Positions 1 to 64,000 of a stretch of 64,000 nucleotides of DNA are shown here, piece after piece. Numbering within the stretch: position 1 is the stretch's first letter; every line of letters starts with the position of its first letter. This DNA is from Chloroflexota bacterium. Its GTDB lineage: Bacteria; Chloroflexota; Anaerolineae; UBA1429. The notes beneath the pieces are model-generated. The model saw nothing but the letters and a program-made list of their open reading frames with translations, did not search any database and had not been told where the DNA came from. The stretch is from positions 10,723 to 74,722 of the forward strand of contig DAIRUQ010000002.1 in the NCBI GenBank assembly GCA_036803245.1. The letters are read 5' to 3'. A program made the position numbers and the translations under genes.

Positions 1-312
1 GAGCTGGCCGATCGGCAGCGACTCTACGCCCAGCCGAGTCATCCTTACACCCAGGCGCTGCTCTCGGCCATACCGATCGCTGACCCAGCCCTTGAGAGGG
101 CCCGTCGGCGCATCATCCTTCAGGGTGACGTGCCTAGCCCTTCCAGTCCGCCCTCAGGCTGTCGGTTCGTCACCCGCTGTCCGTTGGCCATGCCCCTGTG
201 CGCCGAGCAGGAGCCAGAGTGGCGCGAGATCGAACGAGGCCATTGGGTCGCCTGCCACCTCTCGTCGCCGCCAGATGATGCGGCTAAAGGCCACGAGGCA
301 GCCCAACGGTGA
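1..312 (+). CDS. Oligopeptide/dipeptide ABC transporter ATP-binding protein, C-terminal fragment; the 5' end lies outside the window
   Basis: Frame 1 reads [25 protein letters not shown]...[20 protein letters not shown], the conserved OppD/F C-terminal domain with its Cys-rich motif. TGA stop at 310-312. The listed ORF 130..312 is the tail of this frame. Confidence 0.8.
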
Positions 313-322
313 CGGAAGAGAG

Positions 323-688
323 CTAGCTCGCCGCGCGTCCCTTGGCGCGCCAGCGAAAGATCAGCCAGGTGATGGTTGCTGCGATCGCGAGCACGGTGGC
401 ACCCAGGCCGAGCAGGATACCCTCGCGGTATGGGGGAGGGTCACTGATGCTGATGCCCTCGCGCCGCACCAGCTCGGCGCGATCCAGGCTCGAACGCAGA
501 CTCTGACGAAAGTCTGCCGTGGGCGCCACGGGCCGCAACACGTCCTTGACGACGCCCTCGACTTCGTTGAGATTCTCCTGTGGCTCTGCTTCTGGAGACA
601 GGCGCACGCGCAACCCCGAGGCGCCATCACGCATCCGCGCCCAGACGTCGCCGACAGCCTGTCGCAGGTCGGTTCGGTGTAGCTTCAT
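323..688 (-). CDS. Putative anti-sigma factor; small protein with a single C-terminal transmembrane helix
   Basis: 121 aa. Its start codon overlaps the stop of the upstream ECF sigma gene (ATGA at 685-688). C-terminal hydrophobic helix ILLGLGATVLAIAATITWLIF. Position is typical of ECF sigma/anti-sigma translational coupling. Confidence 0.5.
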   Translation of the reverse strand: MKLHRTDLRQAVGDVWARMRDGASGLRVRLSPEAEPQENLNEVEGVVKDVLRPVAPTADFRQSLRSSLDRAELVRREGISISDPPPYREGILLGLGATVLAIAATITWLIFRWRAKGRAAS

Positions 689-1242
689 TCGATCTCTATC
701 CCTCGCTTACTCAGCTCGCGGCGCAAAGCGAGCAGCGTGCGATGATACAGCGACTTGATCGCCCCCTCGCTACGGCCCAGCACGGCTCCGATCTCGGCAT
801 TCGATAGCCCCTCCACATGCTTGAGCATCAGCAGTTCCTGGCGATCCTTATCGAGCGTTTGCACGGCCTCCCGCAGCTCCAGGTTCACATCCGAGCGCAC
901 GGTGACGGCCTCGGGGTTCTCGTCGCCCCTACTCTGAAGCACCAGGTTGTCCAGCGCCACAACGGGACGACGGCCTCGGTCGCGGTGATGGTTGGCCACC
1001 AGATTGTGCGCAATGCGATACAGCCAGGCCGAGATCGGCAACCCGCGATCCTCATACTCGCCAAAGTGGGCATACGCCCGGAAAAAGGTGCGCGAGGTCA
1101 GATCCTCGGCGTCACGTACATTGCCTACGCGGTGGTAGACATAGCTGTAGATACGATCCACATACTGCTCATACAGATCCCCAAAAGCCTGGGTCTGCTG
1201 TGCCGTATGCTGTGGATCCTCAGGCCGCCGATCGTTGGTCAT
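685..1242 (-). CDS. RNA polymerase sigma factor, ECF (sigma-70 family) subfamily
   Basis: 185 aa. Region 2 (YVDRIYSYVYHRVGNVRDAEDLTSRTFFRAY) and region 4 (LLMLKHVEGLSNAEIGAVLGRSEGAIKSLYHRTL) are characteristic of ECF sigma factors. Confidence 0.85.
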   Translation of the reverse strand: MTNDRRPEDPQHTAQQTQAFGDLYEQYVDRIYSYVYHRVGNVRDAEDLTSRTFFRAYAHFGEYEDRGLPISAWLYRIAHNLVANHHRDRGRRPVVALDNLVLQSRGDENPEAVTVRSDVNLELREAVQTLDKDRQELLMLKHVEGLSNAEIGAVLGRSEGAIKSLYHRTLLALRRELSKRGIEIE

Positions 1243-1435
1243 CCTATCCCCATGGCAATGCTACAAACACCGAGGCATCGTGAGCGTTGCACCCATCCTT
1301 CCCACGAGTCTAGCGCAGCCAACGCCGCTGTCAAAGCAGGCTCGCCTCGACCAGGGCCCACGTTGACCCACACCCAGCGCTATGGTACCATCGCCCTGTT
1401 GAGTGGACCATCAGTCAGGTAGGAGAATCGACACG

Positions 1436-2419
1436 ATGGCAGTACGCCGCAACGATCCCTGCCCATGCGGCAGCGGCAAAAAGTACAAGCAGTGCCATCT
1501 CAGGCAGGACCAGGTTGCCAGCTCGCGGGAACACGCGCTCACACCCGCTGAAGCGGCGGCCATGAACGCCCTCTTTGGCTTTGCCACCAGGCCGCGCTTT
1601 GCGCAGCAGCTGATTCAGGCCTTTCAACGTTACTGGGGCGGCAGCTACACGCCGACGAGCGCCTCAACTCTCGGTATGGAGCCATTCCGCCGTATGCTGG
1701 AATGGTTCGCCCTAGACTATGTGGTCGACGATGACGGGCATCGGGTGATCGACCTTCTCTTGGAGGAGGCTACCTCGGCGCCGCCGGCCGCGCGCGAGGT
1801 CCTGCAAGGATGGGCCAGCGCCACCTTGAGCGCCTTTCGGGTCCTCGACATGGAGGGACAGGACCAGGTTCGCCTGCTCGATCTACTGCGCGAGCAAGAG
1901 CTGCGAGCCGTCAACCGCTTCGTTGTCCTCAACGCCCACGAGGGCGACCTCTTGCTGGGTCGCTATGTGGAGTCCGATGGCGACGCGGCCCTCTCACCGA
2001 TGACCGCCATCTACCCGACAGCGCTTGAGGAGCCCTTGCTCTCCTATGTGCGGCGCGCCTATGCCCTCTACCAGGAGGAGCATTATGGCGCCACATGGGA
2101 TGCCTTTCTCAAGACCAACGGCACGATCTTTCAGGCGTTCTTGATCTCGGACAAGGCTGAGCCCTTCCGTCGGTTGCTCGGGCCTGGAACGCCCTACCTC
2201 GACCCGGCGCCCGTCCGCGATCTGCTCCGAGAACGCAGCCGCCAGGAGGCCCAGGAGCAGCGCGAACGCACGCCCGACCCCAGACGGCGCCCGCCCCCCG
2301 GTCAGCGGAGGGCCTCGGGGATCATCGTCCCCGGCGCCACCACACCGCAAACCGAGCCGGGCCCCAAAGGCGATGATGAGGAGCAGCCGCACATTCTGAT
2401 CCCAGGCCGCGACATCTAG
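1436..2419 (+). CDS. SEC-C metal-binding motif protein with a basic, Pro-rich, disordered C-terminal tail
   Basis: ATG at 1436 with AGGAG 10 nt upstream. N-terminal CPCGSGKKYKQCH SEC-C zinc motif. C-terminus is RERTPDPRRRPPPGQRR... and low complexity. Confidence 0.6.
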   Translation: MAVRRNDPCPCGSGKKYKQCHLRQDQVASSREHALTPAEAAAMNALFGFATRPRFAQQLIQAFQRYWGGSYTPTSASTLGMEPFRRMLEWFALDYVVDDDGHRVIDLLLEEATSAPPAAREVLQGWASATLSAFRVLDMEGQDQVRLLDLLREQELRAVNRFVVLNAHEGDLLLGRYVESDGDAALSPMTAIYPTALEEPLLSYVRRAYALYQEEHYGATWDAFLKTNGTIFQAFLISDKAEPFRRLLGPGTPYLDPAPVRDLLRERSRQEAQEQRERTPDPRRRPPPGQRRASGIIVPGATTPQTEPGPKGDDEEQPHILIPGRDI

Positions 2420-2454
2420 CCCGCCCAATCATCCGCGTAGGAGATCGCTTGCTC

Positions 2455-3174
2455 ATGCCGATACTAGCCCTGCTGCTCGACCTGGACGACACGCTGCTCA
2501 TCAACGACATGTCGGTGTTCATGGAGCCCTACTTTCGGGCGTTGACCCAGCGGATGAGCCCGCTCATCCCCATGGAGACCTTTGTGCCCGCGCTGCTCAA
2601 GGGCACCCATGCCATGCAGGCCAACGATGGCACGGACGGGACCAACGCCGAGGTGTTCGAGCAGGTCTTTTTCGGGCAAGTGGACGCCGACCCAGAAGCG
2701 ATTCTGCCGGCCTTTGAGGCGTTCTACCGCAACGAGTTTCAAACCTTGGCGACGCTCACCGAGCCGGACCCCGTGGCCAGCGACCTGGTCGCCGAGGCTC
2801 GGTCGCAGGGCCTCCAGGTAGCCATCACCACGCAACCGTTGTTCCCTCTGATCGCCATCGAGGCACGGCTGGCCTGGGCGGGGGTGGGCACCGACCGCTA
2901 TGCGTACGACATGGTCACCTCCTACGAGACCATGCGCGCCTGCAAACCCCATCCCGCCTTTTTCTCGCGGGTGCTGGCAGAGCTCGGCCGCGAGCCGCAC
3001 GAGTGCCTCATGGTCGGTGACAGCATCTCCAGCGATATGCCCGCTGCCAAGCTGGGCATCAAGACCTTCTGGATCGACCGAGGCCGCGGCGGCAGCTATG
3101 ACGGCGCCGATGGACGCGGCTCACTGAGCGACCTCTACCACCTGCTCAAGAGCGGAGCCATTCATGAACTCTAG
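2455..3174 (+). CDS. HAD-superfamily hydrolase
   Basis: LLLDLDDTLL is the DxDxT motif I of haloacid dehalogenase-like hydrolases; a C-terminal GDSxSD-type motif (MVGDSISSDM) is present. Overlaps galK by 11 nt. Confidence 0.75.
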   Translation: MPILALLLDLDDTLLINDMSVFMEPYFRALTQRMSPLIPMETFVPALLKGTHAMQANDGTDGTNAEVFEQVFFGQVDADPEAILPAFEAFYRNEFQTLATLTEPDPVASDLVAEARSQGLQVAITTQPLFPLIAIEARLAWAGVGTDRYAYDMVTSYETMRACKPHPAFFSRVLAELGREPHECLMVGDSISSDMPAAKLGIKTFWIDRGRGGSYDGADGRGSLSDLYHLLKSGAIHEL

Positions 3175-4324
3175 CAACCGGCTCGATAACCTTGTCCAGC
3201 GCGTTCGCCACGCTTTGGCGGAGGCGTTCGGCGTCCAGCCCAGCGCATTGGTGGCAGCCCCCGGCCGAGTGAACCTGATCGGCGAGCACACCGACTATAA
3301 CGACGGCTTTGTGCTACCCGCGGCCATCGACCGACACGTGGTGATGGCGGTGCACCCTCGGCAGGACGATCTGGTGCGGCTATACGCCTGCGACATGCAG
3401 GCCTCCAGCAGCTTTCGGCTGGGCGAGATCGTCAAGGATGACCAGCACACGTGGAGCAACTATCAGCGGGGCGTCGCGTGGGCGCTGCAGCAGGAGGGCT
3501 ATGACCTCATCGGCATGGACGTGGCTCTCAGCAGCGACGTGCCTATCGCGGCAGGATTGAGCTCATCGGCTGCCATCGAGTTGGCCACCGCCATGGCCTT
3601 TCAGACGGTCAGCGGTCTGGAGCTCGACGGCGTCGCGCGCGCCCAGCTCTGTCAAAAGGCCGAGAACGAGTTTGTGGGCATGCGTTGCGGCATCATGGAT
3701 CAGTACGTGATCTCCATGGGCCAGCGCGACCACGCCCTCCTGATCGACTGCCGCAGCCTGACCTACCAGGCGGTGCCAATCCCCGTCGGCTGCCAAGTTA
3801 TCATCTGCAACACCAACAAGCCCCGAGCGCTAGTAGGCTCGGCCTACAACCAGCGCCGGCTGGAGTGCGAAACCGGCGCTCGGCAGATGGGCGTCGTCGC
3901 CTTGCGCGACCTGACTCCCGACGATCTGGCTACGCACGCGCCCTCGCTCGATCCTATCGTTCTCAAGCGGTGCCGGCACGTTATCACGGAGAACCAGCGG
4001 GTCCTCGAGACGGTCGACGCCCTGCCGCAAGGGGACCTGGCTCGGGTCGGCGCCTTGATGAACGCCTCGCACGTCAGCCTGCGCGACGACTATGAGGTCA
4101 GTTGTGCCGAGCTGGACGCCATGGTCGAGGCGGCGTGGGATCAGCCCGGCGTGTGGGGAGCGCGCATGACGGGGGCCGGTTTCGGCGGCTGTACGGTGAA
4201 CCTGGTGGACGCCGACCATGCCGCGGCGTTTGCCCGCGAGATTGCGCCCCGTTACCAGAAACGCACCAACCTGGAACCCGACATCTATGTGTGCCGGGCC
4301 GAGCAGGGCGTGCGCGTCCTGTAG
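3164..4324 (+). CDS. galK: Galactokinase
   Basis: 386 aa. PGRVNLIGEHTDYNDGFVLP galactokinase signature plus the GHMP kinase glycine-rich motif (PIAAGLSSSAA). Confidence 0.9.
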   Translation: MNSSNRLDNLVQRVRHALAEAFGVQPSALVAAPGRVNLIGEHTDYNDGFVLPAAIDRHVVMAVHPRQDDLVRLYACDMQASSSFRLGEIVKDDQHTWSNYQRGVAWALQQEGYDLIGMDVALSSDVPIAAGLSSSAAIELATAMAFQTVSGLELDGVARAQLCQKAENEFVGMRCGIMDQYVISMGQRDHALLIDCRSLTYQAVPIPVGCQVIICNTNKPRALVGSAYNQRRLECETGARQMGVVALRDLTPDDLATHAPSLDPIVLKRCRHVITENQRVLETVDALPQGDLARVGALMNASHVSLRDDYEVSCAELDAMVEAAWDQPGVWGARMTGAGFGGCTVNLVDADHAAAFAREIAPRYQKRTNLEPDIYVCRAEQGVRVL

Positions 4325-4372
4325 CCACCCTATCGGCCGACAGCGCCAAGCAACAAACGGGACCAAAGCACC

Positions 4373-5500
4373 ATGCGAGCCTTCTGGGTCGTGCTCTTTT
4401 GGCTGTGCGCAGGCACCATCGCCTACGTCTACCTGGGCTATCCTGCCATCATGGCGCTCTGGGCCAAGCTGCGCCCGCGGCGCTACACCCAGGACGATCA
4501 TCGCCCCTCGCTGACCGTAATCATCGCAGCGCACAATGAGGCCGCCTGCATCACCCAAAAGCTCCAGAACACCCTGTCTTTGGCCTATCCTGCGGACAAG
4601 CTCCGCGTGATCGTCGTCGCCGACGGCTCGGACGACGGCACCGAGCAACTGGCCGAGCGCGGGCGCGATCCACGCGTCCAGGTCCTCTATCAGCCAGAAC
4701 GCCAGGGCAAAGCGGCCGCCCTCTCGCGGGCCGTCGCGGCTGCCTCTAGCGAGCTGCTGATATTCACCGACGCCAACGCCATGCTGGCTCCCGATGCGCT
4801 CAAGTCGTTGGTCCGCCCCTTGGCCGATCCGCACATCGCGGCCGTGGGCGGTGCCAAGCGCACACCGCAAGGCGGCGAGGGCCTCTATTGGCGCTACGAG
4901 AACGCCCTGAAACGCTGGGAAAGCGCCGTGGGCTCGGTGATGGGCGTGCCTGGCGAGCTGTGGGCGGTGCGCGCCAGCCTGTATCAGCCGCCTCCGTCGG
5001 ACACCATCCTCGATGACTGGACGGCCAGCATGGGACTGGTGGCGCAAGGCTGGCGCGTGGTACACGCTCCCGAGGCCATCGCGTACGAGGAGCCGCCCAC
5101 CAATCTGCGGGCGGCGTGGGAGCGCCGCGCTCGCAACGCAGCGGGGGGCTGGCAGGCTATCGTCCGCCTCGGCGGTCCCGCTCGCTATGCCGATCTGCTG
5201 GCGTGGTGGCAGTGCTTTTCGCATCGCATCCTGCGATGGATGGTAGTGCCGTGGCTTTGGTTGCCGTTCTTGGTGGCCAGCATCGCCCTGGCGCGGCATC
5301 CGCTCTACCTGGCGGCCGCTTTGGCCCAATGGATCCTGTACGACGTGGCGGTCATGGGCGCGATCCTGGCCGTCTATGACAAAACGGTGCCGTGGCTAAC
5401 GGCACCGTTCTACCTGCTCTTTGGGAATACCGCCGCCGCTGCGGGCGGATGGCGCTACCTCACAAGAAAGCAGACCGTGCTCTGGCGCAAGGCCCGCTAA
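4373..5500 (+). CDS. Family 2 glycosyltransferase, membrane-embedded, with N- and C-terminal transmembrane segments
   Basis: N-terminal TM helix, then SLTVIIAAHNEA...VIVVADGSDDGT (GT2 DXD region), then C-terminal hydrophobic helices. Confidence 0.8.
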   Translation: MRAFWVVLFWLCAGTIAYVYLGYPAIMALWAKLRPRRYTQDDHRPSLTVIIAAHNEAACITQKLQNTLSLAYPADKLRVIVVADGSDDGTEQLAERGRDPRVQVLYQPERQGKAAALSRAVAAASSELLIFTDANAMLAPDALKSLVRPLADPHIAAVGGAKRTPQGGEGLYWRYENALKRWESAVGSVMGVPGELWAVRASLYQPPPSDTILDDWTASMGLVAQGWRVVHAPEAIAYEEPPTNLRAAWERRARNAAGGWQAIVRLGGPARYADLLAWWQCFSHRILRWMVVPWLWLPFLVASIALARHPLYLAAALAQWILYDVAVMGAILAVYDKTVPWLTAPFYLLFGNTAAAAGGWRYLTRKQTVLWRKAR

Positions 5501-5507
5501 CGCCCGC

Positions 5508-6536
5508 CTACCCGCGCGAGAGCACCTCTCTACCCCCATACAGGCGATCATAGTAGCTGCGATAGTGCTCGCCCGACGTGATGGGACGCCACCACCATTC
5601 GTTATCGGCGTACCAGCGAACCGTCTTGGTAATGGCCTCGTCAAAGCTGTGACGCGACCGCCACCCCAACGCCTGCACCTTGGACACATCCAGCGCATAG
5701 CGACGGTCATGACCAGGTCGATCGGTGACCCACTGGAGCAGGCTCTCGGGCTTGTCCAGCAGCCGCAGGATCGCCCGCGCCATCACAATGTTCTGGGTAG
5801 AGATCCCCGTCCCCAGGTTATAGATCTCGCCGATCTCTCCCTTGATCAGCACGGTGTCGATCCCCTCGCAGTGATCAACCACGTACTGATAGTCGCGCAT
5901 CTGCATGCCGTCGCCATAGATGGGCAGCGGCTTGTCATCGATGGCGTTGGTGACAAACAGCGGCACCACCTTTTCGGGGTACTGGTACGGCCCGATGTTG
6001 TTAGAGCCGCGCGTGATGGTCACGGGCAGGCCAAAGCTGGCGTGGTAGGCCAACACCATCAGGTCGCCACCCGCCTTGCTGGCGGAATACGGGCTGCGCG
6101 CCTCCAGCGGATCAGTCTCCACCGAGGCGCCCTCCAGCACCTGGCCATAGACCTCATCGGTGCTCACCTGGTGGTACCGCTGCACGCCCAACTCCTTGGC
6201 GGCCTCCAGCAGCACCCAGGTGCCGCGCACGTCGGTCTCCACAAAGCTGCCAGCATCGGTCAACGATCGATCCACGTGCGTTTCGGCAGCAAAGTTCACC
6301 ACCGTGTCGATGGCATGCTCACGCATGGTCGCCCGCACCAGGTCCGCGTCGCAGATGTCGCCCCTGACAAAGGCATAGCGGGGATCGTCGGCCACGTCCT
6401 TGAGGTTGTCCAGATTGCCCGCATAGGTCAGCTTGTCATAGACCACTACCCGATCGTCGGGATGGGTGGAGAGCACATACCTCACAAAGTTGGAGCCGAT
6501 AAAACCCGCGCCCCCCGTCACCAGCAGCTTGCGCAT
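5508..6536 (-). CDS. rfbB: dTDP-glucose 4,6-dehydratase
   Basis: 342 aa. MRKLLVTGGAGFIGSNFV Rossmann motif, the YxxxK catalytic motif and overall RmlB-like features. Its start abuts the stop of the upstream radical SAM gene (cat-tca at 6534-6539). Confidence 0.9.
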   Translation of the reverse strand: MRKLLVTGGAGFIGSNFVRYVLSTHPDDRVVVYDKLTYAGNLDNLKDVADDPRYAFVRGDICDADLVRATMREHAIDTVVNFAAETHVDRSLTDAGSFVETDVRGTWVLLEAAKELGVQRYHQVSTDEVYGQVLEGASVETDPLEARSPYSASKAGGDLMVLAYHASFGLPVTITRGSNNIGPYQYPEKVVPLFVTNAIDDKPLPIYGDGMQMRDYQYVVDHCEGIDTVLIKGEIGEIYNLGTGISTQNIVMARAILRLLDKPESLLQWVTDRPGHDRRYALDVSKVQALGWRSRHSFDEAITKTVRWYADNEWWWRPITSGEHYRSYYDRLYGGREVLSRG

Positions 6537-7949
6537 TCAGTGCCCTCCTTTGGCCAGTGCCGTTCGCCGCGTCAGCAGCTCCCAGGCCTTTTCCACAGCT
6601 CGCTTGGGGCGAGCATAGCGACGCCAGAACCGCCCCACCGATCGTCTCGCCTGGTTCCAGGTCGTCCTTCGTTGCGAATCCTCCAACGCCTCGGCCAGCC
6701 ACGCATAGTCGATGCCCTTGATCTTGGCCTCGTCGGGATTGCGGCGATAGCTATCGTGGTCGCGAATCAGCGACAGACCGCGCTCCACGCAATAGTCATA
6801 CAGGTCGCTGCCGGGATGCGGCGTGTAAAAGGCCGGCGAGTAATAATCCGGATCGATGCGCTTGAGCATCGAGACCGTCTCCAGCACCTCGGCCTTGGTC
6901 TCCGTTGGCAGGCCGAGCATATAGTTGGCCCAGATGGCGATGCCATAGCGCTTGCAGATCCGTGCCGCCTCGAGGTTCTGGGCACGGGTGGTGCCCTTGC
7001 GAATGAACCGCAACACCCGATCGCTGCCGCTCTCAAAGCCGATAAAGTAGCCCCGCAGGCCCGTCTCGGCCATCAGCGCCACCATATCCTCGTTCTTGAC
7101 GATGATATCCGCTCGACTCTGACAAAAGAACGGCTGAGTGAACCCCGCGTCCGAGTAGGCTCGGCAGAAGGCCTCGACCCAGTCACGATCCTCGGTGAGG
7201 CAGTCGTCGTGGAACATCAGGCTGTTGAACTGGTAGGCATCGCGCAGCATCTCGAGCTCGGCCATGATGTTGGACACGCTGCGCCGACGCACCTTGCGCC
7301 CAAAGACCCACCGCTCGGCCGGCTGGCAGTAGCTGCAGTTGTAGATGCAGCCGCGCCCAGCGATGACGGTGACAAAGGGGCCGGGTAGCTCCTCAGCAAA
7401 GGGCGCCTCGGGTGAATCGGTGGCAAAGCCCTGCCGCCGCCACTCGTCCAGGAACAGGTCCCTATCCGCAAAAGGAAGCCCGTCCAGGTCAGGATGGCTC
7501 CCCGGCAGCAGGCGCGGCACCGCCTCGCCGCGTTCCAGCGCATCCAGGGCTTGCACAAAGGTCTCCTCAGCCTCCCCCAAGAAGACGTGATCGATCAGGG
7601 GGCTATCGACCATCTCTTGTGGCTGGATACTGACATGGGCGCCGCCGACCATGGTGACGATGCTTGGATCGATCTCGCGAACGATCTCCAGCGCCTGTAT
7701 GGCGGGGTTATAGTCCACGCTCATGATGGTGACGGCCACGACCTGCGGCTGACGCTGGATCAACTCCTCGCGCAGGTGCTGCCAGCCGCGCAGCGCCCGC
7801 AGGTCCAGCAGATCCACCTCGTGGCCCGCCCGCTTGGCGCACGCGCTCAGGATCGCCAGGCCGTGGCTGATCCAGCCCGAATCCATGCCCTGGCCGATGC
7901 TGGCCCAACCCTTGCCGATGATGCCCGGGTAGAGCAACGATACCCTCAT
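6537..7949 (-). CDS. B12-binding-domain radical SAM protein
   Basis: 470 aa. N-terminal cobalamin-binding-like Rossmann region (VVAVTIMSVDY...MVGGAHVS). CIYNCSYC matches the CxxxCxxC 4Fe-4S/SAM motif. AAGGAGCGGGG RBS upstream of the start. Confidence 0.8.
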   Translation of the reverse strand: MRVSLLYPGIIGKGWASIGQGMDSGWISHGLAILSACAKRAGHEVDLLDLRALRGWQHLREELIQRQPQVVAVTIMSVDYNPAIQALEIVREIDPSIVTMVGGAHVSIQPQEMVDSPLIDHVFLGEAEETFVQALDALERGEAVPRLLPGSHPDLDGLPFADRDLFLDEWRRQGFATDSPEAPFAEELPGPFVTVIAGRGCIYNCSYCQPAERWVFGRKVRRRSVSNIMAELEMLRDAYQFNSLMFHDDCLTEDRDWVEAFCRAYSDAGFTQPFFCQSRADIIVKNEDMVALMAETGLRGYFIGFESGSDRVLRFIRKGTTRAQNLEAARICKRYGIAIWANYMLGLPTETKAEVLETVSMLKRIDPDYYSPAFYTPHPGSDLYDYCVERGLSLIRDHDSYRRNPDEAKIKGIDYAWLAEALEDSQRRTTWNQARRSVGRFWRRYARPKRAVEKAWELLTRRTALAKGGH

Positions 7950-8013
7950 CCCCGCTCCTTGTGCTAGTCCTTGCCGCTACGAGAGAGACGGTCGGCCCGC
8001 ACCCTCGGTTCCT

Positions 8014-8670
8014 CTAGAGCTCCTCGATGGCGATGGCCCGCGCCCAGCCACTATCGATGACCGCACAGCGGTAAGGCAACGCCATAAAGTAAAAGACATC
8101 GCGCCGCAGCGCGTCGAGGTTTGCCAGGAACTCGACCAAGGTCCCACCTGCCCCCATGTAGATGCGATGCAACTCTCTCCCAGCCTCGATGTCGACGCCC
8201 AAGCGAAAGGCCTGATCGATGCCCACCATCTTGACGGCGTGGTCCACCAGCCAAGCGGCGGCCTCGGGCGTCCAGGACGGATGCGGCACAGCACCAGAGA
8301 GGCTATGCGGATCCGAGTTGCGGCAGATGAGGATATCATCCGTCTGCATCTTGGCGCCAATCAGACCGTCCAGCAGCTGGGGCGTCATCAGGGGCGCCTC
8401 TGTGGCGTCCACGATATCCAAGAGAACGGCGCGCCCCATGAAGGCCGAGAGGTCATAGGCGGTGACATCGCGCCCACCCTCGAAAAAGTGGGCATCCACC
8501 TCCACGTGGGTTCCCACGTGGGTGTGGGTACGAACGTGATGCATGGTCGCCCGATCGGCCAACAGATCCGGCTCGATCTCAAAGTAGCGATCCTTGCTGG
8601 CGCCGGGCACCACCTCAAAGGAGAGGTCCACCACCCGATAGCGTTCCAGGTCGATCTCAAATGTCGCCAT
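8014..8670 (-). CDS. Cyclase-family protein (arylformamidase/kynurenine formamidase-like)
   Basis: Start chosen at MATFEIDL with GGAGGG RBS. HVGTHVEVDAHF matches the HxGTHxD metal-binding motif of the putative cyclase family. It is the first gene of the minus-strand cyclase/rSAM/rfbB run. Confidence 0.7.
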   Translation of the reverse strand: MATFEIDLERYRVVDLSFEVVPGASKDRYFEIEPDLLADRATMHHVRTHTHVGTHVEVDAHFFEGGRDVTAYDLSAFMGRAVLLDIVDATEAPLMTPQLLDGLIGAKMQTDDILICRNSDPHSLSGAVPHPSWTPEAAAWLVDHAVKMVGIDQAFRLGVDIEAGRELHRIYMGAGGTLVEFLANLDALRRDVFYFMALPYRCAVIDSGWARAIAIEEL

Positions 8671-8833
8671 GCTACCCTCCATCCGGCTGCGTTGAGCGAT
8701 TATACCGCTCGCAAGCCCCAGAATACAACTCTGGCCCCAGAAATGCGCAGCCTCTGGAGGCCTTTTTGCAGCCAATGCCCTTGTGCTCTATTATGCAGCC
8801 GCCCAACCCCAGAATCGCAAGAGGAGCAGCAAC

Positions 8834-9199
8834 GTGTACCGTGTCAACGTCCGCCGCCATTTCGAGTCCGCGCATGCCCTGCGAGGTTACCAGGGCAAGT
8901 GTGAGAACGTGCATGGGCATCGCTATCAGGTGGTCGTGTGCCTCGAGGCGGAGCAGCTCAACGACCTGGGGCTGGCCATCGACTTTTGCGAGGTCAAGAG
9001 CGCCCTGGATGCTATCCTGGAGCGTTACGATCACCACCACCTCAACACGGTGCCTCCCTTTGACCAGATGAATCCCAGCGCCGAGAACATTGCCCGGGTG
9101 ATCTATGATGCCTTGGTAGACGAGCTAGAGGGAGTCTCTCTGCGCGAGGTCGAGGTCTGGGAGTCGCCCGACACCTGGGCCACCTATAGCCCACGCTAA
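8834..9199 (+). CDS. queD: 6-carboxy-5,6,7,8-tetrahydropterin synthase (6-pyruvoyl-tetrahydropterin synthase family)
   Basis: GTG start at 8834. YRVNVRRHFESAHALRGYQGKCENVHGHRY is a QueD/PTPS signature including the CxxxHGH zinc motif. Confidence 0.85.
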   Translation: MYRVNVRRHFESAHALRGYQGKCENVHGHRYQVVVCLEAEQLNDLGLAIDFCEVKSALDAILERYDHHHLNTVPPFDQMNPSAENIARVIYDALVDELEGVSLREVEVWESPDTWATYSPR

Positions 9200-9262
9200 C
9201 AGCGCCTTGCCACCGTCGCCGTACGCGGCGGCAACCACTACCTATGGAGGCAACCACGCCGG

Positions 9263-11698
<2,436 letters not shown>

Positions 11699-11766
11699 GG
11701 CGCGCTACCTTGGAGCGTGTTTGACGTATAGACGTTGACACGGAAACACGACAGGGGGTAGCACAG

Positions 11767-12309
11767 ATGCGGCACAAGGGATCGGTCTATGTTGGCACCA
11801 TGCTGGTGCTACTGGGCATCTTTTTCGCACTGGCCCAGAACGGCGGGGCCTTGGTCAGGCTCGTTACCCGGTTCGATTCGGGCTGGGGTGCCTTTTGGCC
11901 GCTGATCATCGTGCTGGCCGGCGTGGCGTTCCTGCTGCCCATCCTCGTTTGGTGGGAGCGACGCAAGGAGCTGGCGGGGATGGCCGTTCCGGGCATCATC
12001 CTGCTGGTCAACGGCCTGATGCTGCAGGTTCAGAACCTCACCGGTTGGTGGCACAGCTGGGCCTACACCTGGGCGCTAGAGCCCGTCGCGGTTGGCCTGG
12101 GCCTGTTGGCCATGTACTTTTTGGGACACCGCTCCGACGGCCTGCTCGTAGCTGCCAGCATCGTTGGCGGCTCGGGCCTGCTGTTCTTTATGATCTTTGC
12201 CTCGGCCTTTGGCGGGATCTTTCGGTGGGTGGGGCCCTTGGCCCTGATCGGCGTAGGCGCCCTGGTCATCCTTCGCGGCGTGGCACAACAGTCCGACAGG
12301 GACGACTAG
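11767..12309 (+). CDS. Integral membrane protein, function unknown
   Basis: 180 aa with at least 4 predicted hydrophobic helices. Its 3' end overlaps the mfd stop by 4 nt (convergent). Confidence 0.55.
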   Translation: MRHKGSVYVGTMLVLLGIFFALAQNGGALVRLVTRFDSGWGAFWPLIIVLAGVAFLLPILVWWERRKELAGMAVPGIILLVNGLMLQVQNLTGWWHSWAYTWALEPVAVGLGLLAMYFLGHRSDGLLVAASIVGGSGLLFFMIFASAFGGIFRWVGPLALIGVGALVILRGVAQQSDRDD

Positions 12310-15300
12310 CGGGCGGGTTGCGCCCGCCCCGCCGCAGAGTGCTCAAGAATACGAACCAGATTGCGCTGCCAGTCACGGATCATCGCCAGCCAGACGCGCC
12401 CACCCTGGGCACGCAGCGGCAGACCCAGGCCCTCGAGAGCCCTCACCTGGCCTGGAGTCAGCGGGCTCTCATAGGTCAGCGCGATCTGGTCGCGCTCCAC
12501 CCCCACCGCCTTGATGCCGCACGCTCGACACAGCGCCTTGACTTTGAGCATATAGACCAGGTGGCTGACTGGCTCTGGCAGCGCCCCGAATCGGTCCTCG
12601 AGCTCGCGTTCCAGCGCCTCGATATCGGCCAGATCTCGCAGCTCGGCCATGCGGCGGTATAGCCGCAGCCGTAGCGAGCTATCGGCAATATACCCCTCGG
12701 GCAGATAGCCAGACACGGGCAACTCCACGGCGGGACCCAAGTCCTGCAGGACGCCATCGACGGCCACCTTGGCACGAGCGCTCAGCGACGCCTCGCCGCC
12801 ATCGTCTCCCTGGCGCATGGCCCAAACCGCCTCGCGCAGCAGCCGTGCGAACAGATCGAACCCAACCGCGGCGATGTGGCCGTGCTGCTCGGCCCCGAGG
12901 ATGTCGCCGACGCCTCGGATCTCCATGTCTCGCATGGCCACCTGAAAGCCCGCGCCCAGGGCCGACGCCTCCTGGATGGTGCGCAACCGCGCCGAGGCCA
13001 CCTCCGACAGAGGACGGTGCGGCGTATGCAACAGGTAGGCATAGGCGCGCTCGACGCCACGTCCCACTCGCCCCCGCAGCTGATAGAGCTGCGAAAGGCC
13101 GAACCGCTCCGCCTGATCGATGATCATTGTGTTGACGTTGGGGATATCAAGGCCGCTCTCGATGATCGTGGTGCACAGGAGCACATCGGCCTCGCCCTGG
13201 GCAAAGGCCAACATCACCCGCGCCAGGTCATCCTCGGGCATCTGGCCATGGCCGATCAGAATCCTGGCCTCGGGCACCAGCTCGCGCAGCGCCTCCGCCA
13301 CACGGTAGATATCATGCACGCGGTTGTGCACATAGTAGACCTGCCCCTTGCGATCGAGCTCGCGGAGGATCGCCCGTTTCACCAGCCCGCGTTCCCAAGG
13401 CGCCACATAGGTCCGTATGGGCAGTCGATTCTCGGGTGGCGTGTCGATAATGCTCATATCACGAGCGCCACCCAGGGCGAGGTGGAGCGTGCGTGGGATG
13501 GGTGTGGCCGTCAGGGTGAGCACGTCCACCTCTCGGCGGAGCTCCTTGAGCTGCTCCTTGTGGCCCACGCCAAACCGCTGCTCCTCGTCGACGATCAGCA
13601 GGCCCAGATCGTCAAAGGCCACGTCCTTGGAGAGCAAACGATGGGTGCCAATGACCACATCCACCTTGCCTGCGGCCAGGTCATCGATCACCTCACGAGC
13701 CTCGGCCCTCGAGCGGAAACGTGACAACATCTCGACGGTCACGGGATAGGCTTGCAGGCGCCGCCTGAAGGTATAGTAGTGCTGCTGCGCCAGTACCGTG
13801 GTCGGCACCAAGACCGCTACCTGTTTGTTGTCCATCACCGCCTTGAAGGCGGCACGCAGGGCCACTTCGGTTTTGCCATAGCCCACATCGCCGCAGATCA
13901 GCCGATCCATGGGCTGCGGCCGCTCCATATCATCTTTTACCTCGGCCAGGGCCCGTTCCTGGTCAGGAGTCTCCTGATAAGGGAAGGAGGCCTCCAGCTC
14001 ATGCTGCCACACGGTGTCGCCGGAGAACGCATACCCCTGCGCGACCTCGCGCTCGGCATAGAGCTCCAACAGATCGATGGCCAAGGCCCGCACCGACCGA
14101 GCGGCCCGTTCCCGAGCGACACGCCAGTCCGCGCTGCCCAACCGGTGCGGCGCCGGCGGGGATCCGGTGCCACCCACATAGCGGCTCACGCGGTCAGTCT
14201 GCTGCACCGGAACATAGAGGCGATCGCCCTCGGCATACTCGAGCTCGAGGTATTCCCGTTCCGCGGCGCCTAGCGTCTTGCGCACCATCCCGCGATAGAC
14301 CCCGATCCCGTGCTCTAGGTGCACCACCAGGTCGCCGGGCGAAAGGTCGGCATAGGAGGTTTCGGGGGCGGTGCGGCGGGGTCGCGACGGCGCCTGGCGT
14401 CGCAGGCGAACCCAGCCAAACAGCTCGGCATCGGTGAGCAGGATCGTCCGTCCAGGTGTCAAGCTCCAGCCCTCGCCCGCGGCGTCATCGACGAGAGTCA
14501 GGGTGCCGGCAGCCGGCGGCTGCTCCAACGACTGCACTGGCGAGACGTAAAGGTCCAGCTCTTTGAGCATCTCGGAAACGCGGTTCGCTTGGCGGGTGAC
14601 CGCCACCACCCGTCTGCCATCCAGGCGCATCTCACCAAGAGCGGCCATGATATCGCGAAGATGGCCCCCTAGGCGCGGAGCCGGCTCAAAGACGCCCTCG
14701 GGCATCAAGGGGACACTCTCGCCTGTACCCAGCCCCAGCTCGACGGCTGTGGCATCCCGCAACGACCGCCGCAAGGCCTCCCAGGCGACATACGGCGTCG
14801 GTGCGTCCTGTGGCAGCTTGCCGGCCGCAACCTGTTCGGCCCGCAGCGCCTGAGCCTGCGTCTCTAGCCTCAAGACCGCATCGCCAATGGAGGCCTCGTC
14901 GGGCATCAGGACCAGAGAGCCATCAGGCAGATGGTCAAGGAGCGTCGCGGGGCGGGGATAGAGGTAGGCAAGGTGCCGCTCCAAGCCCTGCCAACCCCGC
15001 CCTTCTGCCAAGGCATCGGCCAGTTCCATCAAGTTCGCCTGCGTGTCCTCATCGCAGGTCGAGAGGTCGGCGCTGTGCAGCGCGTGAGCGGCGACAGCAC
15101 CATGCGCTGGTAGGGCCTCGGCGGCGGGGGCCACCGCTGCCTCTTGCAGCCGCTCCTCGGAGCGCTGGGTCGCCGGATCAAAAAGGCGCAGCGAATCGAT
15201 CTCCTCGCCGAAATAGTCGATCCGCAACGGTCGGGGCCAGTTGGGCGGATAGACATCCACCACGCTGCCCCGCTGGCAAAAGGTGCCCACCTCCTCCACC

Positions 15301-15824
15301 ACCGTCGCCGCTTCATATCCCAGGCCGACCAGCCGAACCAAAAGCTCATGCTGAGAAAAGAGCTCGCCGGCGCTCAGATGCAGGATCGCGCGGCGGAACA
15401 CTGCTGGCGGCACGGTGCGGGTCATGGCGGCCCAAGCCGAGGTGACCACCAAGGGCGGGTCGCCAGCGGATGGGGGGCGGGCTACGCTATCCAGCACCGC
15501 TGCCCTATCGACGATGGTGTCCCGTGCCCACATGTCGGGCTCATAGAAAAGGTGGTCCGGGGCAGGATGCAGCAAGATCGGCCGCTCGTCACCGATCCAG
15601 AGGCTCACCTCGTCTCGCAGTCGACGCGCTTCCTCGGGATTGGCAGCGACCAGCACGACCGGCGCGGTCCAATCCTGACACAAAGCTCCGACCAGCACCG
15701 GCCACGCTGCTCGGATCACCCCAACGGCGAGGGGTTCACCGCCTCGGCTACGGTCTCGCAGCCCATCCAGCAGCGGAGGGTATACCTCGCTGCGTCGCAG
15801 GGTCTGGACTAGCCCACCCAGCAT
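12306..15824 (-). CDS. mfd: Transcription-repair coupling factor
   Basis: 1172 aa. UvrB-homology N-terminus, RNAP-interacting domain, superfamily-2 helicase motifs (GDVGYGKTEVALRAAF, DEEQRFG) and a TRCF C-terminal domain. Confidence 0.95.
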   Translation of the reverse strand: MLGGLVQTLRRSEVYPPLLDGLRDRSRGGEPLAVGVIRAAWPVLVGALCQDWTAPVVLVAANPEEARRLRDEVSLWIGDERPILLHPAPDHLFYEPDMWARDTIVDRAAVLDSVARPPSAGDPPLVVTSAWAAMTRTVPPAVFRRAILHLSAGELFSQHELLVRLVGLGYEAATVVEEVGTFCQRGSVVDVYPPNWPRPLRIDYFGEEIDSLRLFDPATQRSEERLQEAAVAPAAEALPAHGAVAAHALHSADLSTCDEDTQANLMELADALAEGRGWQGLERHLAYLYPRPATLLDHLPDGSLVLMPDEASIGDAVLRLETQAQALRAEQVAAGKLPQDAPTPYVAWEALRRSLRDATAVELGLGTGESVPLMPEGVFEPAPRLGGHLRDIMAALGEMRLDGRRVVAVTRQANRVSEMLKELDLYVSPVQSLEQPPAAGTLTLVDDAAGEGWSLTPGRTILLTDAELFGWVRLRRQAPSRPRRTAPETSYADLSPGDLVVHLEHGIGVYRGMVRKTLGAAEREYLELEYAEGDRLYVPVQQTDRVSRYVGGTGSPPAPHRLGSADWRVARERAARSVRALAIDLLELYAEREVAQGYAFSGDTVWQHELEASFPYQETPDQERALAEVKDDMERPQPMDRLICGDVGYGKTEVALRAAFKAVMDNKQVAVLVPTTVLAQQHYYTFRRRLQAYPVTVEMLSRFRSRAEAREVIDDLAAGKVDVVIGTHRLLSKDVAFDDLGLLIVDEEQRFGVGHKEQLKELRREVDVLTLTATPIPRTLHLALGGARDMSIIDTPPENRLPIRTYVAPWERGLVKRAILRELDRKGQVYYVHNRVHDIYRVAEALRELVPEARILIGHGQMPEDDLARVMLAFAQGEADVLLCTTIIESGLDIPNVNTMIIDQAERFGLSQLYQLRGRVGRGVERAYAYLLHTPHRPLSEVASARLRTIQEASALGAGFQVAMRDMEIRGVGDILGAEQHGHIAAVGFDLFARLLREAVWAMRQGDDGGEASLSARAKVAVDGVLQDLGPAVELPVSGYLPEGYIADSSLRLRLYRRMAELRDLADIEALERELEDRFGALPEPVSHLVYMLKVKALCRACGIKAVGVERDQIALTYESPLTPGQVRALEGLGLPLRAQGGRVWLAMIRDWQRNLVRILEHSAAGRAQPAR

Positions 15825-15840
15825 TTCATCACCCCACCGA

Positions 15841-16419
15841 TCAGCTGCCCTGGTCAGTCGCGGCGTCCAGCCCGTTGTAGCGGTTCATCGCCTCGCCGAC
15901 GCCATCTTGGAGCACAGAGCGCACCATGGAAGGCACGTCATCTACGATCCGGTCAATCACCGACTGCTCGCTCCGGGTAAAGCGCGACAGGACATAGTCC
16001 ACGGCCTCATCAGAGGGGGGGCGCCCGATGCCGATTCGCAACCGCACAAAGTCAGCCTCGCCGAGGTGCCCCATAATCGAGGCAACGCCCCGGTGCCCGC
16101 CGCTGCTGCCGCCCTGGCGAAAGCGAACCCGGCCGACCGGCAAATCAAGGTCGTCGTGGATGACCAAGATCCGGTTGACAGGAACCTTGAACCAACGAGC
16201 CGCAGGACCCACGGCGTCCCCGCTATCGTTCATATAGGTCTGCGGCTTGACCAGAACCAGACGATGCGCGCCCATCGTAGCCTCGCGCACCAGCGCCCGG
16301 AACCGCCGCCGCTCACGATCGGCTCCGCACTCGTCGACCAAACGATCGACGCACCAGAACCCGACATTGTGGCGGGTCTCCTGGTAGCGTTCGCCCGGGT
16401 TGCCCAGGCCGACGATCAT
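15841..16419 (-). CDS. pth: Peptidyl-tRNA hydrolase
   Basis: MIVGLGNPGERYQETRHNVGF is the canonical Pth N-terminal signature. Start chosen at that Met; the upstream in-frame extension is unlikely. Confidence 0.9.
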   Translation of the reverse strand: MIVGLGNPGERYQETRHNVGFWCVDRLVDECGADRERRRFRALVREATMGAHRLVLVKPQTYMNDSGDAVGPAARWFKVPVNRILVIHDDLDLPVGRVRFRQGGSSGGHRGVASIMGHLGEADFVRLRIGIGRPPSDEAVDYVLSRFTRSEQSVIDRIVDDVPSMVRSVLQDGVGEAMNRYNGLDAATDQGS

Positions 16420-16545
16420 CCACCGGTCGCTGGCCGAATCAGAGGAGGCACGGAAAAGCATGTGACATGACCTCTCAACACAAAGGAGGGGCTAATCGCG
16501 ATGACTAGCCCCCCGCAAGGGCACATGGTTGTCGGGCCAGCTCTC

Positions 16546-17247
16546 TCAGAGCAGGCTACGAATGGCAAACAGCAGCCCGAGCAGCACAAACACCGCCCCC
16601 ATGGACGCCGCACCCAGCAAGAAAGCCTGGTCCCATCCCTCGGGGTCGATCGGCAGGACGCTCTCGTTGGGCACGCTCAGGGTCGGCGTGGGCGTCGCCC
16701 CGCCGATGGGGTCCTGAGGCGCGATTACCCGCGTCGTGGGCGTGGCCGTGGGCAGGCCGGGAGTGGCGGTGGCCGCCGTCTGTGGCGACTGTGGCCCTTC
16801 CTCTGGCAGGGGGGTCTCAGTGACCTCGGGCGTAGGAGTCGAGGTGGGCCGTGTGTTGGCCACTACCACGCCCCTCACGATGAATTCCTCAAAGTTGCCG
16901 TCAGTCTTGACCGCCTGCAGCCGTAGCGTGTAGACGCCATCGGGCACGGTGTTGGTGTCCCACACCTCTAGCTGCCCGTTGATCACAGGGGTCTCGCGCA
17001 GCGACCCGATCAGCGCCCACTGGTTGGGCGACGAGCCGATCCCATACTCGATCTTGTAGAACTGGAACGGCTCCACCGCTGCCGACCCGATGATCGGGAC
17101 CAGACCACGCACCTCTGCGCCCATCTCGGGCGAGGTGATCTGAACGGCCACTTGCTGCTGAACCGGCTGGGCCAGCACAGGCGCTGCCAGAATCAGCAGC
17201 ACCGCCAAGGCCAGGACCAGCTTGTACACGTTGTTGGATATACGCAT
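16546..17247 (-). CDS. Secreted, membrane-anchored protein of unknown function (signal peptide, beta-rich domain, Pro/Thr linker, C-terminal transmembrane helix)
   Basis: N-terminal signal peptide (LVLALAVLLILAAPVLAQP), a PT-rich linker (TPTPEVTETPLPEE...) and a C-terminal hydrophobic anchor (AVFVLLGLLFAI). Confidence 0.6.
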   Translation of the reverse strand: MRISNNVYKLVLALAVLLILAAPVLAQPVQQQVAVQITSPEMGAEVRGLVPIIGSAAVEPFQFYKIEYGIGSSPNQWALIGSLRETPVINGQLEVWDTNTVPDGVYTLRLQAVKTDGNFEEFIVRGVVVANTRPTSTPTPEVTETPLPEEGPQSPQTAATATPGLPTATPTTRVIAPQDPIGGATPTPTLSVPNESVLPIDPEGWDQAFLLGAASMGAVFVLLGLLFAIRSLL

Positions 17248-17288
17248 GCATCACTCCTTCGAGCGGAGCGAGTGTACCATAAAGGCAA

Positions 17289-17319
17289 CCTAGCAGCAAG
17301 CGGCGGGCTTGCTGCTAGG
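17289..17319 (-). terminator. Terminator-like hairpin after degV
   Basis: CCTAGCAGCAAGCggcggGCTTGCTGCTAGG is a perfect 13-bp inverted repeat 30 nt past the degV stop. The minus-strand tail is TTGCCTTTATGG. Confidence 0.45.
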
Positions 17320-17351
17320 CGATAGAGGGACGTCCAACACGTCGCGAGGCG

Positions 17352-18197
17352 CTAGGCCACCATGGCCGCCGCCATCACCCCGGGGCCAGCATGCGCCGAG
17401 AGCGCCGGACCAGCTTCGACCACCAGCGTCTCTGAGAGGGCCACCCCCACCTGGGGCGCCAGGGCCTCGGCCCAAGCGGCCGCCTCATCGGTTCGCCGGG
17501 TGTGCGCCACGGCCAGCATCCGGGCCGGCGCCAACCCAACGAACTCTTCGGTGATCTTGCGCACCGCCTTGGTCATTGACCTGGCCACACCCGTTACCTG
17601 GAGTTCGCCACCAGAGACGCGCAGCAAAGGCTTGATGTTCAGAGCCCTGGCCACACGGTCAAGAATGGGCATGACCTTGCCCGCGCGACCACCGCGCTTG
17701 AGGAACTCGACCGTATCCAGCGCGATTATCATGTGGCTGCGGGCACGGATCCCCTCCAGCCTAGCGATGATCGCGTCCACGCTCAATCCCTCTTTGGCCG
17801 CTCTGGCCGCCGCCAGCACCTGGAAAGCCTGCCCCGCCGACAGTGATTCGGTGTCAAACACGGTGACCTTGCCGAGGAATCGCTGCGCAGCTGCGTGGGC
17901 AGCGTTACAGGTGCCGCTCAGACGCCCCGTGATCAGCGGGCAAAGAACACGGTGCCCAGCCGCCACCAGGGGCGCAAACGCCTCCTCAAACATGCCCGCC
18001 GACGGCTGCGATGTCTCAGGAACGCCGTGCCCGGCCGAGACCCGCTGCCAGAACGCATCCGGAGCAAGGGTGCCATCATCCAGGATGACGTCGCTGCCGA
18101 ACCTGACGATCAATGGCACCACCGTGATCCCATGTTCGCGCTGCTGATCGGGCGTCAGGTCAGCCCCTCGGTCGGTGACGATGACTACCTGGCTCAT
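17352..18197 (-). CDS. DegV-family fatty-acid-binding protein
   Basis: MSQVVIVTDRGADLTPDQQREHGITVVPLIVRFG matches the DegV N-terminal pattern (DSxxDL...VVPL). 281 aa. Confidence 0.8.
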   Translation of the reverse strand: MSQVVIVTDRGADLTPDQQREHGITVVPLIVRFGSDVILDDGTLAPDAFWQRVSAGHGVPETSQPSAGMFEEAFAPLVAAGHRVLCPLITGRLSGTCNAAHAAAQRFLGKVTVFDTESLSAGQAFQVLAAARAAKEGLSVDAIIARLEGIRARSHMIIALDTVEFLKRGGRAGKVMPILDRVARALNIKPLLRVSGGELQVTGVARSMTKAVRKITEEFVGLAPARMLAVAHTRRTDEAAAWAEALAPQVGVALSETLVVEAGPALSAHAGPGVMAAAMVA

Positions 18198-18237
18198 GTG
18201 GCCTCCTCTATCATGCTGCTGCTATCGCGTCTTGCGC

Positions 18238-19416
18238 TCAGCCACGCTGAACCGAGATCTGTGGGGGATGGACAAAGTCCTGGTAGCGCTCCGACAGGCT
18301 AGCCGCGTCGGCATCGCCCGTGTGCACCGCCACGCGCCAGCGCCAGCCCAAGCTCTGGCCCGCCGGCACGACGAGGTCGGCACGTTGCGCGGTATCCCCG
18401 GTAAAGTCATGCAACCCAAAGCAGTTGGCCGTCATCAAGCCATAGTTGCGCACATGCCAGTAGGTCGGATAGCGAGGGTTCTCCATGTGATCCATGAAAC
18501 AGATCCCGCGCCAGCCCGCAGCCGTGGGGCCGGCATAGTCGCACCAGGAAGCTCTCTTTCCCCACGCCTCGTCTTCTAGCACGCTGCCGACGCTGTTCAC
18601 GAACCGGCCGTCCTCGGGCTCGCCGGTGGCGTCCAGGCAAGTTGCCACTCGCACCGAGATCAGCCCGCCCTCCTTGGTATCACCCAGGGTCACCTGACCC
18701 AGGGAGGCATGCAGGGTCACGGCATAGTCGACCAGGCGCAGGCCAGTGGGCGTCCGGTAGAACGTGAGCCGACGTGTCTCGGTCATGTTGGGCGTACCTT
18801 GGGCGTCGACCCAATCCAGCTCCTCTGTGAACCCGCCCGCCACCGGGCCACTGAACAGCCGCGTAAACGCGCGGTGGATCTGCCGGCCGTGGCCGGGCTC
18901 CTCGCTCCAGTTGTCGACACCATTGACGCTGCCGTGTGCCGTATAGATGCCCTTGTGGTGTGGATGGTCTCTGCTATCGCCCGGCGCATCGGGAACCATG
19001 GGCCAGTCTCGCGTGATGCCGACACCCCCCTCGGCCAGCACTGGATAGAGGTAGGGACGCACAACGTCCTCGCCATGGTGATAGGTGGTGAAATGCTCGC
19101 CGTCGATCTCCACCTGCAGCGCACCTGGCCCCGCCTCGACCAGTTCCACGGCCCTCTGGTCACCCGCAGCTTCCGAGCGCTCCAGCAGCCGGTAGGCCGC
19201 CTTTTGATGCCGCTCCAGCGCCTCCACCGTCCACACCAGGCCCACGCTGCCATCGGTCTCACGCCAGGCTTGCACTGGCGCATCTGCGCCACTGCCGGCA
19301 TCGACCAGCGCTAGTCGACCCAGATCGACCTCGGCATCCAGCGCGATCCGCGTCGTCACCGGGCACCATTGCCGTCGATGCCACCCAGCCTCCACCCACA
19401 ACGTCGCCAGTTCCAT
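18238..19416 (-). CDS. PmoA-family (DUF6807-like) protein of unknown function
   Basis: 392 aa, no signal peptide. My recollection of this family (HHKGIY, WHVRNYGL regions) plus the frequent pairing with a xylose-isomerase-like TIM-barrel gene. The family assignment is tentative. Confidence 0.45.
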   Translation of the reverse strand: MELATLWVEAGWHRRQWCPVTTRIALDAEVDLGRLALVDAGSGADAPVQAWRETDGSVGLVWTVEALERHQKAAYRLLERSEAAGDQRAVELVEAGPGALQVEIDGEHFTTYHHGEDVVRPYLYPVLAEGGVGITRDWPMVPDAPGDSRDHPHHKGIYTAHGSVNGVDNWSEEPGHGRQIHRAFTRLFSGPVAGGFTEELDWVDAQGTPNMTETRRLTFYRTPTGLRLVDYAVTLHASLGQVTLGDTKEGGLISVRVATCLDATGEPEDGRFVNSVGSVLEDEAWGKRASWCDYAGPTAAGWRGICFMDHMENPRYPTYWHVRNYGLMTANCFGLHDFTGDTAQRADLVVPAGQSLGWRWRVAVHTGDADAASLSERYQDFVHPPQISVQRG

Positions 19417-19463
19417 CGGTTACTCCTTACCCTCTATCATCGTCAGCGATAGGACGTTCGAGC

Positions 19464-20303
19464 CTACGCCTGCTCTCCCAGATTTGGCTCGGCCCGGCGT
19501 AGATTGGCAATACTCTCGCGTGCGATAGCTTTGATGCCATAGCTCGCATCAAACGCCTCCACCGATACCCAGCCCGCATAGCTGATCTCTGCCAAAGCCG
19601 CCAGGACCGGACCGACGTCCACCGCGCCCATGCCCGGCCCCAGCAGGTTGGGATCATTAACGTGGACATGCCGGATCAGTTCCCCCACCGAGAGGATCTG
19701 GTGGTCCAGCGGTTGCGCCGCATACGACATGGCCTTGACGTCGACCATCATGGAAAAGCCAGGATGGTTCACCTCCCGCACCAGGCGAGCAGCCTCATCG
19801 ACGGTGGTGATGAAATCACACTCGGGAGGAGGCAACGCCTCGATACAAAAGGCCACGCCTCGCTCGAGAGCGCGTTCGCCACAGCGCCTCATGGCCTCTG
19901 CCGTATAGCTCCACGCCTGTTCTTGCGAGACCCCTGGCCCGGGGCTGCGCTGCGCCGGGGATCCCAGCACCAGCGCGTCACCGCCCAGGTCGGCACACAG
20001 GTCGATCTCGGCCAAAAGGTAGGCCACCGTCCGCTCGCGCGTCTCGGCGTCGGCTGCGTTCAGACCGAGACCCTCGGTGCGAGCGAGGAGCCAATGGAGG
20101 CCAGCGACAGTCAGGCCCTCGGACTCGATCTCGCGTCGGATGGCCGCCCTCTCAGCAGGCCCCAGCTCGTACACGCTGGACGTCAGTGTATAGGGCGCCA
20201 GCTCCAGGCCCGCGTAACCAAGCTCGCGACAGAACTGCGCCACTCGCTGCAGAGACCATCCCTCGAAGAGCTCATTGCAGATCGCATAGCGCCACGCAGG
20301 CAT
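19464..20303 (-). CDS. Sugar phosphate isomerase/epimerase (xylose isomerase-like TIM barrel)
   Basis: Start at MPAWRYAICNELF, preceded by GAGGGAGGGGAG RBS. AP-endonuclease-2/xylose-isomerase-like pattern (ICNELF...GYAGLEL...HVHVND). Confidence 0.75.
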   Translation of the reverse strand: MPAWRYAICNELFEGWSLQRVAQFCRELGYAGLELAPYTLTSSVYELGPAERAAIRREIESEGLTVAGLHWLLARTEGLGLNAADAETRERTVAYLLAEIDLCADLGGDALVLGSPAQRSPGPGVSQEQAWSYTAEAMRRCGERALERGVAFCIEALPPPECDFITTVDEAARLVREVNHPGFSMMVDVKAMSYAAQPLDHQILSVGELIRHVHVNDPNLLGPGMGAVDVGPVLAALAEISYAGWVSVEAFDASYGIKAIARESIANLRRAEPNLGEQA

Positions 20304-20413
20304 CTCCCCTCCCTCGGCCATCGCCGCCAGCACACCAGAATGGATAGCCACGTCGGGCGTCCCAGCCGACGGGCTCAGACCCCGCATCTGGCAACACGGC
20401 GCGCCATCCTCTC

Positions 20414-21352
20414 TCAAGGAGCTAGCTGCAATCGCAGCCCTACACCCGCCTCCACATAGTCATCGCCATAGGCCTCGGCAAAGAGGCGCCGAGCAAGATC
20501 GCCCGAGCAATGGGTCGGCGCCACCCGTCGCACCCCCAACCCGCGCAGATCCTCGATGATCGTCCCAATCCGCGTGGCCCCCTCGCCGCTCAGGTGAAAG
20601 CCGCCAATGACCAGGTCCACTGGCCCACCAGCCACCTGCTGCGCTTGGGCCACCATCTCCACAATCCCAGGATGCGCGCAGCCCGTGATCACCACCAGAC
20701 CGTCGGAGGTCTCTACCACCAGCGCATGTTCGGCGATAGAACGGCCCATCTCCCCCGTAGAATGGACGCCCGGGGCGATGGACACAGCCTCAGCCACCGC
20801 AACCACTTGCGCCTTGTCTCCCAAGAGTGCCGCGAGGCGAGATGCGAACGCCTGTGGCGCGTAGACAGAAACCCCATGGTTGCTCGCCAGGATGCCATCG
20901 AGCCCGCCCACATGGTCGCTATGGTTGTGCGACAGGATGATCGCATCCAGTCCGTCGGTATCAACGCCCAGGCCCTCCATATTCGCCAGGAGCGTCAAGG
21001 CATCAGCCCCGGTATCGAAGAGGATGCGCAGATCACCGCGCTCCAGAAGACAGGCGTACCCCCATCCCGTGCGAAGGCTTTCGTTGATAGCATAGTTATC
21101 GTACAGAATTGTAAGAGTCAACGGCTCCTCTGTGGGAGCAGGGCTGGGGGTGACGACCGCCGTGGCCGTCCTCGTCGCCGTCGCCGTCAGATAGGTCGTC
21201 GGCATTGGCGTGGGCGTTCCGGTCCGAGGCGCCAGGGTCGGCAACACCGATGGGCGAGCGACGCCAGCCGGCGCTCTCACCGGCGAGCCGAATGAGCAGC
21301 CGAGTAGCAGCGACGCTAGCCCGAGCAGCGCTAACTGGCCTGACCGCCCCAC
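20414..21352 (-). CDS. MBL-fold metallo-hydrolase lipoprotein
   Basis: HNHSDHVGG matches the HxHxDH metallo-beta-lactamase motif. Proposed GTG start at 21352, preceded by AAAAGGGGGG. It gives a lipoprotein signal (MGRSGQLALLGLASLLLGC, lipobox LLGC) followed by a Thr/Pro-rich linker. The longer in-frame ORF would overlap the sulfatase gene. Confidence 0.7.
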   Translation of the reverse strand: MGRSGQLALLGLASLLLGCSFGSPVRAPAGVARPSVLPTLAPRTGTPTPMPTTYLTATATRTATAVVTPSPAPTEEPLTLTILYDNYAINESLRTGWGYACLLERGDLRILFDTGADALTLLANMEGLGVDTDGLDAIILSHNHSDHVGGLDGILASNHGVSVYAPQAFASRLAALLGDKAQVVAVAEAVSIAPGVHSTGEMGRSIAEHALVVETSDGLVVITGCAHPGIVEMVAQAQQVAGGPVDLVIGGFHLSGEGATRIGTIIEDLRGLGVRRVAPTHCSGDLARRLFAEAYGDDYVEAGVGLRLQLAP

Positions 21353-21377
21353 TAGCCCCCCTTTTCTCGCGACGCGG

Positions 21378-22856
21378 CTAGCGCCCCGGGCGCGTTCGCC
21401 GGCTGGCCCGAATCTCTTCGAGGCGCGCATGCATCTCCTCGACCCGATCGCCCCGCTCGGTCGCGAGATTCCTGATTTGGGCCACATCCTGCGACAGATC
21501 ATAGAGCTGAGGTCCCGCAGCGTTGCCCAGCTCGATATGAGTGGTGGGGCTCACCGCCGGACCCGAATGCGGTGGGATGTAGGACCAAGTCCCCTGCCGC
21601 AGCACAGTCTTCCCTTGGGTCCCCTCGGTCACCAGCTCATGCCTCGCCTGTTCTGTATCGCCCAACAGCGCGGCCAGCAGTCTGATAGAGTCCGGCGCGG
21701 CGTCGTCCTCCAGGGAAACGCCGACCAGATCAGCGAACGACGCCAGGAAATCCACATGGCTGATCAACGCCGCACTGCGGCCCGGCGCCACCCGGCCTGG
21801 CCAGCGCAGGAGCATGGGAACCCGCGTGCCGCCGTCATACAGGCTGTACTTGCCCCCGCGCAACGGCCCCGCCGGCCGATGTGCACCGCAAAGCTCGACC
21901 GCCCCGTCGTCGTAGCCGTCATCAAGAACTGGTCCGTTGTCGCTCGAGTAGATCACCAGCGTATTCTCCGCCAGTCCGCTCACGTCCAGGGCGGCTAGCA
22001 GCTCGCCCACGCACCAGTCCATCTCGGCCAGAACGTCGCCGCGCGGCCCCAACTCGGTGCTCCCCGCGAACCGCTTCCCAGGGATGCGCGGCACGTGGGG
22101 CTGATGCAGGGCATAGTAGAGGAAAAAGGGCCCGCTACGCTGCTCTTGCACGAACGAGATAGCCTGCGAAAGAAAGACCTCGGCCATCTGATCGTCTTTC
22201 CAGAGCGCCGCGGCGCCACCACGCATGTAGCCGATGCGGCTCACCCCGTTCACGATCGCCATATCGTGACCATGGCTGTAGCGCATCGCCAAGAGCTCGG
22301 GGTTGTCGCGCCCCGTAGGCACGCCCGGGAAGGGCTTGTCCGGATCGTAACACACCTCGATGGGATCGTCAGGATCCAAACCAACCACCCGCCGCCCATC
22401 GACATAGACGCAAGGAACGCGGTCGTTGGTGGCCGCCATGATAAAGGAATGGTCAAACCCCACATCGAGGGGCGTGGGCGAGATCTCGGCGTTCCAGTCC
22501 AGGGCACCGTCGCCCAGGCCAAGGTGCCACTTGCCGACAATGCCGGTGTGGTACCCAGCCTGCTTTAGCATCGCTGGCAACGTCTGCGTCCCCGGCGCAA
22601 TGATCAGGGGAGCGTCTCCCGCCAGGATGGCCGCGTAAGGGTTTCGCCAAGGATACGATCCCGTCAGCAGACTGTAGCGCGAAGGGGTGCAGGTGGCCGC
22701 CGTCGCATAGCAGTGGGTAAAAAGCAGGCCCTGCTCCGCCAACCCGTCCAGGTGCGGTGTTGGGACGCCGGTGCCGCCATAGCAGCCGATATCGCCAAAC
22801 CCCACGTCGTCGGCATAGATGATCACGATGTTGGGTGGCGAGGATAGGGGGGCCAT
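21378..22856 (-). CDS. Sulfatase (arylsulfatase family, formylglycine-dependent)
   Basis: PNIVIIYADDVGFGDIGCYGG and CTPSRYSLLTGSYPWRN are the sulfatase signatures (C-x-P-x-R FGly motif). Start at MAPLSS with GAAGGAG RBS. No signal peptide is evident. Confidence 0.85.
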   Translation of the reverse strand: MAPLSSPPNIVIIYADDVGFGDIGCYGGTGVPTPHLDGLAEQGLLFTHCYATAATCTPSRYSLLTGSYPWRNPYAAILAGDAPLIIAPGTQTLPAMLKQAGYHTGIVGKWHLGLGDGALDWNAEISPTPLDVGFDHSFIMAATNDRVPCVYVDGRRVVGLDPDDPIEVCYDPDKPFPGVPTGRDNPELLAMRYSHGHDMAIVNGVSRIGYMRGGAAALWKDDQMAEVFLSQAISFVQEQRSGPFFLYYALHQPHVPRIPGKRFAGSTELGPRGDVLAEMDWCVGELLAALDVSGLAENTLVIYSSDNGPVLDDGYDDGAVELCGAHRPAGPLRGGKYSLYDGGTRVPMLLRWPGRVAPGRSAALISHVDFLASFADLVGVSLEDDAAPDSIRLLAALLGDTEQARHELVTEGTQGKTVLRQGTWSYIPPHSGPAVSPTTHIELGNAAGPQLYDLSQDVAQIRNLATERGDRVEEMHARLEEIRASRRTRPGR

Positions 22857-22964
22857 CGACCAGCTCCTTCTCTCTGCCTCGGCCCGTCTGGCCGAGACGC
22901 CTCTGGCAACGCGCTGCAACCTCATTCTACCGCTCGCACACGCGACGGCAAGGAGCGTCAGCCG

Positions 22965-24262
22965 CTAGATCAGGCGGATCGCTGTCTGGCGGCCATGGAT
23001 GACGCGGCAGCCGCTCTCCGTGTAGCAGACATCCTCCTCTTGGCCCAAGCGCACCACTTGGCCGCCCCACTCGGCGACCGGTCCCCCCACGGAGAGCTCC
23101 ATGGTAAAGGCATAGTTGCACTCGAGCGGCACATCGCCGCGCCCAGCGCAGTGCTCTTGTTCCCACGGCAAGCCGATCAGCGGCCCCGGCTCGTGCAGGT
23201 ACAGGCCCAGCGAATGCGAGTAGACCTTGGGCTGGGGGATTCCCTCACGCCTGGCCCGCGCCAAAATGCGACTCAGCAGCTCGTTCCCCGTCAGCCCCCG
23301 CGCGAACTCGCCCATGAAGACATCCTGCAGCCGAGTGCAGGCCCGCATTAGCGCGTCAAGTCCCTCGGGGGCGGCCGTCTCACCCGGCCGCAACACGTAC
23401 GCCGCTTGCTGATGGTCCGAGTTGAGCCGCAGGTAGCGCAGGCCTACATCGCAATGGAGGAGGTCGCCGGGGCGGATTACACCATCCTCCGTGCCGTGAA
23501 TCTCCTGGTCCGCCTGGCTGCGGATGATGCCGAAATGCGGCCGGAACGACACATCGAGCCCTAGGTCGGCACAGCGCTGCCAGTAGTGCCACACCAGGTC
23601 ATCGATGGTCGTCACGCCGGGAACGATGACGCGATGGCTGTAGCACTCGGCGATGATCGCCTTGGAAAGCCGCACGACGTGCTCAAAGAGCAGCAACTCA
23701 CGGTCGCTCAGGGTGGCCAACCAGCGAGTGACCAGCCTTTCCGCCGAGACCAGTCTCTCGCAGTAGGGCGACGGTAGCTGCTCACACAGCTGAAGATAGA
23801 GGTTGTGGGTCAAGCCGCCAGCCGCCCACTGAACGGCGCCGACGTTGATGCCGATGCGCTGGGGGTCACGCTCCGCGACGATCTCACGCAGCAACCGCCA
23901 CTGGTCGACCTCGACCTGTCCGCGGTAGGGCCAATCGTAGAGACCGCGGGTGTTGGTGCCTGACAGATTGATGCGTTCAACCCCTCGTTCCGGCCCGCGG
24001 TCAAAAAAGACCAGCATCTGCAAGATCGGGCACCAGGTATCCATAGGGATCAGGCTGGTAAACACGGGGTCGAGGTCATCCTCCTGGCACAACACGATCC
24101 ACATATCCAGGCCCGCCTCGCGCATGGCGACCGGCAGGACCTTGTCCAGCCGATCGCCCGTCACCTCCTGAATGATCTGACTCTGCTGCCGCACGGGCAT
24201 CACCCGGGGAAGGTTTCCCGGTTCGTGGTTGCCGTCGCTGGCGCTCGGTGTGCTGGTCATCA
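22965..24262 (-). CDS. M24-family metallopeptidase (Xaa-Pro aminopeptidase/creatinase-like)
   Basis: Start at MTSTPS with GAGGAG RBS. Pita-bread fold motifs (HCDVGLRY, YSHSLGLYLHEPGP, TMELSVGG). Confidence 0.75.
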
Positions 24263-24471
24263 GGCTGCTCCTCGTCTTGCGAGATACAAGTAAATCCTTG
24301 TGCTCAATTGTGACCGGGAACCGCCGAGGGCGCAAGCCCAGCCGTCGCCGACCCTACGTCTTGGCTCTACCGGCCAGGCGGTAACCGGGAGTGTCTCCTC
24401 CTCCGATTGACACGCCCGGAGATGGGCCTATGCTGAGTCTCGCCAATCACTGTCACCAAAGGAGGGCTATC

Positions 24472-27000
24472 ATGGGCGATAGCACGGGATCCAATAGAGG
24501 GCAGAAACCCACCGTACGCGCCACCCGTAGGCGGCGAACGACGGACAGCCAGGGCGCACCACGAGAGCGCGCGACCGCGCCTCGCAGGGAGGGCCGGCAG
24601 ACCCAGCGCACCACGTCTCAGCCAACGCCGGCCGGGAGCACCCAGAGCTCGGCTCCGCTTTCGGGCTTGGGCCAGCTGCTTCAGGGCGCCGCATCCTCAG
24701 GCGGAACGCGCCGTCCGCTGATGGGCCTTTCGCCCATCGTCATCATTCTGATCATCGTGTTCATCTGCGCAGCCCTGATCCTGTGCCGCTGCGGCGGCGG
24801 GTTGGGCGATCTGGCCGATCTCGGCCTGGGCATGGTCGATCAGGGCTCTGGCTCGCTGCTCCCTGAAGCGACGGTACCCTCCTCGCAGCCGACCGTCGCC
24901 CCCACCATCGCCAGCCAGCCGTTCGTGGTGCCGGCCGGTTCCGCCTCTGGCGACACCTGGCTAGTGATGCTCTACCAGGACGCTGACGACAAGATCCTGG
25001 AAAAGGACATCTACCTGGACCTCAACGAGGCCGAACGGGTCGGCTCGACTGAGAACGTGCGCATCGTGAGCCAGATCGACCGCTATAGCGGCGGCTATAC
25101 CGGCGATGGCAACTGGTCTAGCACGCGACGCTACTATCTGACGCAAGACCAGGATCTGACCCGTGTCGGCTCACAGCTCGTGGCCGATCTCGGCGAGCTC
25201 AACATGGCGGATCCAAACACCCTGATCGACTTTGTCACGTGGGCCGTGGAAACCTTTCCCTCGGACAAGTACGCGCTGATCATGTCGGACCACGGCATGG
25301 GCTGGCCCGGCGGCTGGACCGACCCCGATCCAGCGGTGCGCACGCAACCCAGCACGGCACTGGCCTCGGCGCTAGGCAATCAGCTCTACCTGGACGAGCT
25401 CGATGCTGCCCTGGCAGAGATCAGGCAACGCACCGGCATCGGCCAGTTCGAGCTGATCGGCATGGACGCCTGCCTGATGGCCCAGCTCGAGGTCTTTGCA
25501 GCATTGGCGCCTCACGCCCGCTACGCCGTCGGCTCGGAAGAGACCGAGCCCGCCCTGGGGTGGGCCTATACCAGCTTTCTGGGGGACTTGGCCGCCAACC
25601 CTGGCATGGACGGCGCCCAGCTCGGCCACCTGATCGTCGACAGCTATATCCGCGAGGATCAGCGGATCGTCGACGACCAAGAGCGAGCCGAACTGCTACG
25701 ACAGGGATCGCCCATGGGGGGACTCTTGGGCTTTAGCGTGCCCACGGTGGACCAGGTCGCTAGCCAGATGGAACGCGGCGTGACCTTGAGTGTGGTGGAT
25801 CTGGCCGAGGTGCCGGCGCTGGTGACCAGCGTCAACGACCTGTGCCTCACGCTGCAGGGGGCGGATCAGGCCAAGGTGGCTCAGGCCCGCAGCTATGCCC
25901 AATCGTTTACCAGCATCTTTGGTCAGCAGGTACCAGCGTCATTCATCGACCTGGGCAACTTTGTGGGGCTGCTCCAGCAGGCTCGCCTAGGTGGCACGGC
26001 CGACCAGGCCCTGGCCAACGTCTCGGGCGCGCTGCAGCGGGCCGTGATCGCCGAGACGCACGGTAGTGGCAAGCCCGGCGCCACGGGCGTCGCCGTCTAT
26101 TTCCCCAACTCGCAGCTCTATCGTACCGACGCCGCTGGTCCGGCCTCCTATGTCCCCATGGCCGACGCGCTCGCCCGGAGCTCGCTATGGGATGACTTTT
26201 TGGCCCATCACTATACAGGACGATCGTTCACAGCCGGATCTGTCGAGGCGGTGATCCCGGCCGAGAGCGAGGCTGTCACCGCTCCGGGCCAAGGCGACAG
26301 CTCGATCTCGCAGGTCCGGGCCTCGTCCTCGGTGGCCCGGCCTGGCGCACCGGTGCTGCTGAGCGCCGACATTGATGCCAGCAACTTGGGACATGTCCTG
26401 CTGTTTGCGGGCTACTATGACAGCGCTGCCAACTCGCTCTTTGTGATCGACATGGACTATCTCGAGAGCCCAAACACCCGCCAGGTCGACGGGGTCTACT
26501 ATCCCGTGTGGCCCGACGTCGAGTTCACGCTCGAGTTCGAATGGGAGCCTATCGTCTACTATATCGACGATGGCCAGGACTCTGTGTCGGCGCTCCTGAC
26601 GCCGCAAGACTATGGGGTCACCTTTGAGCAAGCGATCTACACGGTCGACGGCATCTATACGTTTGCCAGCGGCGAGACGCGAACAGCGCGACTCTATTTT
26701 GCCAATGGCAGACTACAGCGGGTGTTTGGCTTTACCGGCGATGGCACGGCAGGCGCGCCGCGTGAGATCCATCCAGAGACGGGCGACCGCTTTACCGTGG
26801 TGGAAGAGTGGCTCGATCTCGATGACCAAGGGCGCGTCATCGCGCAGGCGGTGCAGCAGGGTGGGACGCTGACCTTTGGCGATCAGATGTTCACCTGGGT
26901 CGAGCTGGACGCAGCCCCCGGCAACTATGTGGTTGGCTTTATCGCTCAGGACCTGGACGGGAACGCCAAGCAGGCCTTTACTCAGATCACCGTCCAGTGA
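24472..27000 (+). CDS. Clostripain-like (C11, clan CD) cysteine peptidase, membrane-anchored, with an Arg-rich disordered N-terminus
   Basis: ATG at 24472 with AAAGGAGGG RBS. N-terminal basic low-complexity stretch of about 80 aa, a single TM helix (IVIILIIVFICAALILC), then KYALIMSDHGMGWPGGW (His of the catalytic dyad) and ELIGMDACLMAQ (catalytic Cys) as in clostripain. A long C-terminal extension follows. Confidence 0.75.
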   Translation: MGDSTGSNRGQKPTVRATRRRRTTDSQGAPRERATAPRREGRQTQRTTSQPTPAGSTQSSAPLSGLGQLLQGAASSGGTRRPLMGLSPIVIILIIVFICAALILCRCGGGLGDLADLGLGMVDQGSGSLLPEATVPSSQPTVAPTIASQPFVVPAGSASGDTWLVMLYQDADDKILEKDIYLDLNEAERVGSTENVRIVSQIDRYSGGYTGDGNWSSTRRYYLTQDQDLTRVGSQLVADLGELNMADPNTLIDFVTWAVETFPSDKYALIMSDHGMGWPGGWTDPDPAVRTQPSTALASALGNQLYLDELDAALAEIRQRTGIGQFELIGMDACLMAQLEVFAALAPHARYAVGSEETEPALGWAYTSFLGDLAANPGMDGAQLGHLIVDSYIREDQRIVDDQERAELLRQGSPMGGLLGFSVPTVDQVASQMERGVTLSVVDLAEVPALVTSVNDLCLTLQGADQAKVAQARSYAQSFTSIFGQQVPASFIDLGNFVGLLQQARLGGTADQALANVSGALQRAVIAETHGSGKPGATGVAVYFPNSQLYRTDAAGPASYVPMADALARSSLWDDFLAHHYTGRSFTAGSVEAVIPAESEAVTAPGQGDSSISQVRASSSVARPGAPVLLSADIDASNLGHVLLFAGYYDSAANSLFVIDMDYLESPNTRQVDGVYYPVWPDVEFTLEFEWEPIVYYIDDGQDSVSALLTPQDYGVTFEQAIYTVDGIYTFASGETRTARLYFANGRLQRVFGFTGDGTAGAPREIHPETGDRFTVVEEWLDLDDQGRVIAQAVQQGGTLTFGDQMFTWVELDAAPGNYVVGFIAQDLDGNAKQAFTQITVQ

Positions 27001-27020
27001 CGTTGCGCCGGTAGGGAGGA

Positions 27021-27050
27021 GACGAGGCGGGCCTGATGGCCCGCCTCGTG
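27021..27050 (+). terminator. Terminator-like hairpin after the C11 peptidase gene
   Basis: GACGAGGCGGGCCtgatGGCCCGCCTCGTG is a 12-bp stem 20 nt after the stop. The following T-tract is weak (CGCATTTGG). Confidence 0.4.
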
Positions 27051-27122
27051 CGCATTTGGCGCCCTCCGGACCGGCAGCTTCAAAGTAGCCTCTCCGCGCG
27101 GCTCCAGGACCCCGGCATCTTG

Positions 27123-27151
27123 TTGACACTCACCGGCGCGCAACGTATTCT
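27123..27151 (+). promoter_or_regulatory. Sigma-70-type promoter (TTGACA-17nt-TATTCT) for the MoxR gene
   Basis: Direct read: TTGACActcaccggcgcgcaacgTATTCT, downstream of the hairpin that follows the C11 peptidase gene. Confidence 0.4.
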
Positions 27152-27193
27152 CAAGCTCAGGCTGACGCGGGTTCAACCATGACGAGGTGTGGC

Positions 27194-28138
27194 ATGGCGT
27201 CCTTGGCAGAGATCGGCAATCGCATCACCGAGAACGTCGAAAAGGTCATCGTCGGCAAGCATCGCGAGGTCCAGTTTGTGCTGGTGGCCATGCTCTGCCG
27301 TGGGCATGTGCTGATCGAGGATGTGCCCGGCGTCGGCAAGACGGTGCTGGCCAAGTCGTTCGCACGCTCCATCGGGTCGACCTTTAGCCGCATCCAGTTT
27401 ACGCCAGACCTCTTGCCCAGCGACATTACGGGCGTCTCGGTCTATAGCCCCAAGACGCGCGAGTTCGAGTTCCGTACCGGCCCGATCATGGCTCAGATCG
27501 TGCTGACGGACGAGATCAACCGGGCCACGCCCAAGACCCAGTCCGCCCTTCTGGAGGCGATGGAGGAGCGACAGATCACGGTAGATGAGACCACCTACCC
27601 CATGCCGGATCCCTTTCTCGTATTGGCCACGCAGAACCCGATCGAGTACGAGGGTACCTTTCCCCTGCCAGAGGCGCAGCTCGACCGCTTTCTGATGCGG
27701 ATCAGCCTGGGGCATCCCTCTCCCGAAGAGGAGATCGCCATCATGGACGCGCAGCAGCACCGCCACCCGATCGAGACCCTCGAGCAGGTGGTGACCATGG
27801 CCGAGCTGCAAGAGGCCCAGCAGGCCGTCCGCGAGGTCTATGTCGACCCAGTCATCAAGCAGTACATCGTGTCCATCGTCTCGGCGACACGGCACCACCC
27901 CGATATCTACCTGGGGGCCAGCCCCCGCGGCAGCTTGGGCTTGGTGAACACGGCACGAGCCCTATCGGCGCTAGAGGGTCGCGACTATGTGCTGCCCGAT
28001 GACATCAAGCGGCTGGCGGTGCCGGTTCTGGCCCACCGCGTCATCGTGAGCCCGGCAGCCCGCATCCGCGACGTGGACACCCGCGATGTGGTGCAAGAGG
28101 TGCTGAGCCAGACTCTGGTTCCCGGCACCAGCGCCTAG
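27194..28138 (+). CDS. MoxR-family AAA+ ATPase
   Basis: [19 protein letters not shown] Walker [23 protein letters not shown] Walker B/sensor, and a C-terminal MoxR-type lid domain. GAGGTG RBS. Confidence 0.9.
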
Positions 28139-28287
28139 CGCAGGCATGGCGCCAAAGAGGCAGGACACAGAGCCTGGCCCCCAGGCGCCGACCGTATCCA
28201 AGCTCCCAATCCTCGGCCATTGACGCTCCGACGGGCGGTCTCTATACTCGTGCCAGCCCGATCCATGCACCCTGGAGAAGCGCAACC

Positions 28288-29517
28288 ATGCTAGAGATCC
28301 TCGATGTTCCTGACGGCGGCATCACCACGCCCGCCGGCTACCAAGCAGCCGGGCTGGCAGCTGGGCTCAAGCGCAGCGGGGCGCGCGATCTGGCCCTGGT
28401 GTATTCGGAGTCTCCGTGCAACGCGGCGGCCGTATTCACCACCAACCGAGTCAAGGCGGCGCCGGTTCTCTATGATCAACGGGTTCTCCAGACCAACGCC
28501 AGCGCTATCCACGCCTGCCTGATCAACAGCGGCTGCGCCAACGCCTGCACCGGCGCTCCGGGTCTGGCCGCCTCTGAGGCCATGGCCCGCCACGCCGAGC
28601 ACGCCCTGCACCTCGCTGAGAACAGCGCGCTGGTCATGTCAACTGGGGTCATCGGCCAGCAGCTCCCGCTAGACAAGATTACGGCCGCCCTGCCGGCCCT
28701 CACCGCGGCGCTAGGCGGCGATTCAGAGGCGGGGCTGTCTGCCGCGCAGGGTATCATGACCACGGACACCTATGCCAAGTCCTATGCCGTGCGCGTCCAT
28801 ACGGCGGCCGGGTCGTTCTCCATCGGGGGCATGGCCAAGGGGTCGGGCATGATCCACCCCAATATGGCGACCATGCTGGCCGTGCTGACTACCGACGCCA
28901 AGGTGGCCGCTCCCGCCCTGGATGCTGCCCTCCGAGCCTGCTTGGATAGCAGCTTTCACGCCATCACCGTGGACGGCGACACCAGCACCAACGACACCGT
29001 GCTCGTGCTGGCTAATGGGCGCAGCGATGCGCCACCCATCACCGAGCCAGCCGGCGAGCTCTACGAGACTTTTGTGACGGCTCTGCAGCGCGTGGCCCAG
29101 CACCTGGCCCAAGAGATCGTCCGCGATGGGGAAGGGGCCACGCACTTGGTCCAGATCGATGTGCGTGGTGCCACCAGCGCAGCAGACGCCAAGCGCGTCG
29201 CCAAAGCGATCGCTAACTCGCTGCTGGTCAAGACGGCCATCTACGGCCACGACGCTAACTGGGGACGAGTCCTCTGTGCTGCGGGGTATAGCGGGGCCGA
29301 GCTAGATCCAGACCAGGTGGATCTATGGCTGGGCGATCTGCACATCGTGCACGAGGGAAAGCCTCACGAGATCGACGAGGAGCGCGCGCTGGATATTCTG
29401 GCACGCTATGAGGTCACCATCACGGTCGACCTGCACCTAGGTACGGGCGAGGCGACGGTGTGGACGAGCGACCTGACACACCGGTACGTGGATATCAACG
29501 CCCACTATCGCACCTAG
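28288..29517 (+). CDS. argJ: Bifunctional glutamate N-acetyltransferase / amino-acid acetyltransferase
   Basis: 409 aa. ArgJ family pattern including the ATML autoprocessing site (HPNMATMLAVLTTDA). Confidence 0.9.
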   Translation: MLEILDVPDGGITTPAGYQAAGLAAGLKRSGARDLALVYSESPCNAAAVFTTNRVKAAPVLYDQRVLQTNASAIHACLINSGCANACTGAPGLAASEAMARHAEHALHLAENSALVMSTGVIGQQLPLDKITAALPALTAALGGDSEAGLSAAQGIMTTDTYAKSYAVRVHTAAGSFSIGGMAKGSGMIHPNMATMLAVLTTDAKVAAPALDAALRACLDSSFHAITVDGDTSTNDTVLVLANGRSDAPPITEPAGELYETFVTALQRVAQHLAQEIVRDGEGATHLVQIDVRGATSAADAKRVAKAIANSLLVKTAIYGHDANWGRVLCAAGYSGAELDPDQVDLWLGDLHIVHEGKPHEIDEERALDILARYEVTITVDLHLGTGEATVWTSDLTHRYVDINAHYRT

Positions 29518-29529
29518 GCAGGCGCGCCG

Positions 29530-30723
29530 CTAGGCGTTACCGCCAATGAGCCGCTTGGCTAGCTCCACATAGACTTGGGCGGCGGCCTGGAGATCTCGCA
29601 CTTTTACCTGCTCTTGGCTCGTGTGAGCGTATCGCTCTTCGCCCGGGCCAAAGCCGATGGTCGGCAAGCCCGCCACACCCGCCGTGTAGACGCCGTCGGT
29701 AGAGAAATCCCAGCGCGTCACCCGTGGCAGATACCCCAGGGTTCGCTCCACCACCGTCGAGGCCGCCGTCACCAGCGGATGGTTGGCCGGAGTGACCCAG
29801 GCGGCATACTCTTGGCGCGCCTGCACCTCTGCGCCCGTGTAGGTTGTGCCCTGGTACGCGTCTACGCGAATGGACGCGTCCACGCCCTCGCGGCTGACGA
29901 TACTGCGAAGCTCAGCGATGGCCTTGGCCTCGGTCTCGCCGCCAGTCAGGCGTCGGTCGAGATAGAGCGTGCAGGCGTCGGGAACCGCGTTTCGGCTGCC
30001 GGCCGTGCTGCGAATATCGGTCACGGCAATGCTGCCCCGACCCAGGAAGGAATCCTCGCCCAGTTGCGCCGCCAGGAGCTCGACGCCCACCACCACCCGT
30101 GCCGCCTGGTAGATGGCGTTCACGCCCTGGTCCGGCATCGAAGCATGGCTAGCTCTACCCCTTAGGGTGATCTCGAGCGCAATACGCCCGCGGTGCCCCC
30201 GCGCGATCTGGAGGTTGGTCGGCTCGCCCAACACCACCCAGTCGGGGCGCAGTGCATTTGTCTCGAGCACGTGCTGGATGGCCATCCCTTCGCACGGCTC
30301 CTCCTGCACAACCCCAACCAGGTAGCAGGTCCCGCGCAGCTCTGCCTTGGCGGATGCCAGCGCCTTAAGGGCATAGGTCATGGCGGCCAGCCCGCCCTTC
30401 ATATCGGCCGCCCCGCGCCCATACAGCACCCCGGCCGAGATATCGCCACCAAAAGGCGGCCGCTCCCAACTGTCGGGGTTGCTCACGTCGACCGTATCCA
30501 TGTGTCCCTCGAGCAGCAAGATGGGCCCGTCACCGGTTCCGAGCCTGCAAACGACATTGCCCAGCTCGTCGATGCGGACATCGTCGCAGCCGACTGCATC
30601 GAGCTCTGCGGCGAGGGTCTTGGCCAGATCCCCCTCCTGCCCCGAAAGGCTAGGGATCTGCACCAATCGCTGGGCAAACTCGGCCAGGCCTTTGCCATCC
30701 ACCTTGCTCTTGAACAAAGCCAT
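29530..30723 (-). CDS. M20-family metallopeptidase (ArgE/DapE-type deacylase)
   Basis: GHMDTVDV metal-binding motif and GRGAADMKGG of M20 peptidases. Convergent with argJ. Confidence 0.8.
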   Translation of the reverse strand: MALFKSKVDGKGLAEFAQRLVQIPSLSGQEGDLAKTLAAELDAVGCDDVRIDELGNVVCRLGTGDGPILLLEGHMDTVDVSNPDSWERPPFGGDISAGVLYGRGAADMKGGLAAMTYALKALASAKAELRGTCYLVGVVQEEPCEGMAIQHVLETNALRPDWVVLGEPTNLQIARGHRGRIALEITLRGRASHASMPDQGVNAIYQAARVVVGVELLAAQLGEDSFLGRGSIAVTDIRSTAGSRNAVPDACTLYLDRRLTGGETEAKAIAELRSIVSREGVDASIRVDAYQGTTYTGAEVQARQEYAAWVTPANHPLVTAASTVVERTLGYLPRVTRWDFSTDGVYTAGVAGLPTIGFGPGEERYAHTSQEQVKVRDLQAAAQVYVELAKRLIGGNA

Positions 30724-30759
30724 ACGGTTGCTGTCTTCCTTCCCTCAGCGCGCGCTCAG

Positions 30760-32190
30760 CTAGTAGGCGCCGGTCCCCTTGATGACTGTAGGCACGGTCC
30801 TCAGCAAGATACGCAGATCCAGCGTCGGCGACCAGTTCTCGATATAGTAGATATCCAGCAACACCATCTCGTCAAACGTAAGCTCGCTGCGCCCGCTCAC
30901 CTGCCACAGCCCGGTCATGCCCGGTAGCGCGTCTAGGCGGCGGCGGTGCCAGGGAGCATACGCATCGACCTCGCTCTCGAGGGCCGGACGTGGTCCCACC
31001 AGGCTCATCTCACCCACCAGCACGTTCCAAAGCTGCGGCAATTCGTCCATGCTGGTGCGGCGGATCCATCGACCCACGCGGGTACAGCGGGGGTCATCGC
31101 GCAGCTTGAACAGCGGGCCATCGGCCTGGTTCTGGCCACGCAACGTTGTCACTTGCCTGTCGGCGCCATCGCGCATGGATCGGAACTTGAGCAGGGTGAA
31201 CACTCTTCCACCCCGACCGACTCGCCGCTGCTGGTAGATTACGGGGCCGGGCGAATCCAGCCGGATCGCCAGGGCGATCAGAGCCCACAAGGGCGACAAC
31301 ACGACGATGGCCAGGCCGGCGATGCCCACATCCAGAGCCCGCTTGAGCGCAAACTGCCACGCGCGCAACGACGGCTCACGCAAGCTGAGGACCGGAATGC
31401 CGCCCAGATCGTCCACAGCCACGCGCGCCATCGAGATCTGAAAGACATCGGGTACCACCTGGACAGGCACCCGGTAAGCGCGGCACACCTCGACGATCTG
31501 CTGGATCTTGCCGTGCTGCTCCCAAGGCAGCGTGACGATCACCGCGTCGATGCGTGCGTCCGCGAGCACGGCCCGGAGGCGGTCGATCCCACCCAAGGCG
31601 GCAAAGCGCCCGATATCGCTTACGGCCTGATCGGGATCGTCATCAAGGAACCCCATGATCTGATAGCCCAGGTCCGGCCGCGCATAGAGGGTGCGCATCA
31701 CCGAACGCCCCACCTCATCGGCGCCCACCACCAACACGGACGCCACGCCCACGCCTCGCTTGCGCATCCGTGACAAGACGTACTGCTCCGCGAGCCGAGC
31801 GGTTCCCAGGAACAAGACGCAGGTGACGCCGGTGTACCCAAAGATCAGGCGCGAATAGTAGCTGGGCGTCGAGAAAAAGATCACGATAGTCATCGCGGCG
31901 ATCCCCAACAGGACTCCGCGGAATACGATGATCATCTCCTCCACTAGACGTCGTCCACGCTGCGCCCGGTAGGCCCCCTCCACCGCCAAAAAGAGAGCCA
32001 CCAACGCGACCAACCCGACCATGGAAGGCAGATAGCGGCTCAGCGGCACGAAAAAGAGCGGTTCGACCTCGCGCCACCACTGCCAACGGTAGCGGACCAC
32101 ATAGGCCAGCATAAATGCGAGCGCCACAAGCATGGCGTCAACCAGCAGCTTGGCTAGTGACCATACGCGTCCTAAAGTTCCCCGGCTCAT
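30760..32190 (-). CDS. Polyprenyl-phosphate sugar phosphotransferase (bacterial sugar transferase, WbaP/EpsL-like)
   Basis: 476 aa. N-terminal TM helices and a C-terminal bac_transf domain (KRALDVGIAGLAIVVLSPLWALIALAIRLDSPGPVIYQQRRVGRGGRVFTLLKFRSM). Confidence 0.85.
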   Translation of the reverse strand: MSRGTLGRVWSLAKLLVDAMLVALAFMLAYVVRYRWQWWREVEPLFFVPLSRYLPSMVGLVALVALFLAVEGAYRAQRGRRLVEEMIIVFRGVLLGIAAMTIVIFFSTPSYYSRLIFGYTGVTCVLFLGTARLAEQYVLSRMRKRGVGVASVLVVGADEVGRSVMRTLYARPDLGYQIMGFLDDDPDQAVSDIGRFAALGGIDRLRAVLADARIDAVIVTLPWEQHGKIQQIVEVCRAYRVPVQVVPDVFQISMARVAVDDLGGIPVLSLREPSLRAWQFALKRALDVGIAGLAIVVLSPLWALIALAIRLDSPGPVIYQQRRVGRGGRVFTLLKFRSMRDGADRQVTTLRGQNQADGPLFKLRDDPRCTRVGRWIRRTSMDELPQLWNVLVGEMSLVGPRPALESEVDAYAPWHRRRLDALPGMTGLWQVSGRSELTFDEMVLLDIYYIENWSPTLDLRILLRTVPTVIKGTGAY

Positions 32191-33341
32191 GACGCGACCT
32201 CGTCATAGAGGGCGGCCGTCCGGCGCGCCGTGTTCTCCCAGGAAAAGAGGGCCGCCCGCTCGAGTCCCGCCAACGCCAGTAACCTACGGCGTTCTTGGTC
32301 TCCCAGCAGCGCCACCATCTCGGCCGCGATCTGCTCCGGTTCGCGCGGGTTCACGGTGACCCCGGCGCTGCCCACAACCTCTGGCACGGCCGAGACATTG
32401 GATACCAGCACCGGCACCCCACAGGCCATCGCCTCCAGGGGCGGAAGACCAAAGCCCTCGTACAAGGAGGGGTAAACAAACAGAGCGGCGCCGCCATAGA
32501 GTGCGGCCAGGTCGTCGCCCGGGATATAGCCGGGCAGCAGGACGTGCTCGGCCACGCCCGACTCCTGGATGGCTGCATAGATCGGGTCATCGTACCAGCC
32601 CTTGCCACCGGCCAGCACCAGCGTGTGCTCAATCCCCGAGCGACGTGCCCGGGCATAGGCTTGGATCAGCACCGGCAGGTTCTTGCGCGGCTCCAGCGTC
32701 CCCAGGTAGAGGACATAGTTCTCCGGCAAACCAAGACGCGCCCTCAGAGAAGCCACGTGCTCCGTCGTGGGCGGCCTCAGGTCGGGGTTCACCCCGTTAG
32801 GGATCACGCGCACGCGGTCGGGCGGCAGCTTGAGGATCTCGACAGCATCGCGGGCCGTGCTCGCCGACACCGCGATGACGGCCGCCGCGCGACGCGTCGT
32901 CTCTCGGGTGATCCGCTGCAGATAGGCCCGCCGCGCCGGAGGAAAGAGGTGCGGGAACAGGTAGAAACTCAGGTCGTGCAAGGTGACGATCTGCGGGGTA
33001 CGACCGATCAGAGGGCCAGCATACACAGGCGAGTGCAGTAGGTCGAGCCGTTCTCGGCGCGCCTGGCGGGGCAGGCTTAACTGCTCCCACAGGATGCGCG
33101 CCATGGCTCCACCGGACGGCCGGCGAGCCGAGTGGACGCTCCAACCAGGGTAGTCGCGCGCTGCCTCACCGCCGAACGCACTCAAGCACAAGTGCGGCGC
33201 GATGCGCGGCAACGTCGCCATCAGCCAATGGATGTACTGGCTCACCCCGGCGTTGCGATATCCGCTCTCTGATGACAAGAGCTGCGCGTTGAACCCAACA
33301 TGCAGCCGCTTGTTTGGCGTCAGACCAGCATCATTGCTCAT
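32187..33341 (-). CDS. Family 4 (GT-B) glycosyltransferase
   Basis: C-terminal EGFGLPPLEAMACGVPVLVSNVSAVPEVV is the GT4 E-x7-E region. Overlaps the downstream gene by 4 nt. Confidence 0.85.
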   Translation of the reverse strand: MSNDAGLTPNKRLHVGFNAQLLSSESGYRNAGVSQYIHWLMATLPRIAPHLCLSAFGGEAARDYPGWSVHSARRPSGGAMARILWEQLSLPRQARRERLDLLHSPVYAGPLIGRTPQIVTLHDLSFYLFPHLFPPARRAYLQRITRETTRRAAAVIAVSASTARDAVEILKLPPDRVRVIPNGVNPDLRPPTTEHVASLRARLGLPENYVLYLGTLEPRKNLPVLIQAYARARRSGIEHTLVLAGGKGWYDDPIYAAIQESGVAEHVLLPGYIPGDDLAALYGGAALFVYPSLYEGFGLPPLEAMACGVPVLVSNVSAVPEVVGSAGVTVNPREPEQIAAEMVALLGDQERRRLLALAGLERAALFSWENTARRTAALYDEVAS

Positions 33342-33383
33342 ATCGTTCGCATTATACCATCAGCTCGGCGGCTCCCAAACAGC

Positions 33384-34508
33384 CTAGCCGCGCGACTCGT
33401 GCTCATCGGCACCCAGAACGCGCCGATACACCGCCACCGTCTCGGCAGCGATGCGAGCTTGGGTGTAGTGATCCAATACGCGCTGGCGCCCTCTCGAGCC
33501 CAGAGAGCGCTGCAGCTCGGGCTCATCCACCAGCCGCTGTAGTGCGTCTCTCAGGGCCATGGCGTCGCCCTCGCGCACCACCAGGCCAGCATCGCCAATC
33601 ACTTGCGGGATCTCGCCGGAATCCGAGCCCACCACCGCCACCTCGCAGGCCATCGCCTCCACCAGGACCCGACCAAACTGCTCCGCCCAGTTGGCCTGCG
33701 TCAGCGATGGCAGGGCTAGGATGTCCAGCTCTGCTAGCCGCTGAGGCATCTCCCCAGAACCGGCCTGCCCACAAAACACAACCCGCTGCGCCAGCCTGCT
33801 CCGCGCCACACGATCACGCAGCGCGCCTTCCAGCGGCCCCTGGCCGATCAGGCGTAGCTCCCAATCGCCGGCCAGCTGCTCCAGCGCCTCGATCAGCAGC
33901 CAGAGGCCCTTTTCGGGCACCAGGCGGCCGGCATAGCCGATGACCACCCTAGAAGACGGCGGTCGACCACCTGACGGCCGAAACAGCCCGGGATCGACGC
34001 CAAACTGAGGGATGACGGTCGCGGGGCCAGCATAGCCCTTGGCCCGCAGCACGTCCACGGCCGCCGCGTTGCCAGCGATCGCGGCATCGACGCCACCATA
34101 GACCGAGCGCTCCATCGCCCCAAAGGGCCAGGGATAGCGCCGCAACAGATTCTGCCACGTGAAAAAGAGACAGCGAGCTCCCTCGGCGCGGCATGCCCGC
34201 ACCGCCAAATAGGTGGCCAGGTTGTAGGGCTCCTCGTCAATGTGGACCAGGTCTGGCCCTAGTCGGCGCAGCTCGCGACGCAACGTGGGGTAAAAGTGGG
34301 CGTGGAACGAGCCGTTCAGGAAGATGGGCAGCTCACGCAGATCGTATCCCTGCAGGTGGGCCCGCTCCAGGACGGCTTGGCGCCGACCCTCTCGCCACAG
34401 CGGGGGCACCAGGGCCGTCAGCGCCACGTCGTCATAGGCCGCTATCGCCTCCAGCTTGGTCTGGTAGCTACCCACCACCAATGCCTTGGAGAGCATTACG
34501 ACCCGCAC
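33384..34508 (-). CDS. Family 4 (GT-B) glycosyltransferase
   Basis: FGRVLVEAMACEVAVVGSDSGEIPQVIGD GT4 motif. Start is uncertain: GTG at 34508 (preceded by GAGAGGGGG) or ATG at 34496. The ORF-track ATG at 34535 is less likely. Confidence 0.8.
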   Translation of the reverse strand: MRVVMLSKALVVGSYQTKLEAIAAYDDVALTALVPPLWREGRRQAVLERAHLQGYDLRELPIFLNGSFHAHFYPTLRRELRRLGPDLVHIDEEPYNLATYLAVRACRAEGARCLFFTWQNLLRRYPWPFGAMERSVYGGVDAAIAGNAAAVDVLRAKGYAGPATVIPQFGVDPGLFRPSGGRPPSSRVVIGYAGRLVPEKGLWLLIEALEQLAGDWELRLIGQGPLEGALRDRVARSRLAQRVVFCGQAGSGEMPQRLAELDILALPSLTQANWAEQFGRVLVEAMACEVAVVGSDSGEIPQVIGDAGLVVREGDAMALRDALQRLVDEPELQRSLGSRGRQRVLDHYTQARIAAETVAVYRRVLGADEHESRG

Positions 34509-34582
34509 GCCAGCCCCCTCTCGCCGCGCCCACATCGTCGCGCTTTGACACAGCCAGGCCGCTGCGATAGCATCAGCCCACT

Positions 34583-34664
34583 GGGGCGGTGGCGGAATGG
34601 CAGACGCTGCGGACTTAAAATCCGCTGGATTACATCCATGAGGGTTCGAATCCCTCCCGCCCTA
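34583..34664 (+). tRNA. tRNA-Leu, anticodon UAA, type II with long variable arm; 3' CCA not encoded
   Basis: Cloverleaf folded by hand. Acceptor GGGGCGG/CCGCCCU with discriminator A. Anticodon stem GCGGA/UCCGC with loop CUUAAAA. Variable stem-loop GGAUuacAUCC. T-arm GAGGGUUCGAAUCCCUC. Confidence 0.85.
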
Positions 34665-34867
34665 CTCTTCGCGCGGCGATCACCACGGCCCTAGCAACTC
34701 TGCCTATCATAGCCTGGTGCCCCCGTCTTGCCAACGCCCCGCCTCTCGACCTGGTTCTGCCGTGGCGCGCCAGACTTGCGCGCTCTGCCTTTTGGTGCCA
34801 TGATCTGCCGAGTGCGCGTCGAGCCGCCGACCGAGGCACCGCCAACAGATCAGGGAGACCCCGATTC

Positions 34868-35848
34868 ATGCTCAAGATCGCCGAAGTGCTGCCCCCGTAC
34901 CCAACCCCCTTGTGGCGGCTGGCCCGCCAGTGCGGCCTCACCCACGTGGTGGGCGGCATGGATTTTCGGCGGGGGCTGGATGTCGACGCCGAGGCCCTGC
35001 CCTGGAGCTATACCTCGCTGCTCCACGTCAAGACGCAGTACGAGGACGCCGGGTTCCGCCTCGAGGTGCTCGAGAGCCGTCCGCCCATGCACAAGGCCAA
35101 ACTGGGCTTGCCGGGCCGCGATGAGGAGATCGAGGCGGTGCGGACCCTGATCCGCAACATGGGCGCCTTGGGCATTCCGGTCTGGTGCTATGAATGGATG
35201 CCCGTCTTTAACTGGCTGCGAACCTCGCTGGCACTCCCCACGCGAGGCGGCGCCCTGACCACTGCCTATGACCACAGGCTGATGCAGAACGCACCGCTGA
35301 CAGAGTACGGCCAAGTGACCGAAGAGTCGCTCTGGGAGAACCTGGGATACTTTCTGGATGCCGTCATCCCGGTAGCTGAGGAGGCCGGCGTCAAGTTGGC
35401 CATGCATCCCGATGATCCGCCGCTATCGCCCATTCGCGGCCTCGGACGGATCATGCGCAGCATCGACAACTACCAACGGCTAGTCGATCGCTGGCCTAGT
35501 CCCGTCAATGGCATCGCCCTCTGCCAAGGCAACTTTGCCCTCATGACCGACGATCTCCCCGCCGTGATCCGCCGTTTCGGGTCTCAAGATCGCATCTTTT
35601 TCGTCCATCTCCGCGATGTGCGCGGCACCGCCGAATGCTTTGTGGAGACGTTTCACGACGACGGACAGACCGACCTGCTGGCCTGCCTGCGCGCCTACCG
35701 CGACGTCGGCTACGAGGGCGTGCTGCGCCCCGATCACGTGCCCACCATGGAGGGCGATAGCCACAACGACCCCGCCTATTCGACGGTGGGAAGGCTCTTT
35801 GCCGTAGGCTACATCAAGGGCCTTTGCCAAGCCGTCTATGCCGACTAG
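34868..35848 (+). CDS. uxuA: Mannonate dehydratase (UxuA family)
   Basis: 326 aa. Xylose-isomerase-like TIM-barrel dehydratase with HPDDPP and RPDHVP motifs, as recalled for the UxuA family. Confidence 0.65.
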
Positions 35849-35897
35849 GCCAGGCCACGACAACTAGAACGCGTCTCATCAAGCGGAGCACTTCTGT

Positions 35898-37271
35898 ATG
35901 ACCAACCGACCCTTTGAGTCTACCCTGGCCCATGTGAACACCTTTTCGCGCCCATCGCAGCTCTGTATCACAGACATGCGCCTAACCGACATCGTCGGCG
36001 CACCCATGCACTGCATCCTGCTCAAGATCGAGACCAACCAAGGCCTGACCGGCTTTGGCGAGGTCCGTGACGGCGCCGACCGCCTTTATGCCGAGATGCT
36101 CAAGAGCCGCCTTCTGGGTGAGAACCCCTGCGATGTGGATCGGCTCTTTCGCCGCATCAAGCAGTTCGGCGGGCACGGTCGGCAGGGCGGAGGCGTCAGC
36201 GGCGTCGAGGTAGCCTTGTGGGATCTGGCCGGCAAGGCATACGGCGTGCCCGTCTACCAGATGCTTGGCGGCAAGTTCCGCGACCGCGTGCGCCTCTACT
36301 GTGATACCGATGCCCGCGGTGACCGCTCAGCTCGCGCCATGGGAGAGGCCATCACTGAGCGCGTAGAACGCGGTTTCACCTTTGCCAAGATGGATGTCGG
36401 CACCAGCCTGGTTGCACGAGAACCAGGCGCCCTCAGCGCGCCGTTAGGCCACCTGGAGGAGCTGCGCCAGGCCGCAGCCGCTACCCGGCATGCCGCAGGC
36501 ATCACGCCTGAGGACACGCGCACGGCCCGCAACCGCTGGTATGACCTCAACAACGTGCCCCATCCGTTCTGCAGCGTCCATCTCACTGAAAAGGGGCTGG
36601 ACCTGCTGGAGCAGTACGTGGCCGAGGTCCGTGCTGCGGTAGGCTACGAGTTGCCCTTGGCGGTGGATCATCTGGGCCACATCGCCATCGAAGACTGCAT
36701 TCGACTGGCGCACCGACTGGAAAAGTACAACCTCGCCTGGATGGAGGATCCCGTCCCCTGGCAGTACACGGCCCAATATCAGCGCTTGACGCAAACGAGC
36801 ACCGTGCCCATCTGCACGGGCGAGGACATCTACCTCAAGGACGCCTTCCGACCCCTGCTGGAGGGCCAGGCTGTGGCGGTCATCCATCCCGACGTGCTCA
36901 CCGTGGGCGGCATTCTGGAGACGAAAAAGGTCGGCGACCTGGCCGAGGAGCATGGCATCGCCATGGCGATTCACATGGCCGAGAGCCCCATCGGCTGCAT
37001 GGCGGCGGTGCACGCCGCAGCCGCCACGGCCAACCTCCTGGCCGTCGAGTTCCATTCGGCCGACTGCCCTTGGTGGGAGGATCTGGTCACCGGTCTGCCC
37101 GCGCCGTTGATCCAGGCCGGACATATCACCCTACCCGATGAGCCGGGCTTGGGCATCGAGTCCCTGAACGATGATGTCATCGCCGAGCATCTCGATCCCG
37201 CCATGCCCGAGCTGTGGGCCAGCACCGAGCAGTGGGATCACCGCTGGTCGCATGATAGACTGTGGAGCTAG
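35898..37271 (+). CDS. Enolase-superfamily enzyme (mandelate racemase/muconate lactonizing enzyme; possibly ManD/GalD-type acid-sugar dehydratase) with a roughly 60-aa insertion
   Basis: N-terminal capping domain. KIETNQGLTGFGE...VEVALWDLAGKAYGVPVYQMLGG is typical of MR/MLE members. 457 aa, longer than the usual about 400. Confidence 0.75.
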   Translation: MTNRPFESTLAHVNTFSRPSQLCITDMRLTDIVGAPMHCILLKIETNQGLTGFGEVRDGADRLYAEMLKSRLLGENPCDVDRLFRRIKQFGGHGRQGGGVSGVEVALWDLAGKAYGVPVYQMLGGKFRDRVRLYCDTDARGDRSARAMGEAITERVERGFTFAKMDVGTSLVAREPGALSAPLGHLEELRQAAAATRHAAGITPEDTRTARNRWYDLNNVPHPFCSVHLTEKGLDLLEQYVAEVRAAVGYELPLAVDHLGHIAIEDCIRLAHRLEKYNLAWMEDPVPWQYTAQYQRLTQTSTVPICTGEDIYLKDAFRPLLEGQAVAVIHPDVLTVGGILETKKVGDLAEEHGIAMAIHMAESPIGCMAAVHAAAATANLLAVEFHSADCPWWEDLVTGLPAPLIQAGHITLPDEPGLGIESLNDDVIAEHLDPAMPELWASTEQWDHRWSHDRLWS

Positions 37272-37316
37272 GAAAGTAGCATCCGGATCCGCGATCCCCA
37301 TAGGAGGCCAAGCGCC

Positions 37317-38165
37317 ATGAAGTTCAGTTGCCGAGAGGATATCATCCAGCTAACGCCTTTGTGGACGGGCGAGCGTTTTGACGACGGCAGGCCCCGCGTC
37401 CCTGATGACATTGTCGAGCGGATGGTCTATGTCACCACCGAAGAGGCCTGGGGCGTGCTCTGGCGGCACGGGTTCCAGTACCAGTTCGAGGGCAACTGGC
37501 TCAACCTCCACCCCGACCAGGTGCTGGTGGGCCGCGCGGTGACGGGCGTCTTTGTGCCCAAGCGACCCGACCTCCACGATGGCCTGATGAAGTACGGCCA
37601 CGAGCAAGAGGGCCGCGTGGGAGAGATGAATTCCTGGGTGATCCAGACCCTGGTCAAGGACGATGTCATCGTCATCGACCTGTTCGGCAAGATCCGCAGC
37701 GGCACTTTTTCGGGAGGCAACCTCTCTACGGCCATCGCTGCCCGCACCCAGCGAGGACAGGTGATCTATGGCGGGATCCGCGACGCCCAACAGATCCTCC
37801 AGATCCCTGATTTCTGCACGTTCTGCCGCGGCATCGATCCCACCGGCATCGACGACGTGACGTTGGTAGGCATGAACGTGCCCTGTCGCATCGGCAACGC
37901 CACCTGCCTGCCCGGCGACATTGTCCTGGGCACCTACTCGGGCATTCTGTTCATCCCGCCCCATCTGGCCCAAGAGGTAGTCGAGCACTCGGAGACGATG
38001 CGCCTGCGTGAGGCCTTTGGCTTTACCCGGCTGCGCGAGGGAGTCTATACCTCCAGCCAGATGGATACTGCCTGGACCGACGAGATCGAGGCGGACTATG
38101 CCGGCTGGCTGGCCCAACGCACCGACGAGGAAAAGGCGCGCATCCTTTGGGAGGAGCGCAGCTAG
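37317..38165 (+). CDS. RraA-family protein (4-hydroxy-4-methyl-2-oxoglutarate aldolase / oxaloacetate decarboxylase-like)
   Basis: Core resembles RraA/MenG-like proteins (GDVIVID...GGNLSTAIAARTQRGQVIYGGIRD). 282 aa with an N-terminal extension. Confidence 0.55.
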   Translation: MKFSCREDIIQLTPLWTGERFDDGRPRVPDDIVERMVYVTTEEAWGVLWRHGFQYQFEGNWLNLHPDQVLVGRAVTGVFVPKRPDLHDGLMKYGHEQEGRVGEMNSWVIQTLVKDDVIVIDLFGKIRSGTFSGGNLSTAIAARTQRGQVIYGGIRDAQQILQIPDFCTFCRGIDPTGIDDVTLVGMNVPCRIGNATCLPGDIVLGTYSGILFIPPHLAQEVVEHSETMRLREAFGFTRLREGVYTSSQMDTAWTDEIEADYAGWLAQRTDEEKARILWEERS

Positions 38166-38276
38166 TAGAATCGAACAAGCCCACGAGGGGCGAGACCGCC
38201 CATGCGGCAGACCCAAGGGCGAGTTGGTTGATCGCATCGGTTCCTTTCGCTGATGGCACTTTGGTTAGGAGGAAAC

Positions 38277-39068
38277 ATGGCCTTCAGGACACCGGCAGAG
38301 ATCGTGGCTAGCGCAGAGCAGGCGGCTTGTAGCAAGACCGCGCTAAGCGTGCCCAGAGTTCTAGTTCTCGGCTTTCTGGCGGGCGCCTACATCGGTTTTG
38401 GGGGGCTACTGGCCATCGTCGTGGGCCGAGGTAGCCCGGCGCTTCTGGCCGCAAACCCCGGCTTGGCCAAGTTCCTGTTCGCTGCCGTGTTCCCCGTCGG
38501 GATTGTGATGGTTGTGATTGCCGGATCGGAGCTGTTTACCGGCAACTGCAGCGTGATCCTCCCCGGCTGTCTATGCGGGCGAACCTCCTGGGCCTCCATG
38601 CTCCGGAACTGGGTGTTCGCGTATGTGGGCAACCTGCTCGGGTCACTCTTTATGGCGATCTTTATGGCCTACCTGACCGGCATCGTGCGTGGCGGTGGCC
38701 TAGGCGAGGCCACGGCGGGCATCGCCCAAGCCAAAGTGGAACTAGACTTTTGGACGCTACTGCTGCGCGGGATCGGGTGCAACTGGCTGGTGGGCCTAGG
38801 CATCTGGCTCGCCCTGGCGGCCGATGATGTCGCGGGCAAGATCTTGGCGCTCTGGTTCCCCGTCATGGCGTTTGTCGCCATCGGCTTTGAGCACTCGGTA
38901 GCCAACATGTTCTTTATCCCCCTGGGCATGCTGAACGGCGCCGAGGCCAGCATCGGTGATTTCTTACTCCATCTGATCCCCGTCACCCTCGGCAACATCG
39001 TCGGGGGGTCCGTGATGGTCGGCGGCATCTATGGGTGGCTGTACGGCTCCCGACGGGCCAAGTCCTAG
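38277..39068 (+). CDS. Formate/nitrite transporter (FNT) family channel
   Basis: ATG at 38277 with AGGAGG RBS. LAGAYIGFGG, the GSELFTGNC FNT signature and multiple TM helices. Confidence 0.85.
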   Translation: MAFRTPAEIVASAEQAACSKTALSVPRVLVLGFLAGAYIGFGGLLAIVVGRGSPALLAANPGLAKFLFAAVFPVGIVMVVIAGSELFTGNCSVILPGCLCGRTSWASMLRNWVFAYVGNLLGSLFMAIFMAYLTGIVRGGGLGEATAGIAQAKVELDFWTLLLRGIGCNWLVGLGIWLALAADDVAGKILALWFPVMAFVAIGFEHSVANMFFIPLGMLNGAEASIGDFLLHLIPVTLGNIVGGSVMVGGIYGWLYGSRRAKS

Positions 39069-39100
39069 CCAACCCCCGACCGCGACTCTACTTCCTGCTC

Positions 39101-39135
39101 GGGGGCGCATCCGCCCGAGACGCCCCCGAGCAGAA
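39101..39135 (+). terminator. Hairpin after the FNT transporter gene (possible terminator or processing site), splitting the catabolic cluster into two transcription units
   Basis: GCTCGGGGGCG-13nt-CGCCCCCGAGC is an 11-bp inverted repeat with no clear U-tract. A strong promoter follows 110 nt downstream. Confidence 0.3.
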
Positions 39136-39245
39136 CGCGCCCAGCCGTGTCCCGAGGCTCTGTTTCCGCGCCATCATGCCCTGACGGCAGTCCCCGCGCT
39201 CTCGACATCATGGCGCTGGAACCCCTGAGCGCTCACATCCTGCGA

Positions 39246-39275
39246 TTGACACGCCTTGAAGCGGCCCGCTATAAT
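39246..39275 (+). promoter_or_regulatory. Near-consensus sigma-70 promoter (TTGACA-18nt-TATAAT) ahead of the cyclophilin-like/MhpD/TIM/FAD sub-operon
   Basis: Direct read: TTGACAcgccttgaagcggcccgcTATAAT, 30 nt upstream of the GGGAGG RBS of the 39306 gene. Confidence 0.5.
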
Positions 39276-39305
39276 CGTTCCCGCCGTTGCAGACGGGAGG
39301 TTGTT

Positions 39306-39689
39306 ATGCGTACCATTCAGATCACCGCCGGCGACGTGACCGTGATCGCCGAGCTGGACGATTCCAAAACCGCCGACGCCATCTGGCAGGCGCTCCCCAT
39401 CGAGGCCCGCGCCAACACCTGGGGCGACGAGATCTACTTTGGCATCGATGTGCACCTGGACGCCGAGGATCCGCGCGAGGTGGTCGATCTCGGGGACGTC
39501 GGCTACTGGCCGCCGGGGCATGCCTTTTGCCTCTTTTTCGGACGCACGCCCATGAGCCTGGGCAACGAGATCCGCCCGGCGTCGCCTGTGAACGTTTTCG
39601 GCCGCATCCAGGGGGATGCGACGGTTCTGCGCGAGGTCGCTTCGGGGGCCACGGTCAGGATCGAGCCCGCCGATGAATCCGCATCCTGA
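39306..39689 (+). CDS. Cyclophilin-like-fold protein (DUF3830-like), function unknown
   Basis: 127 aa, GGGAGG RBS, resembles small bacterial cyclophilin-like proteins as I recall them. Follows a near-consensus promoter. Confidence 0.5.
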   Translation: MRTIQITAGDVTVIAELDDSKTADAIWQALPIEARANTWGDEIYFGIDVHLDAEDPREVVDLGDVGYWPPGHAFCLFFGRTPMSLGNEIRPASPVNVFGRIQGDATVLREVASGATVRIEPADESAS

Positions 39690-39716
39690 CCGCCAACAGT
39701 AGCATTGGAGAGCATC

Positions 39717-40493
39717 ATGACCCTTGAAAAAGCACGAACCATCCTAAAGCGCGCCGAGGCCGAACGACAGGCCATCGGCCCCGTGTCCGATCTCTTTGAG
39801 GGAGGGCTGACCCTGGATCAGGCGCACGATATCTGCGAGGCCAGCATCGCCGAGCGCATCGCCGCGGGCGACCCGCTACGCGGCTTTAAAGTGGGTTTTA
39901 CCAACATCCCCGTCCGCGACAAGATGGGGCTGCCCGATTCGACCTATGGCTATCTGTTGGAGAGCATGGTGCTGCCTTCGGGTGGCACGCTGGCCATGAG
40001 CGAGCTGATCGCCCCGCGCATCGAGTGCGAGATCTGCTTTCGCCTGGCCAAGCCGCTCTCGGGCAAAGGGCTGTCGATTGAGCAGGTGCTCGACGCCACC
40101 GATGCCGTGGCCGCCGCCTTTGAAATCTGCGATGCGCGCATCCGCGACTGGAAGTGCCCCTATCCGGACTTTTTCGCGGACAATGGCTTTTCGGCGCGGA
40201 TCGTCCTCGAGGGCAGCTGGCATGACGTACGCGACGTGGACCTCTTGGGCGAGTCGGTCGTTCTGAGCCAGGACGGCGTGCAGATCGCCGAGGGGCGTGG
40301 CGAGATGGCCATGGGCCACCCAGCCAACGCCGTCTCCTGGCTGGCTGGCAAGCTGGCCGACCGCGGCAAGGGTCTGGAGGCAGGTCAGCTCGTCATGACG
40401 GGCACGCTGACGCCGATCCTGACCATCGAAGCCGACAGCACCTACGAGGCCGCTTTCTCGACGCTGGGCACCGTCACCAAGGCCTTTGCCTAG
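39717..40493 (+). CDS. 2-keto-4-pentenoate hydratase / 2-oxo-hepta-3-ene-1,7-dioate hydratase family (MhpD/HpcG-like, FAH fold)
   Basis: ATG at 39717 with GGAGAG RBS. LRGFKVGFTNIPVRDKMGL...IAPRIECEICFRL is typical of MhpD-like hydratases/decarboxylases. Confidence 0.75.
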   Translation: MTLEKARTILKRAEAERQAIGPVSDLFEGGLTLDQAHDICEASIAERIAAGDPLRGFKVGFTNIPVRDKMGLPDSTYGYLLESMVLPSGGTLAMSELIAPRIECEICFRLAKPLSGKGLSIEQVLDATDAVAAAFEICDARIRDWKCPYPDFFADNGFSARIVLEGSWHDVRDVDLLGESVVLSQDGVQIAEGRGEMAMGHPANAVSWLAGKLADRGKGLEAGQLVMTGTLTPILTIEADSTYEAAFSTLGTVTKAFA

Positions 40494-40504
40494 GAGCGAG
40501 GCCC

Positions 40505-41320
40505 ATGGGCACGGCCCAGATCAAGCCATCCATTTGTAGCATCGCCTGGCGCGACGAGCCGATCGAGGTAGTTCTGCCGATCGCGGCCCAGGCGGGCTAT
40601 CTTGGCGTTGAGGTGTGGCAGCCTCACGTGCAGCGCCATCTGGAGTCGCACGGCAGCCTGGAGACGCTCGGTGCACTCCTGGCGCGACACCAGTTGGCCG
40701 TGCCCATGGTGAGCGGGTACTATGACCTGGCGCTGCAAACCCAGGAAAGCCTGGACGCTCTGGCGACCCATGCACAGCAAGCCGTGGCGCTGGGCGCTCC
40801 CCTCTTGCGCATGTTCACGGGCGGCGAGTCGTCCCGTGAGGCCACCCTCTCCGTATGGAGCCAGGTCGTCGCGGCGCTACAACAGGCCTGCGATCAGCTC
40901 GCGCCGATGGGGCTGGCCATCGCCTTGGAGACCCACGAGGGCAACCTGCACGACGCCACCCCCAGTACGCTTCGCCTGCTAGAGCGCGTGGATCGCCCCA
41001 ACCTCTGCATCAACCTGGATATCTTTAACCTGTATGCCATCGGCGAGGATCCTTGCGAGGCCTGGCTGCGGTTGCGCCCCCACGTGCGCATGATCCACCT
41101 CAAAAACGCCGTGCGCCAGGGCCAGAGCCGTCGCCTGGGCATCCCGCTAACCGAGGGCGAGATGCCGTATAGACCGTTTCTGGATGCAGTTGGCGGTAGC
41201 GACTATGACAGGTTCGCCTCGGTAGAGTGGTTCGGACCCGAGCCAGCCCAAGCGGCCGTTGGCGAAATCAGCTATCTCCGCCAGGAGCTGGGAGGTCGCC
41301 TTGCGCAACGGCCCGCCTGA
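40505..41320 (+). CDS. Sugar phosphate isomerase/epimerase (xylose isomerase-like TIM barrel)
   Basis: 271 aa. GYLGVEVW...LALETHEGNLHD...RMIHLKN pattern of the AP_endonuc_2 family. Confidence 0.75.
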   Translation: MGTAQIKPSICSIAWRDEPIEVVLPIAAQAGYLGVEVWQPHVQRHLESHGSLETLGALLARHQLAVPMVSGYYDLALQTQESLDALATHAQQAVALGAPLLRMFTGGESSREATLSVWSQVVAALQQACDQLAPMGLAIALETHEGNLHDATPSTLRLLERVDRPNLCINLDIFNLYAIGEDPCEAWLRLRPHVRMIHLKNAVRQGQSRRLGIPLTEGEMPYRPFLDAVGGSDYDRFASVEWFGPEPAQAAVGEISYLRQELGGRLAQRPA

Positions 41321-43124
41321 TCGCTGCGACGTCCTGATCATCGGCGGCGGCGGGGCGGCGCTGCGGGCGGCCATCGCTGCTCACGAGGCGAATCGCTCGC
41401 TGGGCATCCTGCTCGTCACCAAGGGTACCCTCGGCGCCAGCGGCGTAACCGCCACGGCTTGCTCTGACCGCATGGCGTTTCACGCCACCCTCCCCACCAC
41501 CGAGCCTGGCGGCCCCGACGCCTGGCGCTATCATGCTGACGATATCTATCGCATCGGCGGCTATGTGAGCGACTGGGATCTGGCCGAGGTGCTGGCGCGT
41601 GAGGCCGCGGGAGCCTTTACCTACCTCGAGTCGCTAGGCGTGCCCTGGGCACGCAACCCCGACGGCAGCCCAGCGCAGTTTGTCACCGATGGCTCAGCCT
41701 ATGCCCGCGCCTGCTACACGGGGCCACACACCGCCAACGAGATCGAGGCCGCCCTGCTGGCGCGGTTGCGGCAGCTTCCCGTTCGCGTGCGCGAACACAC
41801 CATGGTCGCCGAGCTGCTGCGCGATAGCAACGGCGACCTAAGCGGCGCCATCCTCGTATCCGAAGCAGCGCCGGTAGCCGCCATCGTCTCCGCTCCTACA
41901 GTAATCCTGGCGACCGGGGGCGCCGGTCGTGCCTTTGCGGTCAACGTCTTCCCGCCCGACTGCACCGGCGACGGCTATGCCATGGCGTTTCGGGCCGGCG
42001 CCGAGCTGGTCAATCTAGAGTTCATCCAGTTTGGCCTCTGTTCTCTGGCGACGGGGCTGGCCTGCTCGGGAAGCATGATGCGGGCGCTGCCGCGACTGGT
42101 CAACGACCTGGATGAGCCGTTCTTGCAACGCTATCTCGGCCCCGAGCAGCGCAATACGGCTTGCGATCTTCTCTACGCCAAAGGCGCCAGCTGGCCCGTC
42201 TCCTGGGAAGAGCCCACCCACATCATCGACATCGCGGTCTCGGCCGAGCTAGCCCGCGGCCGGCGCGTGTACCTGGACTATGGACGGAATCCGGTCGGGT
42301 ATGCACCGACCGCGCTGGCCCAGCAGATTCGCCGTTGGTACCAGGATCGGGGCTATGCGCTCACCCCCACGGACACCCCGCTGGATCGGTTGCGGGCCAT
42401 CAATCCCCAGTCGATCGCCTGGCTGGCCGAACGGGGCCTGGATCTCGCTCGCGACGCCGCCATCGAAATTGCACCGGCGGCCCAGCACTTTCAGGGGGGC
42501 GTCAAGATCGGCCCAGATGGCGGCACCAGCGTACCAGGCCTCTATGCCGCCGGCGAGGCCGCAGGAGGACAGCACGGCGCCAACCGGCCGGGCGGCAACG
42601 CTCTGCTGGATAGCCAGGTCTTTGGGGGGATCGCGGGGCGATCAGCCGCGGCGAGAGCCTCGGCCACGGCGACGCCGGAGACGCCGGCGCACACAGACCC
42701 GCTGGAGGTCATCGCCAGCATGACCGGCGCACGGGGAGCATCGCCCACGGCCGTGATCGAGCAGGTTGGCCAGTGCATGTCAGCCACCTGCGCCGTCCAC
42801 CGAACCAAAGCGGGGCTCTTGCAGGCTCTGGCCAAGCTCGACGCACTGCTGCGCCAGGGTGTGGCCTTGGATGCGAATCAGCCCAACCTCTCGCTGGAGG
42901 CGATCAACGTGCTTCAGGTGGCCAGCCTGGTGATTCGAGCCGCGCTGGGCCGCGATGAAAGCCGCGGTCCCCATCTCCGCTTTGCCGACGAGCAAAGCAC
43001 CGCGCCGCACCCGCGCGATGACGCGCGCTGGTGTCGCTACCAGGTGCTAGAGGCCGATCGCGTTGGACGCCCCTGGCGTGGTGTCCGCATCGCTATACGA
43101 GAACCCGTTCGTAAGCCTGGCTAG
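41259..43124 (+). CDS. FAD-dependent oxidoreductase of the succinate dehydrogenase/fumarate reductase/L-aspartate oxidase flavoprotein family
   Basis: CDVLIIGGGGAALRAAIAA dinucleotide-binding motif and a C-terminal GLYAAGEAAGGQHGANRPGGNALLDSQVFG motif. Start is uncertain; the listed ATG overlaps the upstream gene by 62 nt. Confidence 0.8.
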   Translation: MAKSAISARSWEVALRNGPPDRCDVLIIGGGGAALRAAIAAHEANRSLGILLVTKGTLGASGVTATACSDRMAFHATLPTTEPGGPDAWRYHADDIYRIGGYVSDWDLAEVLAREAAGAFTYLESLGVPWARNPDGSPAQFVTDGSAYARACYTGPHTANEIEAALLARLRQLPVRVREHTMVAELLRDSNGDLSGAILVSEAAPVAAIVSAPTVILATGGAGRAFAVNVFPPDCTGDGYAMAFRAGAELVNLEFIQFGLCSLATGLACSGSMMRALPRLVNDLDEPFLQRYLGPEQRNTACDLLYAKGASWPVSWEEPTHIIDIAVSAELARGRRVYLDYGRNPVGYAPTALAQQIRRWYQDRGYALTPTDTPLDRLRAINPQSIAWLAERGLDLARDAAIEIAPAAQHFQGGVKIGPDGGTSVPGLYAAGEAAGGQHGANRPGGNALLDSQVFGGIAGRSAAARASATATPETPAHTDPLEVIASMTGARGASPTAVIEQVGQCMSATCAVHRTKAGLLQALAKLDALLRQGVALDANQPNLSLEAINVLQVASLVIRAALGRDESRGPHLRFADEQSTAPHPRDDARWCRYQVLEADRVGRPWRGVRIAIREPVRKPG

Positions 43125-43142
43125 CCCACGAGCAGGGCGCCG

Positions 43143-43883
43143 TCACTCCAGCCTCTCCAGCGCCCGCCGCACTTTTTGGACGCAGGCGTCAGTCTGGCAC
43201 ATGATCTCTGCCCGCGAGAGGTACAGCCACACCCAGGCCATCTGGTCAACGTCGGCAGAGGCATAAGCCAGCGTCGCTTCAGACACGGTCTCGCCGGCAC
43301 AGTCGATGGCCACGCCGCCGCGACGCGCCGGCACCGCCACATCCGCCACACAGTGCCCGTTCTCGTGCAAGAGCACGTGGTCGCGATAGGCATCAAGCCC
43401 CTCTTCGTGCAGCGCCTGCCAGAGCCGATCCTTGGCCGTCTCGCGCAGCCAGAGATCGTTGATCTCGTGCGCCGCCAACAGCCGATCCAGGGTGGTATGG
43501 ATAAAGGTGACGCGGCGTAGCTTGGCCGCGGCGATGGGCCGGGGAAGGCTGTGGAGAGGGCCGAGCTCCAGCTTCAGGTAGCGCTCCTCGGCCCGGGGAT
43601 GGTCGGGCTCATCGGGCAAGAGCTCTCGTCGCGTGGCCAGCCGATACCGCTCGACGGACGCATAGTAGCGAATGCTACAGCCCATCTCGCCAAATCGCGA
43701 GGGATGGTAAAACGCCAGATACTCGGCGCCTACCCGTTCCGGCGCGCGGGCCAGCGGGATGCGGTACCACCGCTCGTCTAGCACGCGCTGCCAGTCCTCC
43801 AGGCGCGGCACGATCGCCACCAGCACCCGCTCGGGATCTCGACCTTCCGCCTCTTCGAGGTACGCCTCGTCCCAGTCCATCAT
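43143..43883 (-). CDS. Hypothetical protein; the C-terminal region may adopt a restriction-endonuclease-like fold
   Basis: Start at MMDWDEAY directly preceded by GGAGGG. No confident family. The C-terminal segment (HENGHCVADVAVPARRGGVAIDCAGE) loosely resembles DUF559/Vsr-like proteins. Confidence 0.5.
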   Translation of the reverse strand: MMDWDEAYLEEAEGRDPERVLVAIVPRLEDWQRVLDERWYRIPLARAPERVGAEYLAFYHPSRFGEMGCSIRYYASVERYRLATRRELLPDEPDHPRAEERYLKLELGPLHSLPRPIAAAKLRRVTFIHTTLDRLLAAHEINDLWLRETAKDRLWQALHEEGLDAYRDHVLLHENGHCVADVAVPARRGGVAIDCAGETVSEATLAYASADVDQMAWVWLYLSRAEIMCQTDACVQKVRRALERLE

Positions 43884-43957
43884 GCCCTCCAACCGGTCCC
43901 AGATGCAGCAACGCCCTCCCAAGAGGGAGGGCGCGCTAGCGGGCTGCGACCGTGGGC

Positions 43958-44989
43958 TCAATCCACGGCGAAAAAGGCGAACCGCATCCCGACATAGACA
44001 AAGTAGAGCACCATCAGATAGATCGCGCCCGCCCTATTCAGGCGTCCCTTGGTAAGCCACAGGATACCCCACAAGATCAACCCCGTGCCAGTCTCCCAGG
44101 GCAGATCCCAACGCACCAGCGGCCCCGGCACCCAGTAGCCCGAAACCAACGCTCCGCCGCCGATGGCGACCAGCGGATTGGTGATATTGCTGCCGATCAG
44201 GGTCCCCAGTGAGATGCCGTGCTCTTTGTTGCCGATGCCCGAGATGGCCGTGCTGAGCTCGGGCAGCGCCGAGGCGATGCCCAGCGTCATCACGCCGATC
44301 AGAGAGCCACTGACCCCCGTGGACTGGACGATCCCTTCGGTGACCCGTAACACCATGTCGGCACTGATGATCGTCACCACCATGGCGGCCATCGCATAGA
44401 GCCCCCAGATAAGCGCCTCGCGGCCCGTCTTGGGGACATCTTCCTCTTTGCCCGCGGCCTCGGCCGGCTCTTCCTTCTGATAGTGCTTGCGCTCATCACG
44501 ATACAGGTAGTAGGTGTACACTATGAACGTACCAAACAGGATCAGCCCATCCCACCGCGAATAGTGGCGATCCCATCCCAGAATGATGCACATGACGGTC
44601 GTGCCGATCATGGGCAGCATGCTCTTCCACAAAAAGTAGCGCCGAAAGTAGAGCGTTCCCGCAAAAAAGACGACCATGCCCAGGATCAATGTCTGCTGGA
44701 CCACATCCGAGCCGATATTGGCGCCCAACACAATGGCCGAGGCGATCTTGGGATCCATGGTACCACGCAAGATGCCAGCAGAGGCGGTGAGGTGAGCGGT
44801 GATCTCGGGAATGCTGGTGGCCAAGGAGACCACCGTCATACCCATAAAGGTTGTGGAGAGATCAAAGTAGGTGGCCAGGCCGATGAGGCGTTTAACGGCT
44901 TGATCCGCGGCGGCTATCAGAAACGCTATCCCCACCACGCCAGCGACAATATTGATCCCCAACGGCTGTGTGTGAAGAAAGCTGAACAT
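43958..44989 (-). CDS. Sodium/calcium exchanger (CaCA family) membrane protein
   Basis: 343 aa. Two alpha-repeat regions (GNKEHGISLGTLIGSNITNPLVAIG and GANIGSDVVQQTLILG) and about 10 TM helices. Confidence 0.85.
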   Translation of the reverse strand: MFSFLHTQPLGINIVAGVVGIAFLIAAADQAVKRLIGLATYFDLSTTFMGMTVVSLATSIPEITAHLTASAGILRGTMDPKIASAIVLGANIGSDVVQQTLILGMVVFFAGTLYFRRYFLWKSMLPMIGTTVMCIILGWDRHYSRWDGLILFGTFIVYTYYLYRDERKHYQKEEPAEAAGKEEDVPKTGREALIWGLYAMAAMVVTIISADMVLRVTEGIVQSTGVSGSLIGVMTLGIASALPELSTAISGIGNKEHGISLGTLIGSNITNPLVAIGGGALVSGYWVPGPLVRWDLPWETGTGLILWGILWLTKGRLNRAGAIYLMVLYFVYVGMRFAFFAVD

Positions 44990-45151
44990 GTTTTCCCGCC
45001 ATTCCCTATGCGCTTGCTGGCGCCCCCAACCGGCTCGTTTGGCCCGTTACTGTGGATTGCCAAGAAGATAGTATAGATTATTCCGGCCCCGCCTCCAAAA
45101 GCGCCCTAGGGTTGATATTCCCTCCTCTTCAAAGCCTACGAACTCCCCGCG

Positions 45152-45180
45152 TGGACACCCCTTGGGCGCAGCCCTATAAT
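45152..45180 (+). promoter_or_regulatory. Sigma-70-type promoter (TGGACA-17nt-TATAAT) for the 45219 gene
   Basis: Direct read: -35 TGGACA, 17-nt spacer, -10 TATAAT. Sits within an unusually AT-enriched 200-nt intergenic region. Confidence 0.5.
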
Positions 45181-45218
45181 CACCTCGGTAGACTGCACCG
45201 CGAATGAGAGGATATAGC

Positions 45219-46598
45219 ATGGAACAGCTCGAGCTCGTTCGTCAGATCCTGGATGCCTTGCCCCCCCTAGACCATTCTGTGGGCGACCGCCTGCCCTTGT
45301 ACTTGTGGGGCCTACGGGGGATGCCAACCTCCAGCGAAACCATGGCCCGTGAACTGCTTCAGGAGGCCGCTGCGCGAGGGTTGGCCTTTGTGGCGGTGTG
45401 GGACCACGATAATCTGGCCGAGTCGGTGGCCGAGGCCCTCAAGCTGGGACGTCTTCAGCAAGAGCTCGGCCTCAGCATAGGTGCCGACGCCATCAAGCCG
45501 CTTTACGCCTTTTGCGATGGCAGCCCAGAGACGGCCCATGTGGACGAGGCCGGCGAGCCGTTCTTTGATCATTCCCATAGCCCGAACCGCCCCATCGGCT
45601 GCCCGTTTGCCCTAGGCCATCGCTATGCAGAGATCTCTGGCCGCATCCACGCCTTTGCGCAAGCCTACCAAGATGCTGGCCTCCCGCTGGATTTCGTCTA
45701 CAGCGACTGGGAGATCGACGGCCCGCTGGAATGGAACGATGCCTTGGAGCACATCCGCCGCTGTACCCGCTGCCAGGCCGAACTGAGCGACCTGGATGAT
45801 TTCGGTCATGTGCAGCGCACCCTGCGGCGCATCCGGGCCAAGATGCAACGCGAGTGCTTCGCCCAGCCTATCCTGCAGCGCTATCCACGCGCTCTGGTGG
45901 GCAACTATGCCGTGTACAACCACGGCGGGATGCGCTACTGGTACGACTATTTCGAGCGCGTCAATCTCGACCTGCCGCATACATGCGATCAGCGTGAGCC
46001 CTCCCGCCCCTGGGCCCACGAATACCCCGAAACCGGCTATACCTTTGGCATGCCCGTCCTCTACACCTGGTATCGCACGTATGACTGGTATGACTTTGAG
46101 AACGCCGACTATCACTGGTTCTACAACATGCTCAAGGTGGCCAGTAACGCTGGACGCCACAAGCCAGCGGGCCACACTTTGATCACCTTTGTGCACCATA
46201 CGCTCACCGATCCTCCTGAAGGGGGTGCCGAGCCGCATATTCAGCCGATGAGCGTCGAGGCCTACCAGGAGCTCCTCTGGCACGCGCTCCTTCGTGGTCA
46301 CGACGCGTTCTTTTCCTGGAGCCCCAACGACGTCGCGGTACACGAGGCGGTGGTCGCACAGCAAGTCTATAACCAGTCACTGGCCTATGGTGATTTCCTC
46401 GCGCACGGGCAGCCTGTGACTTTTGCCATCCCCCCAGAGCCAGGCACGGTGGTCTCGGCTCTGCGCGCAGGCGGTCGCCTCTTGGTGCGGCGCACCGACT
46501 TTGGGGGCGATGGCCGGCCCCACTCCCTCGTCGTCGATGGCCACCGCATCGAGGTGCCAGCGGCGCCGGGTGTCTGCCAGATCCTCGATCTGCGCTAG
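45219..46598 (+). CDS. Hypothetical protein (about 460 aa), no recognisable family
   Basis: ATG at 45219 with GAGAGG RBS, downstream of a near-consensus TTGACA-like/TATAAT promoter. Rich in W/Y/H. No motif identified. Confidence 0.6.
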   Translation: MEQLELVRQILDALPPLDHSVGDRLPLYLWGLRGMPTSSETMARELLQEAAARGLAFVAVWDHDNLAESVAEALKLGRLQQELGLSIGADAIKPLYAFCDGSPETAHVDEAGEPFFDHSHSPNRPIGCPFALGHRYAEISGRIHAFAQAYQDAGLPLDFVYSDWEIDGPLEWNDALEHIRRCTRCQAELSDLDDFGHVQRTLRRIRAKMQRECFAQPILQRYPRALVGNYAVYNHGGMRYWYDYFERVNLDLPHTCDQREPSRPWAHEYPETGYTFGMPVLYTWYRTYDWYDFENADYHWFYNMLKVASNAGRHKPAGHTLITFVHHTLTDPPEGGAEPHIQPMSVEAYQELLWHALLRGHDAFFSWSPNDVAVHEAVVAQQVYNQSLAYGDFLAHGQPVTFAIPPEPGTVVSALRAGGRLLVRRTDFGGDGRPHSLVVDGHRIEVPAAPGVCQILDLR

Positions 46599-46617
46599 CC
46601 GCGATTGGAGAGGCACC

Positions 46618-47436
46618 ATGTCATACCAAGAGCGAGACCTGATGATCCGCGGCGCCACGTTGCACCTCTACGAAATGGGCGATGCGGGGCCGCTGCTGAT
46701 CCTGGCACACGGCTTTACCGATCACGGCCTCTGCTGGCTGCGTCTCGCTCAAGAGCTGGCCCCCCACGCGCGCGTCGTCATGTACGATGCGCGTGGTCAC
46801 GGGCGCTCGGATTCCCCTCCGACCGCCTTCACCCGCGAGGAGCTGGCCAAGGATCTGGTCGCTCTGGTAGATGCCCTCGGCGGGGAGCCTCCCGTCATCA
46901 TGGGCCATTCCTTGGGAGCGGATACGGCCGCCTGGGCCGCCGCCCTGGCGCCCGAGCGCTTCCTTGCCGTCATCCTGGAAGATCCACCCTGGAATGCGGC
47001 CCTTTATGCCCGCCACGACGCCGAGCGCCGCGCCAGGGCCGACCGCGAGCGGGCCCAAGTCGAGAGCAACCGCGAACGCAGCGTCGGCGAGCTTGAAGCC
47101 TTTATCCGCCAACACTCGCCCAACTGGCACGAGATCGAGTGGCGCACATGGGCGGAAGCCAAGGCTTTGATGGCTCCCGAGGCGGCAGAGATCATTGCCA
47201 GCCCGCGAGCTCCTTGGGAGACTCTAGTCCCACGCATCACCTGCCCCGTGCTCTTGCTCACGGGCGACAACGATCTGGGCGCCCTAACCACGCCCGAGGC
47301 CGCCGCCGAGGTCGTTCGCATAGGGCGTCGTGTTCAGCACGTTCATATTGCCGCTGCCGGCCACTCGTTGCGCCGCGACCAGTTTGAACCTGTTCTGCGA
47401 GCCGTCCAGCAGTTCCTCGGCGATCACGGGAGCTGA
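46618..47436 (+). CDS. Alpha/beta-fold hydrolase
   Basis: Start at MSYQERDL with GGAGAGG RBS. HGFTDHG oxyanion region and GHSLGA nucleophile elbow (GxSxG). Confidence 0.8.
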   Translation: MSYQERDLMIRGATLHLYEMGDAGPLLILAHGFTDHGLCWLRLAQELAPHARVVMYDARGHGRSDSPPTAFTREELAKDLVALVDALGGEPPVIMGHSLGADTAAWAAALAPERFLAVILEDPPWNAALYARHDAERRARADRERAQVESNRERSVGELEAFIRQHSPNWHEIEWRTWAEAKALMAPEAAEIIASPRAPWETLVPRITCPVLLLTGDNDLGALTTPEAAAEVVRIGRRVQHVHIAAAGHSLRRDQFEPVLRAVQQFLGDHGS

Positions 47437-47521
47437 GAACGTTGCGCCCCCTCAAGCAAGCGACTAGACTGGCCCCCGGACGACAGCCCGCAGGCGACAC
47501 GCCGGGGAAGGAGATGGCACC

Positions 47522-48571
47522 GTGAAGCCCTTGCGCCGACATGTAGCCCTGGCCGTTGATGGTGGCGGAATCCGCGGGGCCATGGTCACCAGGGCGCTCT
47601 CTATGCTCGAGGAGCACCTGGGGACGCCGTGTCCCGAGCTGTTTACGCTCGTAGCCGGCACGTCCACCGGTTCGGTCATCGCTGCCGGCATCGGCGCGGG
47701 CATTACGGCGCAGCAGATGCATGCGCTCTATCGCGAGCTGGGAGGCAGCATCTTTCGCAAGAGCTGCCGTTCACGCCTCTGGCCCTTGACGCGGTACCGC
47801 TATCCCATCGAACCGCTGCGCGAGGGGCTGCAGCATGCTCTGGGTGATCTGACCCTGGGCGACCTCTGGTCCGACCAAGGCGGCATCGATCTGGTCATTA
47901 CCGCCTACGATCTGGTGGAGCAACGCACCCGCTTCATCAAGCCCTGGAAGCCCGAGTACGCACAGTGGCCCCTCGCCACAGCCGTTCTGGCCTCGTGCGC
48001 GGTGCCCACCTATTTTCCCGTCGTGGAAGGCCGCTACGTGGATGGTGGCGTAGGCTCGTACGCCAACCCGTGCTATCTCGCCGCCTACGAGATAGCCTTT
48101 TGCCTGGGCTGGGATCCCGCCGAGACCACCTTGATCAGCCTGGGCACCGGTCGGGCCCCGCGCACCCTGCCGTTGGGCGGCGCGGACCGACTGCGCCCCT
48201 GGCAGTGGTTGGGGCCGGTGTTGGATGCTTTCGGGGCCTCGGCCCAAGACCAACAGGTGCATCTGGTCGAGACCTTTTTCGGCGAGCTGGACTTTCGGCG
48301 ATTCCAGGTAGACCTCGAGGCGCCCATCGCCATGGATGATGCCTCAGCGCTCGATCTGCTGGAGAGCTATGGCGAACGACTAGGCCAAAAGCTGCTCAAT
48401 GACGAGCTAGATCAGGCCCAGTTCGTCACCGCGCCGCTAGCGCCCGGCTATCGCCAGCCCGAGCCCACGGACCTACTCAAGCCTCAACCCTCAAGGCCCT
48501 CATCGCTCCCGCTCTGGCTCGTCATGGGAGGGTCGTTGATCGGACTCTGGCGGCAACTACGCAAGCACTGA
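47522..48571 (+). CDS. Patatin-like phospholipase
   Basis: GTG start. LAVDGGGIRG glycine-rich motif and GTSTGS (GxSxG with catalytic Ser). A DGG-type Asp region follows. Confidence 0.85.
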   Translation: MKPLRRHVALAVDGGGIRGAMVTRALSMLEEHLGTPCPELFTLVAGTSTGSVIAAGIGAGITAQQMHALYRELGGSIFRKSCRSRLWPLTRYRYPIEPLREGLQHALGDLTLGDLWSDQGGIDLVITAYDLVEQRTRFIKPWKPEYAQWPLATAVLASCAVPTYFPVVEGRYVDGGVGSYANPCYLAAYEIAFCLGWDPAETTLISLGTGRAPRTLPLGGADRLRPWQWLGPVLDAFGASAQDQQVHLVETFFGELDFRRFQVDLEAPIAMDDASALDLLESYGERLGQKLLNDELDQAQFVTAPLAPGYRQPEPTDLLKPQPSRPSSLPLWLVMGGSLIGLWRQLRKH

Positions 48572-48605
48572 GTGAAATCGCATCGATCTAGAAGGAGTCT
48601 CTAGC

Positions 48606-49820
48606 ATGAACACAGATCGTCTCGCCCAACAAGCCCTCGACCAAGGACAGGGGATACTACGCCTGGCCCCCACCTGGGTACCCCGCTCGTTCTGCATCCC
48701 TGGCCGCCGACTCAAGCTGGACCCGCGCGATCTCTATGCCTTTGGCGCCATCCGCGGGGGCATCGACGAGCGGTGGTTCGCATCGACCACGCCGGCGGAC
48801 AATGGCCCGCTGACCACCCCTGATGAGGGGCTGAGCTATGCGGTGTTGCAGGATGGTGCCGAGACCAAGCGCGTGCTCCTCCGCGACGCCGTGGAAAGCC
48901 TGAAAGATGCGTTGCTCGGCGAGAGGCTCTGGTCACAGTACGGCCGTTGGCCCATGTTCTCCAAGTTCTTTGACAACCAAGGCGCGCTGCCGCACCACCT
49001 CCATCAACGCAAAAAGCATGCCGAGGCGGTAGGCGAGAGGCCCAAGCCGGAAGCCTATTACTTTCCACGGCAGGTCAACAACCACGGCGGGGACTTTCCC
49101 TTTACGTTCTTTGGGCTCAAGCCCGGCACCACCCGCGAAGACCTGATCGCCTGCCTACGCCGTTGGGACCAGGGCGACAATGGCATCCTGGGGCTCTCAC
49201 AGGCTTACAAGCTAGAGCTAGGCGCTGGCTGGGATGTCCCGGCCGGCGTTCTGCATGCGCCTGGTAGCCTCTGCACCTATGAGCCGCAGGGCGATAGCGA
49301 CGTCTTTTCCATGTTCCAGTCGCTGGTGAACGACGTTCCCACACCGTGGGAGAACCTCGTCAAGAACGTGCCGGAAGCTCACAAGCAGGACCTCGACTAT
49401 ATCGTGGATATGGTCGATCTGTCCGCCAACCTCGACCCAGACTTTGCCCGCAACCGCGCCATGACGCCGCAGCCGATCGGCGATCCTGCTGTCACTGCCG
49501 AGGAAGGCTATGTTGACCAGTGGATCGCCTACCGCTGCGCAGACTTTTCGGCCAAGGAGACCACCATTCTGCCCGGGGCCACGGCCACGCTCGTGGATCA
49601 AGCCTGTTACGGGCTGATCATGCTGCAGGGGCATGGCCAGATGGGTCCGTGGCAGGTAGAGTCGCCGAGCCTGATCCGGTTTGGGCAACTCACCAACGAC
49701 GAGTTCTTTGTCAGCGAGGCAGCCGCCAGAGCCGGCGTCGTCGTCACCAACCCCAGCGACTGTGATCCGCTCGTGATGTTGCGGCACTATGGACCCGGCA
49801 ACCCGGATCTGACGATCTAG
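48606..49820 (+). CDS. Hypothetical protein, possibly a type I phosphomannose-isomerase-like cupin
   Basis: 404 aa. Weak resemblance to class I mannose-6-phosphate isomerase motifs (ERWFAST..., HHLHQRKKHAE, VLHAPGS). The assignment is speculative. Confidence 0.5.
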   Translation: MNTDRLAQQALDQGQGILRLAPTWVPRSFCIPGRRLKLDPRDLYAFGAIRGGIDERWFASTTPADNGPLTTPDEGLSYAVLQDGAETKRVLLRDAVESLKDALLGERLWSQYGRWPMFSKFFDNQGALPHHLHQRKKHAEAVGERPKPEAYYFPRQVNNHGGDFPFTFFGLKPGTTREDLIACLRRWDQGDNGILGLSQAYKLELGAGWDVPAGVLHAPGSLCTYEPQGDSDVFSMFQSLVNDVPTPWENLVKNVPEAHKQDLDYIVDMVDLSANLDPDFARNRAMTPQPIGDPAVTAEEGYVDQWIAYRCADFSAKETTILPGATATLVDQACYGLIMLQGHGQMGPWQVESPSLIRFGQLTNDEFFVSEAAARAGVVVTNPSDCDPLVMLRHYGPGNPDLTI

Positions 49821-49876
49821 CGGATCGCGGAGGGGCGCTCGAGCGAGCGCCCCTCCATCTCCAAAGGGGGAGTTGC

Positions 49877-50764
49877 ATGCCTGACCAGGCGGTCGCACAG
49901 CCCTATCCCTCGCCCAAGCCTACCCGGCAGGAGCGGCTAGCCGGCGTGGATGGATGCACCCTGTTCTATCAGACTTGGGAACCCGCTGCGAACGCTCGCG
50001 CCCTGGTGATCATCTGCCCAGGCATCGACGATCACTGCGACCGCTACCCGCACCTAGTTCGCGCACTGCTCGCAGAAGGCTATGCCGTATTGGCCTACGA
50101 TCACCGGGGCAACGGGCGCTCCGAGGGAGCGCGCATGCACGTCGATAGCTTTGACCAGTACGTGCGCGATCTGGATCTCGTGCGAGAGCGAGCGCTAGGC
50201 CTCTGGCGGGGCATCCCCTGGTTCCTCTTTGCCCATAGCATGGGCACGACAGTGGCGCTCACCTACCTGGCCGAGGGTCTATCGCCGCCGCGAGGGCTGA
50301 TCGCCTCGGGCACGGCCTTGGCGGCCGGTACAGGGTTCCCTCCCGTCATGTTGGCGCTTAACCGCAGCTTGGCGCGCATCGCGCCCCGCCTGCGTTTGGT
50401 GGGATTGCCTCGCGAGGGCATCTCGCGTGACGCGGACTGGAGCGCATGGGGAGATATCGATCCGCTGGTTGCCCGCCAACGCGCTACGGCTCGACTCGGG
50501 AACGAGCTTCTGACCGCGCTCGAGCGTTTGCGGGCCCAACTGGATCGGATCTCTGTGCCGCTGCTGATCCTGCATGGCACCGCGGACCAGTTGACGGATC
50601 CGCAAGGGGCTCGCTTGCTCCATGACCAGGCATCCAGCCCCGACAAGTCGCTGCGCCTCTACCAAGATGCGTACCATGAGGTCGTGAACGATCTGCCAGA
50701 GACGCGTGAAGCCGTCCTTTGTGACATTCTTGCCTGGCTGGGCGAGCGAGTCACCCTCAGGTGA
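49877..50764 (+). CDS. Alpha/beta-fold hydrolase (lysophospholipase/monoacylglycerol lipase-like)
   Basis: HRGNGRSEG and FAHSMGTTVAL (GxSxG), with a C-terminal HGTADQLTD...YHEV matching the Asp/His positions of the triad. Confidence 0.8.
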   Translation: MPDQAVAQPYPSPKPTRQERLAGVDGCTLFYQTWEPAANARALVIICPGIDDHCDRYPHLVRALLAEGYAVLAYDHRGNGRSEGARMHVDSFDQYVRDLDLVRERALGLWRGIPWFLFAHSMGTTVALTYLAEGLSPPRGLIASGTALAAGTGFPPVMLALNRSLARIAPRLRLVGLPREGISRDADWSAWGDIDPLVARQRATARLGNELLTALERLRAQLDRISVPLLILHGTADQLTDPQGARLLHDQASSPDKSLRLYQDAYHEVVNDLPETREAVLCDILAWLGERVTLR

Positions 50765-50825
50765 TGGCGCTTTGTCGGCCCGCCCGTCGCATGGTAGAAT
50801 CCAACCGCAGCCGCTCGGTCGCAGT

Positions 50826-50898
50826 GGGCCCATAGCTCAGTGGTAAGAGCGACCGGCTCATAACCGGTTGGTCCCTGGTTCGAGCCCAGGTGGGCCCA
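50826..50898 (+). tRNA. tRNA with CAU anticodon (elongator tRNA-Met, or tRNA-Ile2 if lysidinylated); 3' CCA not encoded
   Basis: Acceptor GGGCCCA/UGGGCCC with a G1-C72 pair (so not an initiator), discriminator A. Anticodon stem ACCGG/CCGGU with loop CUCAUAA. T-arm CCUGGUUCGAGCCCAGG. Confidence 0.85.
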
Positions 50899-50944
50899 CT
50901 CCCCTATCACCAGCGACACCACAATCCAAGGACTCGAGGCATCC

Positions 50945-51736
50945 ATGACCACCCCAACCAGATGGCTGCATACCGTCGTCCTGGCTGGTGGCCCGGCAGA
51001 GCCCGATCCGCTTTCGGTCGAGGCGGGGGTCGCCACCAAGGCGTTGCTCCCCATCGCTGGCCGCCCCATGGTCGCGCATGTATTGCAGGCCCTCCAGCGT
51101 TGCGACGCGATCGGCCCCATCACAGTCGTCGGCCTGGAGGCGTCGCTCCTCGAGGTGATCTGCGAGGGGCCTCCTCTGCGCTGCCTACCTAACCATCACG
51201 GCATCGTCGACAATATCCTGGCGGCCACAGAGGGACTGGATGATGCCACACCGGTCCTTGTAGTTTCAGCCGATATCCCCCTCTTGACGCCCGAGGCAGT
51301 ATCGAGCTTTATTCAGAGTGCCGAGCTATCAGGCGGTGAGCTGTGCTATGCCGTCGTGGAACGTGCGGTGATGGAGGCACGGTTCCCCGGCTCTGGTCGG
51401 TCCTTTCGTCACACCCGTGAGGGAGACTTTGCTGGGGGCGACCTGTTCTTGGCCACCCCCCGCCTATTTCGTACCCATGCCGGGCTGGCGCGAGGGCTGT
51501 CCGATCAGCGCAAGAGCGCCTGGGGGCTGGCGCGTCTGTTGGGGTTAGGCGTTCTGTGGCGGCTGGCCACGCGCCGCCTGACGATCCGCAGCCTGGAGGC
51601 GCGCGCCAGCACGTTGCTGGGCTGTGACTGCAAAGCGATCATCTCCGAGCACCCCGAGCTGGCGATGGATGTGGACAAGCCACACCAGTTGACCATGATC
51701 CGCCACGCCCTGACCTTGCCCGCTGACACCAGATGA
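50945..51736 (+). CDS. MobA-like nucleotidyltransferase-domain protein
   Basis: HTVVLAGGPAEPD...KALLPIAGRPMVAHVLQAL resembles the NTP_transf_3 (MobA/CofC-like) N-terminus. Overlaps the next gene by 4 nt. Confidence 0.65.
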   Translation: MTTPTRWLHTVVLAGGPAEPDPLSVEAGVATKALLPIAGRPMVAHVLQALQRCDAIGPITVVGLEASLLEVICEGPPLRCLPNHHGIVDNILAATEGLDDATPVLVVSADIPLLTPEAVSSFIQSAELSGGELCYAVVERAVMEARFPGSGRSFRHTREGDFAGGDLFLATPRLFRTHAGLARGLSDQRKSAWGLARLLGLGVLWRLATRRLTIRSLEARASTLLGCDCKAIISEHPELAMDVDKPHQLTMIRHALTLPADTR

Positions 51737-52272
51737 CTGGAGCCCTTTCTGACCAGCCTTGCTCGGGGTTGCTGGACGCTGATACCCGCCTGTCGGCAGC
51801 TCTGCGTAGCCCCCTGAAGGGACGCCCTCGGCTGGCCCGATTCGCCGCAATCGTCGCCCACAGCGGGGATGGCCTCCTATGCTACCTGACCATGGCGATC
51901 ATCGGTCTCCGGGCTCCGCTGGCTCGCCCAGCCCTGTGGCGGACGGTCTTGGCCACGCTGGTGGCCGCGGCCATCGTGGCGGCGGGCAAGATGGCGTTCC
52001 GTCGCTCCCGCCCGCTGGGAGACGAGAGCGCCCGCTGGAGCTCTCTGGGCAAGCATGATGCCCATGCGTTTCCTTCCGGCCACGCCGCTCGCACCGCGGC
52101 CATCGCCACCATGGCCTGGGCGGCATCGCCTCACCTGGGCCTGGCGACAACCGCCTGGTGCCTAGCGGTTAGCCTGAGCCGCGTCATGCTGGGAGCCCAC
52201 TATCTGGGCGACGTTGTCGCGGGCACGCTGGTCGGCGTGGTCGCGGGCCTAGCCGTTTCCTGGCTCGCCTAA
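51733..52272 (+). CDS. PAP2-family phosphatase (phosphatidic acid phosphatase type 2 superfamily), membrane protein
   Basis: KMAFRRSRP, PSGH (FPSGHAARTAA) and HYLGDVVAG match the three PAP2 motifs (KxxxxxxRP, PSGH, SRxxxxxHxxxD). Confidence 0.85.
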   Translation: MTGALSDQPCSGLLDADTRLSAALRSPLKGRPRLARFAAIVAHSGDGLLCYLTMAIIGLRAPLARPALWRTVLATLVAAAIVAAGKMAFRRSRPLGDESARWSSLGKHDAHAFPSGHAARTAAIATMAWAASPHLGLATTAWCLAVSLSRVMLGAHYLGDVVAGTLVGVVAGLAVSWLA

Positions 52273-52293
52273 CCCCTAGCGCATCCCACACGC

Positions 52294-52326
52294 AAAACGA
52301 GGCGCCCCGTGGGGCGCCTCGTTCAA
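52294..52326 (-). terminator. Rho-independent terminator for rpoD (hairpin ACGAGGCGCCCC..GGGGCGCCTCGT followed by a U-tract on the minus strand); weakly bidirectional
   Basis: Perfect 11-12 bp GC-rich inverted repeat 20 nt after the rpoD stop. The minus-strand read continues TTTTGCGTG. Confidence 0.6.
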
Positions 52327-52345
52327 TCTCACATGTTCGCAGCGG

Positions 52346-53587
52346 CTAGAGATAGTCCCGGAGTTGTCGCGCGCGGCTGGGATGCCGCAGCCGGTCCAGC
52401 GCTTCGTGCTCGATCTGACGGATGCGCTCACGCGTCAGCTTGAACTTGCGCCCCACCTCTTCCAAAGTGTAGCTGTGGCCATCCTGTAGCCCAAAGCGCA
52501 TGCGCAGGATCCGCGCCTCGCGCGGCGTCAACGTCGTCAGCACGTCGTCCAGGCGCTCTTGCAGCAGGTGCTGGTAGGCCGTATCCGGCGGCGTCGGCGC
52601 CTCGTCATCGGGGATAAAGCTTCCCAGCTCGCTATCCTCTTCCTCGCCAACCGGCTTTTCCAGCGACAGCGGTCGCTGCGATACCTTGAGCATCCACTGC
52701 ACCTTGGCGGCCGGTAGGCTCAGCTCCTCGGCGATTTCCTCAGGGGTGGGCTGTCGCCCCCAATCCTGCTCGAGCTGCTGCGCCACCTGATAGACCTTGC
52801 GGATTCGATCGCTCAGATGCACCGGCAGACGGATCACGCGGCCCTGATCCGCCAAGGCACGGGTGATGGACTGGCGGATCCACCAGGTCGCATAGGTGCT
52901 GAACCGGTGGCCCCGATGGTAGTCGAACTTTTCGACGGCCTTGATCAGGCCCAGGTTCCCCTCCTGGATCAGATCCAGGAACGGCACGCCCTGCCCTAGG
53001 TAACGCTTGGCGATGCTCACCACCAGGCGCGTGTTTGCCTTGATCAGGTGCGCTCGGGCGTTCTCGCCACGCACCGCAAGCCGAGCGAGGTCGTCACGGG
53101 CGTCCTCGTCGAGGTCGTGATTCGTGTCGAGACGCTTCTGTGCCTCCAGGCCCTGCTCAAGCGCCTTTGAGAGGGACACCTCTTCCTCGGCTGTAAGCAG
53201 AGGTACCCGGGCCATCTCTTTTAGGTATAGGCTAATCGTGTCATCGCTAGAGATCTCGCTCAGATCAAAGCCCTGCCGCTTGCGATTGAGCAGATCATCA
53301 GCGATGGTGTCTCCATCGTCATCGACGTCCGGCTCCTCTTCAGCCTCGACGGCGGCCAGCGCAGCCGCGTCGTCGGCGCCAGCATGCTCGCCACGGTCAT
53401 AGATGATCTCAACGCCTTGCTTGTCCAGCAAGGTAAGCAAGTCCTCTAGCTCCGTGAGGCAGTCCTCGACGTCAGGAAAGACCTCCATCATGTCGTCGAG
53501 CGTAACAAAGCCCTGGCGCTCGCCCTTGGCTACGAGTCCCTTTACGGCCGGGTTCGCCTCCAAGCAGAGTTGTGTGTTGTCTGTCAT
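52346..53587 (-). CDS. rpoD: RNA polymerase primary sigma factor (sigma-70)
   Basis: 413 aa. Regions 1.2 to 4 including [40 protein letters not shown] (region 2) and a region 4 helix-turn-helix ([20 protein letters not shown]). Confidence 0.95.
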
Positions 53588-53651
53588 AGTTTCACCACCC
53601 GAAATGCAACATGCAGCTTAAGCTGCCAAATGACCAAAGCACGGCGCACAA

Positions 53652-53679
53652 AACCGCCGAGGAGGCTCCTTCGGCGGTT
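53652..53679 (-). promoter_or_regulatory. Stable GC-rich hairpin with a downstream U-tract inside the rpoD 5' leader (attenuator/terminator-like)
   Basis: Minus-strand read AACCGCCGAAGGAGCCTCCTCGGCGGTTTTGTGC, located 60-90 nt upstream of the rpoD start codon. Confidence 0.3.
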
Positions 53680-54057
53680 GGGAAGCATCTGCCAGCGCGT
53701 GATTGCATCACCCTACCACCGCCGGCCTCTTTCTAGACCGTCACGGGTACTCTGTACCCTGCACCGGCCAACCTCTCCTCACGGGAAGGCACCTCTATCC
53801 TACTACGCTGTAGCTCTATATGTCAAGTCCCAGCCTCGTAAAGACCGTGCCGATTGCTCGCGTGTGGCATACCATCGGCGCAACGATGCGTCGATGCCGA
53901 CACACGAGCAACTCATTATACCATACGAGCGACACCCTGTCCACTATTCGGTTGGGAGCAAAACCACTCAGTTCGGGCTCGCAGCGGTTACATTGTGACT
54001 GGCCCATCGCCGTGCTATACTCAGCCGCATAGGCTGTCGACAGGGAGATACCCACGC

Positions 54058-54804
54058 GTGGCGAAAAAGCTTGGCAAACACACACCCTATTTTGAGCTGC
54101 TTGAGGCCCAGGCAAAGGCCGGATGCCCCCTATGCCGCTTAGTCTACCGTGCCACCGACCGCTACCTCGATAGCTTGCTCTATGAGGCGGTCCTGGATCC
54201 GGATGTTCGCGACAAGCTCAAGCAATCCCAAGGGTTCTGCCGAGAGCATGTGGCCATGCTTAGCCGCCAACCGGGGCGGGCCCTTGGCATCGCCCTCATC
54301 TACCGCGACATAGTGCGGGATCTGTCCGTCGGCCTTCACAAAGCGCAGATCCAAGAACGAGGATGGATCGATCGGCTACGGGAGCGCCTGCCCTGGCATC
54401 GGCGCCAGGCCACGCTGCCGGCCACCCGTCAGTGTCCCGCATGCGACATCGCCCAGCGCCACCAGGATAGCTATATTGAGCTGCTGCTGGCCCACCTCGA
54501 CGACGTCAAGCTGAGCGCCGCCTACGCAGAGGGAGAGGGGCTCTGCCTGGATCATCTCATCCTCGCCATCGACCGCGCCCCCGACCAGGCCACTGTCCAG
54601 CGGCTTGTCCAGCCGCAGATCGAGCGCTATACGGTGATGCTCCATCATCTCGACGAGTTCATCCGCAAGCGTGATCACCGTTTCCGCCACGAGCCGATGG
54701 GCGAAGAGGGCGACGTCTGGCTGCGGGCCATGAACGCAGTGGCTGGCGGCGCCGGGCTGGGCCTATCACCCAAAAGCGGCGGCCGCCAGACCGAGGACGT
54801 CTAG
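54058..54804 (+). CDS. Hypothetical zinc-binding protein with an internally duplicated CxxC-(N~35)-CxxH module
   Basis: GTG at 54058 with AGGGAG RBS and a TTGTGA-17-TATACT promoter upstream. Motifs CPLCRL...CREH and CPACDI...CLDH. Transcribed divergently from rpoD. Confidence 0.6.
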   Translation: MAKKLGKHTPYFELLEAQAKAGCPLCRLVYRATDRYLDSLLYEAVLDPDVRDKLKQSQGFCREHVAMLSRQPGRALGIALIYRDIVRDLSVGLHKAQIQERGWIDRLRERLPWHRRQATLPATRQCPACDIAQRHQDSYIELLLAHLDDVKLSAAYAEGEGLCLDHLILAIDRAPDQATVQRLVQPQIERYTVMLHHLDEFIRKRDHRFRHEPMGEEGDVWLRAMNAVAGGAGLGLSPKSGGRQTEDV

Positions 54805-54823
54805 TCAGGCGCGGGCCCGACGC

Positions 54824-55942
54824 CTATTCGATCGTCACATCCATATCAACGGGCACGATCTGGAACCAGCTTTGGCCCGGGCGCAGCGCAACCTGCTCAC
54901 CATCGTCATCCCAGAACACCAGCGGTTCGTTCTTGACCACGCGTTCCCAGGTCACCTCAAGACCCACGCCATCGCGGCAGATCACCGCCGGTCCGCGATC
55001 CTGCAGCCAGATGTCGATGGCGGTGCTACCCAGGCTATCCTCAACGATGTCGGTCGCCCGGTGCTCGGCATAGACGATCACCACGTTGGCCGCCGTGATC
55101 TGCTCATCAGTTAGCGCGTCCAGGTGCGGCGTTCCGGCCACCGAGCGTCGGTAGAGTCCCGTGCCCTCGTCATACTCCCATCCCACGGCCGACGAGCCCG
55201 AGTAGGGAATCGCGACCTGTTCGGCCGGGGGACCTGCGGGAACTGTCTCGTCAAATAACAGCGGCGTCACGGCGGGTTCGCCCTCCCAGTCCCTCTTGGC
55301 CAGAAAAGCGTGGACCGCCTCCACCGAGGTATACATCCGCCCGCGCCAGTCATACCCCGCTAACACACCGTACGGCTCGGCGTAAAAGTACTGGTCGAGG
55401 TCGGTAAAGTCCTCCTGACTGATCAGCCAGCGAATCGGGTCGCTGGCGCCGCTGTGGACCAGGACCGCGTTGAACATGGGAACGATCTGGAGGCTGCTGA
55501 GACGTGCGCTACGGATGGGCCGAATGCGCGTTGCATCGTTGGCCAGATAGAGGGCCGTGAACCGCGTCACGCTGTTGCCCTCCATGATCTCCTCAAAGAC
55601 GATCTCGGCCTGGCCCAGCCCCTCCTGAGGGCGAATGATCGGATCGTTGCCCACCCGTACCGCCAGGACGCGTCGCTCCAAGAGACTCAGGTCCTCCTCG
55701 CGGAGACCCGTCAACGGGTTGATGTGAGCGTCTGGGGTTGGTGTCGGCACCGGCGTCTCGGTAGGAGTCGGCGTGGCAGTGGCATCGGGCGTAGCGGTGG
55801 GAGGGACGCTCGTCGGCACTGGGGTAAACGTCGGCTTGGCAGTCCTCGTGGGATCGATCTGGGGCTCCACGGTCGGATCGGTCCCCGTACAAGCCACCAA
55901 CACCAGCATCGCCAGGCACAGAATCCAGAACGCTCTCTTCAT
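54824..55942 (-). CDS. DUF3048-domain lipoprotein
   Basis: Start at MKRAFWILCLAMLVLVAC (lipobox LVAC) with GGAGAAGAGG RBS. Pro/Thr-rich linker, then a domain I recall as DUF3048 (ITAANVVIVYAEH). Confidence 0.7.
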   Translation of the reverse strand: MKRAFWILCLAMLVLVACTGTDPTVEPQIDPTRTAKPTFTPVPTSVPPTATPDATATPTPTETPVPTPTPDAHINPLTGLREEDLSLLERRVLAVRVGNDPIIRPQEGLGQAEIVFEEIMEGNSVTRFTALYLANDATRIRPIRSARLSSLQIVPMFNAVLVHSGASDPIRWLISQEDFTDLDQYFYAEPYGVLAGYDWRGRMYTSVEAVHAFLAKRDWEGEPAVTPLLFDETVPAGPPAEQVAIPYSGSSAVGWEYDEGTGLYRRSVAGTPHLDALTDEQITAANVVIVYAEHRATDIVEDSLGSTAIDIWLQDRGPAVICRDGVGLEVTWERVVKNEPLVFWDDDGEQVALRPGQSWFQIVPVDMDVTIE

Positions 55943-56068
55943 CCCTATCCTCTTCTCCATGTTGATCTGAGCGTTGCATCCATTGGACGCCAACCAGCCG
56001 CGGTTTGATCCAACCAGATGGTGAGCGCGTATCCTATGGGGTGAGCCGTATGGCAGGCCGCAGCGGCC

Positions 56069-56527
56069 CTACGGCTCTGACGGAGGGGCCAAGCCGCCAG
56101 GGTCAGATGGCGGGTCTCCTAGCAGCAGAGCCTTCCAAGCGCGCCAGGTCTCGTTTCGGAAGAGCGCCGTGCTCTCGAGCGCTTCAGTCATGCGAGCCGG
56201 CGAGGACGGGGCTGGAGTGGCTGGCACGCCGGCCGTGACAGGGATGGCCCGCACGCGGACCTCGTCAGGCGCCAGCAATCCCATGGCGTGGAGCTGCTCC
56301 ACCACCCAAGCATCGGTCCCGCGTCGCTCCAGCTCGAACGAAAACTGGGCCACCTGCCGCTCGATCTCGGCGTTCTCGGAGACCAGTTGGTCGCGCCAGG
56401 CACGCAGGCGCACCAGCTCGACCACCTGCTTGATGTACATCCGCACCACCAGCAGCCCCACAATGGCCAAAGCCACCGGAGCCAGGCGCCGCAGCCGCGA
56501 TTTGGTTTGGGGCCGCATGTTCTGCAT
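56069..56527 (-). CDS. Septum formation initiator family protein (FtsB/DivIC-like)
   Basis: N-terminal TM helix followed by a coiled-coil (LVRLRAWRDQLVSENAEIERQVAQF) and a Pro-rich C-terminal tail. Confidence 0.65.
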   Translation of the reverse strand: MQNMRPQTKSRLRRLAPVALAIVGLLVVRMYIKQVVELVRLRAWRDQLVSENAEIERQVAQFSFELERRGTDAWVVEQLHAMGLLAPDEVRVRAIPVTAGVPATPAPSSPARMTEALESTALFRNETWRAWKALLLGDPPSDPGGLAPPSEP

Positions 56528-56577
56528 CTACACCTCGCCCGCCATGCTACCGACAGATGGCCGCGCCGTCAACTACG

Positions 56578-56606
56578 TTGCCTTTACGCCGTGAGGACGG
56601 TATAAT
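56578..56606 (+). promoter_or_regulatory. Sigma-70-type promoter (TTGCCT-17nt-TATAAT) for the response regulator / hybrid kinase operon
   Basis: Direct read: TTGCCTttacgccgtgaggacggTATAAT. Confidence 0.45.
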
Positions 56607-56668
56607 CCCGCCCATGACGCCGCCAAAATCGGAGGATGTGCGCATCGTCATCGGGAGGAGGTGTCGGT

Positions 56669-57373
56669 ATGGCTGATCTGGTACTGGTCGTCGACGATGA
56701 GGTCGATGTCACCAACATGATCTCACGCTCGCTCATGATGGGGGGGTTCGAGGTGATGGTCGCGCATCGCGGCGCTGACGCGTTGCAGCTGACGCGTCAG
56801 CGAACGCCCGATCTCTTTATCCTGGACATCATGATGCCCGGCATGAACGGCATCGATGTCTGCCGGCACGTCCGCGCCAATCCCGAGCTGCGGGCCGTGC
56901 CGATCCTCTTTCTCACCGCTCGCCACGAGATCGAGGACAAGATCGACGGATTCGAGGCGGGAGCCGACGACTATCTGACCAAGCCGTTTGACCTGCGTGA
57001 GATGGAACTGCGCGTGCGCGCGTTGCTCCGCCGCAGCCGCCACGACCTCACCTCCGCCGATCTTGAGCGCATCGAAGTCGGCGACATCGCCCTAGACTGT
57101 AACAGCTACGAGCTCACCACGCCCGACCGCGTGGTGCTCTTGACGCCGGTCGAATTCGAGCTGGTCCAGTTTCTCATGCGCCATCCCGGCCATGTCTACT
57201 CTGCCGATGACCTGCTGCAAGAAGTCTGGGGCTATCCCCCAGGCACTGGGATGCCGGATCTGGTGCGCGTCCATATCAAGAACCTGCGGGACAAGATCGA
57301 GCTGATGCCCAAGGAGCCCAAGTACGTTCGGAACGTGCTCCGTCGCGGCTATATGATAGTGGGCGGCAGATAG
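56669..57373 (+). CDS. OmpR-family response regulator (REC + winged-helix DNA-binding)
   Basis: Start at MADLVLVVDDE. Receiver domain with phospho-acceptor Asp (DLFILDIMMPGMNG) and a C-terminal Trans_reg_C region (VYSADDLLQEVWG...VRVHIKNLRDKIE). Confidence 0.9.
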   Translation: MADLVLVVDDEVDVTNMISRSLMMGGFEVMVAHRGADALQLTRQRTPDLFILDIMMPGMNGIDVCRHVRANPELRAVPILFLTARHEIEDKIDGFEAGADDYLTKPFDLREMELRVRALLRRSRHDLTSADLERIEVGDIALDCNSYELTTPDRVVLLTPVEFELVQFLMRHPGHVYSADDLLQEVWGYPPGTGMPDLVRVHIKNLRDKIELMPKEPKYVRNVLRRGYMIVGGR

Positions 57374-57423
57374 CGAGCTGGTTCGTAGAATGAGCTGTCG
57401 CCGTGTAGCGTAGGTGGTCAACT

Positions 57424-58998
57424 ATGCCAAGGGAACGCATCGTCGTTGCCGATGACGTCACCGAGATCCGAGAGCTTTGCCAGAGGGCACTAGAGGCCCA
57501 GGATTATCGCGTGTTCACCGCTCAGAACGGCGAAGAGGCAGTTGCCATCGCCTCGGAGCATCCAGTCGACCTGCTGATCACCGACCTACGGATGCCGCGG
57601 CTCACCGGGCTAGATGCCTACCGACGCATGCGCGAGCACCGCCCCGACCTGCTCGCCATTGTGATGACCGGCTATGGCACCATGGATAGCGCCATCGAGG
57701 CGCTCAAGTTGGGAGCTTACGAGTTCCTTCTCAAGCCCTTTAGCCCACGCGATCTCATCAGCGCCGTGGAGCGGACCCTATCTCGGCGTCGGCTCGAATT
57801 GCAGAACGCCCGGCTAAAGGCCTTTATCCCCTTGTTCGACCTGAGCCAGGTCGCTAGCAGCGCCAAAGCGGCCAGCGCCCTGCCACAACGCACCCTAGAG
57901 ATCGCTCACCAAGAGACCGCAGCCACCAAGGCCACACTGGTCCGCCTGGATGGCCAGCAGAGGTTGGTGCTCCATGCCAGCATCGGGTGCGACGGAGGCG
58001 ACCTCGCAAGCTGCTTAGGCCACGGATCCGCCACTCCAGCCATGCTGGCGACACGCGAACCAGTCGTGTTCGACCGCACAACCGCGGATGAGTGGTCGCC
58101 CCTTTTGGGCGACGGCGCGTTGGGCCCAGGCATCGTGCAGCCGCTCGTTCACCGAGACCAACTTCTGGGCTATATCTCGGTGGCCCGTCAGCCAGGCGAT
58201 CCTGCCTTCACCCGAGACGAAGCCGAGTTCCTCTCGGTGCTCGGCAGCCAAGCGGCCGTCGCCCTCGAAAACTCTGCTTTGCTGCGCCAACTGCAGGATG
58301 CCTACGACCGCCTCGCAGAGATGGACCACCTAAAGAGCGAGTTCATCAGCATCGCCGCACACGAGCTACGCACCCCATTGGCCGTCATTCTGGCCTATGC
58401 CGCCCTCCTCGAAGAAGAAGCCACGGGCTCCGTGCAAGAGCACCTCGGCCAGGTGGTCATGGCCGCCATGCAGCTCAAATCGATCATTGACGAAATGGTG
58501 AGTCTGCGGCGGATCGACACTGGCGAACAGCAGATCGAGCTGACCTCGGTGTCTATTCCAGCGATCGTTCAGGGAGTCCTGCAAGAGCAGCAGCCCCTTA
58601 TCCACCAGAAGAACCAACAGGTCGCCCTGGAGATCGCCCCCGACACGCCAGCCGCGTGCGCCGACGATCAGGTGGTCTCGTTGATATTGAGCAATCTGAT
58701 CTCCAACGCCATCAAGTTCACGCCCGCGGGCGGCGCCATCGGCATCAGCGTCTCGTGCAACGGCGAGACGGTGGTCTCTTGCATCCGCGACTCGGGCGTC
58801 GGCATCCCTCCTGACCAACTGGAGCGGGTGTTCGAGCGGTTCTACCAGGTCGAGCCGTCGCTACGCCGTCGGCATGGCGGGATCGGCCTAGGCCTCTCCA
58901 TCGCACGCGAGATGGCGGACCTGATCGACGGCCGCATCTGGGCCGAGAGCCCGCCCGATGGCGGCGCAGCGTTCTACCTGAGCCTGCCCCGCGCCTAG
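57424..58998 (+). CDS. Hybrid sensor histidine kinase: N-terminal receiver domain, GAF-like domain, HisKA and HATPase_c
   Basis: REC (VDLLITDLRMPRLTG), H-box IAAHELRTPLAVI, N/G-box regions (LISNAIKFTPAGGAI, DSGVGIPP, GGIGLGLSIAREM). Confidence 0.9.
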   Translation: MPRERIVVADDVTEIRELCQRALEAQDYRVFTAQNGEEAVAIASEHPVDLLITDLRMPRLTGLDAYRRMREHRPDLLAIVMTGYGTMDSAIEALKLGAYEFLLKPFSPRDLISAVERTLSRRRLELQNARLKAFIPLFDLSQVASSAKAASALPQRTLEIAHQETAATKATLVRLDGQQRLVLHASIGCDGGDLASCLGHGSATPAMLATREPVVFDRTTADEWSPLLGDGALGPGIVQPLVHRDQLLGYISVARQPGDPAFTRDEAEFLSVLGSQAAVALENSALLRQLQDAYDRLAEMDHLKSEFISIAAHELRTPLAVILAYAALLEEEATGSVQEHLGQVVMAAMQLKSIIDEMVSLRRIDTGEQQIELTSVSIPAIVQGVLQEQQPLIHQKNQQVALEIAPDTPAACADDQVVSLILSNLISNAIKFTPAGGAIGISVSCNGETVVSCIRDSGVGIPPDQLERVFERFYQVEPSLRRRHGGIGLGLSIAREMADLIDGRIWAESPPDGGAAFYLSLPRA

Positions 58999-59031
58999 CC
59001 GTTCACCAGAGCCGTGCGCCTCGCGAGCCTA

Positions 59032-59040
59032 TGGTATAAT
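59032..59040 (+). promoter_or_regulatory. Extended -10 element (TGgTATAAT) upstream of the FemAB-family gene
   Basis: Direct read. No good -35 at 17 nt, but a TG dinucleotide sits 1 nt upstream of TATAAT. Confidence 0.35.
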
Positions 59041-59081
59041 CCCCTCATAGCTGGAATCCACCCTTCCAAAGGAGGCCCTCT

Positions 59082-60119
59082 TTGCGTGTCCTGGATTCGA
59101 CCAGCGACAGCTTTCCCGCGCCGATCTCTTGGGACGCGTTCGTCGCCCAAGACTCGCGCGGTCATCTCTTGCAGACCTGGGCTTGGGGAGAGCTCAAGGG
59201 CGCGTTCGGCTGGACCCCCATCCGCGTCGGGGTTGAGCGCGATGGCTCTTTGGTAGCAGGCGCCCAGCTCTTGTTTCGACGCATGGGTCCCTTTACCGTC
59301 GGCTATGCCCCCAAGGGGCCCGTCCTGCTCGACGACGACCCCTCCACGGTGAGCGCCTTGTTCCAGGCGTTGCATGACCAAGCCTCACGTCGCCGTTGCG
59401 CTTGGTTAACGGTAGAGCCCGAGTGGTTCGATGACGAAGACGACCGCGTGGCCTGGCTGACCACACGAGGGCTACAGCCCAGCCCCCTCTGCGTGCAACC
59501 GCGGCGCACCGTGATGGTCGACCTGGCGCCCGACGAGGACGAGCTCCTGGCGGCCATGAAACCCAAGTGGCGCTATAACATTCGGCTCTCTATGCGACGC
59601 GGCGTGCAGGTCGACCAGGTGGAGGCCGACGGCCTGGACGCCTTCTATCAGCTCATGCGCATCACTGGCGCCCGCGACGATTTCGGCATCCATAGCGAGA
59701 GCTACTACCGAGCCGCCTGGGAGCTATTTGCGCCGCTGGGACGGGTAACGCTGCTGCAAGCTTCCTACGATGGCGAACCCCTGGCCGCGCTCATGCCCTT
59801 TGCCTATAACGGGCAGGCCTGGTACATGTACGGAGCATCGTCCAACGAGCGCCGCGAGCTGATGCCCAACCACCAGCTCCAATGGCGCGCGATGCTCTGG
59901 GCCAAGGAGCGGGGCTGCTCCGTGTACGACCTGTGGGGTATCCCCGACGTGGAAGGCGATGACAGCGGAGACGACGATCTCTCTGGGGTCGGGCGCTTCA
60001 AGGGCGGGTTCGGCGGGCGTGCCGTGCGCTATGTGGGCGCCTATGCCGACATCCTGCTATCGCCCGTCTACCGCCTGGCGATGTGGGCCCGTCGGTTCCG
60101 TTCGCAGCGCGGAGGATGA
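59082..60119 (+). CDS. FemAB-family protein (peptidoglycan interpeptide bridge aminoacyltransferase-like)
   Basis: TTG start with AAAGGAGG RBS. WAWGELKGAFGWTPIRV...MKPKWRYNIR matches the FemX/lipid II glycyltransferase (Acetyltransf_6) pattern. Confidence 0.75.
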   Translation: MRVLDSTSDSFPAPISWDAFVAQDSRGHLLQTWAWGELKGAFGWTPIRVGVERDGSLVAGAQLLFRRMGPFTVGYAPKGPVLLDDDPSTVSALFQALHDQASRRRCAWLTVEPEWFDDEDDRVAWLTTRGLQPSPLCVQPRRTVMVDLAPDEDELLAAMKPKWRYNIRLSMRRGVQVDQVEADGLDAFYQLMRITGARDDFGIHSESYYRAAWELFAPLGRVTLLQASYDGEPLAALMPFAYNGQAWYMYGASSNERRELMPNHQLQWRAMLWAKERGCSVYDLWGIPDVEGDDSGDDDLSGVGRFKGGFGGRAVRYVGAYADILLSPVYRLAMWARRFRSQRGG

Positions 60120-60135
60120 TCTACGCAGCAAGATA

Positions 60136-60170
60136 AAGAGGGTGGCGCATCGAGCGCCACCCTCTTTTGA
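60136..60170. terminator. Bidirectional rho-independent terminator between the FemAB-family gene (+) and gap (-)
   Basis: AAGAGGGTGGCGCatcgaGCGCCACCCTCTT is a perfect 13-bp stem. It is followed by TTTGATT on the plus strand and TTATCTT on the minus strand. Confidence 0.6.
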
Positions 60171-60191
60171 TTCGCGAGACAGCCAGAAGGG

Positions 60192-61205
<1,014 letters not shown>

Positions 61206-61362
61206 TTATGCTGCCCCTTTCCTCTGTACTGCTTCTTGCTAGACCCGACCAACAACCACCACTGTCCAATGGGTGGCAAGCCAGCAGGTCGCCAAGAATT
61301 CAGTCGTGACTCACTCCGAACCTAGTATAGGAGATGCCCACGCCATCGTCAAAGCAGCGACC

Positions 61363-63192
61363 CTAGAAGACCATGGACTCGGCGAACTGGTCCTGGAACT
61401 CGGGCAGCGTCGATAGCTCCAGGTACTCGACCAGATCGACGATCTCGTGCGTCTCCTCGCGGGCCGCTCGCGAAAGCAGCGCCAGCTTGGCCCCCGATCC
61501 CGCCGCATTGCCTACCGGCACGATCTCGGCGTTGGGCAGAACGGGAATCAGGCCGATCCTCAAGGCGCTCTCGGGCTTGATATAGTTGCCAAAGGCCCCG
61601 GCCAGATACACACGAGTCACATCACCATAGCCGATGCCGAGCTCTTTCAGCAGGATCTCGATGCCTGCCCGGATCGCTCCCTTGGCCAGCTGCAGCTCGC
61701 GGATGTCGCGCTGGCTCACGCGCACCGGACGACCGTCCGCGCCCTCATGGGGCAGCACGAGATCAAAGGCCCGATGCCGCCCCTCGCTACGGATGCGCTC
61801 TGCCAGGCAGTTCTGCCCCAGCTCAAGAAGCTGCTGGGCATCACGCATCATGCCCGATTCGCGCAGGATCTGCGCCTCCAGCATCTGAGCCACCAGGTCC
61901 ACAAGCCCCGATCCACAAATGCCCCGAGGAGGCGTGTTCTCGATAGTCCGCCAATGCACGTCGCCGTTGATCGAGACCTGATCGATAGCGCCGCTGGCCG
62001 CTCGCATGCCACATGAGAGGTGCGCCCCCTCAAAAGCCGGGCCGGCCGCCGTCGAGCAGGCCACCAGGCGGTGACGCGATCCCAGCGTCATCTCACCATT
62101 GGTGCCGATATCGATGGCCAGGCTGATGCCCTCATCCCGATGCTGCCCGGTGGCCAGGATGACGCCGACGGTGTCGGCACCCACCCACCCCGCAATGCTT
62201 GCCAGCGCCCACACAGGCGCCTCGGGATGGATCGCCAAGCCCAGCCGCTGCGCGGGAAGGGACACGGCCTCAGCCACCACCGGTACATAGGGCGATCGGG
62301 CCAGCGCCGAGGGATCAACACCGAGGAGCAAATGCTGCATGGTGGTGTTGCCCACCAAGGTTAGCCCATAGACGCGTTGCGAGGGCACGCCGGCCTGTTG
62401 ACATGCAGCGATCGCGAGGCCATTAATGGCGCCGATCACGCTCTTCTGTAGCTGCTGAAGACCGTTAGCGGACGCCGTGATATGCTGAATCCGCGAGACC
62501 ACGTCGTCGCCGAACTGGGTCTGCGGATTGAGCGCCGACGCCACTGCCAGCTCTTTGCCCGTGACCAGATCCATGAGGTAGCCGACGATGGTGGTTGTGC
62601 CCAGGTCGTAGGCCATCCCCAGTAGCGGACCGTCATCTGTGCCAGCAAGGACGTCGATCACCTCGCCGTCGGCCACGATCAGGGTGATGAGCCCATCCTG
62701 ACCGCGCAAGGCGGCTGGCAAGGACTGCAGCGCGCCGAGGCTGATCCGCAGCTCATCGGAATCGAGTGCCCGCCAGGCCCGACGAAGGGCTTCGGCATCG
62801 TTCGTCTGATCCTCCAGGGTCGCCGGCGGCACGTACAAGGTCACCCGACGGATCCACGGGTCCAACGTCACCTCGCGGGTGAACCCCTGCGAGAGAATGC
62901 TGACACTGTACACCTGGGAGCCCTCGGGCACCCGTACCAGGAGGTCATCCTCCACCATCGCCTGACAGGCCAGGCGATACCCATTCTCGATCTCTTCGGG
63001 CGATAGGTGCCGCCGCTCGGCCTCGGTTAGCGGCCCCGCATCGCCGCTAACCACCACGCGGCACTTGCCGCAGGTGCCCCGCCCCCCGCAAGGGGACTCG
63101 AGGGCCACTCCCGCCTCGCGGGAGGCATCCAGTAGCGATGTATGCGCAGGTACCTCGATGAGGGCCCCGCTGGGCTGGAACTTGACTCGCAT
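61363..63192 (-). CDS. ASKHA-fold protein with N-terminal plant-type 2Fe-2S ferredoxin domain (RACo-like corrinoid reductive activase, DUF4445 family)
   Basis: N-terminal CGGRGTCGKCRV...LACQ 2Fe-2S motif followed by a roughly 500-aa actin/HSP70-like ATPase region, as in reductive activators of corrinoid proteins. Confidence 0.75.
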   Translation of the reverse strand: MRVKFQPSGALIEVPAHTSLLDASREAGVALESPCGGRGTCGKCRVVVSGDAGPLTEAERRHLSPEEIENGYRLACQAMVEDDLLVRVPEGSQVYSVSILSQGFTREVTLDPWIRRVTLYVPPATLEDQTNDAEALRRAWRALDSDELRISLGALQSLPAALRGQDGLITLIVADGEVIDVLAGTDDGPLLGMAYDLGTTTIVGYLMDLVTGKELAVASALNPQTQFGDDVVSRIQHITASANGLQQLQKSVIGAINGLAIAACQQAGVPSQRVYGLTLVGNTTMQHLLLGVDPSALARSPYVPVVAEAVSLPAQRLGLAIHPEAPVWALASIAGWVGADTVGVILATGQHRDEGISLAIDIGTNGEMTLGSRHRLVACSTAAGPAFEGAHLSCGMRAASGAIDQVSINGDVHWRTIENTPPRGICGSGLVDLVAQMLEAQILRESGMMRDAQQLLELGQNCLAERIRSEGRHRAFDLVLPHEGADGRPVRVSQRDIRELQLAKGAIRAGIEILLKELGIGYGDVTRVYLAGAFGNYIKPESALRIGLIPVLPNAEIVPVGNAAGSGAKLALLSRAAREETHEIVDLVEYLELSTLPEFQDQFAESMVF

Positions 63193-63207
63193 AGCCTGAC
63201 TCTTTTC

Positions 63208-63924
63208 TTAGGTCGCTTTCTCGAACACAAGCAGATGGGACAGACCGAACCACTGAAGCGGCGTGGGCTCTAGCGCGTACGTCACCCGCCGCAGGAACCG
63301 CGCCAGTCGTGGGCGACGCTCCATGAGCTCGTCGTACCCGGCATAGATGCAGCGATGCTCGACGATGCGCCCTGGCAGCTCCGCAAAGAGCGAGCGCAAC
63401 CCCCGCCGGGTATAGGCCCGGACGTGCGGACAGAATCGGTTGCGGAGCGGGTTGGGCAAGTAGTTGACCAGAGGGACATTGCCAAAGTGGTACGAGCCGC
63501 CCCAGAAGGCACCATGCGTCTCAAAGGGGTACCATCGGTTGGGGCAGAAAACGACCATGCGGCCGCCAGGTTTGAGAACGCGGAACGCCTCTCGCACCGC
63601 CAGGGCATCGTCGTCCACATGCTCGATCACCTCGTGCGAGAGCACCAGATCGAACACGCCATCCCTGTAGGGAAGCCCCGTGACCGACGCCACCAGGCAC
63701 CCCTCCACCGCCGTCGCCTTTTCCAGGTCCAGGTCCACCCCGTAGGTTTCTGCGCCAGCTTCGCGCATCTGAGCGACGTACAGGCCCAGACCGCTGCCAG
63801 CGTCCAAGACGCGAGCGCCCTCTAGCACAGCGTACCGCTGGATGAACCCGAGGCGACGAGACTGGCCCTCTCGCCACACATAGCTGGGATGACCTAGTAC
63901 AATGGCGTCGTCGTTGTTTGGCAT
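63208..63924 (-). CDS. Class I SAM-dependent methyltransferase
   Basis: VLDAGSGLGLY motif I (GxGxG), acidic motif II (YGVDLD) and FDLVLSHEVIEHV motif. Lies 15 nt upstream of the RACo-like gene on the same strand. Confidence 0.85.
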   Translation of the reverse strand: MPNNDDAIVLGHPSYVWREGQSRRLGFIQRYAVLEGARVLDAGSGLGLYVAQMREAGAETYGVDLDLEKATAVEGCLVASVTGLPYRDGVFDLVLSHEVIEHVDDDALAVREAFRVLKPGGRMVVFCPNRWYPFETHGAFWGGSYHFGNVPLVNYLPNPLRNRFCPHVRAYTRRGLRSLFAELPGRIVEHRCIYAGYDELMERRPRLARFLRRVTYALEPTPLQWFGLSHLLVFEKAT

Positions 63925-64000
63925 GTCTGCTCCTGAGGCAGAATCTTATACCCCTCCGACGCATGGGGCAAGTCATCCCAGGCATACGCGCGTTTGGTGA

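Follow-up and report, generated by a model that had tools for sequence, protein, structure and literature searches.

Three genes lie contiguously on the minus strand of the window (the whole 64-kb stretch of Chloroflexota DNA that was analysed): a cyclase-family gene (8014-8670; 218 aa, with its ATG start at 8670 and GGAGGG 6 nt 5' of the start), a gene for a B12-binding radical SAM enzyme, here called rSAM (6537-7949; 470 aa), and rfbB/rmlB, encoding dTDP-glucose 4,6-dehydratase (5508-6536; 342 aa). A plus-strand operon converges on them, with genes for a SEC-C motif protein (1403-2419; 338 aa), a HAD-family hydrolase (2449-3174; 241 aa), a galactokinase (galK, 3164-4324; 386 aa), the start of which is overlapped by the hydrolase gene for 11 nt, and a membrane-embedded GT2 glycosyltransferase (4373-5500; 375 aa), whose stop is 7 nt from that of rfbB. 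The original prediction had described this contiguous and convergent layout, and all six of its genes were recovered at the coordinates and strands it gave, by ORF map, translations and HMMs; the SEC-C gene heading the plus-strand operon is an addition to the genes it named. The window genes are considered real, not chance ORFs, because their HMM E-values range from 1e-19 to 1e-139 and they have hundreds of homologues.

At the junction of rSAM and rfbB (6534-6553, minus strand) the sequence reads ...AAAGGAGGGCAC TGA ATG CGC..., and the TGA stop of rSAM (6537-6539) is immediately followed by the ATG of rfbB (6536-6534), just as had been predicted. GGAGG stands 7 nt 5' of this ATG, the spacing including the TGA stop. 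From this layout, rSAM and rfbB are probably translationally coupled.

The cyclase scores 70.7 bits with PF04199 (cut-off 23.1), 45.8 bits with the arylformamidase model TIGR03035 (cut-off 223) and only 32 bits in its best PDB match. Its metal motif had been predicted as HxGTHxD; the actual residues, HVGTHVEVDAH, correspond to HxGTHxE and are altered with respect to HxGTHxDxPxH. The gene is found upstream of rSAM only in the clade that shares 73% or more identity with the window rSAM (10 loci), and homologues of the cyclase with 54-55% identity occur in unrelated genomic contexts; on these grounds it was rejected as a general partner of rSAM. By these comparisons the cyclase gene joined the locus late and in this lineage alone; its product is putatively metal-hydrolase-like by family.

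Similarly, the plus-strand block has a restricted distribution. The GT2 protein matches PF00535 with 89 bits and has hydrophobic N- and C-terminal segments visible in the translation, and it falls outside any named family because its best NCBIfam match, PgaC/IcaA, reaches only 102 bits against a cut-off of 422. It lies convergent after rfbB in loci L004, L008-L010, L014, L017, L018, L021 and L023. The galK product is identified as a galactokinase by TIGR00131 (405 bits, cut-off 226.65) and NF003705 (419.4 bits, cut-off 385), and its gene occurs near rSAM-rfbB in loci with 60-97% rSAM identity. The HAD hydrolase (PF00702, 67 bits) matches no specific NCBIfam equivalog, and the SEC-C protein (PF02810, 42.8 bits) accompanies HAD-galK in L004, L009, L010, L012, L014, L016, L017, L019, L021 and L023. 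The membrane GT2, galK and HAD genes, which the original prediction had described as converging on the rSAM operon, belong to a separate convergent operon limited to the window's clade. Polymerisation or export of the modified sugar by this GT2, as the original prediction proposed, is a putative role.

The rfbB product is a true RmlB by the curated threshold of TIGR01181 (462.3 bits, cut-off 365.1), is 45% identical to RfbB of E. coli K-12 and carries GGAGFIGS, STDE and YSASK motifs in its translation. The locus resembles rmlABCD in having this RmlB, and in relatives also a long-form RmlA, each of which scores higher than its curated cut-off; it differs in the rSAM gene placed between rmlA and rmlB in those relatives, and in the absence of rmlC and rmlD. 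Homology searches with RfbA, RfbC and RfbD found no rmlA, rmlC or rmlD in the 64-kb window, and across 86 related loci RfbC had no match at E<=0.01 and RfbD gave only partial cross-matches, all lying on rfbB itself. The full dTDP-L-rhamnose set (RmlC and RmlD with RmlA and RmlB) is thus present neither in the window nor in the 86 loci. Also, no 4-ketoreductase or aminotransferase able to finish a 4-keto sugar is encoded nearby.

Gene neighbourhoods were counted over informative loci in species-level genomes, all of which are Chloroflexota. Greedy ORF choice in the flanks (longest or GC3-scored) gave antisense shadow ORFs, such as 5421-7388 on the plus strand of the window, and neighbourhoods were therefore taken from tblastn maps. 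This analysis, which had been proposed together with the original prediction, found the adjacency of rSAM and rmlB conserved: rmlB is directly downstream of rSAM in 34 of 62 informative loci. Further, a long-form rmlA (TIGR01208, 465 bits, cut-off 320) immediately precedes rSAM in 33 of 68 loci, and at least one of the two genes is located within 8 kb of rSAM in 40 of 54 informative loci. The spacing is tight, with a median rSAM-to-rmlB gap in relatives of 28 nt (<=30 nt in 19 of 37 loci and exactly 0 in four) and a 4-nt overlap at six rmlA/rSAM junctions. In one locus (L001) the rmlA-rSAM-rmlB trio follows genes for Wzz, a BY-kinase-like ATPase and a GT1, and in four others (L002, L012, L019, L022) the order is rSAM, rmlB, a flippase-like gene and GT2. 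When the rSAM tree is rooted at its midpoint, the rmlA-rSAM-rmlB order is found on either side of the root, with adjacency kept down to 60% identity, and it therefore looks ancestral in its form with long rmlA, the window being one variant of a Chloroflexota sugar-nucleotide module. The predicted core is accordingly redrawn: the rSAM-rfbB link holds far beyond close relatives and gains rmlA upstream in many genomes, whereas the cyclase and the GT2/galK block fall outside it.

The same counts bear on an alternative in which rSAM modifies a lipid, cofactor or peptide. Its siting by rmlA and rmlB would then reflect inherited order or shared regulation, and these two genes would serve ordinary dTDP-rhamnose synthesis, the rmlC and rmlD genes being elsewhere. 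In about one quarter of the informative loci (14 of 54) no rmlA or rmlB is present at a distance of up to 8 kb, which was counted against sugar tailoring, as was the arrangement in Ardenticatenaceae and Caldilineae, where a 60-61% identical orthologue is surrounded by arrays of further rSAM genes (paralogues of B12-rSAM and SPASM-rSAM type), in one case close to mevalonate-diphosphate decarboxylase. In addition, lipids are the substrates of many B12-rSAM enzymes, judging by paper titles, and the absence of rmlC and rmlD covers the window and 86 loci. This alternative is quite unlikely in our judgement, given the overlapping or abutting junctions and the persistence of adjacency on both sides of the tree. 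Independent GT2 and SDR fusions and glycan-locus contexts in unrelated lineages, considered below, also agree with a sugar role, and none of the curated families that act on lipids, cofactors or peptides matches above its cut-off.

In rSAM, residues 27-133 form an N-terminal Rossmann-type B12-binding domain (PF02310, 71.3 bits, cut-off 32.1), the hallmark of class B radical SAM enzymes, and the PF04055 core (71.1 bits, cut-off 29.5) contains the CxxxCxxC motif of the radical SAM superfamily as C201/C205/C208, which is invariant in alignments of 20 close and 30 distant relatives. Ser77 (SxL-type) and Gly102-Gly103 are invariant among the close relatives, with a spacing typical of cobalamin-binding domains, and we infer that the enzyme uses cobalamin. 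AprD4 acts without cobalamin, so a B12-like domain can be cobalamin-free. Five further cysteines (C37, C250, C262, C276, C332) are invariant in close relatives only, and an auxiliary Fe-S cluster was dropped from consideration because none of them is invariant across the wider clade.

No NCBIfam model reaches its curated cut-off with rSAM. The top match is HpnJ (TIGR03471; 135.8 bits, cut-off 577.6, residues 76-419), followed by BchE (133.6, cut-off 481), PhpK (120.6, cut-off 600), BzaD (100, cut-off 450), HpnR (94, cut-off 650), the MCR glutamine methylase (88, cut-off 360) and AprD4 (NF033070; 61.9, cut-off 500). Tight clustering with a family of known non-sugar function, together with an unconserved adjacency to rfbB, had been named beforehand as evidence against the original prediction; with these best scores so far below cut-off, rSAM falls in no known non-sugar family, and the objection fails. 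The clade has no function assigned in NCBIfam, PDB structures or the literature searched, the literature search returned no characterised member, and no B12-rSAM enzyme acting on nucleotide sugars or polysaccharides appears in a 2026 review of the group. The view that no characterised system has this composition agrees with these searches.

These scores also raise the possibility that rSAM works on the same pathway and substrate without being a methylase. It would then rearrange the 6-deoxyhexose or eliminate from it by a radical route. One such route is ring contraction, which is shown for OxsB and proposed for HpnJ and would here give a branched furanose or a carbocycle; the other is an AprD4-like 1,2-diol dehydration leading to a further deoxygenated sugar. 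The two top-scoring families, HpnJ and BchE, are non-methylases, and HpnJ is proposed to remodel a hexosamine ring. No sequence marker tells methylases from non-methylases, and a sequence similarity network from the literature places HpnJ in one cluster with MoeK5, the methylase of moenomycin (PMC9204698). AprD4 (PDB 6fd2), the apramycin radical SAM 1,2-diol dehydratase that acts on a sugar ring, is the top PDB sequence match (1.9e-16), although the match is limited to the rSAM core at residues 195-390. The predicted two-domain fold resembles OxsB, TsrM, AprD4, MgmA, TokK and CysS; OxsB, TsrM and AprD4 match the model, which is of moderate confidence (pLDDT 65), equally well, AprD4 with a TM of about 0.6. 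On this predicted model the fold search confirms the enzyme class, not the split between methylases and non-methylases. Further, a rearrangement using the 4-keto group would account for an rmlB that has no accompanying ketoreductase. AprD4 and AprD3 form a dehydratase-reductase pair, which the fusion of two rSAM relatives to an SDR recalls. The strong B12-domain match of the N-terminus speaks against this non-methylase alternative, as do the scores far below cut-off with the HpnJ and AprD4 models and the fact that methylases make up the majority of characterised cobalamin rSAM enzymes (PMC12931638; PMC9204698). We regard it as unlikely overall.

In the hopanoid hpn locus an rSAM gene is accompanied by a GT2 (HpnI/HpnB) and an SDR (HpnA). 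Matches of HpnA, HpnB and HpnI type also occur at the rSAM loci, all of them weak. The likeness to HpnJ ends there: hopanoid genes are absent nearby, the window rSAM scores far below the HpnJ cut-off, and its partner SDR is a true RmlB.

More distant relatives point in the same direction as the Chloroflexota loci. Among 19 long rSAM relatives that were scanned (35-53% identical), 13 are fused to a GT2 and two to a sugar-type SDR. Unfused distant relatives have GT2, GT4, Wzy_C and Bac_transf genes as neighbours or stand next to flaG-fliD-fliS, and a further locus, apparently archaeal, contains PMT, GT2 and a weak AglB_L1 match. Judged by gene content, these are apparently loci for polysaccharide synthesis, flagellin glycosylation and, in the last case, archaeal glycosylation. 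The link between rSAM and rfbB is reinforced because rmlA stands upstream in many genomes and relatives are fused to GT2 or SDR domains. As for the substrate, the glycosyltransferase fusions fit a glycan that is already assembled no less well than they fit a nucleotide sugar.

We give an even chance to the reading that rSAM tailors a 6-deoxyhexose for an envelope glycan, with C-methylation as the leading reaction. RmlA, presumably encoded elsewhere in the window's genome, would supply dTDP-glucose, which RmlB would convert to dTDP-4-keto-6-deoxy-D-glucose. The cobalamin-type rSAM would then act on the 6-deoxyhexose while it is still a nucleotide sugar or once it has just been transferred to a carrier. 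By a class B mechanism, a 5'-deoxyadenosyl radical would take a hydrogen from the sugar, for example at C3 or C5 beside the 4-keto group, and the substrate radical would accept a methyl group from methylcobalamin to give a C-methyl-branched deoxysugar. A membrane glycosyltransferase, which in the window may be the convergent GT2 and in sister lineages a co-directional pair of flippase-like protein and GT2, would incorporate the product into a glycan of the envelope or an extracellular one. The substrate, the methyl transfer and the final acceptor in this scheme are all inferred. The original prediction of a C-methylated or otherwise radically modified deoxysugar is thus upheld in its sugar link, through the conserved rSAM-rfbB pair, rmlA and the GT2/SDR fusions, with C-methylation as one of several candidate chemistries.

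The nearest functional parallels, GenK and GenD1 (gentamicin) and MoeK5 (moenomycin), share with the window rSAM a B12 domain and an rSAM core and act on carbohydrate carbons beyond the reach of ordinary SAM methyltransferases, a likeness drawn by description, with no NCBIfam model for them matching. GenD1 methylates C-4'' and GenK C-6' of gentamicin intermediates (PMC4340712), and MoeK5 is among the C-methylases that add a single methyl group (PMC9204698). Their substrates are assembled pseudo-oligosaccharides or lipid-linked intermediates of actinomycete antibiotics, whereas the window rSAM represents a conserved Chloroflexota gene between rmlA and rmlB, without an antibiotic cluster. To our knowledge, radical C-H chemistry on sugars has so far come mainly from antibiotic pathways (GenK, GenD1, MoeK5, AprD4, DesII).

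A broader proposal is put forward tentatively, as possible though doubtful. The clade would be a sugar-modifying rSAM class of bacteria and archaea, found in polysaccharide, flagellin-glycan and N-glycan loci and often fused to glycosyltransferases, which in Chloroflexota would turn dTDP-4-keto-6-deoxyglucose into an undescribed C-alkylated or ring-rearranged deoxysugar replacing envelope rhamnose. If true, sugar radical C-H chemistry would extend to the primary glycans on the cell surface throughout a phylum and, via the fused relatives, to flagellin and archaeal glycans. Chloroflexota abound in anaerobic digesters, sediments and hot springs, and very little is known of their envelope chemistry. 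As a short three-gene system with commercially accessible substrates, rmlA-rSAM-rmlB is open to test, and it may uncover a rare sugar or a biomarker not described before, or a reaction new to cobalamin rSAM enzymes; an ordinary C-methylase would be a modest gain, with a known mechanism extended to another class of substrate.

With regard to regulation, no Rfam element matched at E<=0.1 in positions 1-16000 of the window, including the cyclase-queD intergenic region, and riboswitch control was rejected on this basis. A promoter and terminator scan gave sites no more numerous than in shuffled sequence and was uninformative for the minus strand. The divergent intergenic region between the cyclase gene and queD on the ORF map (8671-8782, assigned to no strand) is the presumed site of the promoter for the minus-strand operon. 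A SAM riboswitch present at two related loci (L027 and L028) is part of the next operon downstream.

On the minus strand of the window, in a region of about 64% G+C, three closely spaced genes encode a cyclase-family protein (8014–8670; 218 aa, with an ATG start at 8670 and GGAGGG ahead of it), a 470-aa B12-binding radical SAM protein, here rSAM (6537–7949), and the dTDP-glucose 4,6-dehydratase RfbB, or RmlB (5508–6536). rSAM combines an N-terminal B12-binding domain (PF02310, 71 bits) with a radical SAM core (PF04055, 71 bits) carrying the motif C201-x3-C205-x2-C208. The rmlB translation scores 462 bits against TIGR01181 (cut-off 365), shares 45% identity with E. coli RfbB and contains all of GGAGFIGS, STDE and YSASK; its ATG abuts the rSAM stop codon TGA, with GGAGG 7 nt upstream. 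Convergent with rmlB, the stop codons being 7 nt apart, is a compact plus-strand operon of a SEC-C protein (1403–2419), a HAD hydrolase (2449–3174), a galactokinase scoring above curated cut-offs (3164–4324) and a GT2 with hydrophobic ends (4373–5500), and queD, lon and then mfd lie upstream of the cyclase gene in opposite orientation. Reading frames and profile scores confirmed the description given in the original prediction, apart from one slip: the cyclase motif given as HxGTHxD reads HVGTHVEVDAH. Two further long frames, 5421–7388 (+, 655 aa, antisense to rmlB and rSAM) and 3830–5329 (−, 499 aa, antisense to galK and the GT2 gene), have no family matches and were rejected as shadow ORFs of a GC-rich genome.

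The pairing of rSAM with rmlB is real, and together they form a conserved core, ancestrally with rmlA. Among more than 1600 database relatives of rSAM, the best 120 are 67–100% identical to the window protein, and all of these that bear an organism name are Chloroflexota/Anaerolineae metagenome bins. In a genome set limited to one per species, 233 genomes hold a relative, and the best 80 of these (60–97% rSAM identity) are Chloroflexota only (Anaerolineae, Ardenticatenaceae, Caldilineae and one bin labelled Dehalococcoidia); the closest locus (L021, 97%) matches the window in gene order throughout. When loci were mapped by tblastn with the window proteins and the nucleotidyltransferase of one related locus, L001, rmlB was directly downstream of rSAM in 34 of the 62 with enough flank, a long-form nucleotidyltransferase gene (rmlA) was directly upstream in 33 of 68, and one or both were within 8 kb in 40 of 54. 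The L001 enzyme is a long-form glucose-1-phosphate thymidylyltransferase (TIGR01208, 465 bits vs. 320; about 36% identity to E. coli RfbA), and the trio there follows Wzz, BY-kinase-like ATPase and GT1 genes, which is a typical exopolysaccharide setting. Junctions are tight, with a median rSAM/rmlB gap of 28 nt (exact abutment in four, overlap in some) and a 4-nt rmlA/rSAM overlap in six. Because the rmlA-rSAM-rmlB state occurs on either side of the midpoint root of a neighbour-joining tree of rSAM proteins, this order would most simply be ancestral. rmlA is absent from the window. With E. coli proteins as queries, no RmlC homologue was found in the window or any of 86 loci, and RfbD (RmlD) gave only partial cross-matches on rmlB itself.

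The other members of the proposed operon are lineage-specific neighbours. The cyclase gene is upstream of rSAM in only 10 loci, all of them from the clade with 73% or more identity to the window, in which rmlA no longer holds the upstream position. Its product is a remote family member (best PDB match 32 bits; arylformamidase model 46 vs. 223), and homologues at 54–55% identity, one in a Planctomycetota bin, have unrelated surroundings; we treat it as a probable late addition. In two loci (L096, 3826–5675; L097, 4051–5675) the gene for a 55%-identical homologue overlaps a URO-D-family gene's end, in a gene block that also encodes FemAB, penicillin-binding and GT2 proteins, a different partnership for this subfamily. 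The galK/HAD/SEC-C block with its membrane glycosyltransferase is near rSAM-rmlB only in the window's larger clade. Further, the glycosyltransferase varies: the window and its nearest relatives carry the convergent 375-aa membrane GT2, and in L002, L012, L019 and L022 rmlB is followed in the same orientation by a pair of genes, one for a flippase-like membrane protein (TIGR00374) and one for a 328-aa GT2.

A search without a word index returned 2274 cluster representatives at E<1e-30, and many relatives at 35–53% identity are far longer than 470 aa. GT2 domains occur in 13 of 19 long relatives scanned, frequently alongside TPR repeats or a GT1-like domain and once with a conventional methyltransferase domain; two carry a sugar-type NAD epimerase/dehydratase domain, one carries DUF362 and one is a double rSAM. 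One rSAM-SDR fusion lies between flaG-fliD-fliS and a 1402-aa protein that combines rSAM with several GT2 domains, a layout as would be expected of a flagellin glycosylation island. Another relative, in an apparently archaeal locus (EF-1 alpha, S10), is accompanied by PMT, GT2, a weak AglB_L1 match and a second rSAM gene, and others neighbour an SDR, GT4, Wzy_C, GT9 and seven GT2 genes, or a Bac_transf initiating transferase together with GT2 genes. Being independent of one another, these fusions and gene contexts link the rSAM clade to glycan synthesis, and the glycosyltransferase fusions may fit action on a nucleotide sugar or on a sugar after transfer alike. Two GT2-rSAM fusions contain inteins between B12 domain and rSAM core (P0196, residues 208–477; P0201, residues 683–947).

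No NCBIfam model reaches its cut-off for rSAM (HpnJ, 136 bits vs. 578; BchE, 134 vs. 481; PhpK, 121 vs. 600), and with the adjacency kept as widely as it is, the predicted sugar link at the centre of the original prediction has withstood a test that might have overturned it. That the substrate is a sugar or glycan of some kind is likely, and the best-supported reading is that rSAM would tailor the 6-deoxyhexose that RmlA and RmlB supply, on its way into an envelope or extracellular glycan. A substrate other than a sugar is improbable; it would suit the roughly one quarter of informative loci in which rmlA and rmlB are both missing nearby, and the Ardenticatenaceae/Caldilineae orthologues that sit within arrays of other rSAM genes.

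Within the sugar or glycan reading, the likeliest single chemistry is class B C-methylation, with about an even chance overall of being correct, because methylases are common in the class, the B12 domain is strong and a 4-keto group would be radical-stabilising. In gentamicin, sugar carbons are C-methylated by the cobalamin rSAM enzymes GenD1 and GenK (PMC4340712). A non-methylating rearrangement or dehydration ranks after it and is possible though rather doubtful: rSAM resembles HpnJ, BchE and AprD4, and a ketoreductase is lacking. HpnJ and BchE are non-methylases, HpnJ being proposed to contract a glucosamine ring, and HpnJ co-clusters with MoeK5 and Fom3 in a sequence network (PMC9204698). 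By sequence, the closest matches among solved structures are AprD4 (within the rSAM core only), MgmA, which is the glutamine methylase of methyl-coenzyme M reductase, OxsB, TsrM and TokK. The AlphaFold model, whose quality is moderate (pLDDT 65), matched the same set at TM 0.55–0.63; this predicted fold confirms the two-domain cobalamin-rSAM architecture, though not the reaction. No member with a nucleotide-sugar or polysaccharide substrate is mentioned in a 2026 review of B12-rSAM enzymes or came up in full-text literature searches. rSAM is a putative carbohydrate-acting cobalamin-type radical SAM enzyme, a variant of an already known kind in an unusual, conserved gene position; it merits experiment but is no new category of enzyme.

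Chloroflexota orthologues also have variant neighbours. The Ardenticatenaceae/Caldilineae arrays hold a 60–61% orthologue among two to five tandem B12-rSAM paralogues (23–30% identical) and SPASM-type rSAM genes (L071, 7–5846; L073, 6303–13274; L077, 1575–12276; L058; L079); a DUF433/DUF5615 (PIN-like) pair breaks that of L077, and a mevalonate-diphosphate decarboxylase gene is near that of L073. A histidine-phosphatase-family gene (PF00300, 222 bits) takes rmlB's downstream place in L037 (9407–10033), L038, L039, L040, L045 and L046, overlapping the rSAM stop by 4 nt in several (e.g. L037, L045 and L046). Directly downstream of rmlA-rSAM-rmlB, L028 (10611–10752, 79 bits) and L027 (10620–10812, 73.5 bits) carry a SAM riboswitch (RF00162), leading an operon that we take by eye to encode an MtnA-like isomerase, a MetE-like protein, a PfkB kinase and an archaeal-type SAM synthetase; if so, methionine salvage and SAM regeneration would adjoin a SAM-consuming enzyme. 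Upstream of rmlA, six loci (L061, L070, L078, L081, L083 and L085; e.g. L061 2228–6657) share a conserved block that by eye presumably resembles a bacterial microcompartment locus (RnfC/PduS-like Fe-S protein, BMC shell and EutN-like proteins, class II aldolase). In addition, the queD-lon-mfd order next to rSAM is the same in the window (8783–15824) and L002 (1277–7700) despite an rSAM identity of only 68%, which shows gene order to be conserved over a long range in this region of Anaerolineae chromosomes.

Follow-up and report, generated by a model that had tools for sequence, protein, structure and literature searches.

A conserved gene pair of a xylose-isomerase-like TIM barrel and a DUF6807 ("PmoA family") protein, with a possible role in keto-sugar metabolism

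Non-Koshland cleavage of glycosides through 3-keto intermediates is a recent discovery, and those who reported it expected other cluster architectures to exist. Gene clusters for oxidative (3-keto) glycoside cleavage are described in Alistipes and Bacteroides (AL/BT1-4) (bioRxiv 10.1101/2024.03.25.586180), AtOGE and AtHYD of Agrobacterium perform oxidative 3-keto glycoside cleavage (PMC10628242), and the levoglucosan Lgd pathway belongs to the same pathway class (PMC7676230). DUF1080 is a 3-keto-glycoside lyase/hydratase family, represented by AL2/BT2; clusters that lack DUF1080 exist, and 3-keto-glucose is converted unproductively to a furanose form (bioRxiv 10.1101/2024.03.25.586180). [quoted passage not shown] None of the described clusters, however, contains DUF6807. 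Another comparison is offered by Escherichia coli YcjQRS, which reportedly interconverts gulosides and glucosides, with YcjS said to be a Gfo/Idh/MocA enzyme and YcjR a 3-keto-D-glucoside 4-epimerase. Like the DUF6807 loci, YcjQRS couples a Gfo/Idh/MocA dehydrogenase to an epimerase-type xylose-isomerase-like TIM barrel, and presumably the ycj cluster is without a DUF6807 protein.

Here, we compare with these systems a gene pair on the minus strand of a 64-kb stretch of Chloroflexota DNA, referred to as the window. The upstream member encodes a xylose-isomerase-like TIM barrel of 279 aa (19464..20303; PF01261), and the downstream member encodes a DUF6807 protein of 392 aa that starts with ATG (18238..19416; PF14100). 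The TIM barrel ORF extends from 19464 to 20417 and includes an internal ATG at 20303; GGAGG precedes that ATG, which gives the 279-aa product. The ribosome-binding site of DUF6807, AAGGAG, lies 7 nt before its ATG in the 47-nt spacer between the genes (19417..19463). Both ORFs are genuine genes on the same strand, each with a ribosome-binding site. A preliminary description of this DNA had the TIM barrel gene following the DUF6807 gene at a distance of 47 nt; the distance was correct, but the coding-strand order is TIM barrel 5' and DUF6807 3', and thus "followed by" holds in plus coordinates only. A scan of the spacer found no terminator-like site, and a scan of the 110 nt from the stop codon of the preceding metallo-beta-lactamase (MBL) fold gene to the TIM barrel ATG (20304..20413), which contains the GGAGG, found no sigma-70-like promoter. 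The TIM barrel and DUF6807 genes are likely co-transcribed. Pfam also placed on the minus strand the three neighbors named earlier, the MBL fold gene (20414-21502), a sulfatase gene (21378-22925), and an M24 gene (22965-24335).

The downstream protein belongs to DUF6807, as had been tentatively proposed. It matched PF14100 at an E value of 2.4e-69 (234.4 bits; cutoff, 27) over residues 100 to 377 and profile positions 2 to 268 of 270, and PF14100 was its sole Pfam match. Full-length relatives number in the hundreds, one of them 91% identical, and the family as a whole comprises 3,581 cluster representatives (50% identity) at E<=1e-3. In alignment A1, the motifs DHPHHKG, GDTKEGG and WHVRNYGLMTAN are invariant. 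The family-wide motifs of PF14100, DHPHH[KR]G, GDTKEG, and WHVRxYGL..AN, together with a C-terminal His, are all found in the window protein (D150-G156, G245-G250, W320-N331, and H365). The polar motifs show no variation in either of the independent alignments A1 and A5, which represent two subfamilies, and more than 50 invariant residues, including dense His/Asp/Glu/Lys/Arg motifs, are kept across subfamilies and phyla. AF2 gives confident all-β models for DUF6807 (pLDDT, 90.6 for the window protein and 88.3), and AF2 and Foldseek together indicate an N-terminal β-sandwich (approximately residues 1 to 113) followed by a galactose-mutarotase-like β-supersandwich. The model of the window protein has no transmembrane helices, and the earlier view that the protein is cytoplasmic is supported. 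The proteins considered here are all cytoplasmic; by contrast, three AL proteins of the 3-keto cleavage clusters carry signal peptides that suggest a periplasmic location.

The family name has a history that should not mislead. Subunit A of particulate methane or ammonia monooxygenase (PmoA/AmoA) shares with DUF6807 a legacy name alone, and identity with it was ruled out, as had been stated before, by the single Pfam match and by a soluble all-β model that is no polytopic membrane protein. When the PDB was searched with DUF6807, by sequence and by profile, nothing came up at E <= 1, and the profile gave only chance matches to S7. The literature found on DUF6807, PF14100, and "PmoA family" consists of incidental mentions with no published function, in agreement with the preliminary description.

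The partner of DUF6807 is, by sequence, closest to the keto-sugar epimerases. The 279-aa product matched PF01261 (AP_endonuc_2) at an E value of 3.6e-41 (142 bits; cutoff, 31.1). When a profile of TIM barrel orthologs (A4) was compared with PDB relatives, the nearest characterized proteins were TM0416/IolO, a 5-keto-L-gluconate epimerase (E = 5.7e-41), ketose 3-epimerases (DTE/DPE; E values to 1e-28), and YcjR (PDB 6wn6; E = 6e-26). The partner has in common with IolO and DTE/DPE a Glu/Asp/His/Glu metal site with putative ligands E155, D188, H214, and E249; among 29 orthologs, E155, D188, and E249 are invariant, but position 214 is either His or Gln. Scores fell under every NCBIfam equivalog cutoff, and far under those for IolO (NF041099; 96.9 versus 300 bits) and D-psicose 3-epimerase (NF051856; 61.5 versus 300 bits). 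The residues two and three positions after D188 and the invariant N216-D217 also appear unlike the pattern of free-ketose epimerases. Similarity of profile A4 to the structurally characterized 3-keto-glycoside 1,2-lyase TIM barrels, a group that comprises AL1/BT1, AtOGE, and C-glycoside deglycosidases, was marginal (8qrz/8un2, E = 2.4e-4; 7exz, E = 9.5e-4), and 8bvk was absent among the matches listed.

Pairing of the TIM barrel with DUF6807 is far above chance, and five or more bacterial phyla have kept it. In a census of 85 related DUF6807 loci, neighbors were scored by position, with denominators that vary from position to position. A TIM barrel occupied position -1 in 29/80 loci and position -2 in 14/76, and positions ±3 to 6 gave only 6/491; Pfam confirmed AP_endonuc_2 in 28 of 79 upstream neighbors. 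A single orthologous TIM barrel cluster occurs in 39/85 loci, and the other 46 have no TIM barrel partner. Pairwise identities of TIM barrels and DUF6807 proteins covary (r = 0.83; permutation p = 0.001). The preliminary description had claimed recurrence in Planctomycetes and Chloroflexi, and the census extends that claim, as the pair occurs in Chloroflexota, Planctomycetota, Armatimonadota, Latescibacterota, and Limnochordia. Finally, the two domains also occur in one polypeptide: AP_endonuc_2 is joined to DUF6807 in P0174, and a second census contained another such fusion (L158).

The neighborhood holds a third partner that was previously missed. Gfo/Idh/MocA oxidoreductases were present in 22/85 loci and enriched at two positions (-2 in 12/76; +1 in 9/82). 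Genes for them also immediately follow those for two DUF6807 fusion proteins and for the domain-only protein P0239. When a divergent subfamily was surveyed in an independent census, Gfo/Idh/MocA was again the top neighbor family, with a weaker association (9 Gfo/Idh/MocA and 5 TIM barrels among 143 neighbors). DUF1080 (PF06439) is joined to DUF6807 in P0196 and P0199, and in the second census it adjoins DUF6807 in L131 and lies two genes upstream in L148; near the 390-aa subfamily, a custom HMM gave 0 matches in the 85 loci and the window. Also overlooked were phosphatases of three unrelated families at positions +1 to +3 (IMPase-like in 18 loci, PHP in 9, and Metallophos in 3), and G6PD follows the IMPase-like gene in 6 loci. 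KduI/IolB and DegT-type aminotransferases are further neighbors, and some loci have glycoside-processing neighbors (GH2 β-mannosidase, sugar ABC transporter, heparinase-like, and AXE1). The Gfo/Idh/MocA enzymes, the DUF1080 and AP_endonuc_2 fusions, and the phosphatases point to keto-sugar or sugar-phosphate chemistry. Unlike the 3-keto cleavage clusters, the window has neither a Gfo/Idh/MocA gene nor a DUF1080 gene according to Pfam on 58 ORFs and custom HMMs, and thus the redox step is unobserved for this organism.

How the pair might work is suggested by these comparisons. We propose, with a confidence that falls somewhat short of even, that it is a co-transcribed cytoplasmic two-enzyme module whose substrate is a sugar or glycoside activated by a carbonyl (keto) group. 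A Gfo/Idh/MocA dehydrogenase, in this genome probably encoded outside the window, would first oxidize a sugar hydroxyl, typically at C3. The metal-dependent TIM barrel and the β-sandwich enzyme would then carry out proton transfer beside the carbonyl, whether as epimerization, β-elimination, hydration, or ring isomerization, and a second reduction would close the pathway. The TIM barrel may take the proton alpha to the keto group by means of its Glu/Asp/His/Glu metal site, and epimerization would be its most likely outcome because its nearest characterized relatives are TM0416/IolO, ketose 3-epimerases, and the 3-keto-glucoside 4-epimerase YcjR. DUF6807 might bind the same sugar in a pocket assumed to be formed by its invariant His/Asp/Glu/Lys/Arg residues and perform the neighboring acid-base step. 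Our preferred guess is that it fills the role of DUF1080, as a 3-keto-glycoside eliminase or a 2-hydroxy-3-keto-glycal hydratase; alternatively, it may convert the keto-sugar from one ring or anomeric form to another.

A keto-sugar module is consistent with the TIM barrels at -1 and -2, the TIM barrel and DUF1080 fusions, the Gfo/Idh/MocA enrichment, and the covarying identities. It is also consistent with the epimerase-like profile and invariant ligands of the TIM barrel and with the mutarotase-like model and invariant polar motifs of DUF6807, and the pathway type has published precedent (bioRxiv 10.1101/2024.03.25.586180; PMC10628242). Against it, the TIM barrel resembles epimerases far more than it resembles known 3-keto-glycoside lyases, more than half of the census loci (46/85) lack the TIM barrel, and a clade with IMPase-like phosphatase, with or without G6PD, is not predicted by a 3-keto-glycoside model. 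Moreover, the dehydrogenase and DUF1080 are missing from the 64-kb window, and the Gfo/Idh/MocA and TIM barrel association weakens in the divergent subfamily.

The keto-sugar module, if correct, would allow many proteins now called "PmoA family" or "sugar phosphate isomerase" to be reannotated and would improve predictions of carbon use by Anaerolineae in anaerobic digesters. DUF6807 is a large family without assigned function that is found in some Archaea and in many phyla with few cultured members, and the pair, its fusions, and its Gfo/Idh/MocA neighbors provide a concrete candidate for a missing module together with a short list of substrates. The pair offers a testable lead to the function of this family. 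A bolder version, which we consider doubtful, is that DUF6807 is an unrecognized catalytic family, an eliminase/hydratase or ring isomerase of 3-keto-sugars that depends on a metal or on His. As such, it would complete DUF1080-less pathways of oxidation, elimination or epimerization, and reduction for glycosides or sugar phosphates, pathways whose wide distribution would take in Chloroflexota, Planctomycetota, Hydrogenedentota, and Latescibacterota and extend even to Hadarchaeota and Brockarchaeota, with the TIM barrel-DUF6807 pair as the minimal conserved core.

DUF6807 might instead be a mutarotase-like enzyme that opens hexose phosphates or keto-sugars and interconverts their ring or anomeric forms, thereby feeding anomer-specific G6PD, FBPase/IMPase-type phosphatases, Gfo dehydrogenases, and TIM barrel epimerases. 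A domain-only model matches the fold of the galactose mutarotases of Bacillus subtilis and Lactococcus lactis and of the yeast hexose-6-phosphate mutarotase Ymr099c, phosphatases and G6PD are among the downstream neighbors, and 3-keto-glucose is known to turn unproductively into a furanose (bioRxiv 10.1101/2024.03.25.586180). GalM, YeaD, and Ymr099c are, like DUF6807, stand-alone soluble proteins with a β-supersandwich fold (Foldseek E = 5e-5 to 6e-3; TM, ~0.4), and His/Glu chemistry is attributed to them and predicted for DUF6807. The TM-scores of the mutarotase matches, however, were only 0.35 to 0.51, with noncatalytic supersandwich domains scoring equally well, and DUF6807 has a different motif set, including six invariant histidines that mutarotases do not need, as well as an extra N-terminal β-sandwich in the 390-aa subfamily. 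The window locus, moreover, has no phosphatase or G6PD neighbor. We consider this reading unlikely. Homology to aldose 1-epimerases as such was ruled out at the sequence level, as hhalign gave 0.1% probability for both A1 and A5 against the GalM/YeaD/YphB/YihR profile.

Cyclitol metabolism could also employ such a pair, and we regard it as quite unlikely to do so here. The TIM barrel would be an isomerase, epimerase, or dehydratase like IolI, IolO, or IolE acting on inosose-type intermediates, DUF6807 would perform a further step, the Gfo/Idh/MocA enzyme would be an IolG-like dehydrogenase, and inositol would come from the IMPase-like protein. In both NCBIfam and the PDB, the TIM barrel indeed has IolO/TM0416 as its best relative, IolI matches as well, the 18 IMPase-like neighbors are of the inositol monophosphatase family, and KduI/IolB and the DegT-type aminotransferases can be read as keto-sugar or inosose enzymes. 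The IolO score, however, reached only about a third of its cutoff, and the IMPase-like phosphatase, with or without G6PD, marks one monophyletic clade that is entirely without a TIM barrel partner. Moreover, inositol-phosphate synthase, IolC/D/J, and inositol transporters are absent among recurrent neighbors in the 85-locus census, and the glycoside-processing neighbors of some loci do not fit.

We think it more improbable again that DUF6807 itself represents a new glycoside hydrolase or lyase family, with the TIM barrel processing the released sugar. GH174 and OpgG are precedents for free-standing supersandwich enzymes, Foldseek matched DUF6807 to a PL26 lyase, the GH174 endo-fucanase, and OpgG, an esterase domain is joined to DUF6807 in P0266, and some family members have CAZyme neighbors. 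The likeness is at the level of fold only (TM <= 0.54), however, and the matched domains are mostly accessory. Furthermore, the window protein is cytoplasmic, and the steady partners of the family are redox and isomerase enzymes, not glycan-uptake systems.

The preliminary description had suggested a locus for processing of sulfated glycans or unusual sugars that included the sulfatase and the MBL fold lipoprotein, and this we judge very improbable. A sulfatase lies upstream on the same strand in the window and in the two genomes nearest to it (L008 and L009), five other loci have a different sulfatase cluster near DUF6807, and a published Gfo/TIM cluster slowly cleaves 6-sulfated glycosides (bioRxiv 10.1101/2024.03.25.586180). 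By tblastn synteny, however, a sulfatase ortholog adjoins the pair only in L008 and L009, adjacency is confined to genomes in which the DUF6807 ortholog is at least 79% identical, and a sulfatase is the immediate downstream neighbor in 1 of 81 cases. Sulfatases are, we expect, very abundant in Latescibacterota and Lentisphaerota, and the five other cases could be due to chance. Neither MBL nor M24 was found by tblastn synteny beside DUF6807 in any other locus. A blastn comparison with L008, which is 90% identical, showed that an 809-bp indel accounts for most of the MBL gene. Thus, the sulfatase, MBL, and M24 neighbors are not conserved, and the sulfated-glycan idea is unsupported. Least probable of all is that DUF6807 has no catalytic role and serves the TIM barrel enzyme as a subunit for sugar binding, chaperoning, or regulation. 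In favor of this, supersandwich domains are often accessory, and the gene tightly adjoins TIM barrels and is sometimes fused to them; its many invariant polar residues, the loci without a TIM barrel, and its fusions to unrelated catalytic domains argue against such a role.

We note that the surroundings of DUF6807 also include a lineage-specific element. A DegV gene lies downstream in 8 Anaerolineae loci, and we treat it as lineage synteny rather than as an indication of function, given that loci outside that order lack it.

The TIM barrel and DUF6807 genes form a genuine, conserved, uncharacterized module. The 392-aa protein encoded at 18238-19416 on the minus strand matched PF14100/DUF6807 (E 2.4e-69), which confirms the family given in the preliminary description, and its partner at 19464-20303 (minus strand) is a 279-aa AP_endonuc_2 TIM barrel (PF01261, E 3.6e-41). 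The 47-nt spacing originally described was correct, but the gene order given holds only in plus-strand coordinates; on the coding strand, the TIM barrel gene comes first. AAGGAG lies 7 nt ahead of the DUF6807 ATG, and the TIM barrel ATG at 20303 is preceded by GGAGG. The stretch between the two genes contains no terminator-like hairpin. By Pfam, the minus-strand run also holds the expected M24 peptidase (22965-24335), sulfatase (21378-22925), and MBL-fold protein (20414-21502) genes, and after DUF6807 it continues with DegV (17352-18197), a 233-aa protein, membrane-bound or secreted, that lacks a Pfam match, Pth, and finally Mfd. The G+C content of the window is 62-67%, and among public relatives the closest, at ~90% nucleotide identity, is AnMBR.bin280 (locus L008), a MAG of the Anaerolineae obtained from an anaerobic membrane bioreactor.

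How widely the pairing recurs was measured by census. DUF6807 is a large family, with hundreds of full-length (~390-aa) relatives, chiefly in Chloroflexota metagenomes, and an exhaustive search counted 3,581 representatives after clustering at 50% identity. We collected 85 nonredundant loci (80 came from GTDB contigs representing one genome per species) and scored neighbor families with HMMs built for this analysis plus a Pfam scan of every upstream neighbor. The family HMMs placed a TIM barrel immediately upstream of DUF6807 in 29/80 loci and at position -2 in 14/76, versus 6/491 at positions ±3 to ±6, and the independent Pfam scan found AP_endonuc_2 in 28/79 upstream neighbors. The partner TIM proteins make up a single BLAST cluster, present in 39/85 loci and distinct from the other AP_endonuc_2 gene of the window (40505-41320; 21% identical). 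Moreover, pairwise identities of the two proteins covary over 39 pairs (Pearson 0.83; permutation p = 0.001), and AP_endonuc_2 and DUF6807 are naturally fused in protein P0174 and in locus L158 of a second census. Therefore, the two genes are truly paired and very likely linked in function. The pair is present in 23/27 Chloroflexota genome loci and, consistent with the reported recurrence in Planctomycetes- and Chloroflexi-type genomes, also in Planctomycetota (including Brocadiaceae), Armatimonadota, Latescibacterota, and Limnochordia. The two genes are also neighbors in a Brockarchaeota locus, but on opposite strands.

The TIM barrel resembles epimerases, and its nearest relative is TM0416/IolO. 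A profile of 29 partner-TIM orthologues best matched Thermotoga maritima TM0416 (E 5.7e-41), followed by ketose 3-epimerases (1e-33 to 1e-28), 3-keto-D-glucoside 4-epimerase 6wn6 (6e-26), and IolI (1e-22), while structures from work on 3-keto-glycoside lyases and C-deglycosidases reached only ~1e-4. The best NCBIfam match of the window protein was the IolO 5-keto-L-gluconate epimerase model, and every NCBIfam equivalog cutoff was missed by a wide margin. Thus, the protein is an epimerase-like member with unassigned specificity. The orthologues all share E155, D188, and E249 and have either His or Gln at position 214, a set that, judged by sequence, is the predicted canonical metal site; E34, Q118, N216, and D217 are also invariant.

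Confident AlphaFold2 models (pLDDT 90.6 and pTM 0.91 for the whole protein; 88.3 and 0.89 for the isolated domain) predict that DUF6807 is soluble and all-β, a β-sandwich at the N terminus (~residues 1-113) preceding a larger β-supersandwich. No sequence relative was found in the PDB. Foldseek matched galactose-mutarotase-like domains at the fold level only (TM <= 0.54), among them PL26, accessory domains of GH38/GH2/GH36, YidC P1, OpgG, GH174, and true mutarotases such as yeast hexose-6-phosphate mutarotase. Profile-profile comparison with Escherichia coli GalM, YeaD, YphB, and YihR was negative, ruling out GalM-type aldose 1-epimerase homology at the sequence level. An alignment of 41 homologues shows no variation at more than 50 positions, which are concentrated in DHPHHKG (150-156), directly after the sole low-confidence loop (138-149), GDTKEGG (245-251), and WHVRNYGLMTAN (320-331); H176 and H365 are also invariant. 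These motifs, likewise invariant in a divergent subfamily, look like a catalytic, possibly metal-binding, sugar site.

How the pair acts is suggested by the other partners of DUF6807. Gfo/Idh/MocA oxidoreductase (GFO) genes are the second most frequent partner (22/85 loci; -2 in 12/76, +1 in 9/82), and several Anaerolineae (L001 4976-6862, L003 5150-7036, L012, L013, L033) encode a ~628-aa Gfo+AP_endonuc_2 fusion divergent from the pair. A Spirochaetales homologue is flanked on both sides by GFO genes, with a sugar ABC transporter adjoining, and downstream of the TIM+DUF6807 fusion P0174 come a TAT-signal GFO gene and another TIM barrel. The fusions P0196 and P0199 combine DUF6807 with PF06439 (DUF1080, "3-keto-disaccharide hydrolase"), present once or twice; a GFO gene directly follows P0199, and one also follows the domain-only member P0239. 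An independent census of 80 metagenome loci of the divergent, shorter subfamily again found GFO the most frequent immediate neighbor (9/143), then amidase (7), AP_endonuc_2 (5), and KduI/IolB (4). Such partners and fusions place DUF6807 in the neighborhood of 3-keto-glycoside chemistry. We note that a ~418-aa amidase lies immediately upstream, on the opposite strand, in members of the short subfamily (L107, L115, L121, L140, L143, and others), and that in one Chloroflexota clade (L006, L007, L018-L020, L024, L034) the TIM and DUF6807 genes are separated by a PhyH-family (Fe/2-oxoglutarate dioxygenase-like) gene and TIM is preceded by a GNAT acetyltransferase gene.

In 3-keto-glycoside pathways, the first step is C3 oxidation of a glycoside by Gfo/Idh/MocA enzymes; 1,2-elimination and hydration follow, catalyzed by "sugar phosphate isomerase" TIM barrels and DUF1080 proteins, and reduction regenerates the sugar as the last step of glycoside cleavage (bioRxiv 10.1101/2024.03.25.586180; PMC10628242). 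Clusters without DUF1080 exist, activity extends to 6-phospho and 6-sulfo glycosides, and 3-keto-glucose isomerizes unproductively to a furanose (same sources). With confidence just short of even, we propose that the two window proteins act as a keto-sugar module in the cytoplasm, in which the TIM barrel would abstract a proton next to a carbonyl with metal assistance, most likely for epimerization. DUF6807 would perform an adjoining acid-base step, which could be ring/anomer isomerization or, substituting for DUF1080, elimination or hydration. The dehydrogenase partner would be encoded elsewhere because neither Pfam nor custom HMM scans found a GFO or DUF1080 gene within the 64-kb window. The literature searched assigns no function to DUF6807, as had been stated for the pair. 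New here are the systematic link of DUF6807 to GFO, TIM, and DUF1080 modules and to phosphatases and the evidence against a sulfatase link, and the pair offers a well-defined, inexpensively testable lead on what a large DUF family does.

Phosphatase and glucose-6-phosphate dehydrogenase contexts are unexplained by the keto-sugar module, and they keep alive both a sugar-phosphate or mutarotase reading of the pair and an inositol reading. In a monophyletic clade (Hydrogenedentota, Nitrospirota, and others), there is no TIM partner and a ~450-aa IMPase-family protein is always encoded at +1 (18 loci: L031, L032, L039, L042, L045, L047, L054, L055, L063, L065, L066, L068, L069, L071, L074-L076, L078), followed in 6 loci by glucose-6-phosphate dehydrogenase. 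The IMPase-family protein has an N-terminal extension of ~140 aa, and its closest solved relatives are archaeal FBPase/IMPases, a weak match (E 2.5e-9). Full-length DUF6807 homologues (~43-44% identity) also occur in archaeal MAGs of Bathyarchaeota (L022), Brockarchaeota (L048), and Hadarchaeota (L029, L035, L046), the last with a calcineurin-like phosphoesterase at +1 and an enolase-superfamily gene near. Finally, a Chloroflexota clade (L021, L027, L033, L037, L038, L041, L049, L056, L058) has an operon-like order in which a leftward GFO gene precedes rightward TIM, DUF6807, GFO, and PHP-phosphoesterase (~490-aa) genes; GT4 glycosyltransferases recur nearby on the opposite strand.

Sulfated-glycan processing, first proposed from the sulfatase and MBL neighbors, is unsupported and looks unlikely, since the sulfatase, MBL, and M24 genes are not conserved. 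A sulfatase orthologue adjoins the pair only in the two closest genomes, L008 (94% identity) and L009 (88%), sulfatase is 1/81 downstream neighbors of DUF6807, and the MBL and M24 proteins occur in none of 87 loci. Most of the MBL gene (20528-21336) is an 809-bp indel relative to the ~90%-identical L008, and synteny with L008 stops near 23108. Five other loci have a separate sulfatase cluster near DUF6807, in phyla where sulfatases are expected to be very abundant. The sulfatase has a CTPSR formylglycine motif and no obvious signal peptide. The longest MBL ORF shares 125 nt with the 3' end of the sulfatase gene, and a lipobox-like LLLGC suggests that translation really begins within this ORF and yields a lipoprotein. 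In 8 Anaerolineae loci (including L001, L003, L008-L010, L012, L013), a DegV (fatty-acid-binding, FakB-like) gene is found downstream of DUF6807, its product 40-93% identical to the window's, and DegV is absent outside that order; therefore, the link is probably lineage synteny.

Elsewhere in the window, a clostripain-family (C11) peptidase of 869 aa with a long low-complexity N-terminal region is divergent from the M24 gene (24391-27000, plus strand). A sugar-acid catabolism cluster at 34868-38165 (plus strand) encodes a UxuA-like mannonate dehydratase, an enolase-superfamily dehydratase, and an RraA-like aldolase and is followed by a formate/nitrite transporter (38253-39068). The second, unrelated TIM barrel, at 40505-41320, sits beside an FAA-hydrolase-family gene and is flanked by a 621-aa FAD_binding_2/fumarate-reductase-like flavoprotein with an ORF overlap of 62 nt, and this region (39705-43124, plus strand) may be another keto-sugar or aromatic module.

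Follow-up and report, generated by a model that had tools for sequence, protein, structure and literature searches.

Eight co-oriented genes downstream of a tRNA-Leu gene in an Anaerolineae (Chloroflexota) chromosome appear to comprise two adjacent, separately conserved catabolic modules, A (g1-g3) and B (g5-g8), which flank a gene for an FNT channel (g4) and would serve the breakdown of sugar acids (2-keto-3-deoxy acids), a reading to which we assign a probability of about 0.55. Both modules are uncharacterised. Throughout, the window denotes the whole stretch of 64,000 nucleotides that was analysed.

Gene content and the g4/g5 junction

The presence of eight plus-strand reading frames downstream of tRNA-Leu, reported in a preliminary description of this DNA, is confirmed by ORF calls, Pfam families and tRNA calls, and all eight are, judging by the relatives that each has elsewhere (56-91% identity), real genes. 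The features are as follows.

34583-34665, plus strand: tRNA-Leu (UAA), called by ARAGORN and Rfam
34868-35848, plus strand: g1, 326 aa; UxuA (PF03786, E 1e-91, 307.9 bits)
35898-37271, plus strand: g2, 457 aa; MR_MLE_N and MR_MLE_C
37317-38165, plus strand: g3, 282 aa; RraA-like (PF03737)
38277 (or 38253)-39068, plus strand: g4; FNT (PF01226, 272 bits)
39095-39133, plus strand: hairpin with a perfect 13-bp GC-rich stem, from RNA folding
39246-39275, plus strand: sigma-70 promoter, TTGACA-18-TATAAT, 12/12 consensus
39306-39689, plus strand: g5, 127 aa; cyclophilin-like (PF04126/PF18050; PF04126 at E 2e-46)
39717-40493, plus strand: g6; FAH fold, MhpD/HpcG/NahK-like
40505-41320, plus strand: g7; TIM barrel (AP_endonuc_2)
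41301-43124, plus strand: g8, 607 aa; FAD_binding_2 and Succ_DH_flav_C

Profile matches bear out the families previously named for all genes but the small protein g5, which had been called DUF3830-like and instead matches PF04126 (TM1367-like), its cyclophilin fold having been rightly recognised. The enzymes are of catabolic type and none of the eight genes reaches an NCBIfam equivalog threshold, in agreement with the earlier view that the set resembles no characterised pathway. Spacing is tight, as had been claimed, at most junctions (g1/g2 49 bp, g2/g3 45 bp, g3/g4 about 90-110 bp, g5/g6 27 bp, g6/g7 11 bp, and a 20-bp overlap at g7/g8), but not at g4/g5, where the gap measures 237 bp.

This only long gap contains the sole perfect 12/12 sigma-70 match in 9 kb, followed by a GGGAGG Shine-Dalgarno sequence and the g5 ATG at 39306; a 180-aa GTG reading frame from 39147 is an over-extension, and the 127-aa ATG form is preferred. 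The -35/-10 pair is kept upstream of g5, between diverged flanks, in four other loci (L100, L017, L101 and L026) and is present but shifted in L011. The hairpin starts 26 nt past the g4 stop codon and lacks a U-tract; the fold of 39066-39150 reaches -35.8 kcal/mol (z = -3.84), a value that 0/200 shuffles equalled, and the modelled structure is a putative terminator or stabiliser of the upstream transcript. Modules A and B are probably transcribed separately, and g1-g3 probably together with g4.

The channel protein g4 passes TIGR00790 narrowly (233.9 vs 232.3) and falls below the FocA and NirC equivalogs. It could carry formate, lactate or another small anion of fermentation. In L098, its gene is found at the equivalent place. 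The L017 sequence starts within a partial relative, 4.3 kb ahead of g5, and carries the housekeeping genes GlmS and CofD-PGM between this FNT gene and g5. In L020, a relative with 63% identity is encoded on the other strand, some 8 kb away from g5. No g4 relatives were found in the rest of the 160 loci anchored on g5 or g8, nor in L097 and L181.

As stated in the preliminary description, there is no regulator, kinase or ABC/TRAP transporter in the cluster, nor in about 8 kb on either side. The window as a whole holds no sugar or sugar-acid transporter, SDR, kinase or aldehyde-handling enzyme, and therefore neither module is a complete pathway alone. In relatives, module B is accompanied by an Rrf2 regulator and module A by regulators of the GntR, AraC or MarR type; rearrangement explains why none is found here.

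Conservation of the gene sets across genomes

The complete eight-gene order is restricted to the source species (L003-L008) and one relative, L098 (g2 78%, g3 90% identity). Elsewhere, g1-g2-g3 occur without g4-g8 in another Anaerolineae MAG (L097), with an SDR upstream, and in Paenibacillus hamazuiensis (L181; 57, 67 and 56% identity), with two SDRs, an aldo-keto reductase, a CUT1 sugar ABC importer and GntR/FCD and AraC regulators as neighbours; in Anaerolinea thermolimosa, the g2 orthologue (67%) is placed between an NAD-dependent dehydrogenase and a PfkB kinase. Genes g5-g8, in turn, occur without g1-g4 in the available sequence of L100, L101, L026 and L115, and are contiguous in L017, L100 and L101 and interspersed with insertions in L011, L026 and L115. 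Orthologues of g1, g2 and g3 were found in none of the 80 g5-anchored and none of the 80 g8-anchored loci, two of the latter holding a distant MR/MLE homologue of g2 (25-28% identity). With each set conserved in neighbourhoods of its own, the single eight-gene pathway of the preliminary description is largely unsupported, the order retained in L098 being the part that stands.

One operon encoding a single linear pathway is accordingly unlikely. Such a pathway could, for example, lead from g1/g2 to a 2-keto-3-deoxy acid and from g7/g8 to a 2-oxo-enoate that g6 rehydrates and g3 converts to pyruvate, with the FNT channel for uptake or export, and it would account for the co-orientation and close spacing of the genes, for the FNT gene near g5 in L017, and for L098, in which no g5 promoter is recognisable although the order is kept. 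The hydratase g6 and the aldolase-like g3 would also make a classical hydratase-aldolase pair, and both modules suggest 2-keto-3-deoxy-acid chemistry; yet the sets are independent elsewhere (0/160 anchor genes with g1-g3 orthologues beside them), solitary g3 orthologues exist, and the g4/g5 junction is marked by a hairpin and by a consensus promoter that relatives share.

Improbable, too, is adjacency devoid of shared function, whereby the genes of module A, the FNT gene and those of module B were juxtaposed by rearrangement near the tRNA-Leu gene, g5-g8 being a syntenic remnant. The tRNA-Leu is an upstream synteny landmark with no part in cluster function: in L097 it precedes module A by 6 kb, and it flanks a glycosyltransferase block in L011, L020 and L022, the inversion of this block relative to g5 in these three loci showing local rearrangement. 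An att-like second copy of the tRNA-Leu 3' end and att repeats were sought and not found, and GC3 is host-like in 8/8 genes; for the origin of the two neighbouring modules, chromosomal rearrangement is therefore favoured over a mobile island. The GlmS and CofD-PGM genes that intervene between FNT and g5 in L017 would fit chance adjacency, as would the scarcity of other module B genes around most g5 and g8 relatives (g5 with g6 in 6/80 loci, g8 with g5 in 9/80). Even so, the g1-g2-g3 trio is retained across phyla, at least four diverged genomes have g5-g6-g7-g8 contiguous with overlapping or near-abutting frames, and TIM-barrel-g8 pairs recur in the distant lineages L127, L129, L136 and L148. 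Rrf2, SEC-C, HAD and GalK genes also accompany g5-g8, and part of this adjacency could be inherited Anaerolineae synteny rather than shared function.

Module A and its putative acid-sugar dehydration

The first enzyme, g1, is a short UxuA-family TIM barrel and a putative acid-sugar dehydratase. Like the D-mannonate dehydratases of this family, it matches PF03786 and passes NF003027 (239.8 vs a cutoff of 191), and PDB structures of UxuA match it at E 1e-52; it differs in being about 60 aa shorter than these structures and in falling below the uxuA equivalog TIGR00695 (177.5 vs 199.55). Its orthologues stand beside g2 and g3 in L097 (78%), L098 (83%) and L181 (57%). In contrast to glucuronate catabolism, uxaC, uxuB, kdgK and eda are missing near the cluster.

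The second enzyme, g2, belongs to the enolase superfamily (MR/MLE), as does ManD, and is a putative acid-sugar dehydratase outside the characterised isofunctional groups: it scores 140 bits where the ManD cutoff is 550, its best NCBIfam match, galactonate dehydratase, reaches 197 bits, under the cutoff of 311, and the closest PDB entry is the uncharacterised 2qq6. It had been described as oversized; the length of 457 aa is correct, but it is a family trait, with relatives of 452-465 aa in Anaerolineae, Paenibacillus, Cohnella and Alicyclobacillus (64-78% identity), and a Rhizobium relative shares about 60% identity.

The RraA-fold protein g3 is a putative 2-keto-3-deoxy-acid lyase, acting as aldolase or dehydratase/decarboxylase. 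It shares the PF03737 fold and the catalytic Arg-Asp pair (Arg155-Asp156) with HMG/CHA aldolase (LigK/ProA), Yer010Cp/TtRraA and FlDet, matching 5x15 at 1.7e-11 and, only distantly, the HMG/CHA aldolase 3noj at E 9.5e-8. It differs from these enzymes in its N-terminal and C-terminal extensions (282 aa) and in lacking the complete metal-binding motif of active RraA-type aldolases, the remainder of which is swapped for invariant Asn135 and Gln159. The resulting motif is [G/A]-N-x19-R-D-x2-Q, while the reference motifs, reportedly set out by Mazurkewich et al. in 2014, are D-x20-R-D and G-x20-R-D-x2-E/D. Orthologues of g3 adjoin g2 in L097, L098 and L181, and others (71-83% identity) are solitary in unrelated neighbourhoods, including GH42 and GH36 galactosidases (L016) and an SDR, a cupin and a GFO gene (L015). 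The linkage of g3 to acid-sugar dehydratases has a parallel in FlDet, an RraA-family enzyme that acts on a keto-deoxy sugar acid, 2-keto-3-deoxy-glucarate, as dehydratase/decarboxylase (PMC8563752).

Taken as a set, module A resembles the oxidative non-phosphorylative acid-sugar routes (L-rhamnose LRA1-4, D-galactonate De Ley-Doudoroff and Dahms-type) in combining an enolase-superfamily dehydratase with a putative 4-hydroxy-2-oxo-acid lyase, to which its relatives add SDRs, an aldo-keto reductase, a sugar ABC importer and a GntR regulator. It departs from them in that the lyase has an RraA fold rather than being DHDPS, HpcH or KDPG-aldolase, in that a second, UxuA-like dehydratase is always present, and in that the window holds no lactonase or dehydrogenase. 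An aldonic or uronic acid, produced in relatives by the neighbouring SDRs from an imported sugar, would be dehydrated to a 2-keto-3-deoxy (4-hydroxy-2-oxo) acid, and g3 would then either cleave it to pyruvate and an aldehyde or carry out an FlDet-like dehydration and decarboxylation.

Module B and its candidate chemistry

The earlier reading of the cluster as an aromatic meta-cleavage or small-organic-acid pathway is not supported by the contexts of its relatives, which suggest sugars and sugar acids, with SDRs, a CUT1 ABC importer, PfkB, KDPG aldolase, GFO/IDH/MocA and LarA as partners. The meta-cleavage resemblance is probably misleading.

The small protein g5 is a typical member of the cyclophilin-like TM1367/AF2241 proteins (PF04126, formerly DUF369), with PDB matches to 2ka0, 1zx8 and 2nnz (TM1367 at E 2.5e-28). 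Since this family has solved structures and no known function (PMC2954229), no functional comparison is possible. Relatives of g5 are 60-75% identical across several phyla, adjoin g6 and/or g8 in 13 loci (L017, L019, L022, L024, L026, L051, L100, L101, L106, L113 and L115-L117), and vary widely in their contexts and fusions, with TenA, ThiE, RpiB, lectin and MOSC among them.

Beside g5, relatives of g6 are 63-91% identical. Along its full length, g6 is homologous to the vinylpyruvate hydratases and decarboxylases MhpD, HpcG and NahK (about E 1e-37; MhpD at 7.6e-37), and we regard it as a candidate metal-dependent enzyme that hydrates or decarboxylates a 2-oxo-enoate. Read from the unaligned sequence, it carries ECE and EICD segments, which we take to be the metal-binding motifs of this family. 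Unlike those enzymes, it has no adjacent meta-cleavage dioxygenase, dehydrogenase or DmpFG-type aldolase.

The TIM barrel g7 aligns over its full length with the 3-dehydroshikimate dehydratase AsbF (3dx5, E 1.6e-28) and keeps 8/11 of its active-centre residues (Tyr70, Arg102, Glu142, His144, Asp172, His198, Lys200 and Glu253 in AsbF numbering), with the metal ligands and the catalytic residue His144 among those conserved, while His175 is changed to Asn, Tyr217 to Arg, and Phe211 is lost in a 13-residue deletion. It is a putative AsbF-like, metal-dependent beta-eliminating dehydratase, set apart from AsbF by the lack of a siderophore or quinate context and by fusion to DUF362 in relatives (L011 and L026). 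Degradation of hydroaromatic or aromatic acids, from quinate or shikimate through 3-dehydroshikimate to protocatechuate (g7) and on through meta-cleavage-type steps (g6 and g3), draws on AsbF as the best solved relative of g7, on the likeness of g6 to MhpD, NahK and HpcG and on the distant kinship of g3 with HMG/CHA aldolase, but is very improbable, given that neither the window nor any of the examined related loci has a ring-cleaving dioxygenase, a quinate/shikimate dehydrogenase or an aromatic-acid transporter, that the AsbF active centre as published includes the three residues absent from g7, which would line the product ring pocket, that g3 stays below the LigK equivalog (60 vs 304.5 bits) and has no D-x20-R-D motif, that g6 is under every NCBIfam equivalog cutoff, those for meta-cleavage included (best dmpE, 179 vs 408.8), and that the partners in relatives are sugar-type enzymes.

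The flavoprotein g8, which ends 18 bp before a convergent minus-strand gene, is, by its sequence, an SdhA/FrdA/NadB-like FAD protein of a divergent clade. It shares with that family two Pfam domains, the FAD-binding motifs and a C-terminal RDESRGPH motif, and fails all NCBIfam equivalogs. Compared with E. coli FrdA, the carboxylate-binding pair His355 and Arg390 is kept (His396 and Arg429), whereas His44, His232, Thr244, Glu245 and Arg248 are replaced, the last four by a family-specific GLCS...LACSGSMMRALPR segment, and a covalent-FAD histidine is absent; key fumarate-reductase/aspartate-oxidase residues are thus lacking. No Fe-S or membrane-anchor subunit gene adjoins g8. Its orthologues (49-77% identity) occur in 80 metagenome loci and, in contrast to SdhA, FrdA and NadB, are paired with a Zn-ADH and an FMN/4Fe-4S OYE-like protein. 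Counted over 80 loci whose g8-family members share 49-62% identity with g8, the gene order is fixed and the partners are Zn-ADH (42/80), OYE (33/80), GFO/IDH/MocA (21/80), TctA (15/80, or TRAP instead), PfkB (15/80), KDPG aldolase (11/80) and LarA (8/80); TTT or TRAP carboxylate transporters and KDG kinase are also present in the operons of distant relatives.

In the two-module reading that we prefer, module B, with its own sigma-70 start, would be a separate unit inherited within Anaerolineae and acting on another carboxylate, of the keto-/deoxy-sugar-acid or cyclitol type. Here, g8 would perform a flavin-dependent dehydrogenation or reduction, g7 an AsbF-like, metal-dependent beta-elimination of water and g6 the hydration or decarboxylation of a 2-oxo-enoate, with g5 as an accessory protein, and modules A and B may feed each other.

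Layout and protein families of the gene run

A run of eight co-oriented genes, g1 to g8, lies downstream of tRNA-Leu, and its existence and correct description were upheld by open reading frames, ARAGORN and Rfam.

Features of the gene run, with window coordinates and strand
34583-34665, tRNA-Leu(UAA), found by ARAGORN and Rfam
34868-35848, +, g1, UxuA family
35898-37271, +, g2, MR/MLE enzyme of the enolase superfamily, 457 aa
37317-38165, +, g3, RraA-like
38277-39068, +, g4, FNT channel
39306-39689, +, g5, cyclophilin-like, 127 aa
39717-40493, +, g6, MhpD-like FAH
40505-41320, +, g7, xylose-isomerase-like TIM barrel
41301-43124, +, g8, FAD_binding_2 and Succ_DH_flav_C flavoprotein

The families named in the preliminary description were nearly all borne out by Pfam and NCBIfam, the exception being g5, which had been called DUF3830 and for which PF04126 (157 bits, E 2.2e-46) and PF18050 were the sole Pfam reports at E ≤ 0.01. 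The length of g5 is also corrected, from 180 to 127 aa. The spacing is tight apart from the 237 bp that separate g4 from g5, and g2 has the length reported for it but is not oversized, this length being a family trait (relatives have 452-465 aa). All eight proteins belong to known families in undescribed combinations, and seven are of a known enzyme or channel type. The absence of a textbook match had been judged rightly; our literature search found no pathway matching RraA with the enolase superfamily, or LarA with KDPG aldolase, TTT and OYE, and the only relevant work concerned the RraA-family enzyme FlDet. It also holds that neither the cluster nor the ~8 kb on either side of it contains a regulator, a kinase or an ABC/TRAP transporter. 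The nearest signalling gene, encoding a hybrid response-regulator/GAF/histidine-kinase protein (57424-58998, +), is 14 kb away, and the primary sigma factor RpoD (52346-53587, -) and a tRNA-Met (50826-50899) are also encoded in the window.

The closest relatives of g2, g3 and g5 come from MAGs labelled Anaerolineae or Chloroflexota, and the exact locus is also present in GCA_050949385.1 and five metagenome contigs. The composition and GC3 of the run are host-like, with the GC3 of all eight genes equal to that of housekeeping genes.

Several other genes were noted elsewhere in the window. A group at 18238-24335 (-), comprising DUF6807, a second xylose-isomerase-like TIM barrel, a metallo-beta-lactamase-fold protein, a sulfatase and an M24 peptidase, may serve carbohydrate processing and has the same order in metagenome contig L180. 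At 24391-28138 (+), a MoxR-type AAA ATPase comes after a large (869 aa) clostripain-family C11 peptidase. Directly downstream of g8, two conserved hypotheticals of ~245 and 459 aa (43143-43880, -; 45204-46598, +), both without Pfam match, flank a Na+/Ca2+ exchanger gene; in the related locus L017, g8 is followed by ORFs of 259 and 344 aa (both -), which match these hypotheticals in size and orientation. A RACo-type reductive activator of corrinoid proteins with Fer2 and RACo domains (61363-63192, -) suggests corrinoid-dependent methyl-transfer metabolism in the source organism.

Two independently conserved modules

The preliminary description had treated the run as one putative eight-gene pathway. 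Neighbourhood surveys, together with a promoter and a hairpin in the g4-g5 gap, instead indicate that two modules, each conserved independently of the other, lie side by side here: module A (g1-g2-g3) and module B (g5-g6-g7-g8), with the FNT channel gene g4 between them. The surveys were anchored on g5 (80 species-representative genomes), on g8 (80 metagenome contigs, via alignment A2) and on selected orthologues of g3 and g2, and the loci were scored by tblastn with the eight proteins. Among the surveyed loci, none but those of the source species and of a single relative, L098, had the complete order (L098 identities of 83% for g1, 78% for g2, 90% for g3 and 78% for g4). In none of the 160 anchored loci did g1, g2 or g3 lie beside the anchor gene, the one exception being two g8 loci that contain an MR/MLE protein distantly homologous (25-28%) to g2.

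Module A occurs without g4-g8 in another Anaerolineae MAG (L097), with an SDR before it, and in Paenibacillus hamazuiensis (L181; identities of 57, 67 and 56%), where the trio forms a divergon with two SDRs, an aldo-keto reductase, a CUT1-type sugar ABC importer and GntR/FCD and AraC regulators. Orthologues of g3 (71-83% identity) also stand alone amid unrelated genes. Meanwhile, the module B genes are contiguous in L017, L100 and L101 and are interrupted in L011, L012, L026 and L115 by insertions, namely a split transketolase, a divergent Rrf2 regulator and DUF362 fused to the TIM barrel. A caveat is that the L017 sequence opens inside an FNT gene, which lies 4.3 kb upstream of g5 and is separated from it by GlmS and a CofD-PGM fusion. 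The g7-type TIM barrel of some Anaerolineae carries an N-terminal DUF362 domain (L011/L012, 13948-15879; L026, 9465-11390), and in these same loci the split transketolase and the Rrf2 regulator sit between the g5-g6 and g7-g8 pairs. The fusion and the insertions suggest that module B was itself assembled from two gene pairs.

Neither the freedom from internal promoters and terminators nor the joint inheritance of all genes that mark a single operon was found in the run. The g4-g5 gap, the only long one, contains a perfect promoter-like TTGACA-18-TATAAT (12/12, 39246-39275), followed by GGGAGG and the ATG of g5, and a perfect 13-bp GC hairpin (z = -3.84) lies 26 nt past the g4 stop codon. The same -35/-10 pair precedes g5 in L100, L017, L101 and L026 and, in shifted position, in L011, with diverged sequence around it in all five; it is not recognisable in L098. 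No convincing terminator structure follows g8, and the intergenic regions yielded no riboswitch or other known RNA, only two tRNAs being found. From these signals, modules A and B are probably transcribed independently. The two modules may nevertheless be functionally coupled in this lineage, given the same order in L098 and their compatible chemistries.

As to how the modules came to be neighbours, L011, L020 and L022 carry the tRNA-Leu/glycosyltransferase block in the opposite orientation relative to g5, which indicates that the present adjacency arose by chromosomal rearrangement. A mobile island at tRNA-Leu was rejected: the tRNA 3' end is not duplicated, neither meaningful direct repeats nor an integrase were found, and GC3 is housekeeping-like. 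A plasmid or phage origin was rejected as well, the sole plasmid matches at the nucleotide level being those of 350 nt within g2 to MR/MLE genes of Rhizobium and Sinorhizobium.

Module A and its putative sugar-acid route

The best reading of both modules is that of uncharacterised units for sugar-acid catabolism. No module A protein attains the threshold of an NCBIfam equivalog. g1 belongs to the UxuA family (PF03786, 307.9 bits; NF003027, 239.8 vs a cutoff of 191) and falls below the uxuA equivalog TIGR00695 (177.5 bits vs 199.55). With 326 aa, it is ~60 aa short and lacks the full-length UxuA architecture (~360-394 aa), and the profile is matched in two stretches. None of uxaC, uxuB, kdgK and eda was found in the window flanks, L097, L098 or L181.

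g2 has both enolase-superfamily domains (MR_MLE_N, 5e-10; MR_MLE_C, 1.2e-49) and could be assigned to none of the characterised isofunctional groups GalD, ManD, RhamD, TalrD/GalrD, GlucD and AraD. Its best NCBIfam match is galactonate dehydratase (197.1 bits vs 311), the score against ManD is 140 bits vs 550, and all others are lower; 2qq6, the closest structure, is a protein without assigned function. In Anaerolinea thermolimosa, the g2 orthologue is flanked by an NAD-dependent dehydrogenase on one side and a PfkB kinase on the other. Rhizobial plasmids, represented by Rhizobium etli p42e (L001, 3270-14507), bear another uncharacterised acid-sugar cluster, which combines a g2 orthologue (60% identity) and three further MR/MLE paralogues with a distant RraA, a GntR regulator and a sugar ABC transporter; as a parallel to module A, p42e (L001/L002) is weak, its RraA being just 26% identical to g3 and a UxuA-like gene being absent.

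g3 carries an RraA-like domain (PF03737, 61.6 bits) and scores below the equivalogs for LigK/PcmE (TIGR02798, 60.3 vs 304.5) and for RraA, the RNase E regulator (NF006875, 22.3 vs 136). The catalytic Arg-Asp pair of HMG/CHA aldolase (Arg123-Asp124 of the P. putida enzyme) is kept as Arg155-Asp156, which aligns with the VRD segment of 3noj and is invariant in 13 orthologues. The metal motif of active RraA-type lyases, as reportedly set out by Mazurkewich et al. in 2014, is D-x20-R-D or G-x20-R-D-x2-E/D. In g3 this motif is incomplete, with Gly or Ala at position -21, an invariant Asn135 at -20 and an invariant Gln159 at +3 after the Asp. An RraA homologue on a Chondrinema plasmid (40% identity) was uninformative, its surroundings being an unrelated SusC/D locus that also encodes PLP and amidohydrolase enzymes.

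Module A would convert a sugar or sugar acid into a 2-keto-3-deoxy acid, followed by cleavage or decarboxylation. The precedent of FlDet, which acts on a keto-deoxy sugar acid (PMC8563752), and the SDRs, reductase and sugar importer beside the relatives point to a route that would be oxidative and non-phosphorylative. The best profile match of g2, together with the GH36/GH42 genes that adjoin a g3 orthologue in L016, offers a weak lead towards a galactonate-type substrate.

Module B and the operons of the g8 flavoprotein family

The gene between the modules, g4, encodes an FNT-family protein (PF01226, 272 bits; TIGR00790, 233.9 vs 232.3) that scores below the cutoffs for FocA (TIGR04060, 171.2 vs 290.1) and NirC (112.7 vs 293). 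g5 falls in the TM1367 family (TM1367 and AF2241 at ~1e-28), for which structures have been solved and the function is not known. It shares 60-75% identity with proteins from Chloroflexota, Bacillota, Methylomirabilota/Rokubacteria, Armatimonadota and other groups, yet has no constant partner (L017-L096): neighbours read by eye include a TenA-like gene in 9/82 loci and an Ldh_2-like gene in 11/82, and an Rrf2-type regulator occurs in 7/82 (Pfam-annotated in L009-L012). Its fusions, to C-type lectin, RpiB/LacAB, MOSC, metallophosphoesterase and ThiE, are too mixed for a Rosetta-stone reading to indicate a single function.

g6 is a full-length homologue of MhpD/HpcG/NahK (1sv6 and 2wqt at 7.6e-37, residues 2-257) that remains below all equivalogs, among them dmpE (179 vs 408.8), dmpH (163 vs 350.6), HpaH (157 vs 351.5) and MhpD (152.8 vs 350). 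The aromatic meta-cleavage flavour previously ascribed to g3 and g6 is a superfamily resemblance, and none of the related loci contains a ring-cleavage enzyme. The best solved relative of g7 is the 3-dehydroshikimate dehydratase AsbF, of whose 11 listed active-centre residues (PMC9324987) g7 keeps eight, among them the catalytic His144 and the metal-binding Glu142, Asp172 and Glu253. It departs from AsbF at the other three, with His175 replaced by Asn, Phe211 deleted and Tyr217 replaced by Arg.

g8 has an SdhA/NadB architecture, with FAD_binding_2 (163.5 bits) and a C-terminal Succ_DH_flav_C (47.6 bits), and scores below the equivalogs, of which TfrA is the best (295 vs 718), with NadB at 192 vs 452.75. 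In E. coli FrdA, the hinge and capping domain contributes His232, Thr244, Glu245 and Arg248 to substrate binding and catalysis, and His44 is the covalent-FAD residue. These five are replaced in g8 by Gly245, Ser256, Gly257, Met260 and Gly48, respectively, the His232-Arg248 set giving way to a family-specific cysteine-rich segment. Only His355 and Arg390 of FrdA are kept, as His396 and Arg429, and the region of FrdA Arg287 is unaligned. The neighbour families that recur in the 80 g8 loci include neither an adjacent Fe-S subunit (SdhB/FrdB) nor nadA/nadC, and none was seen in the annotated loci or the window flanks. A plasmid search with g8 was uninformative, all relatives being below 32% identity.

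Most g8 relatives (49-62% identity) reside in a fixed-order operon from sediment and bioreactor metagenomes (L160, L162, L169, L172, L179 and ~40 more among L100-L179). The operon begins with a TTT (TctCBA) or TRAP (DctPQM) carboxylate transporter, GFO/IDH/MocA, a cupin, a Zn-ADH and g8, and continues with an FMN/4Fe-4S OYE-like protein, a PfkB kinase, KDPG aldolase, a LarA-like protein and a second Zn-ADH. The 4Fe-4S-like motif of the OYE-like protein, Cys-rich and C-terminal, was identified by eye in one inspected representative rather than by a profile match. This arrangement is strongly conserved and apparently undescribed. The operon ties the g8 family to a predicted conversion of an imported carboxylate to KDG/KDPG, and to neither fumarate/aspartate chemistry nor aromatic degradation.

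Anaerolineae, which are abundant and mostly uncultured fermenters of digesters and sediments, have a carbohydrate metabolism known chiefly from annotation. Automatic annotation would label the proteins discussed here mannonate dehydratase, RNase E regulator, L-aspartate oxidase or fumarate reductase; judged from sequence, at least the last two labels are very probably wrong, and the g3-type and g8-type families have predicted active-site features unlike those of their annotated namesakes. A confusing eight-gene run is now resolved into two testable units, and Paenibacillus hamazuiensis, with the trio plus its transporter and regulators, offers a culturable proxy for module A. More tentatively, and with the odds rather against it, both modules may represent undescribed routes. 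Module A would then be a cross-phylum non-phosphorylative pathway for a sugar or sugar acid, uniting an RraA-fold C-C lyase (a new Asn/Gln metal-site variant) with UxuA-like and enolase-type dehydratases. The g8 family would be a new SdhA/NadB-like clade with a rebuilt active site, acting on sugar-derived carboxylates and teamed with an AsbF-like dehydratase in Anaerolineae or with Zn-ADH, OYE, KDG kinase, KDPG aldolase and LarA in many other sediment and bioreactor bacteria. If the proposed chemistry is false, the locus would be a case of ordinary chromosomal catabolic gene clustering; if it is true, the modules would constitute new entry routes into 2-keto-3-deoxy-acid metabolism. Two families are worth characterising: the RraA-fold protein linked to acid-sugar dehydratases and the widespread SdhA/NadB-like flavoprotein, whose predicted active site is incompatible with the functions given by annotation.
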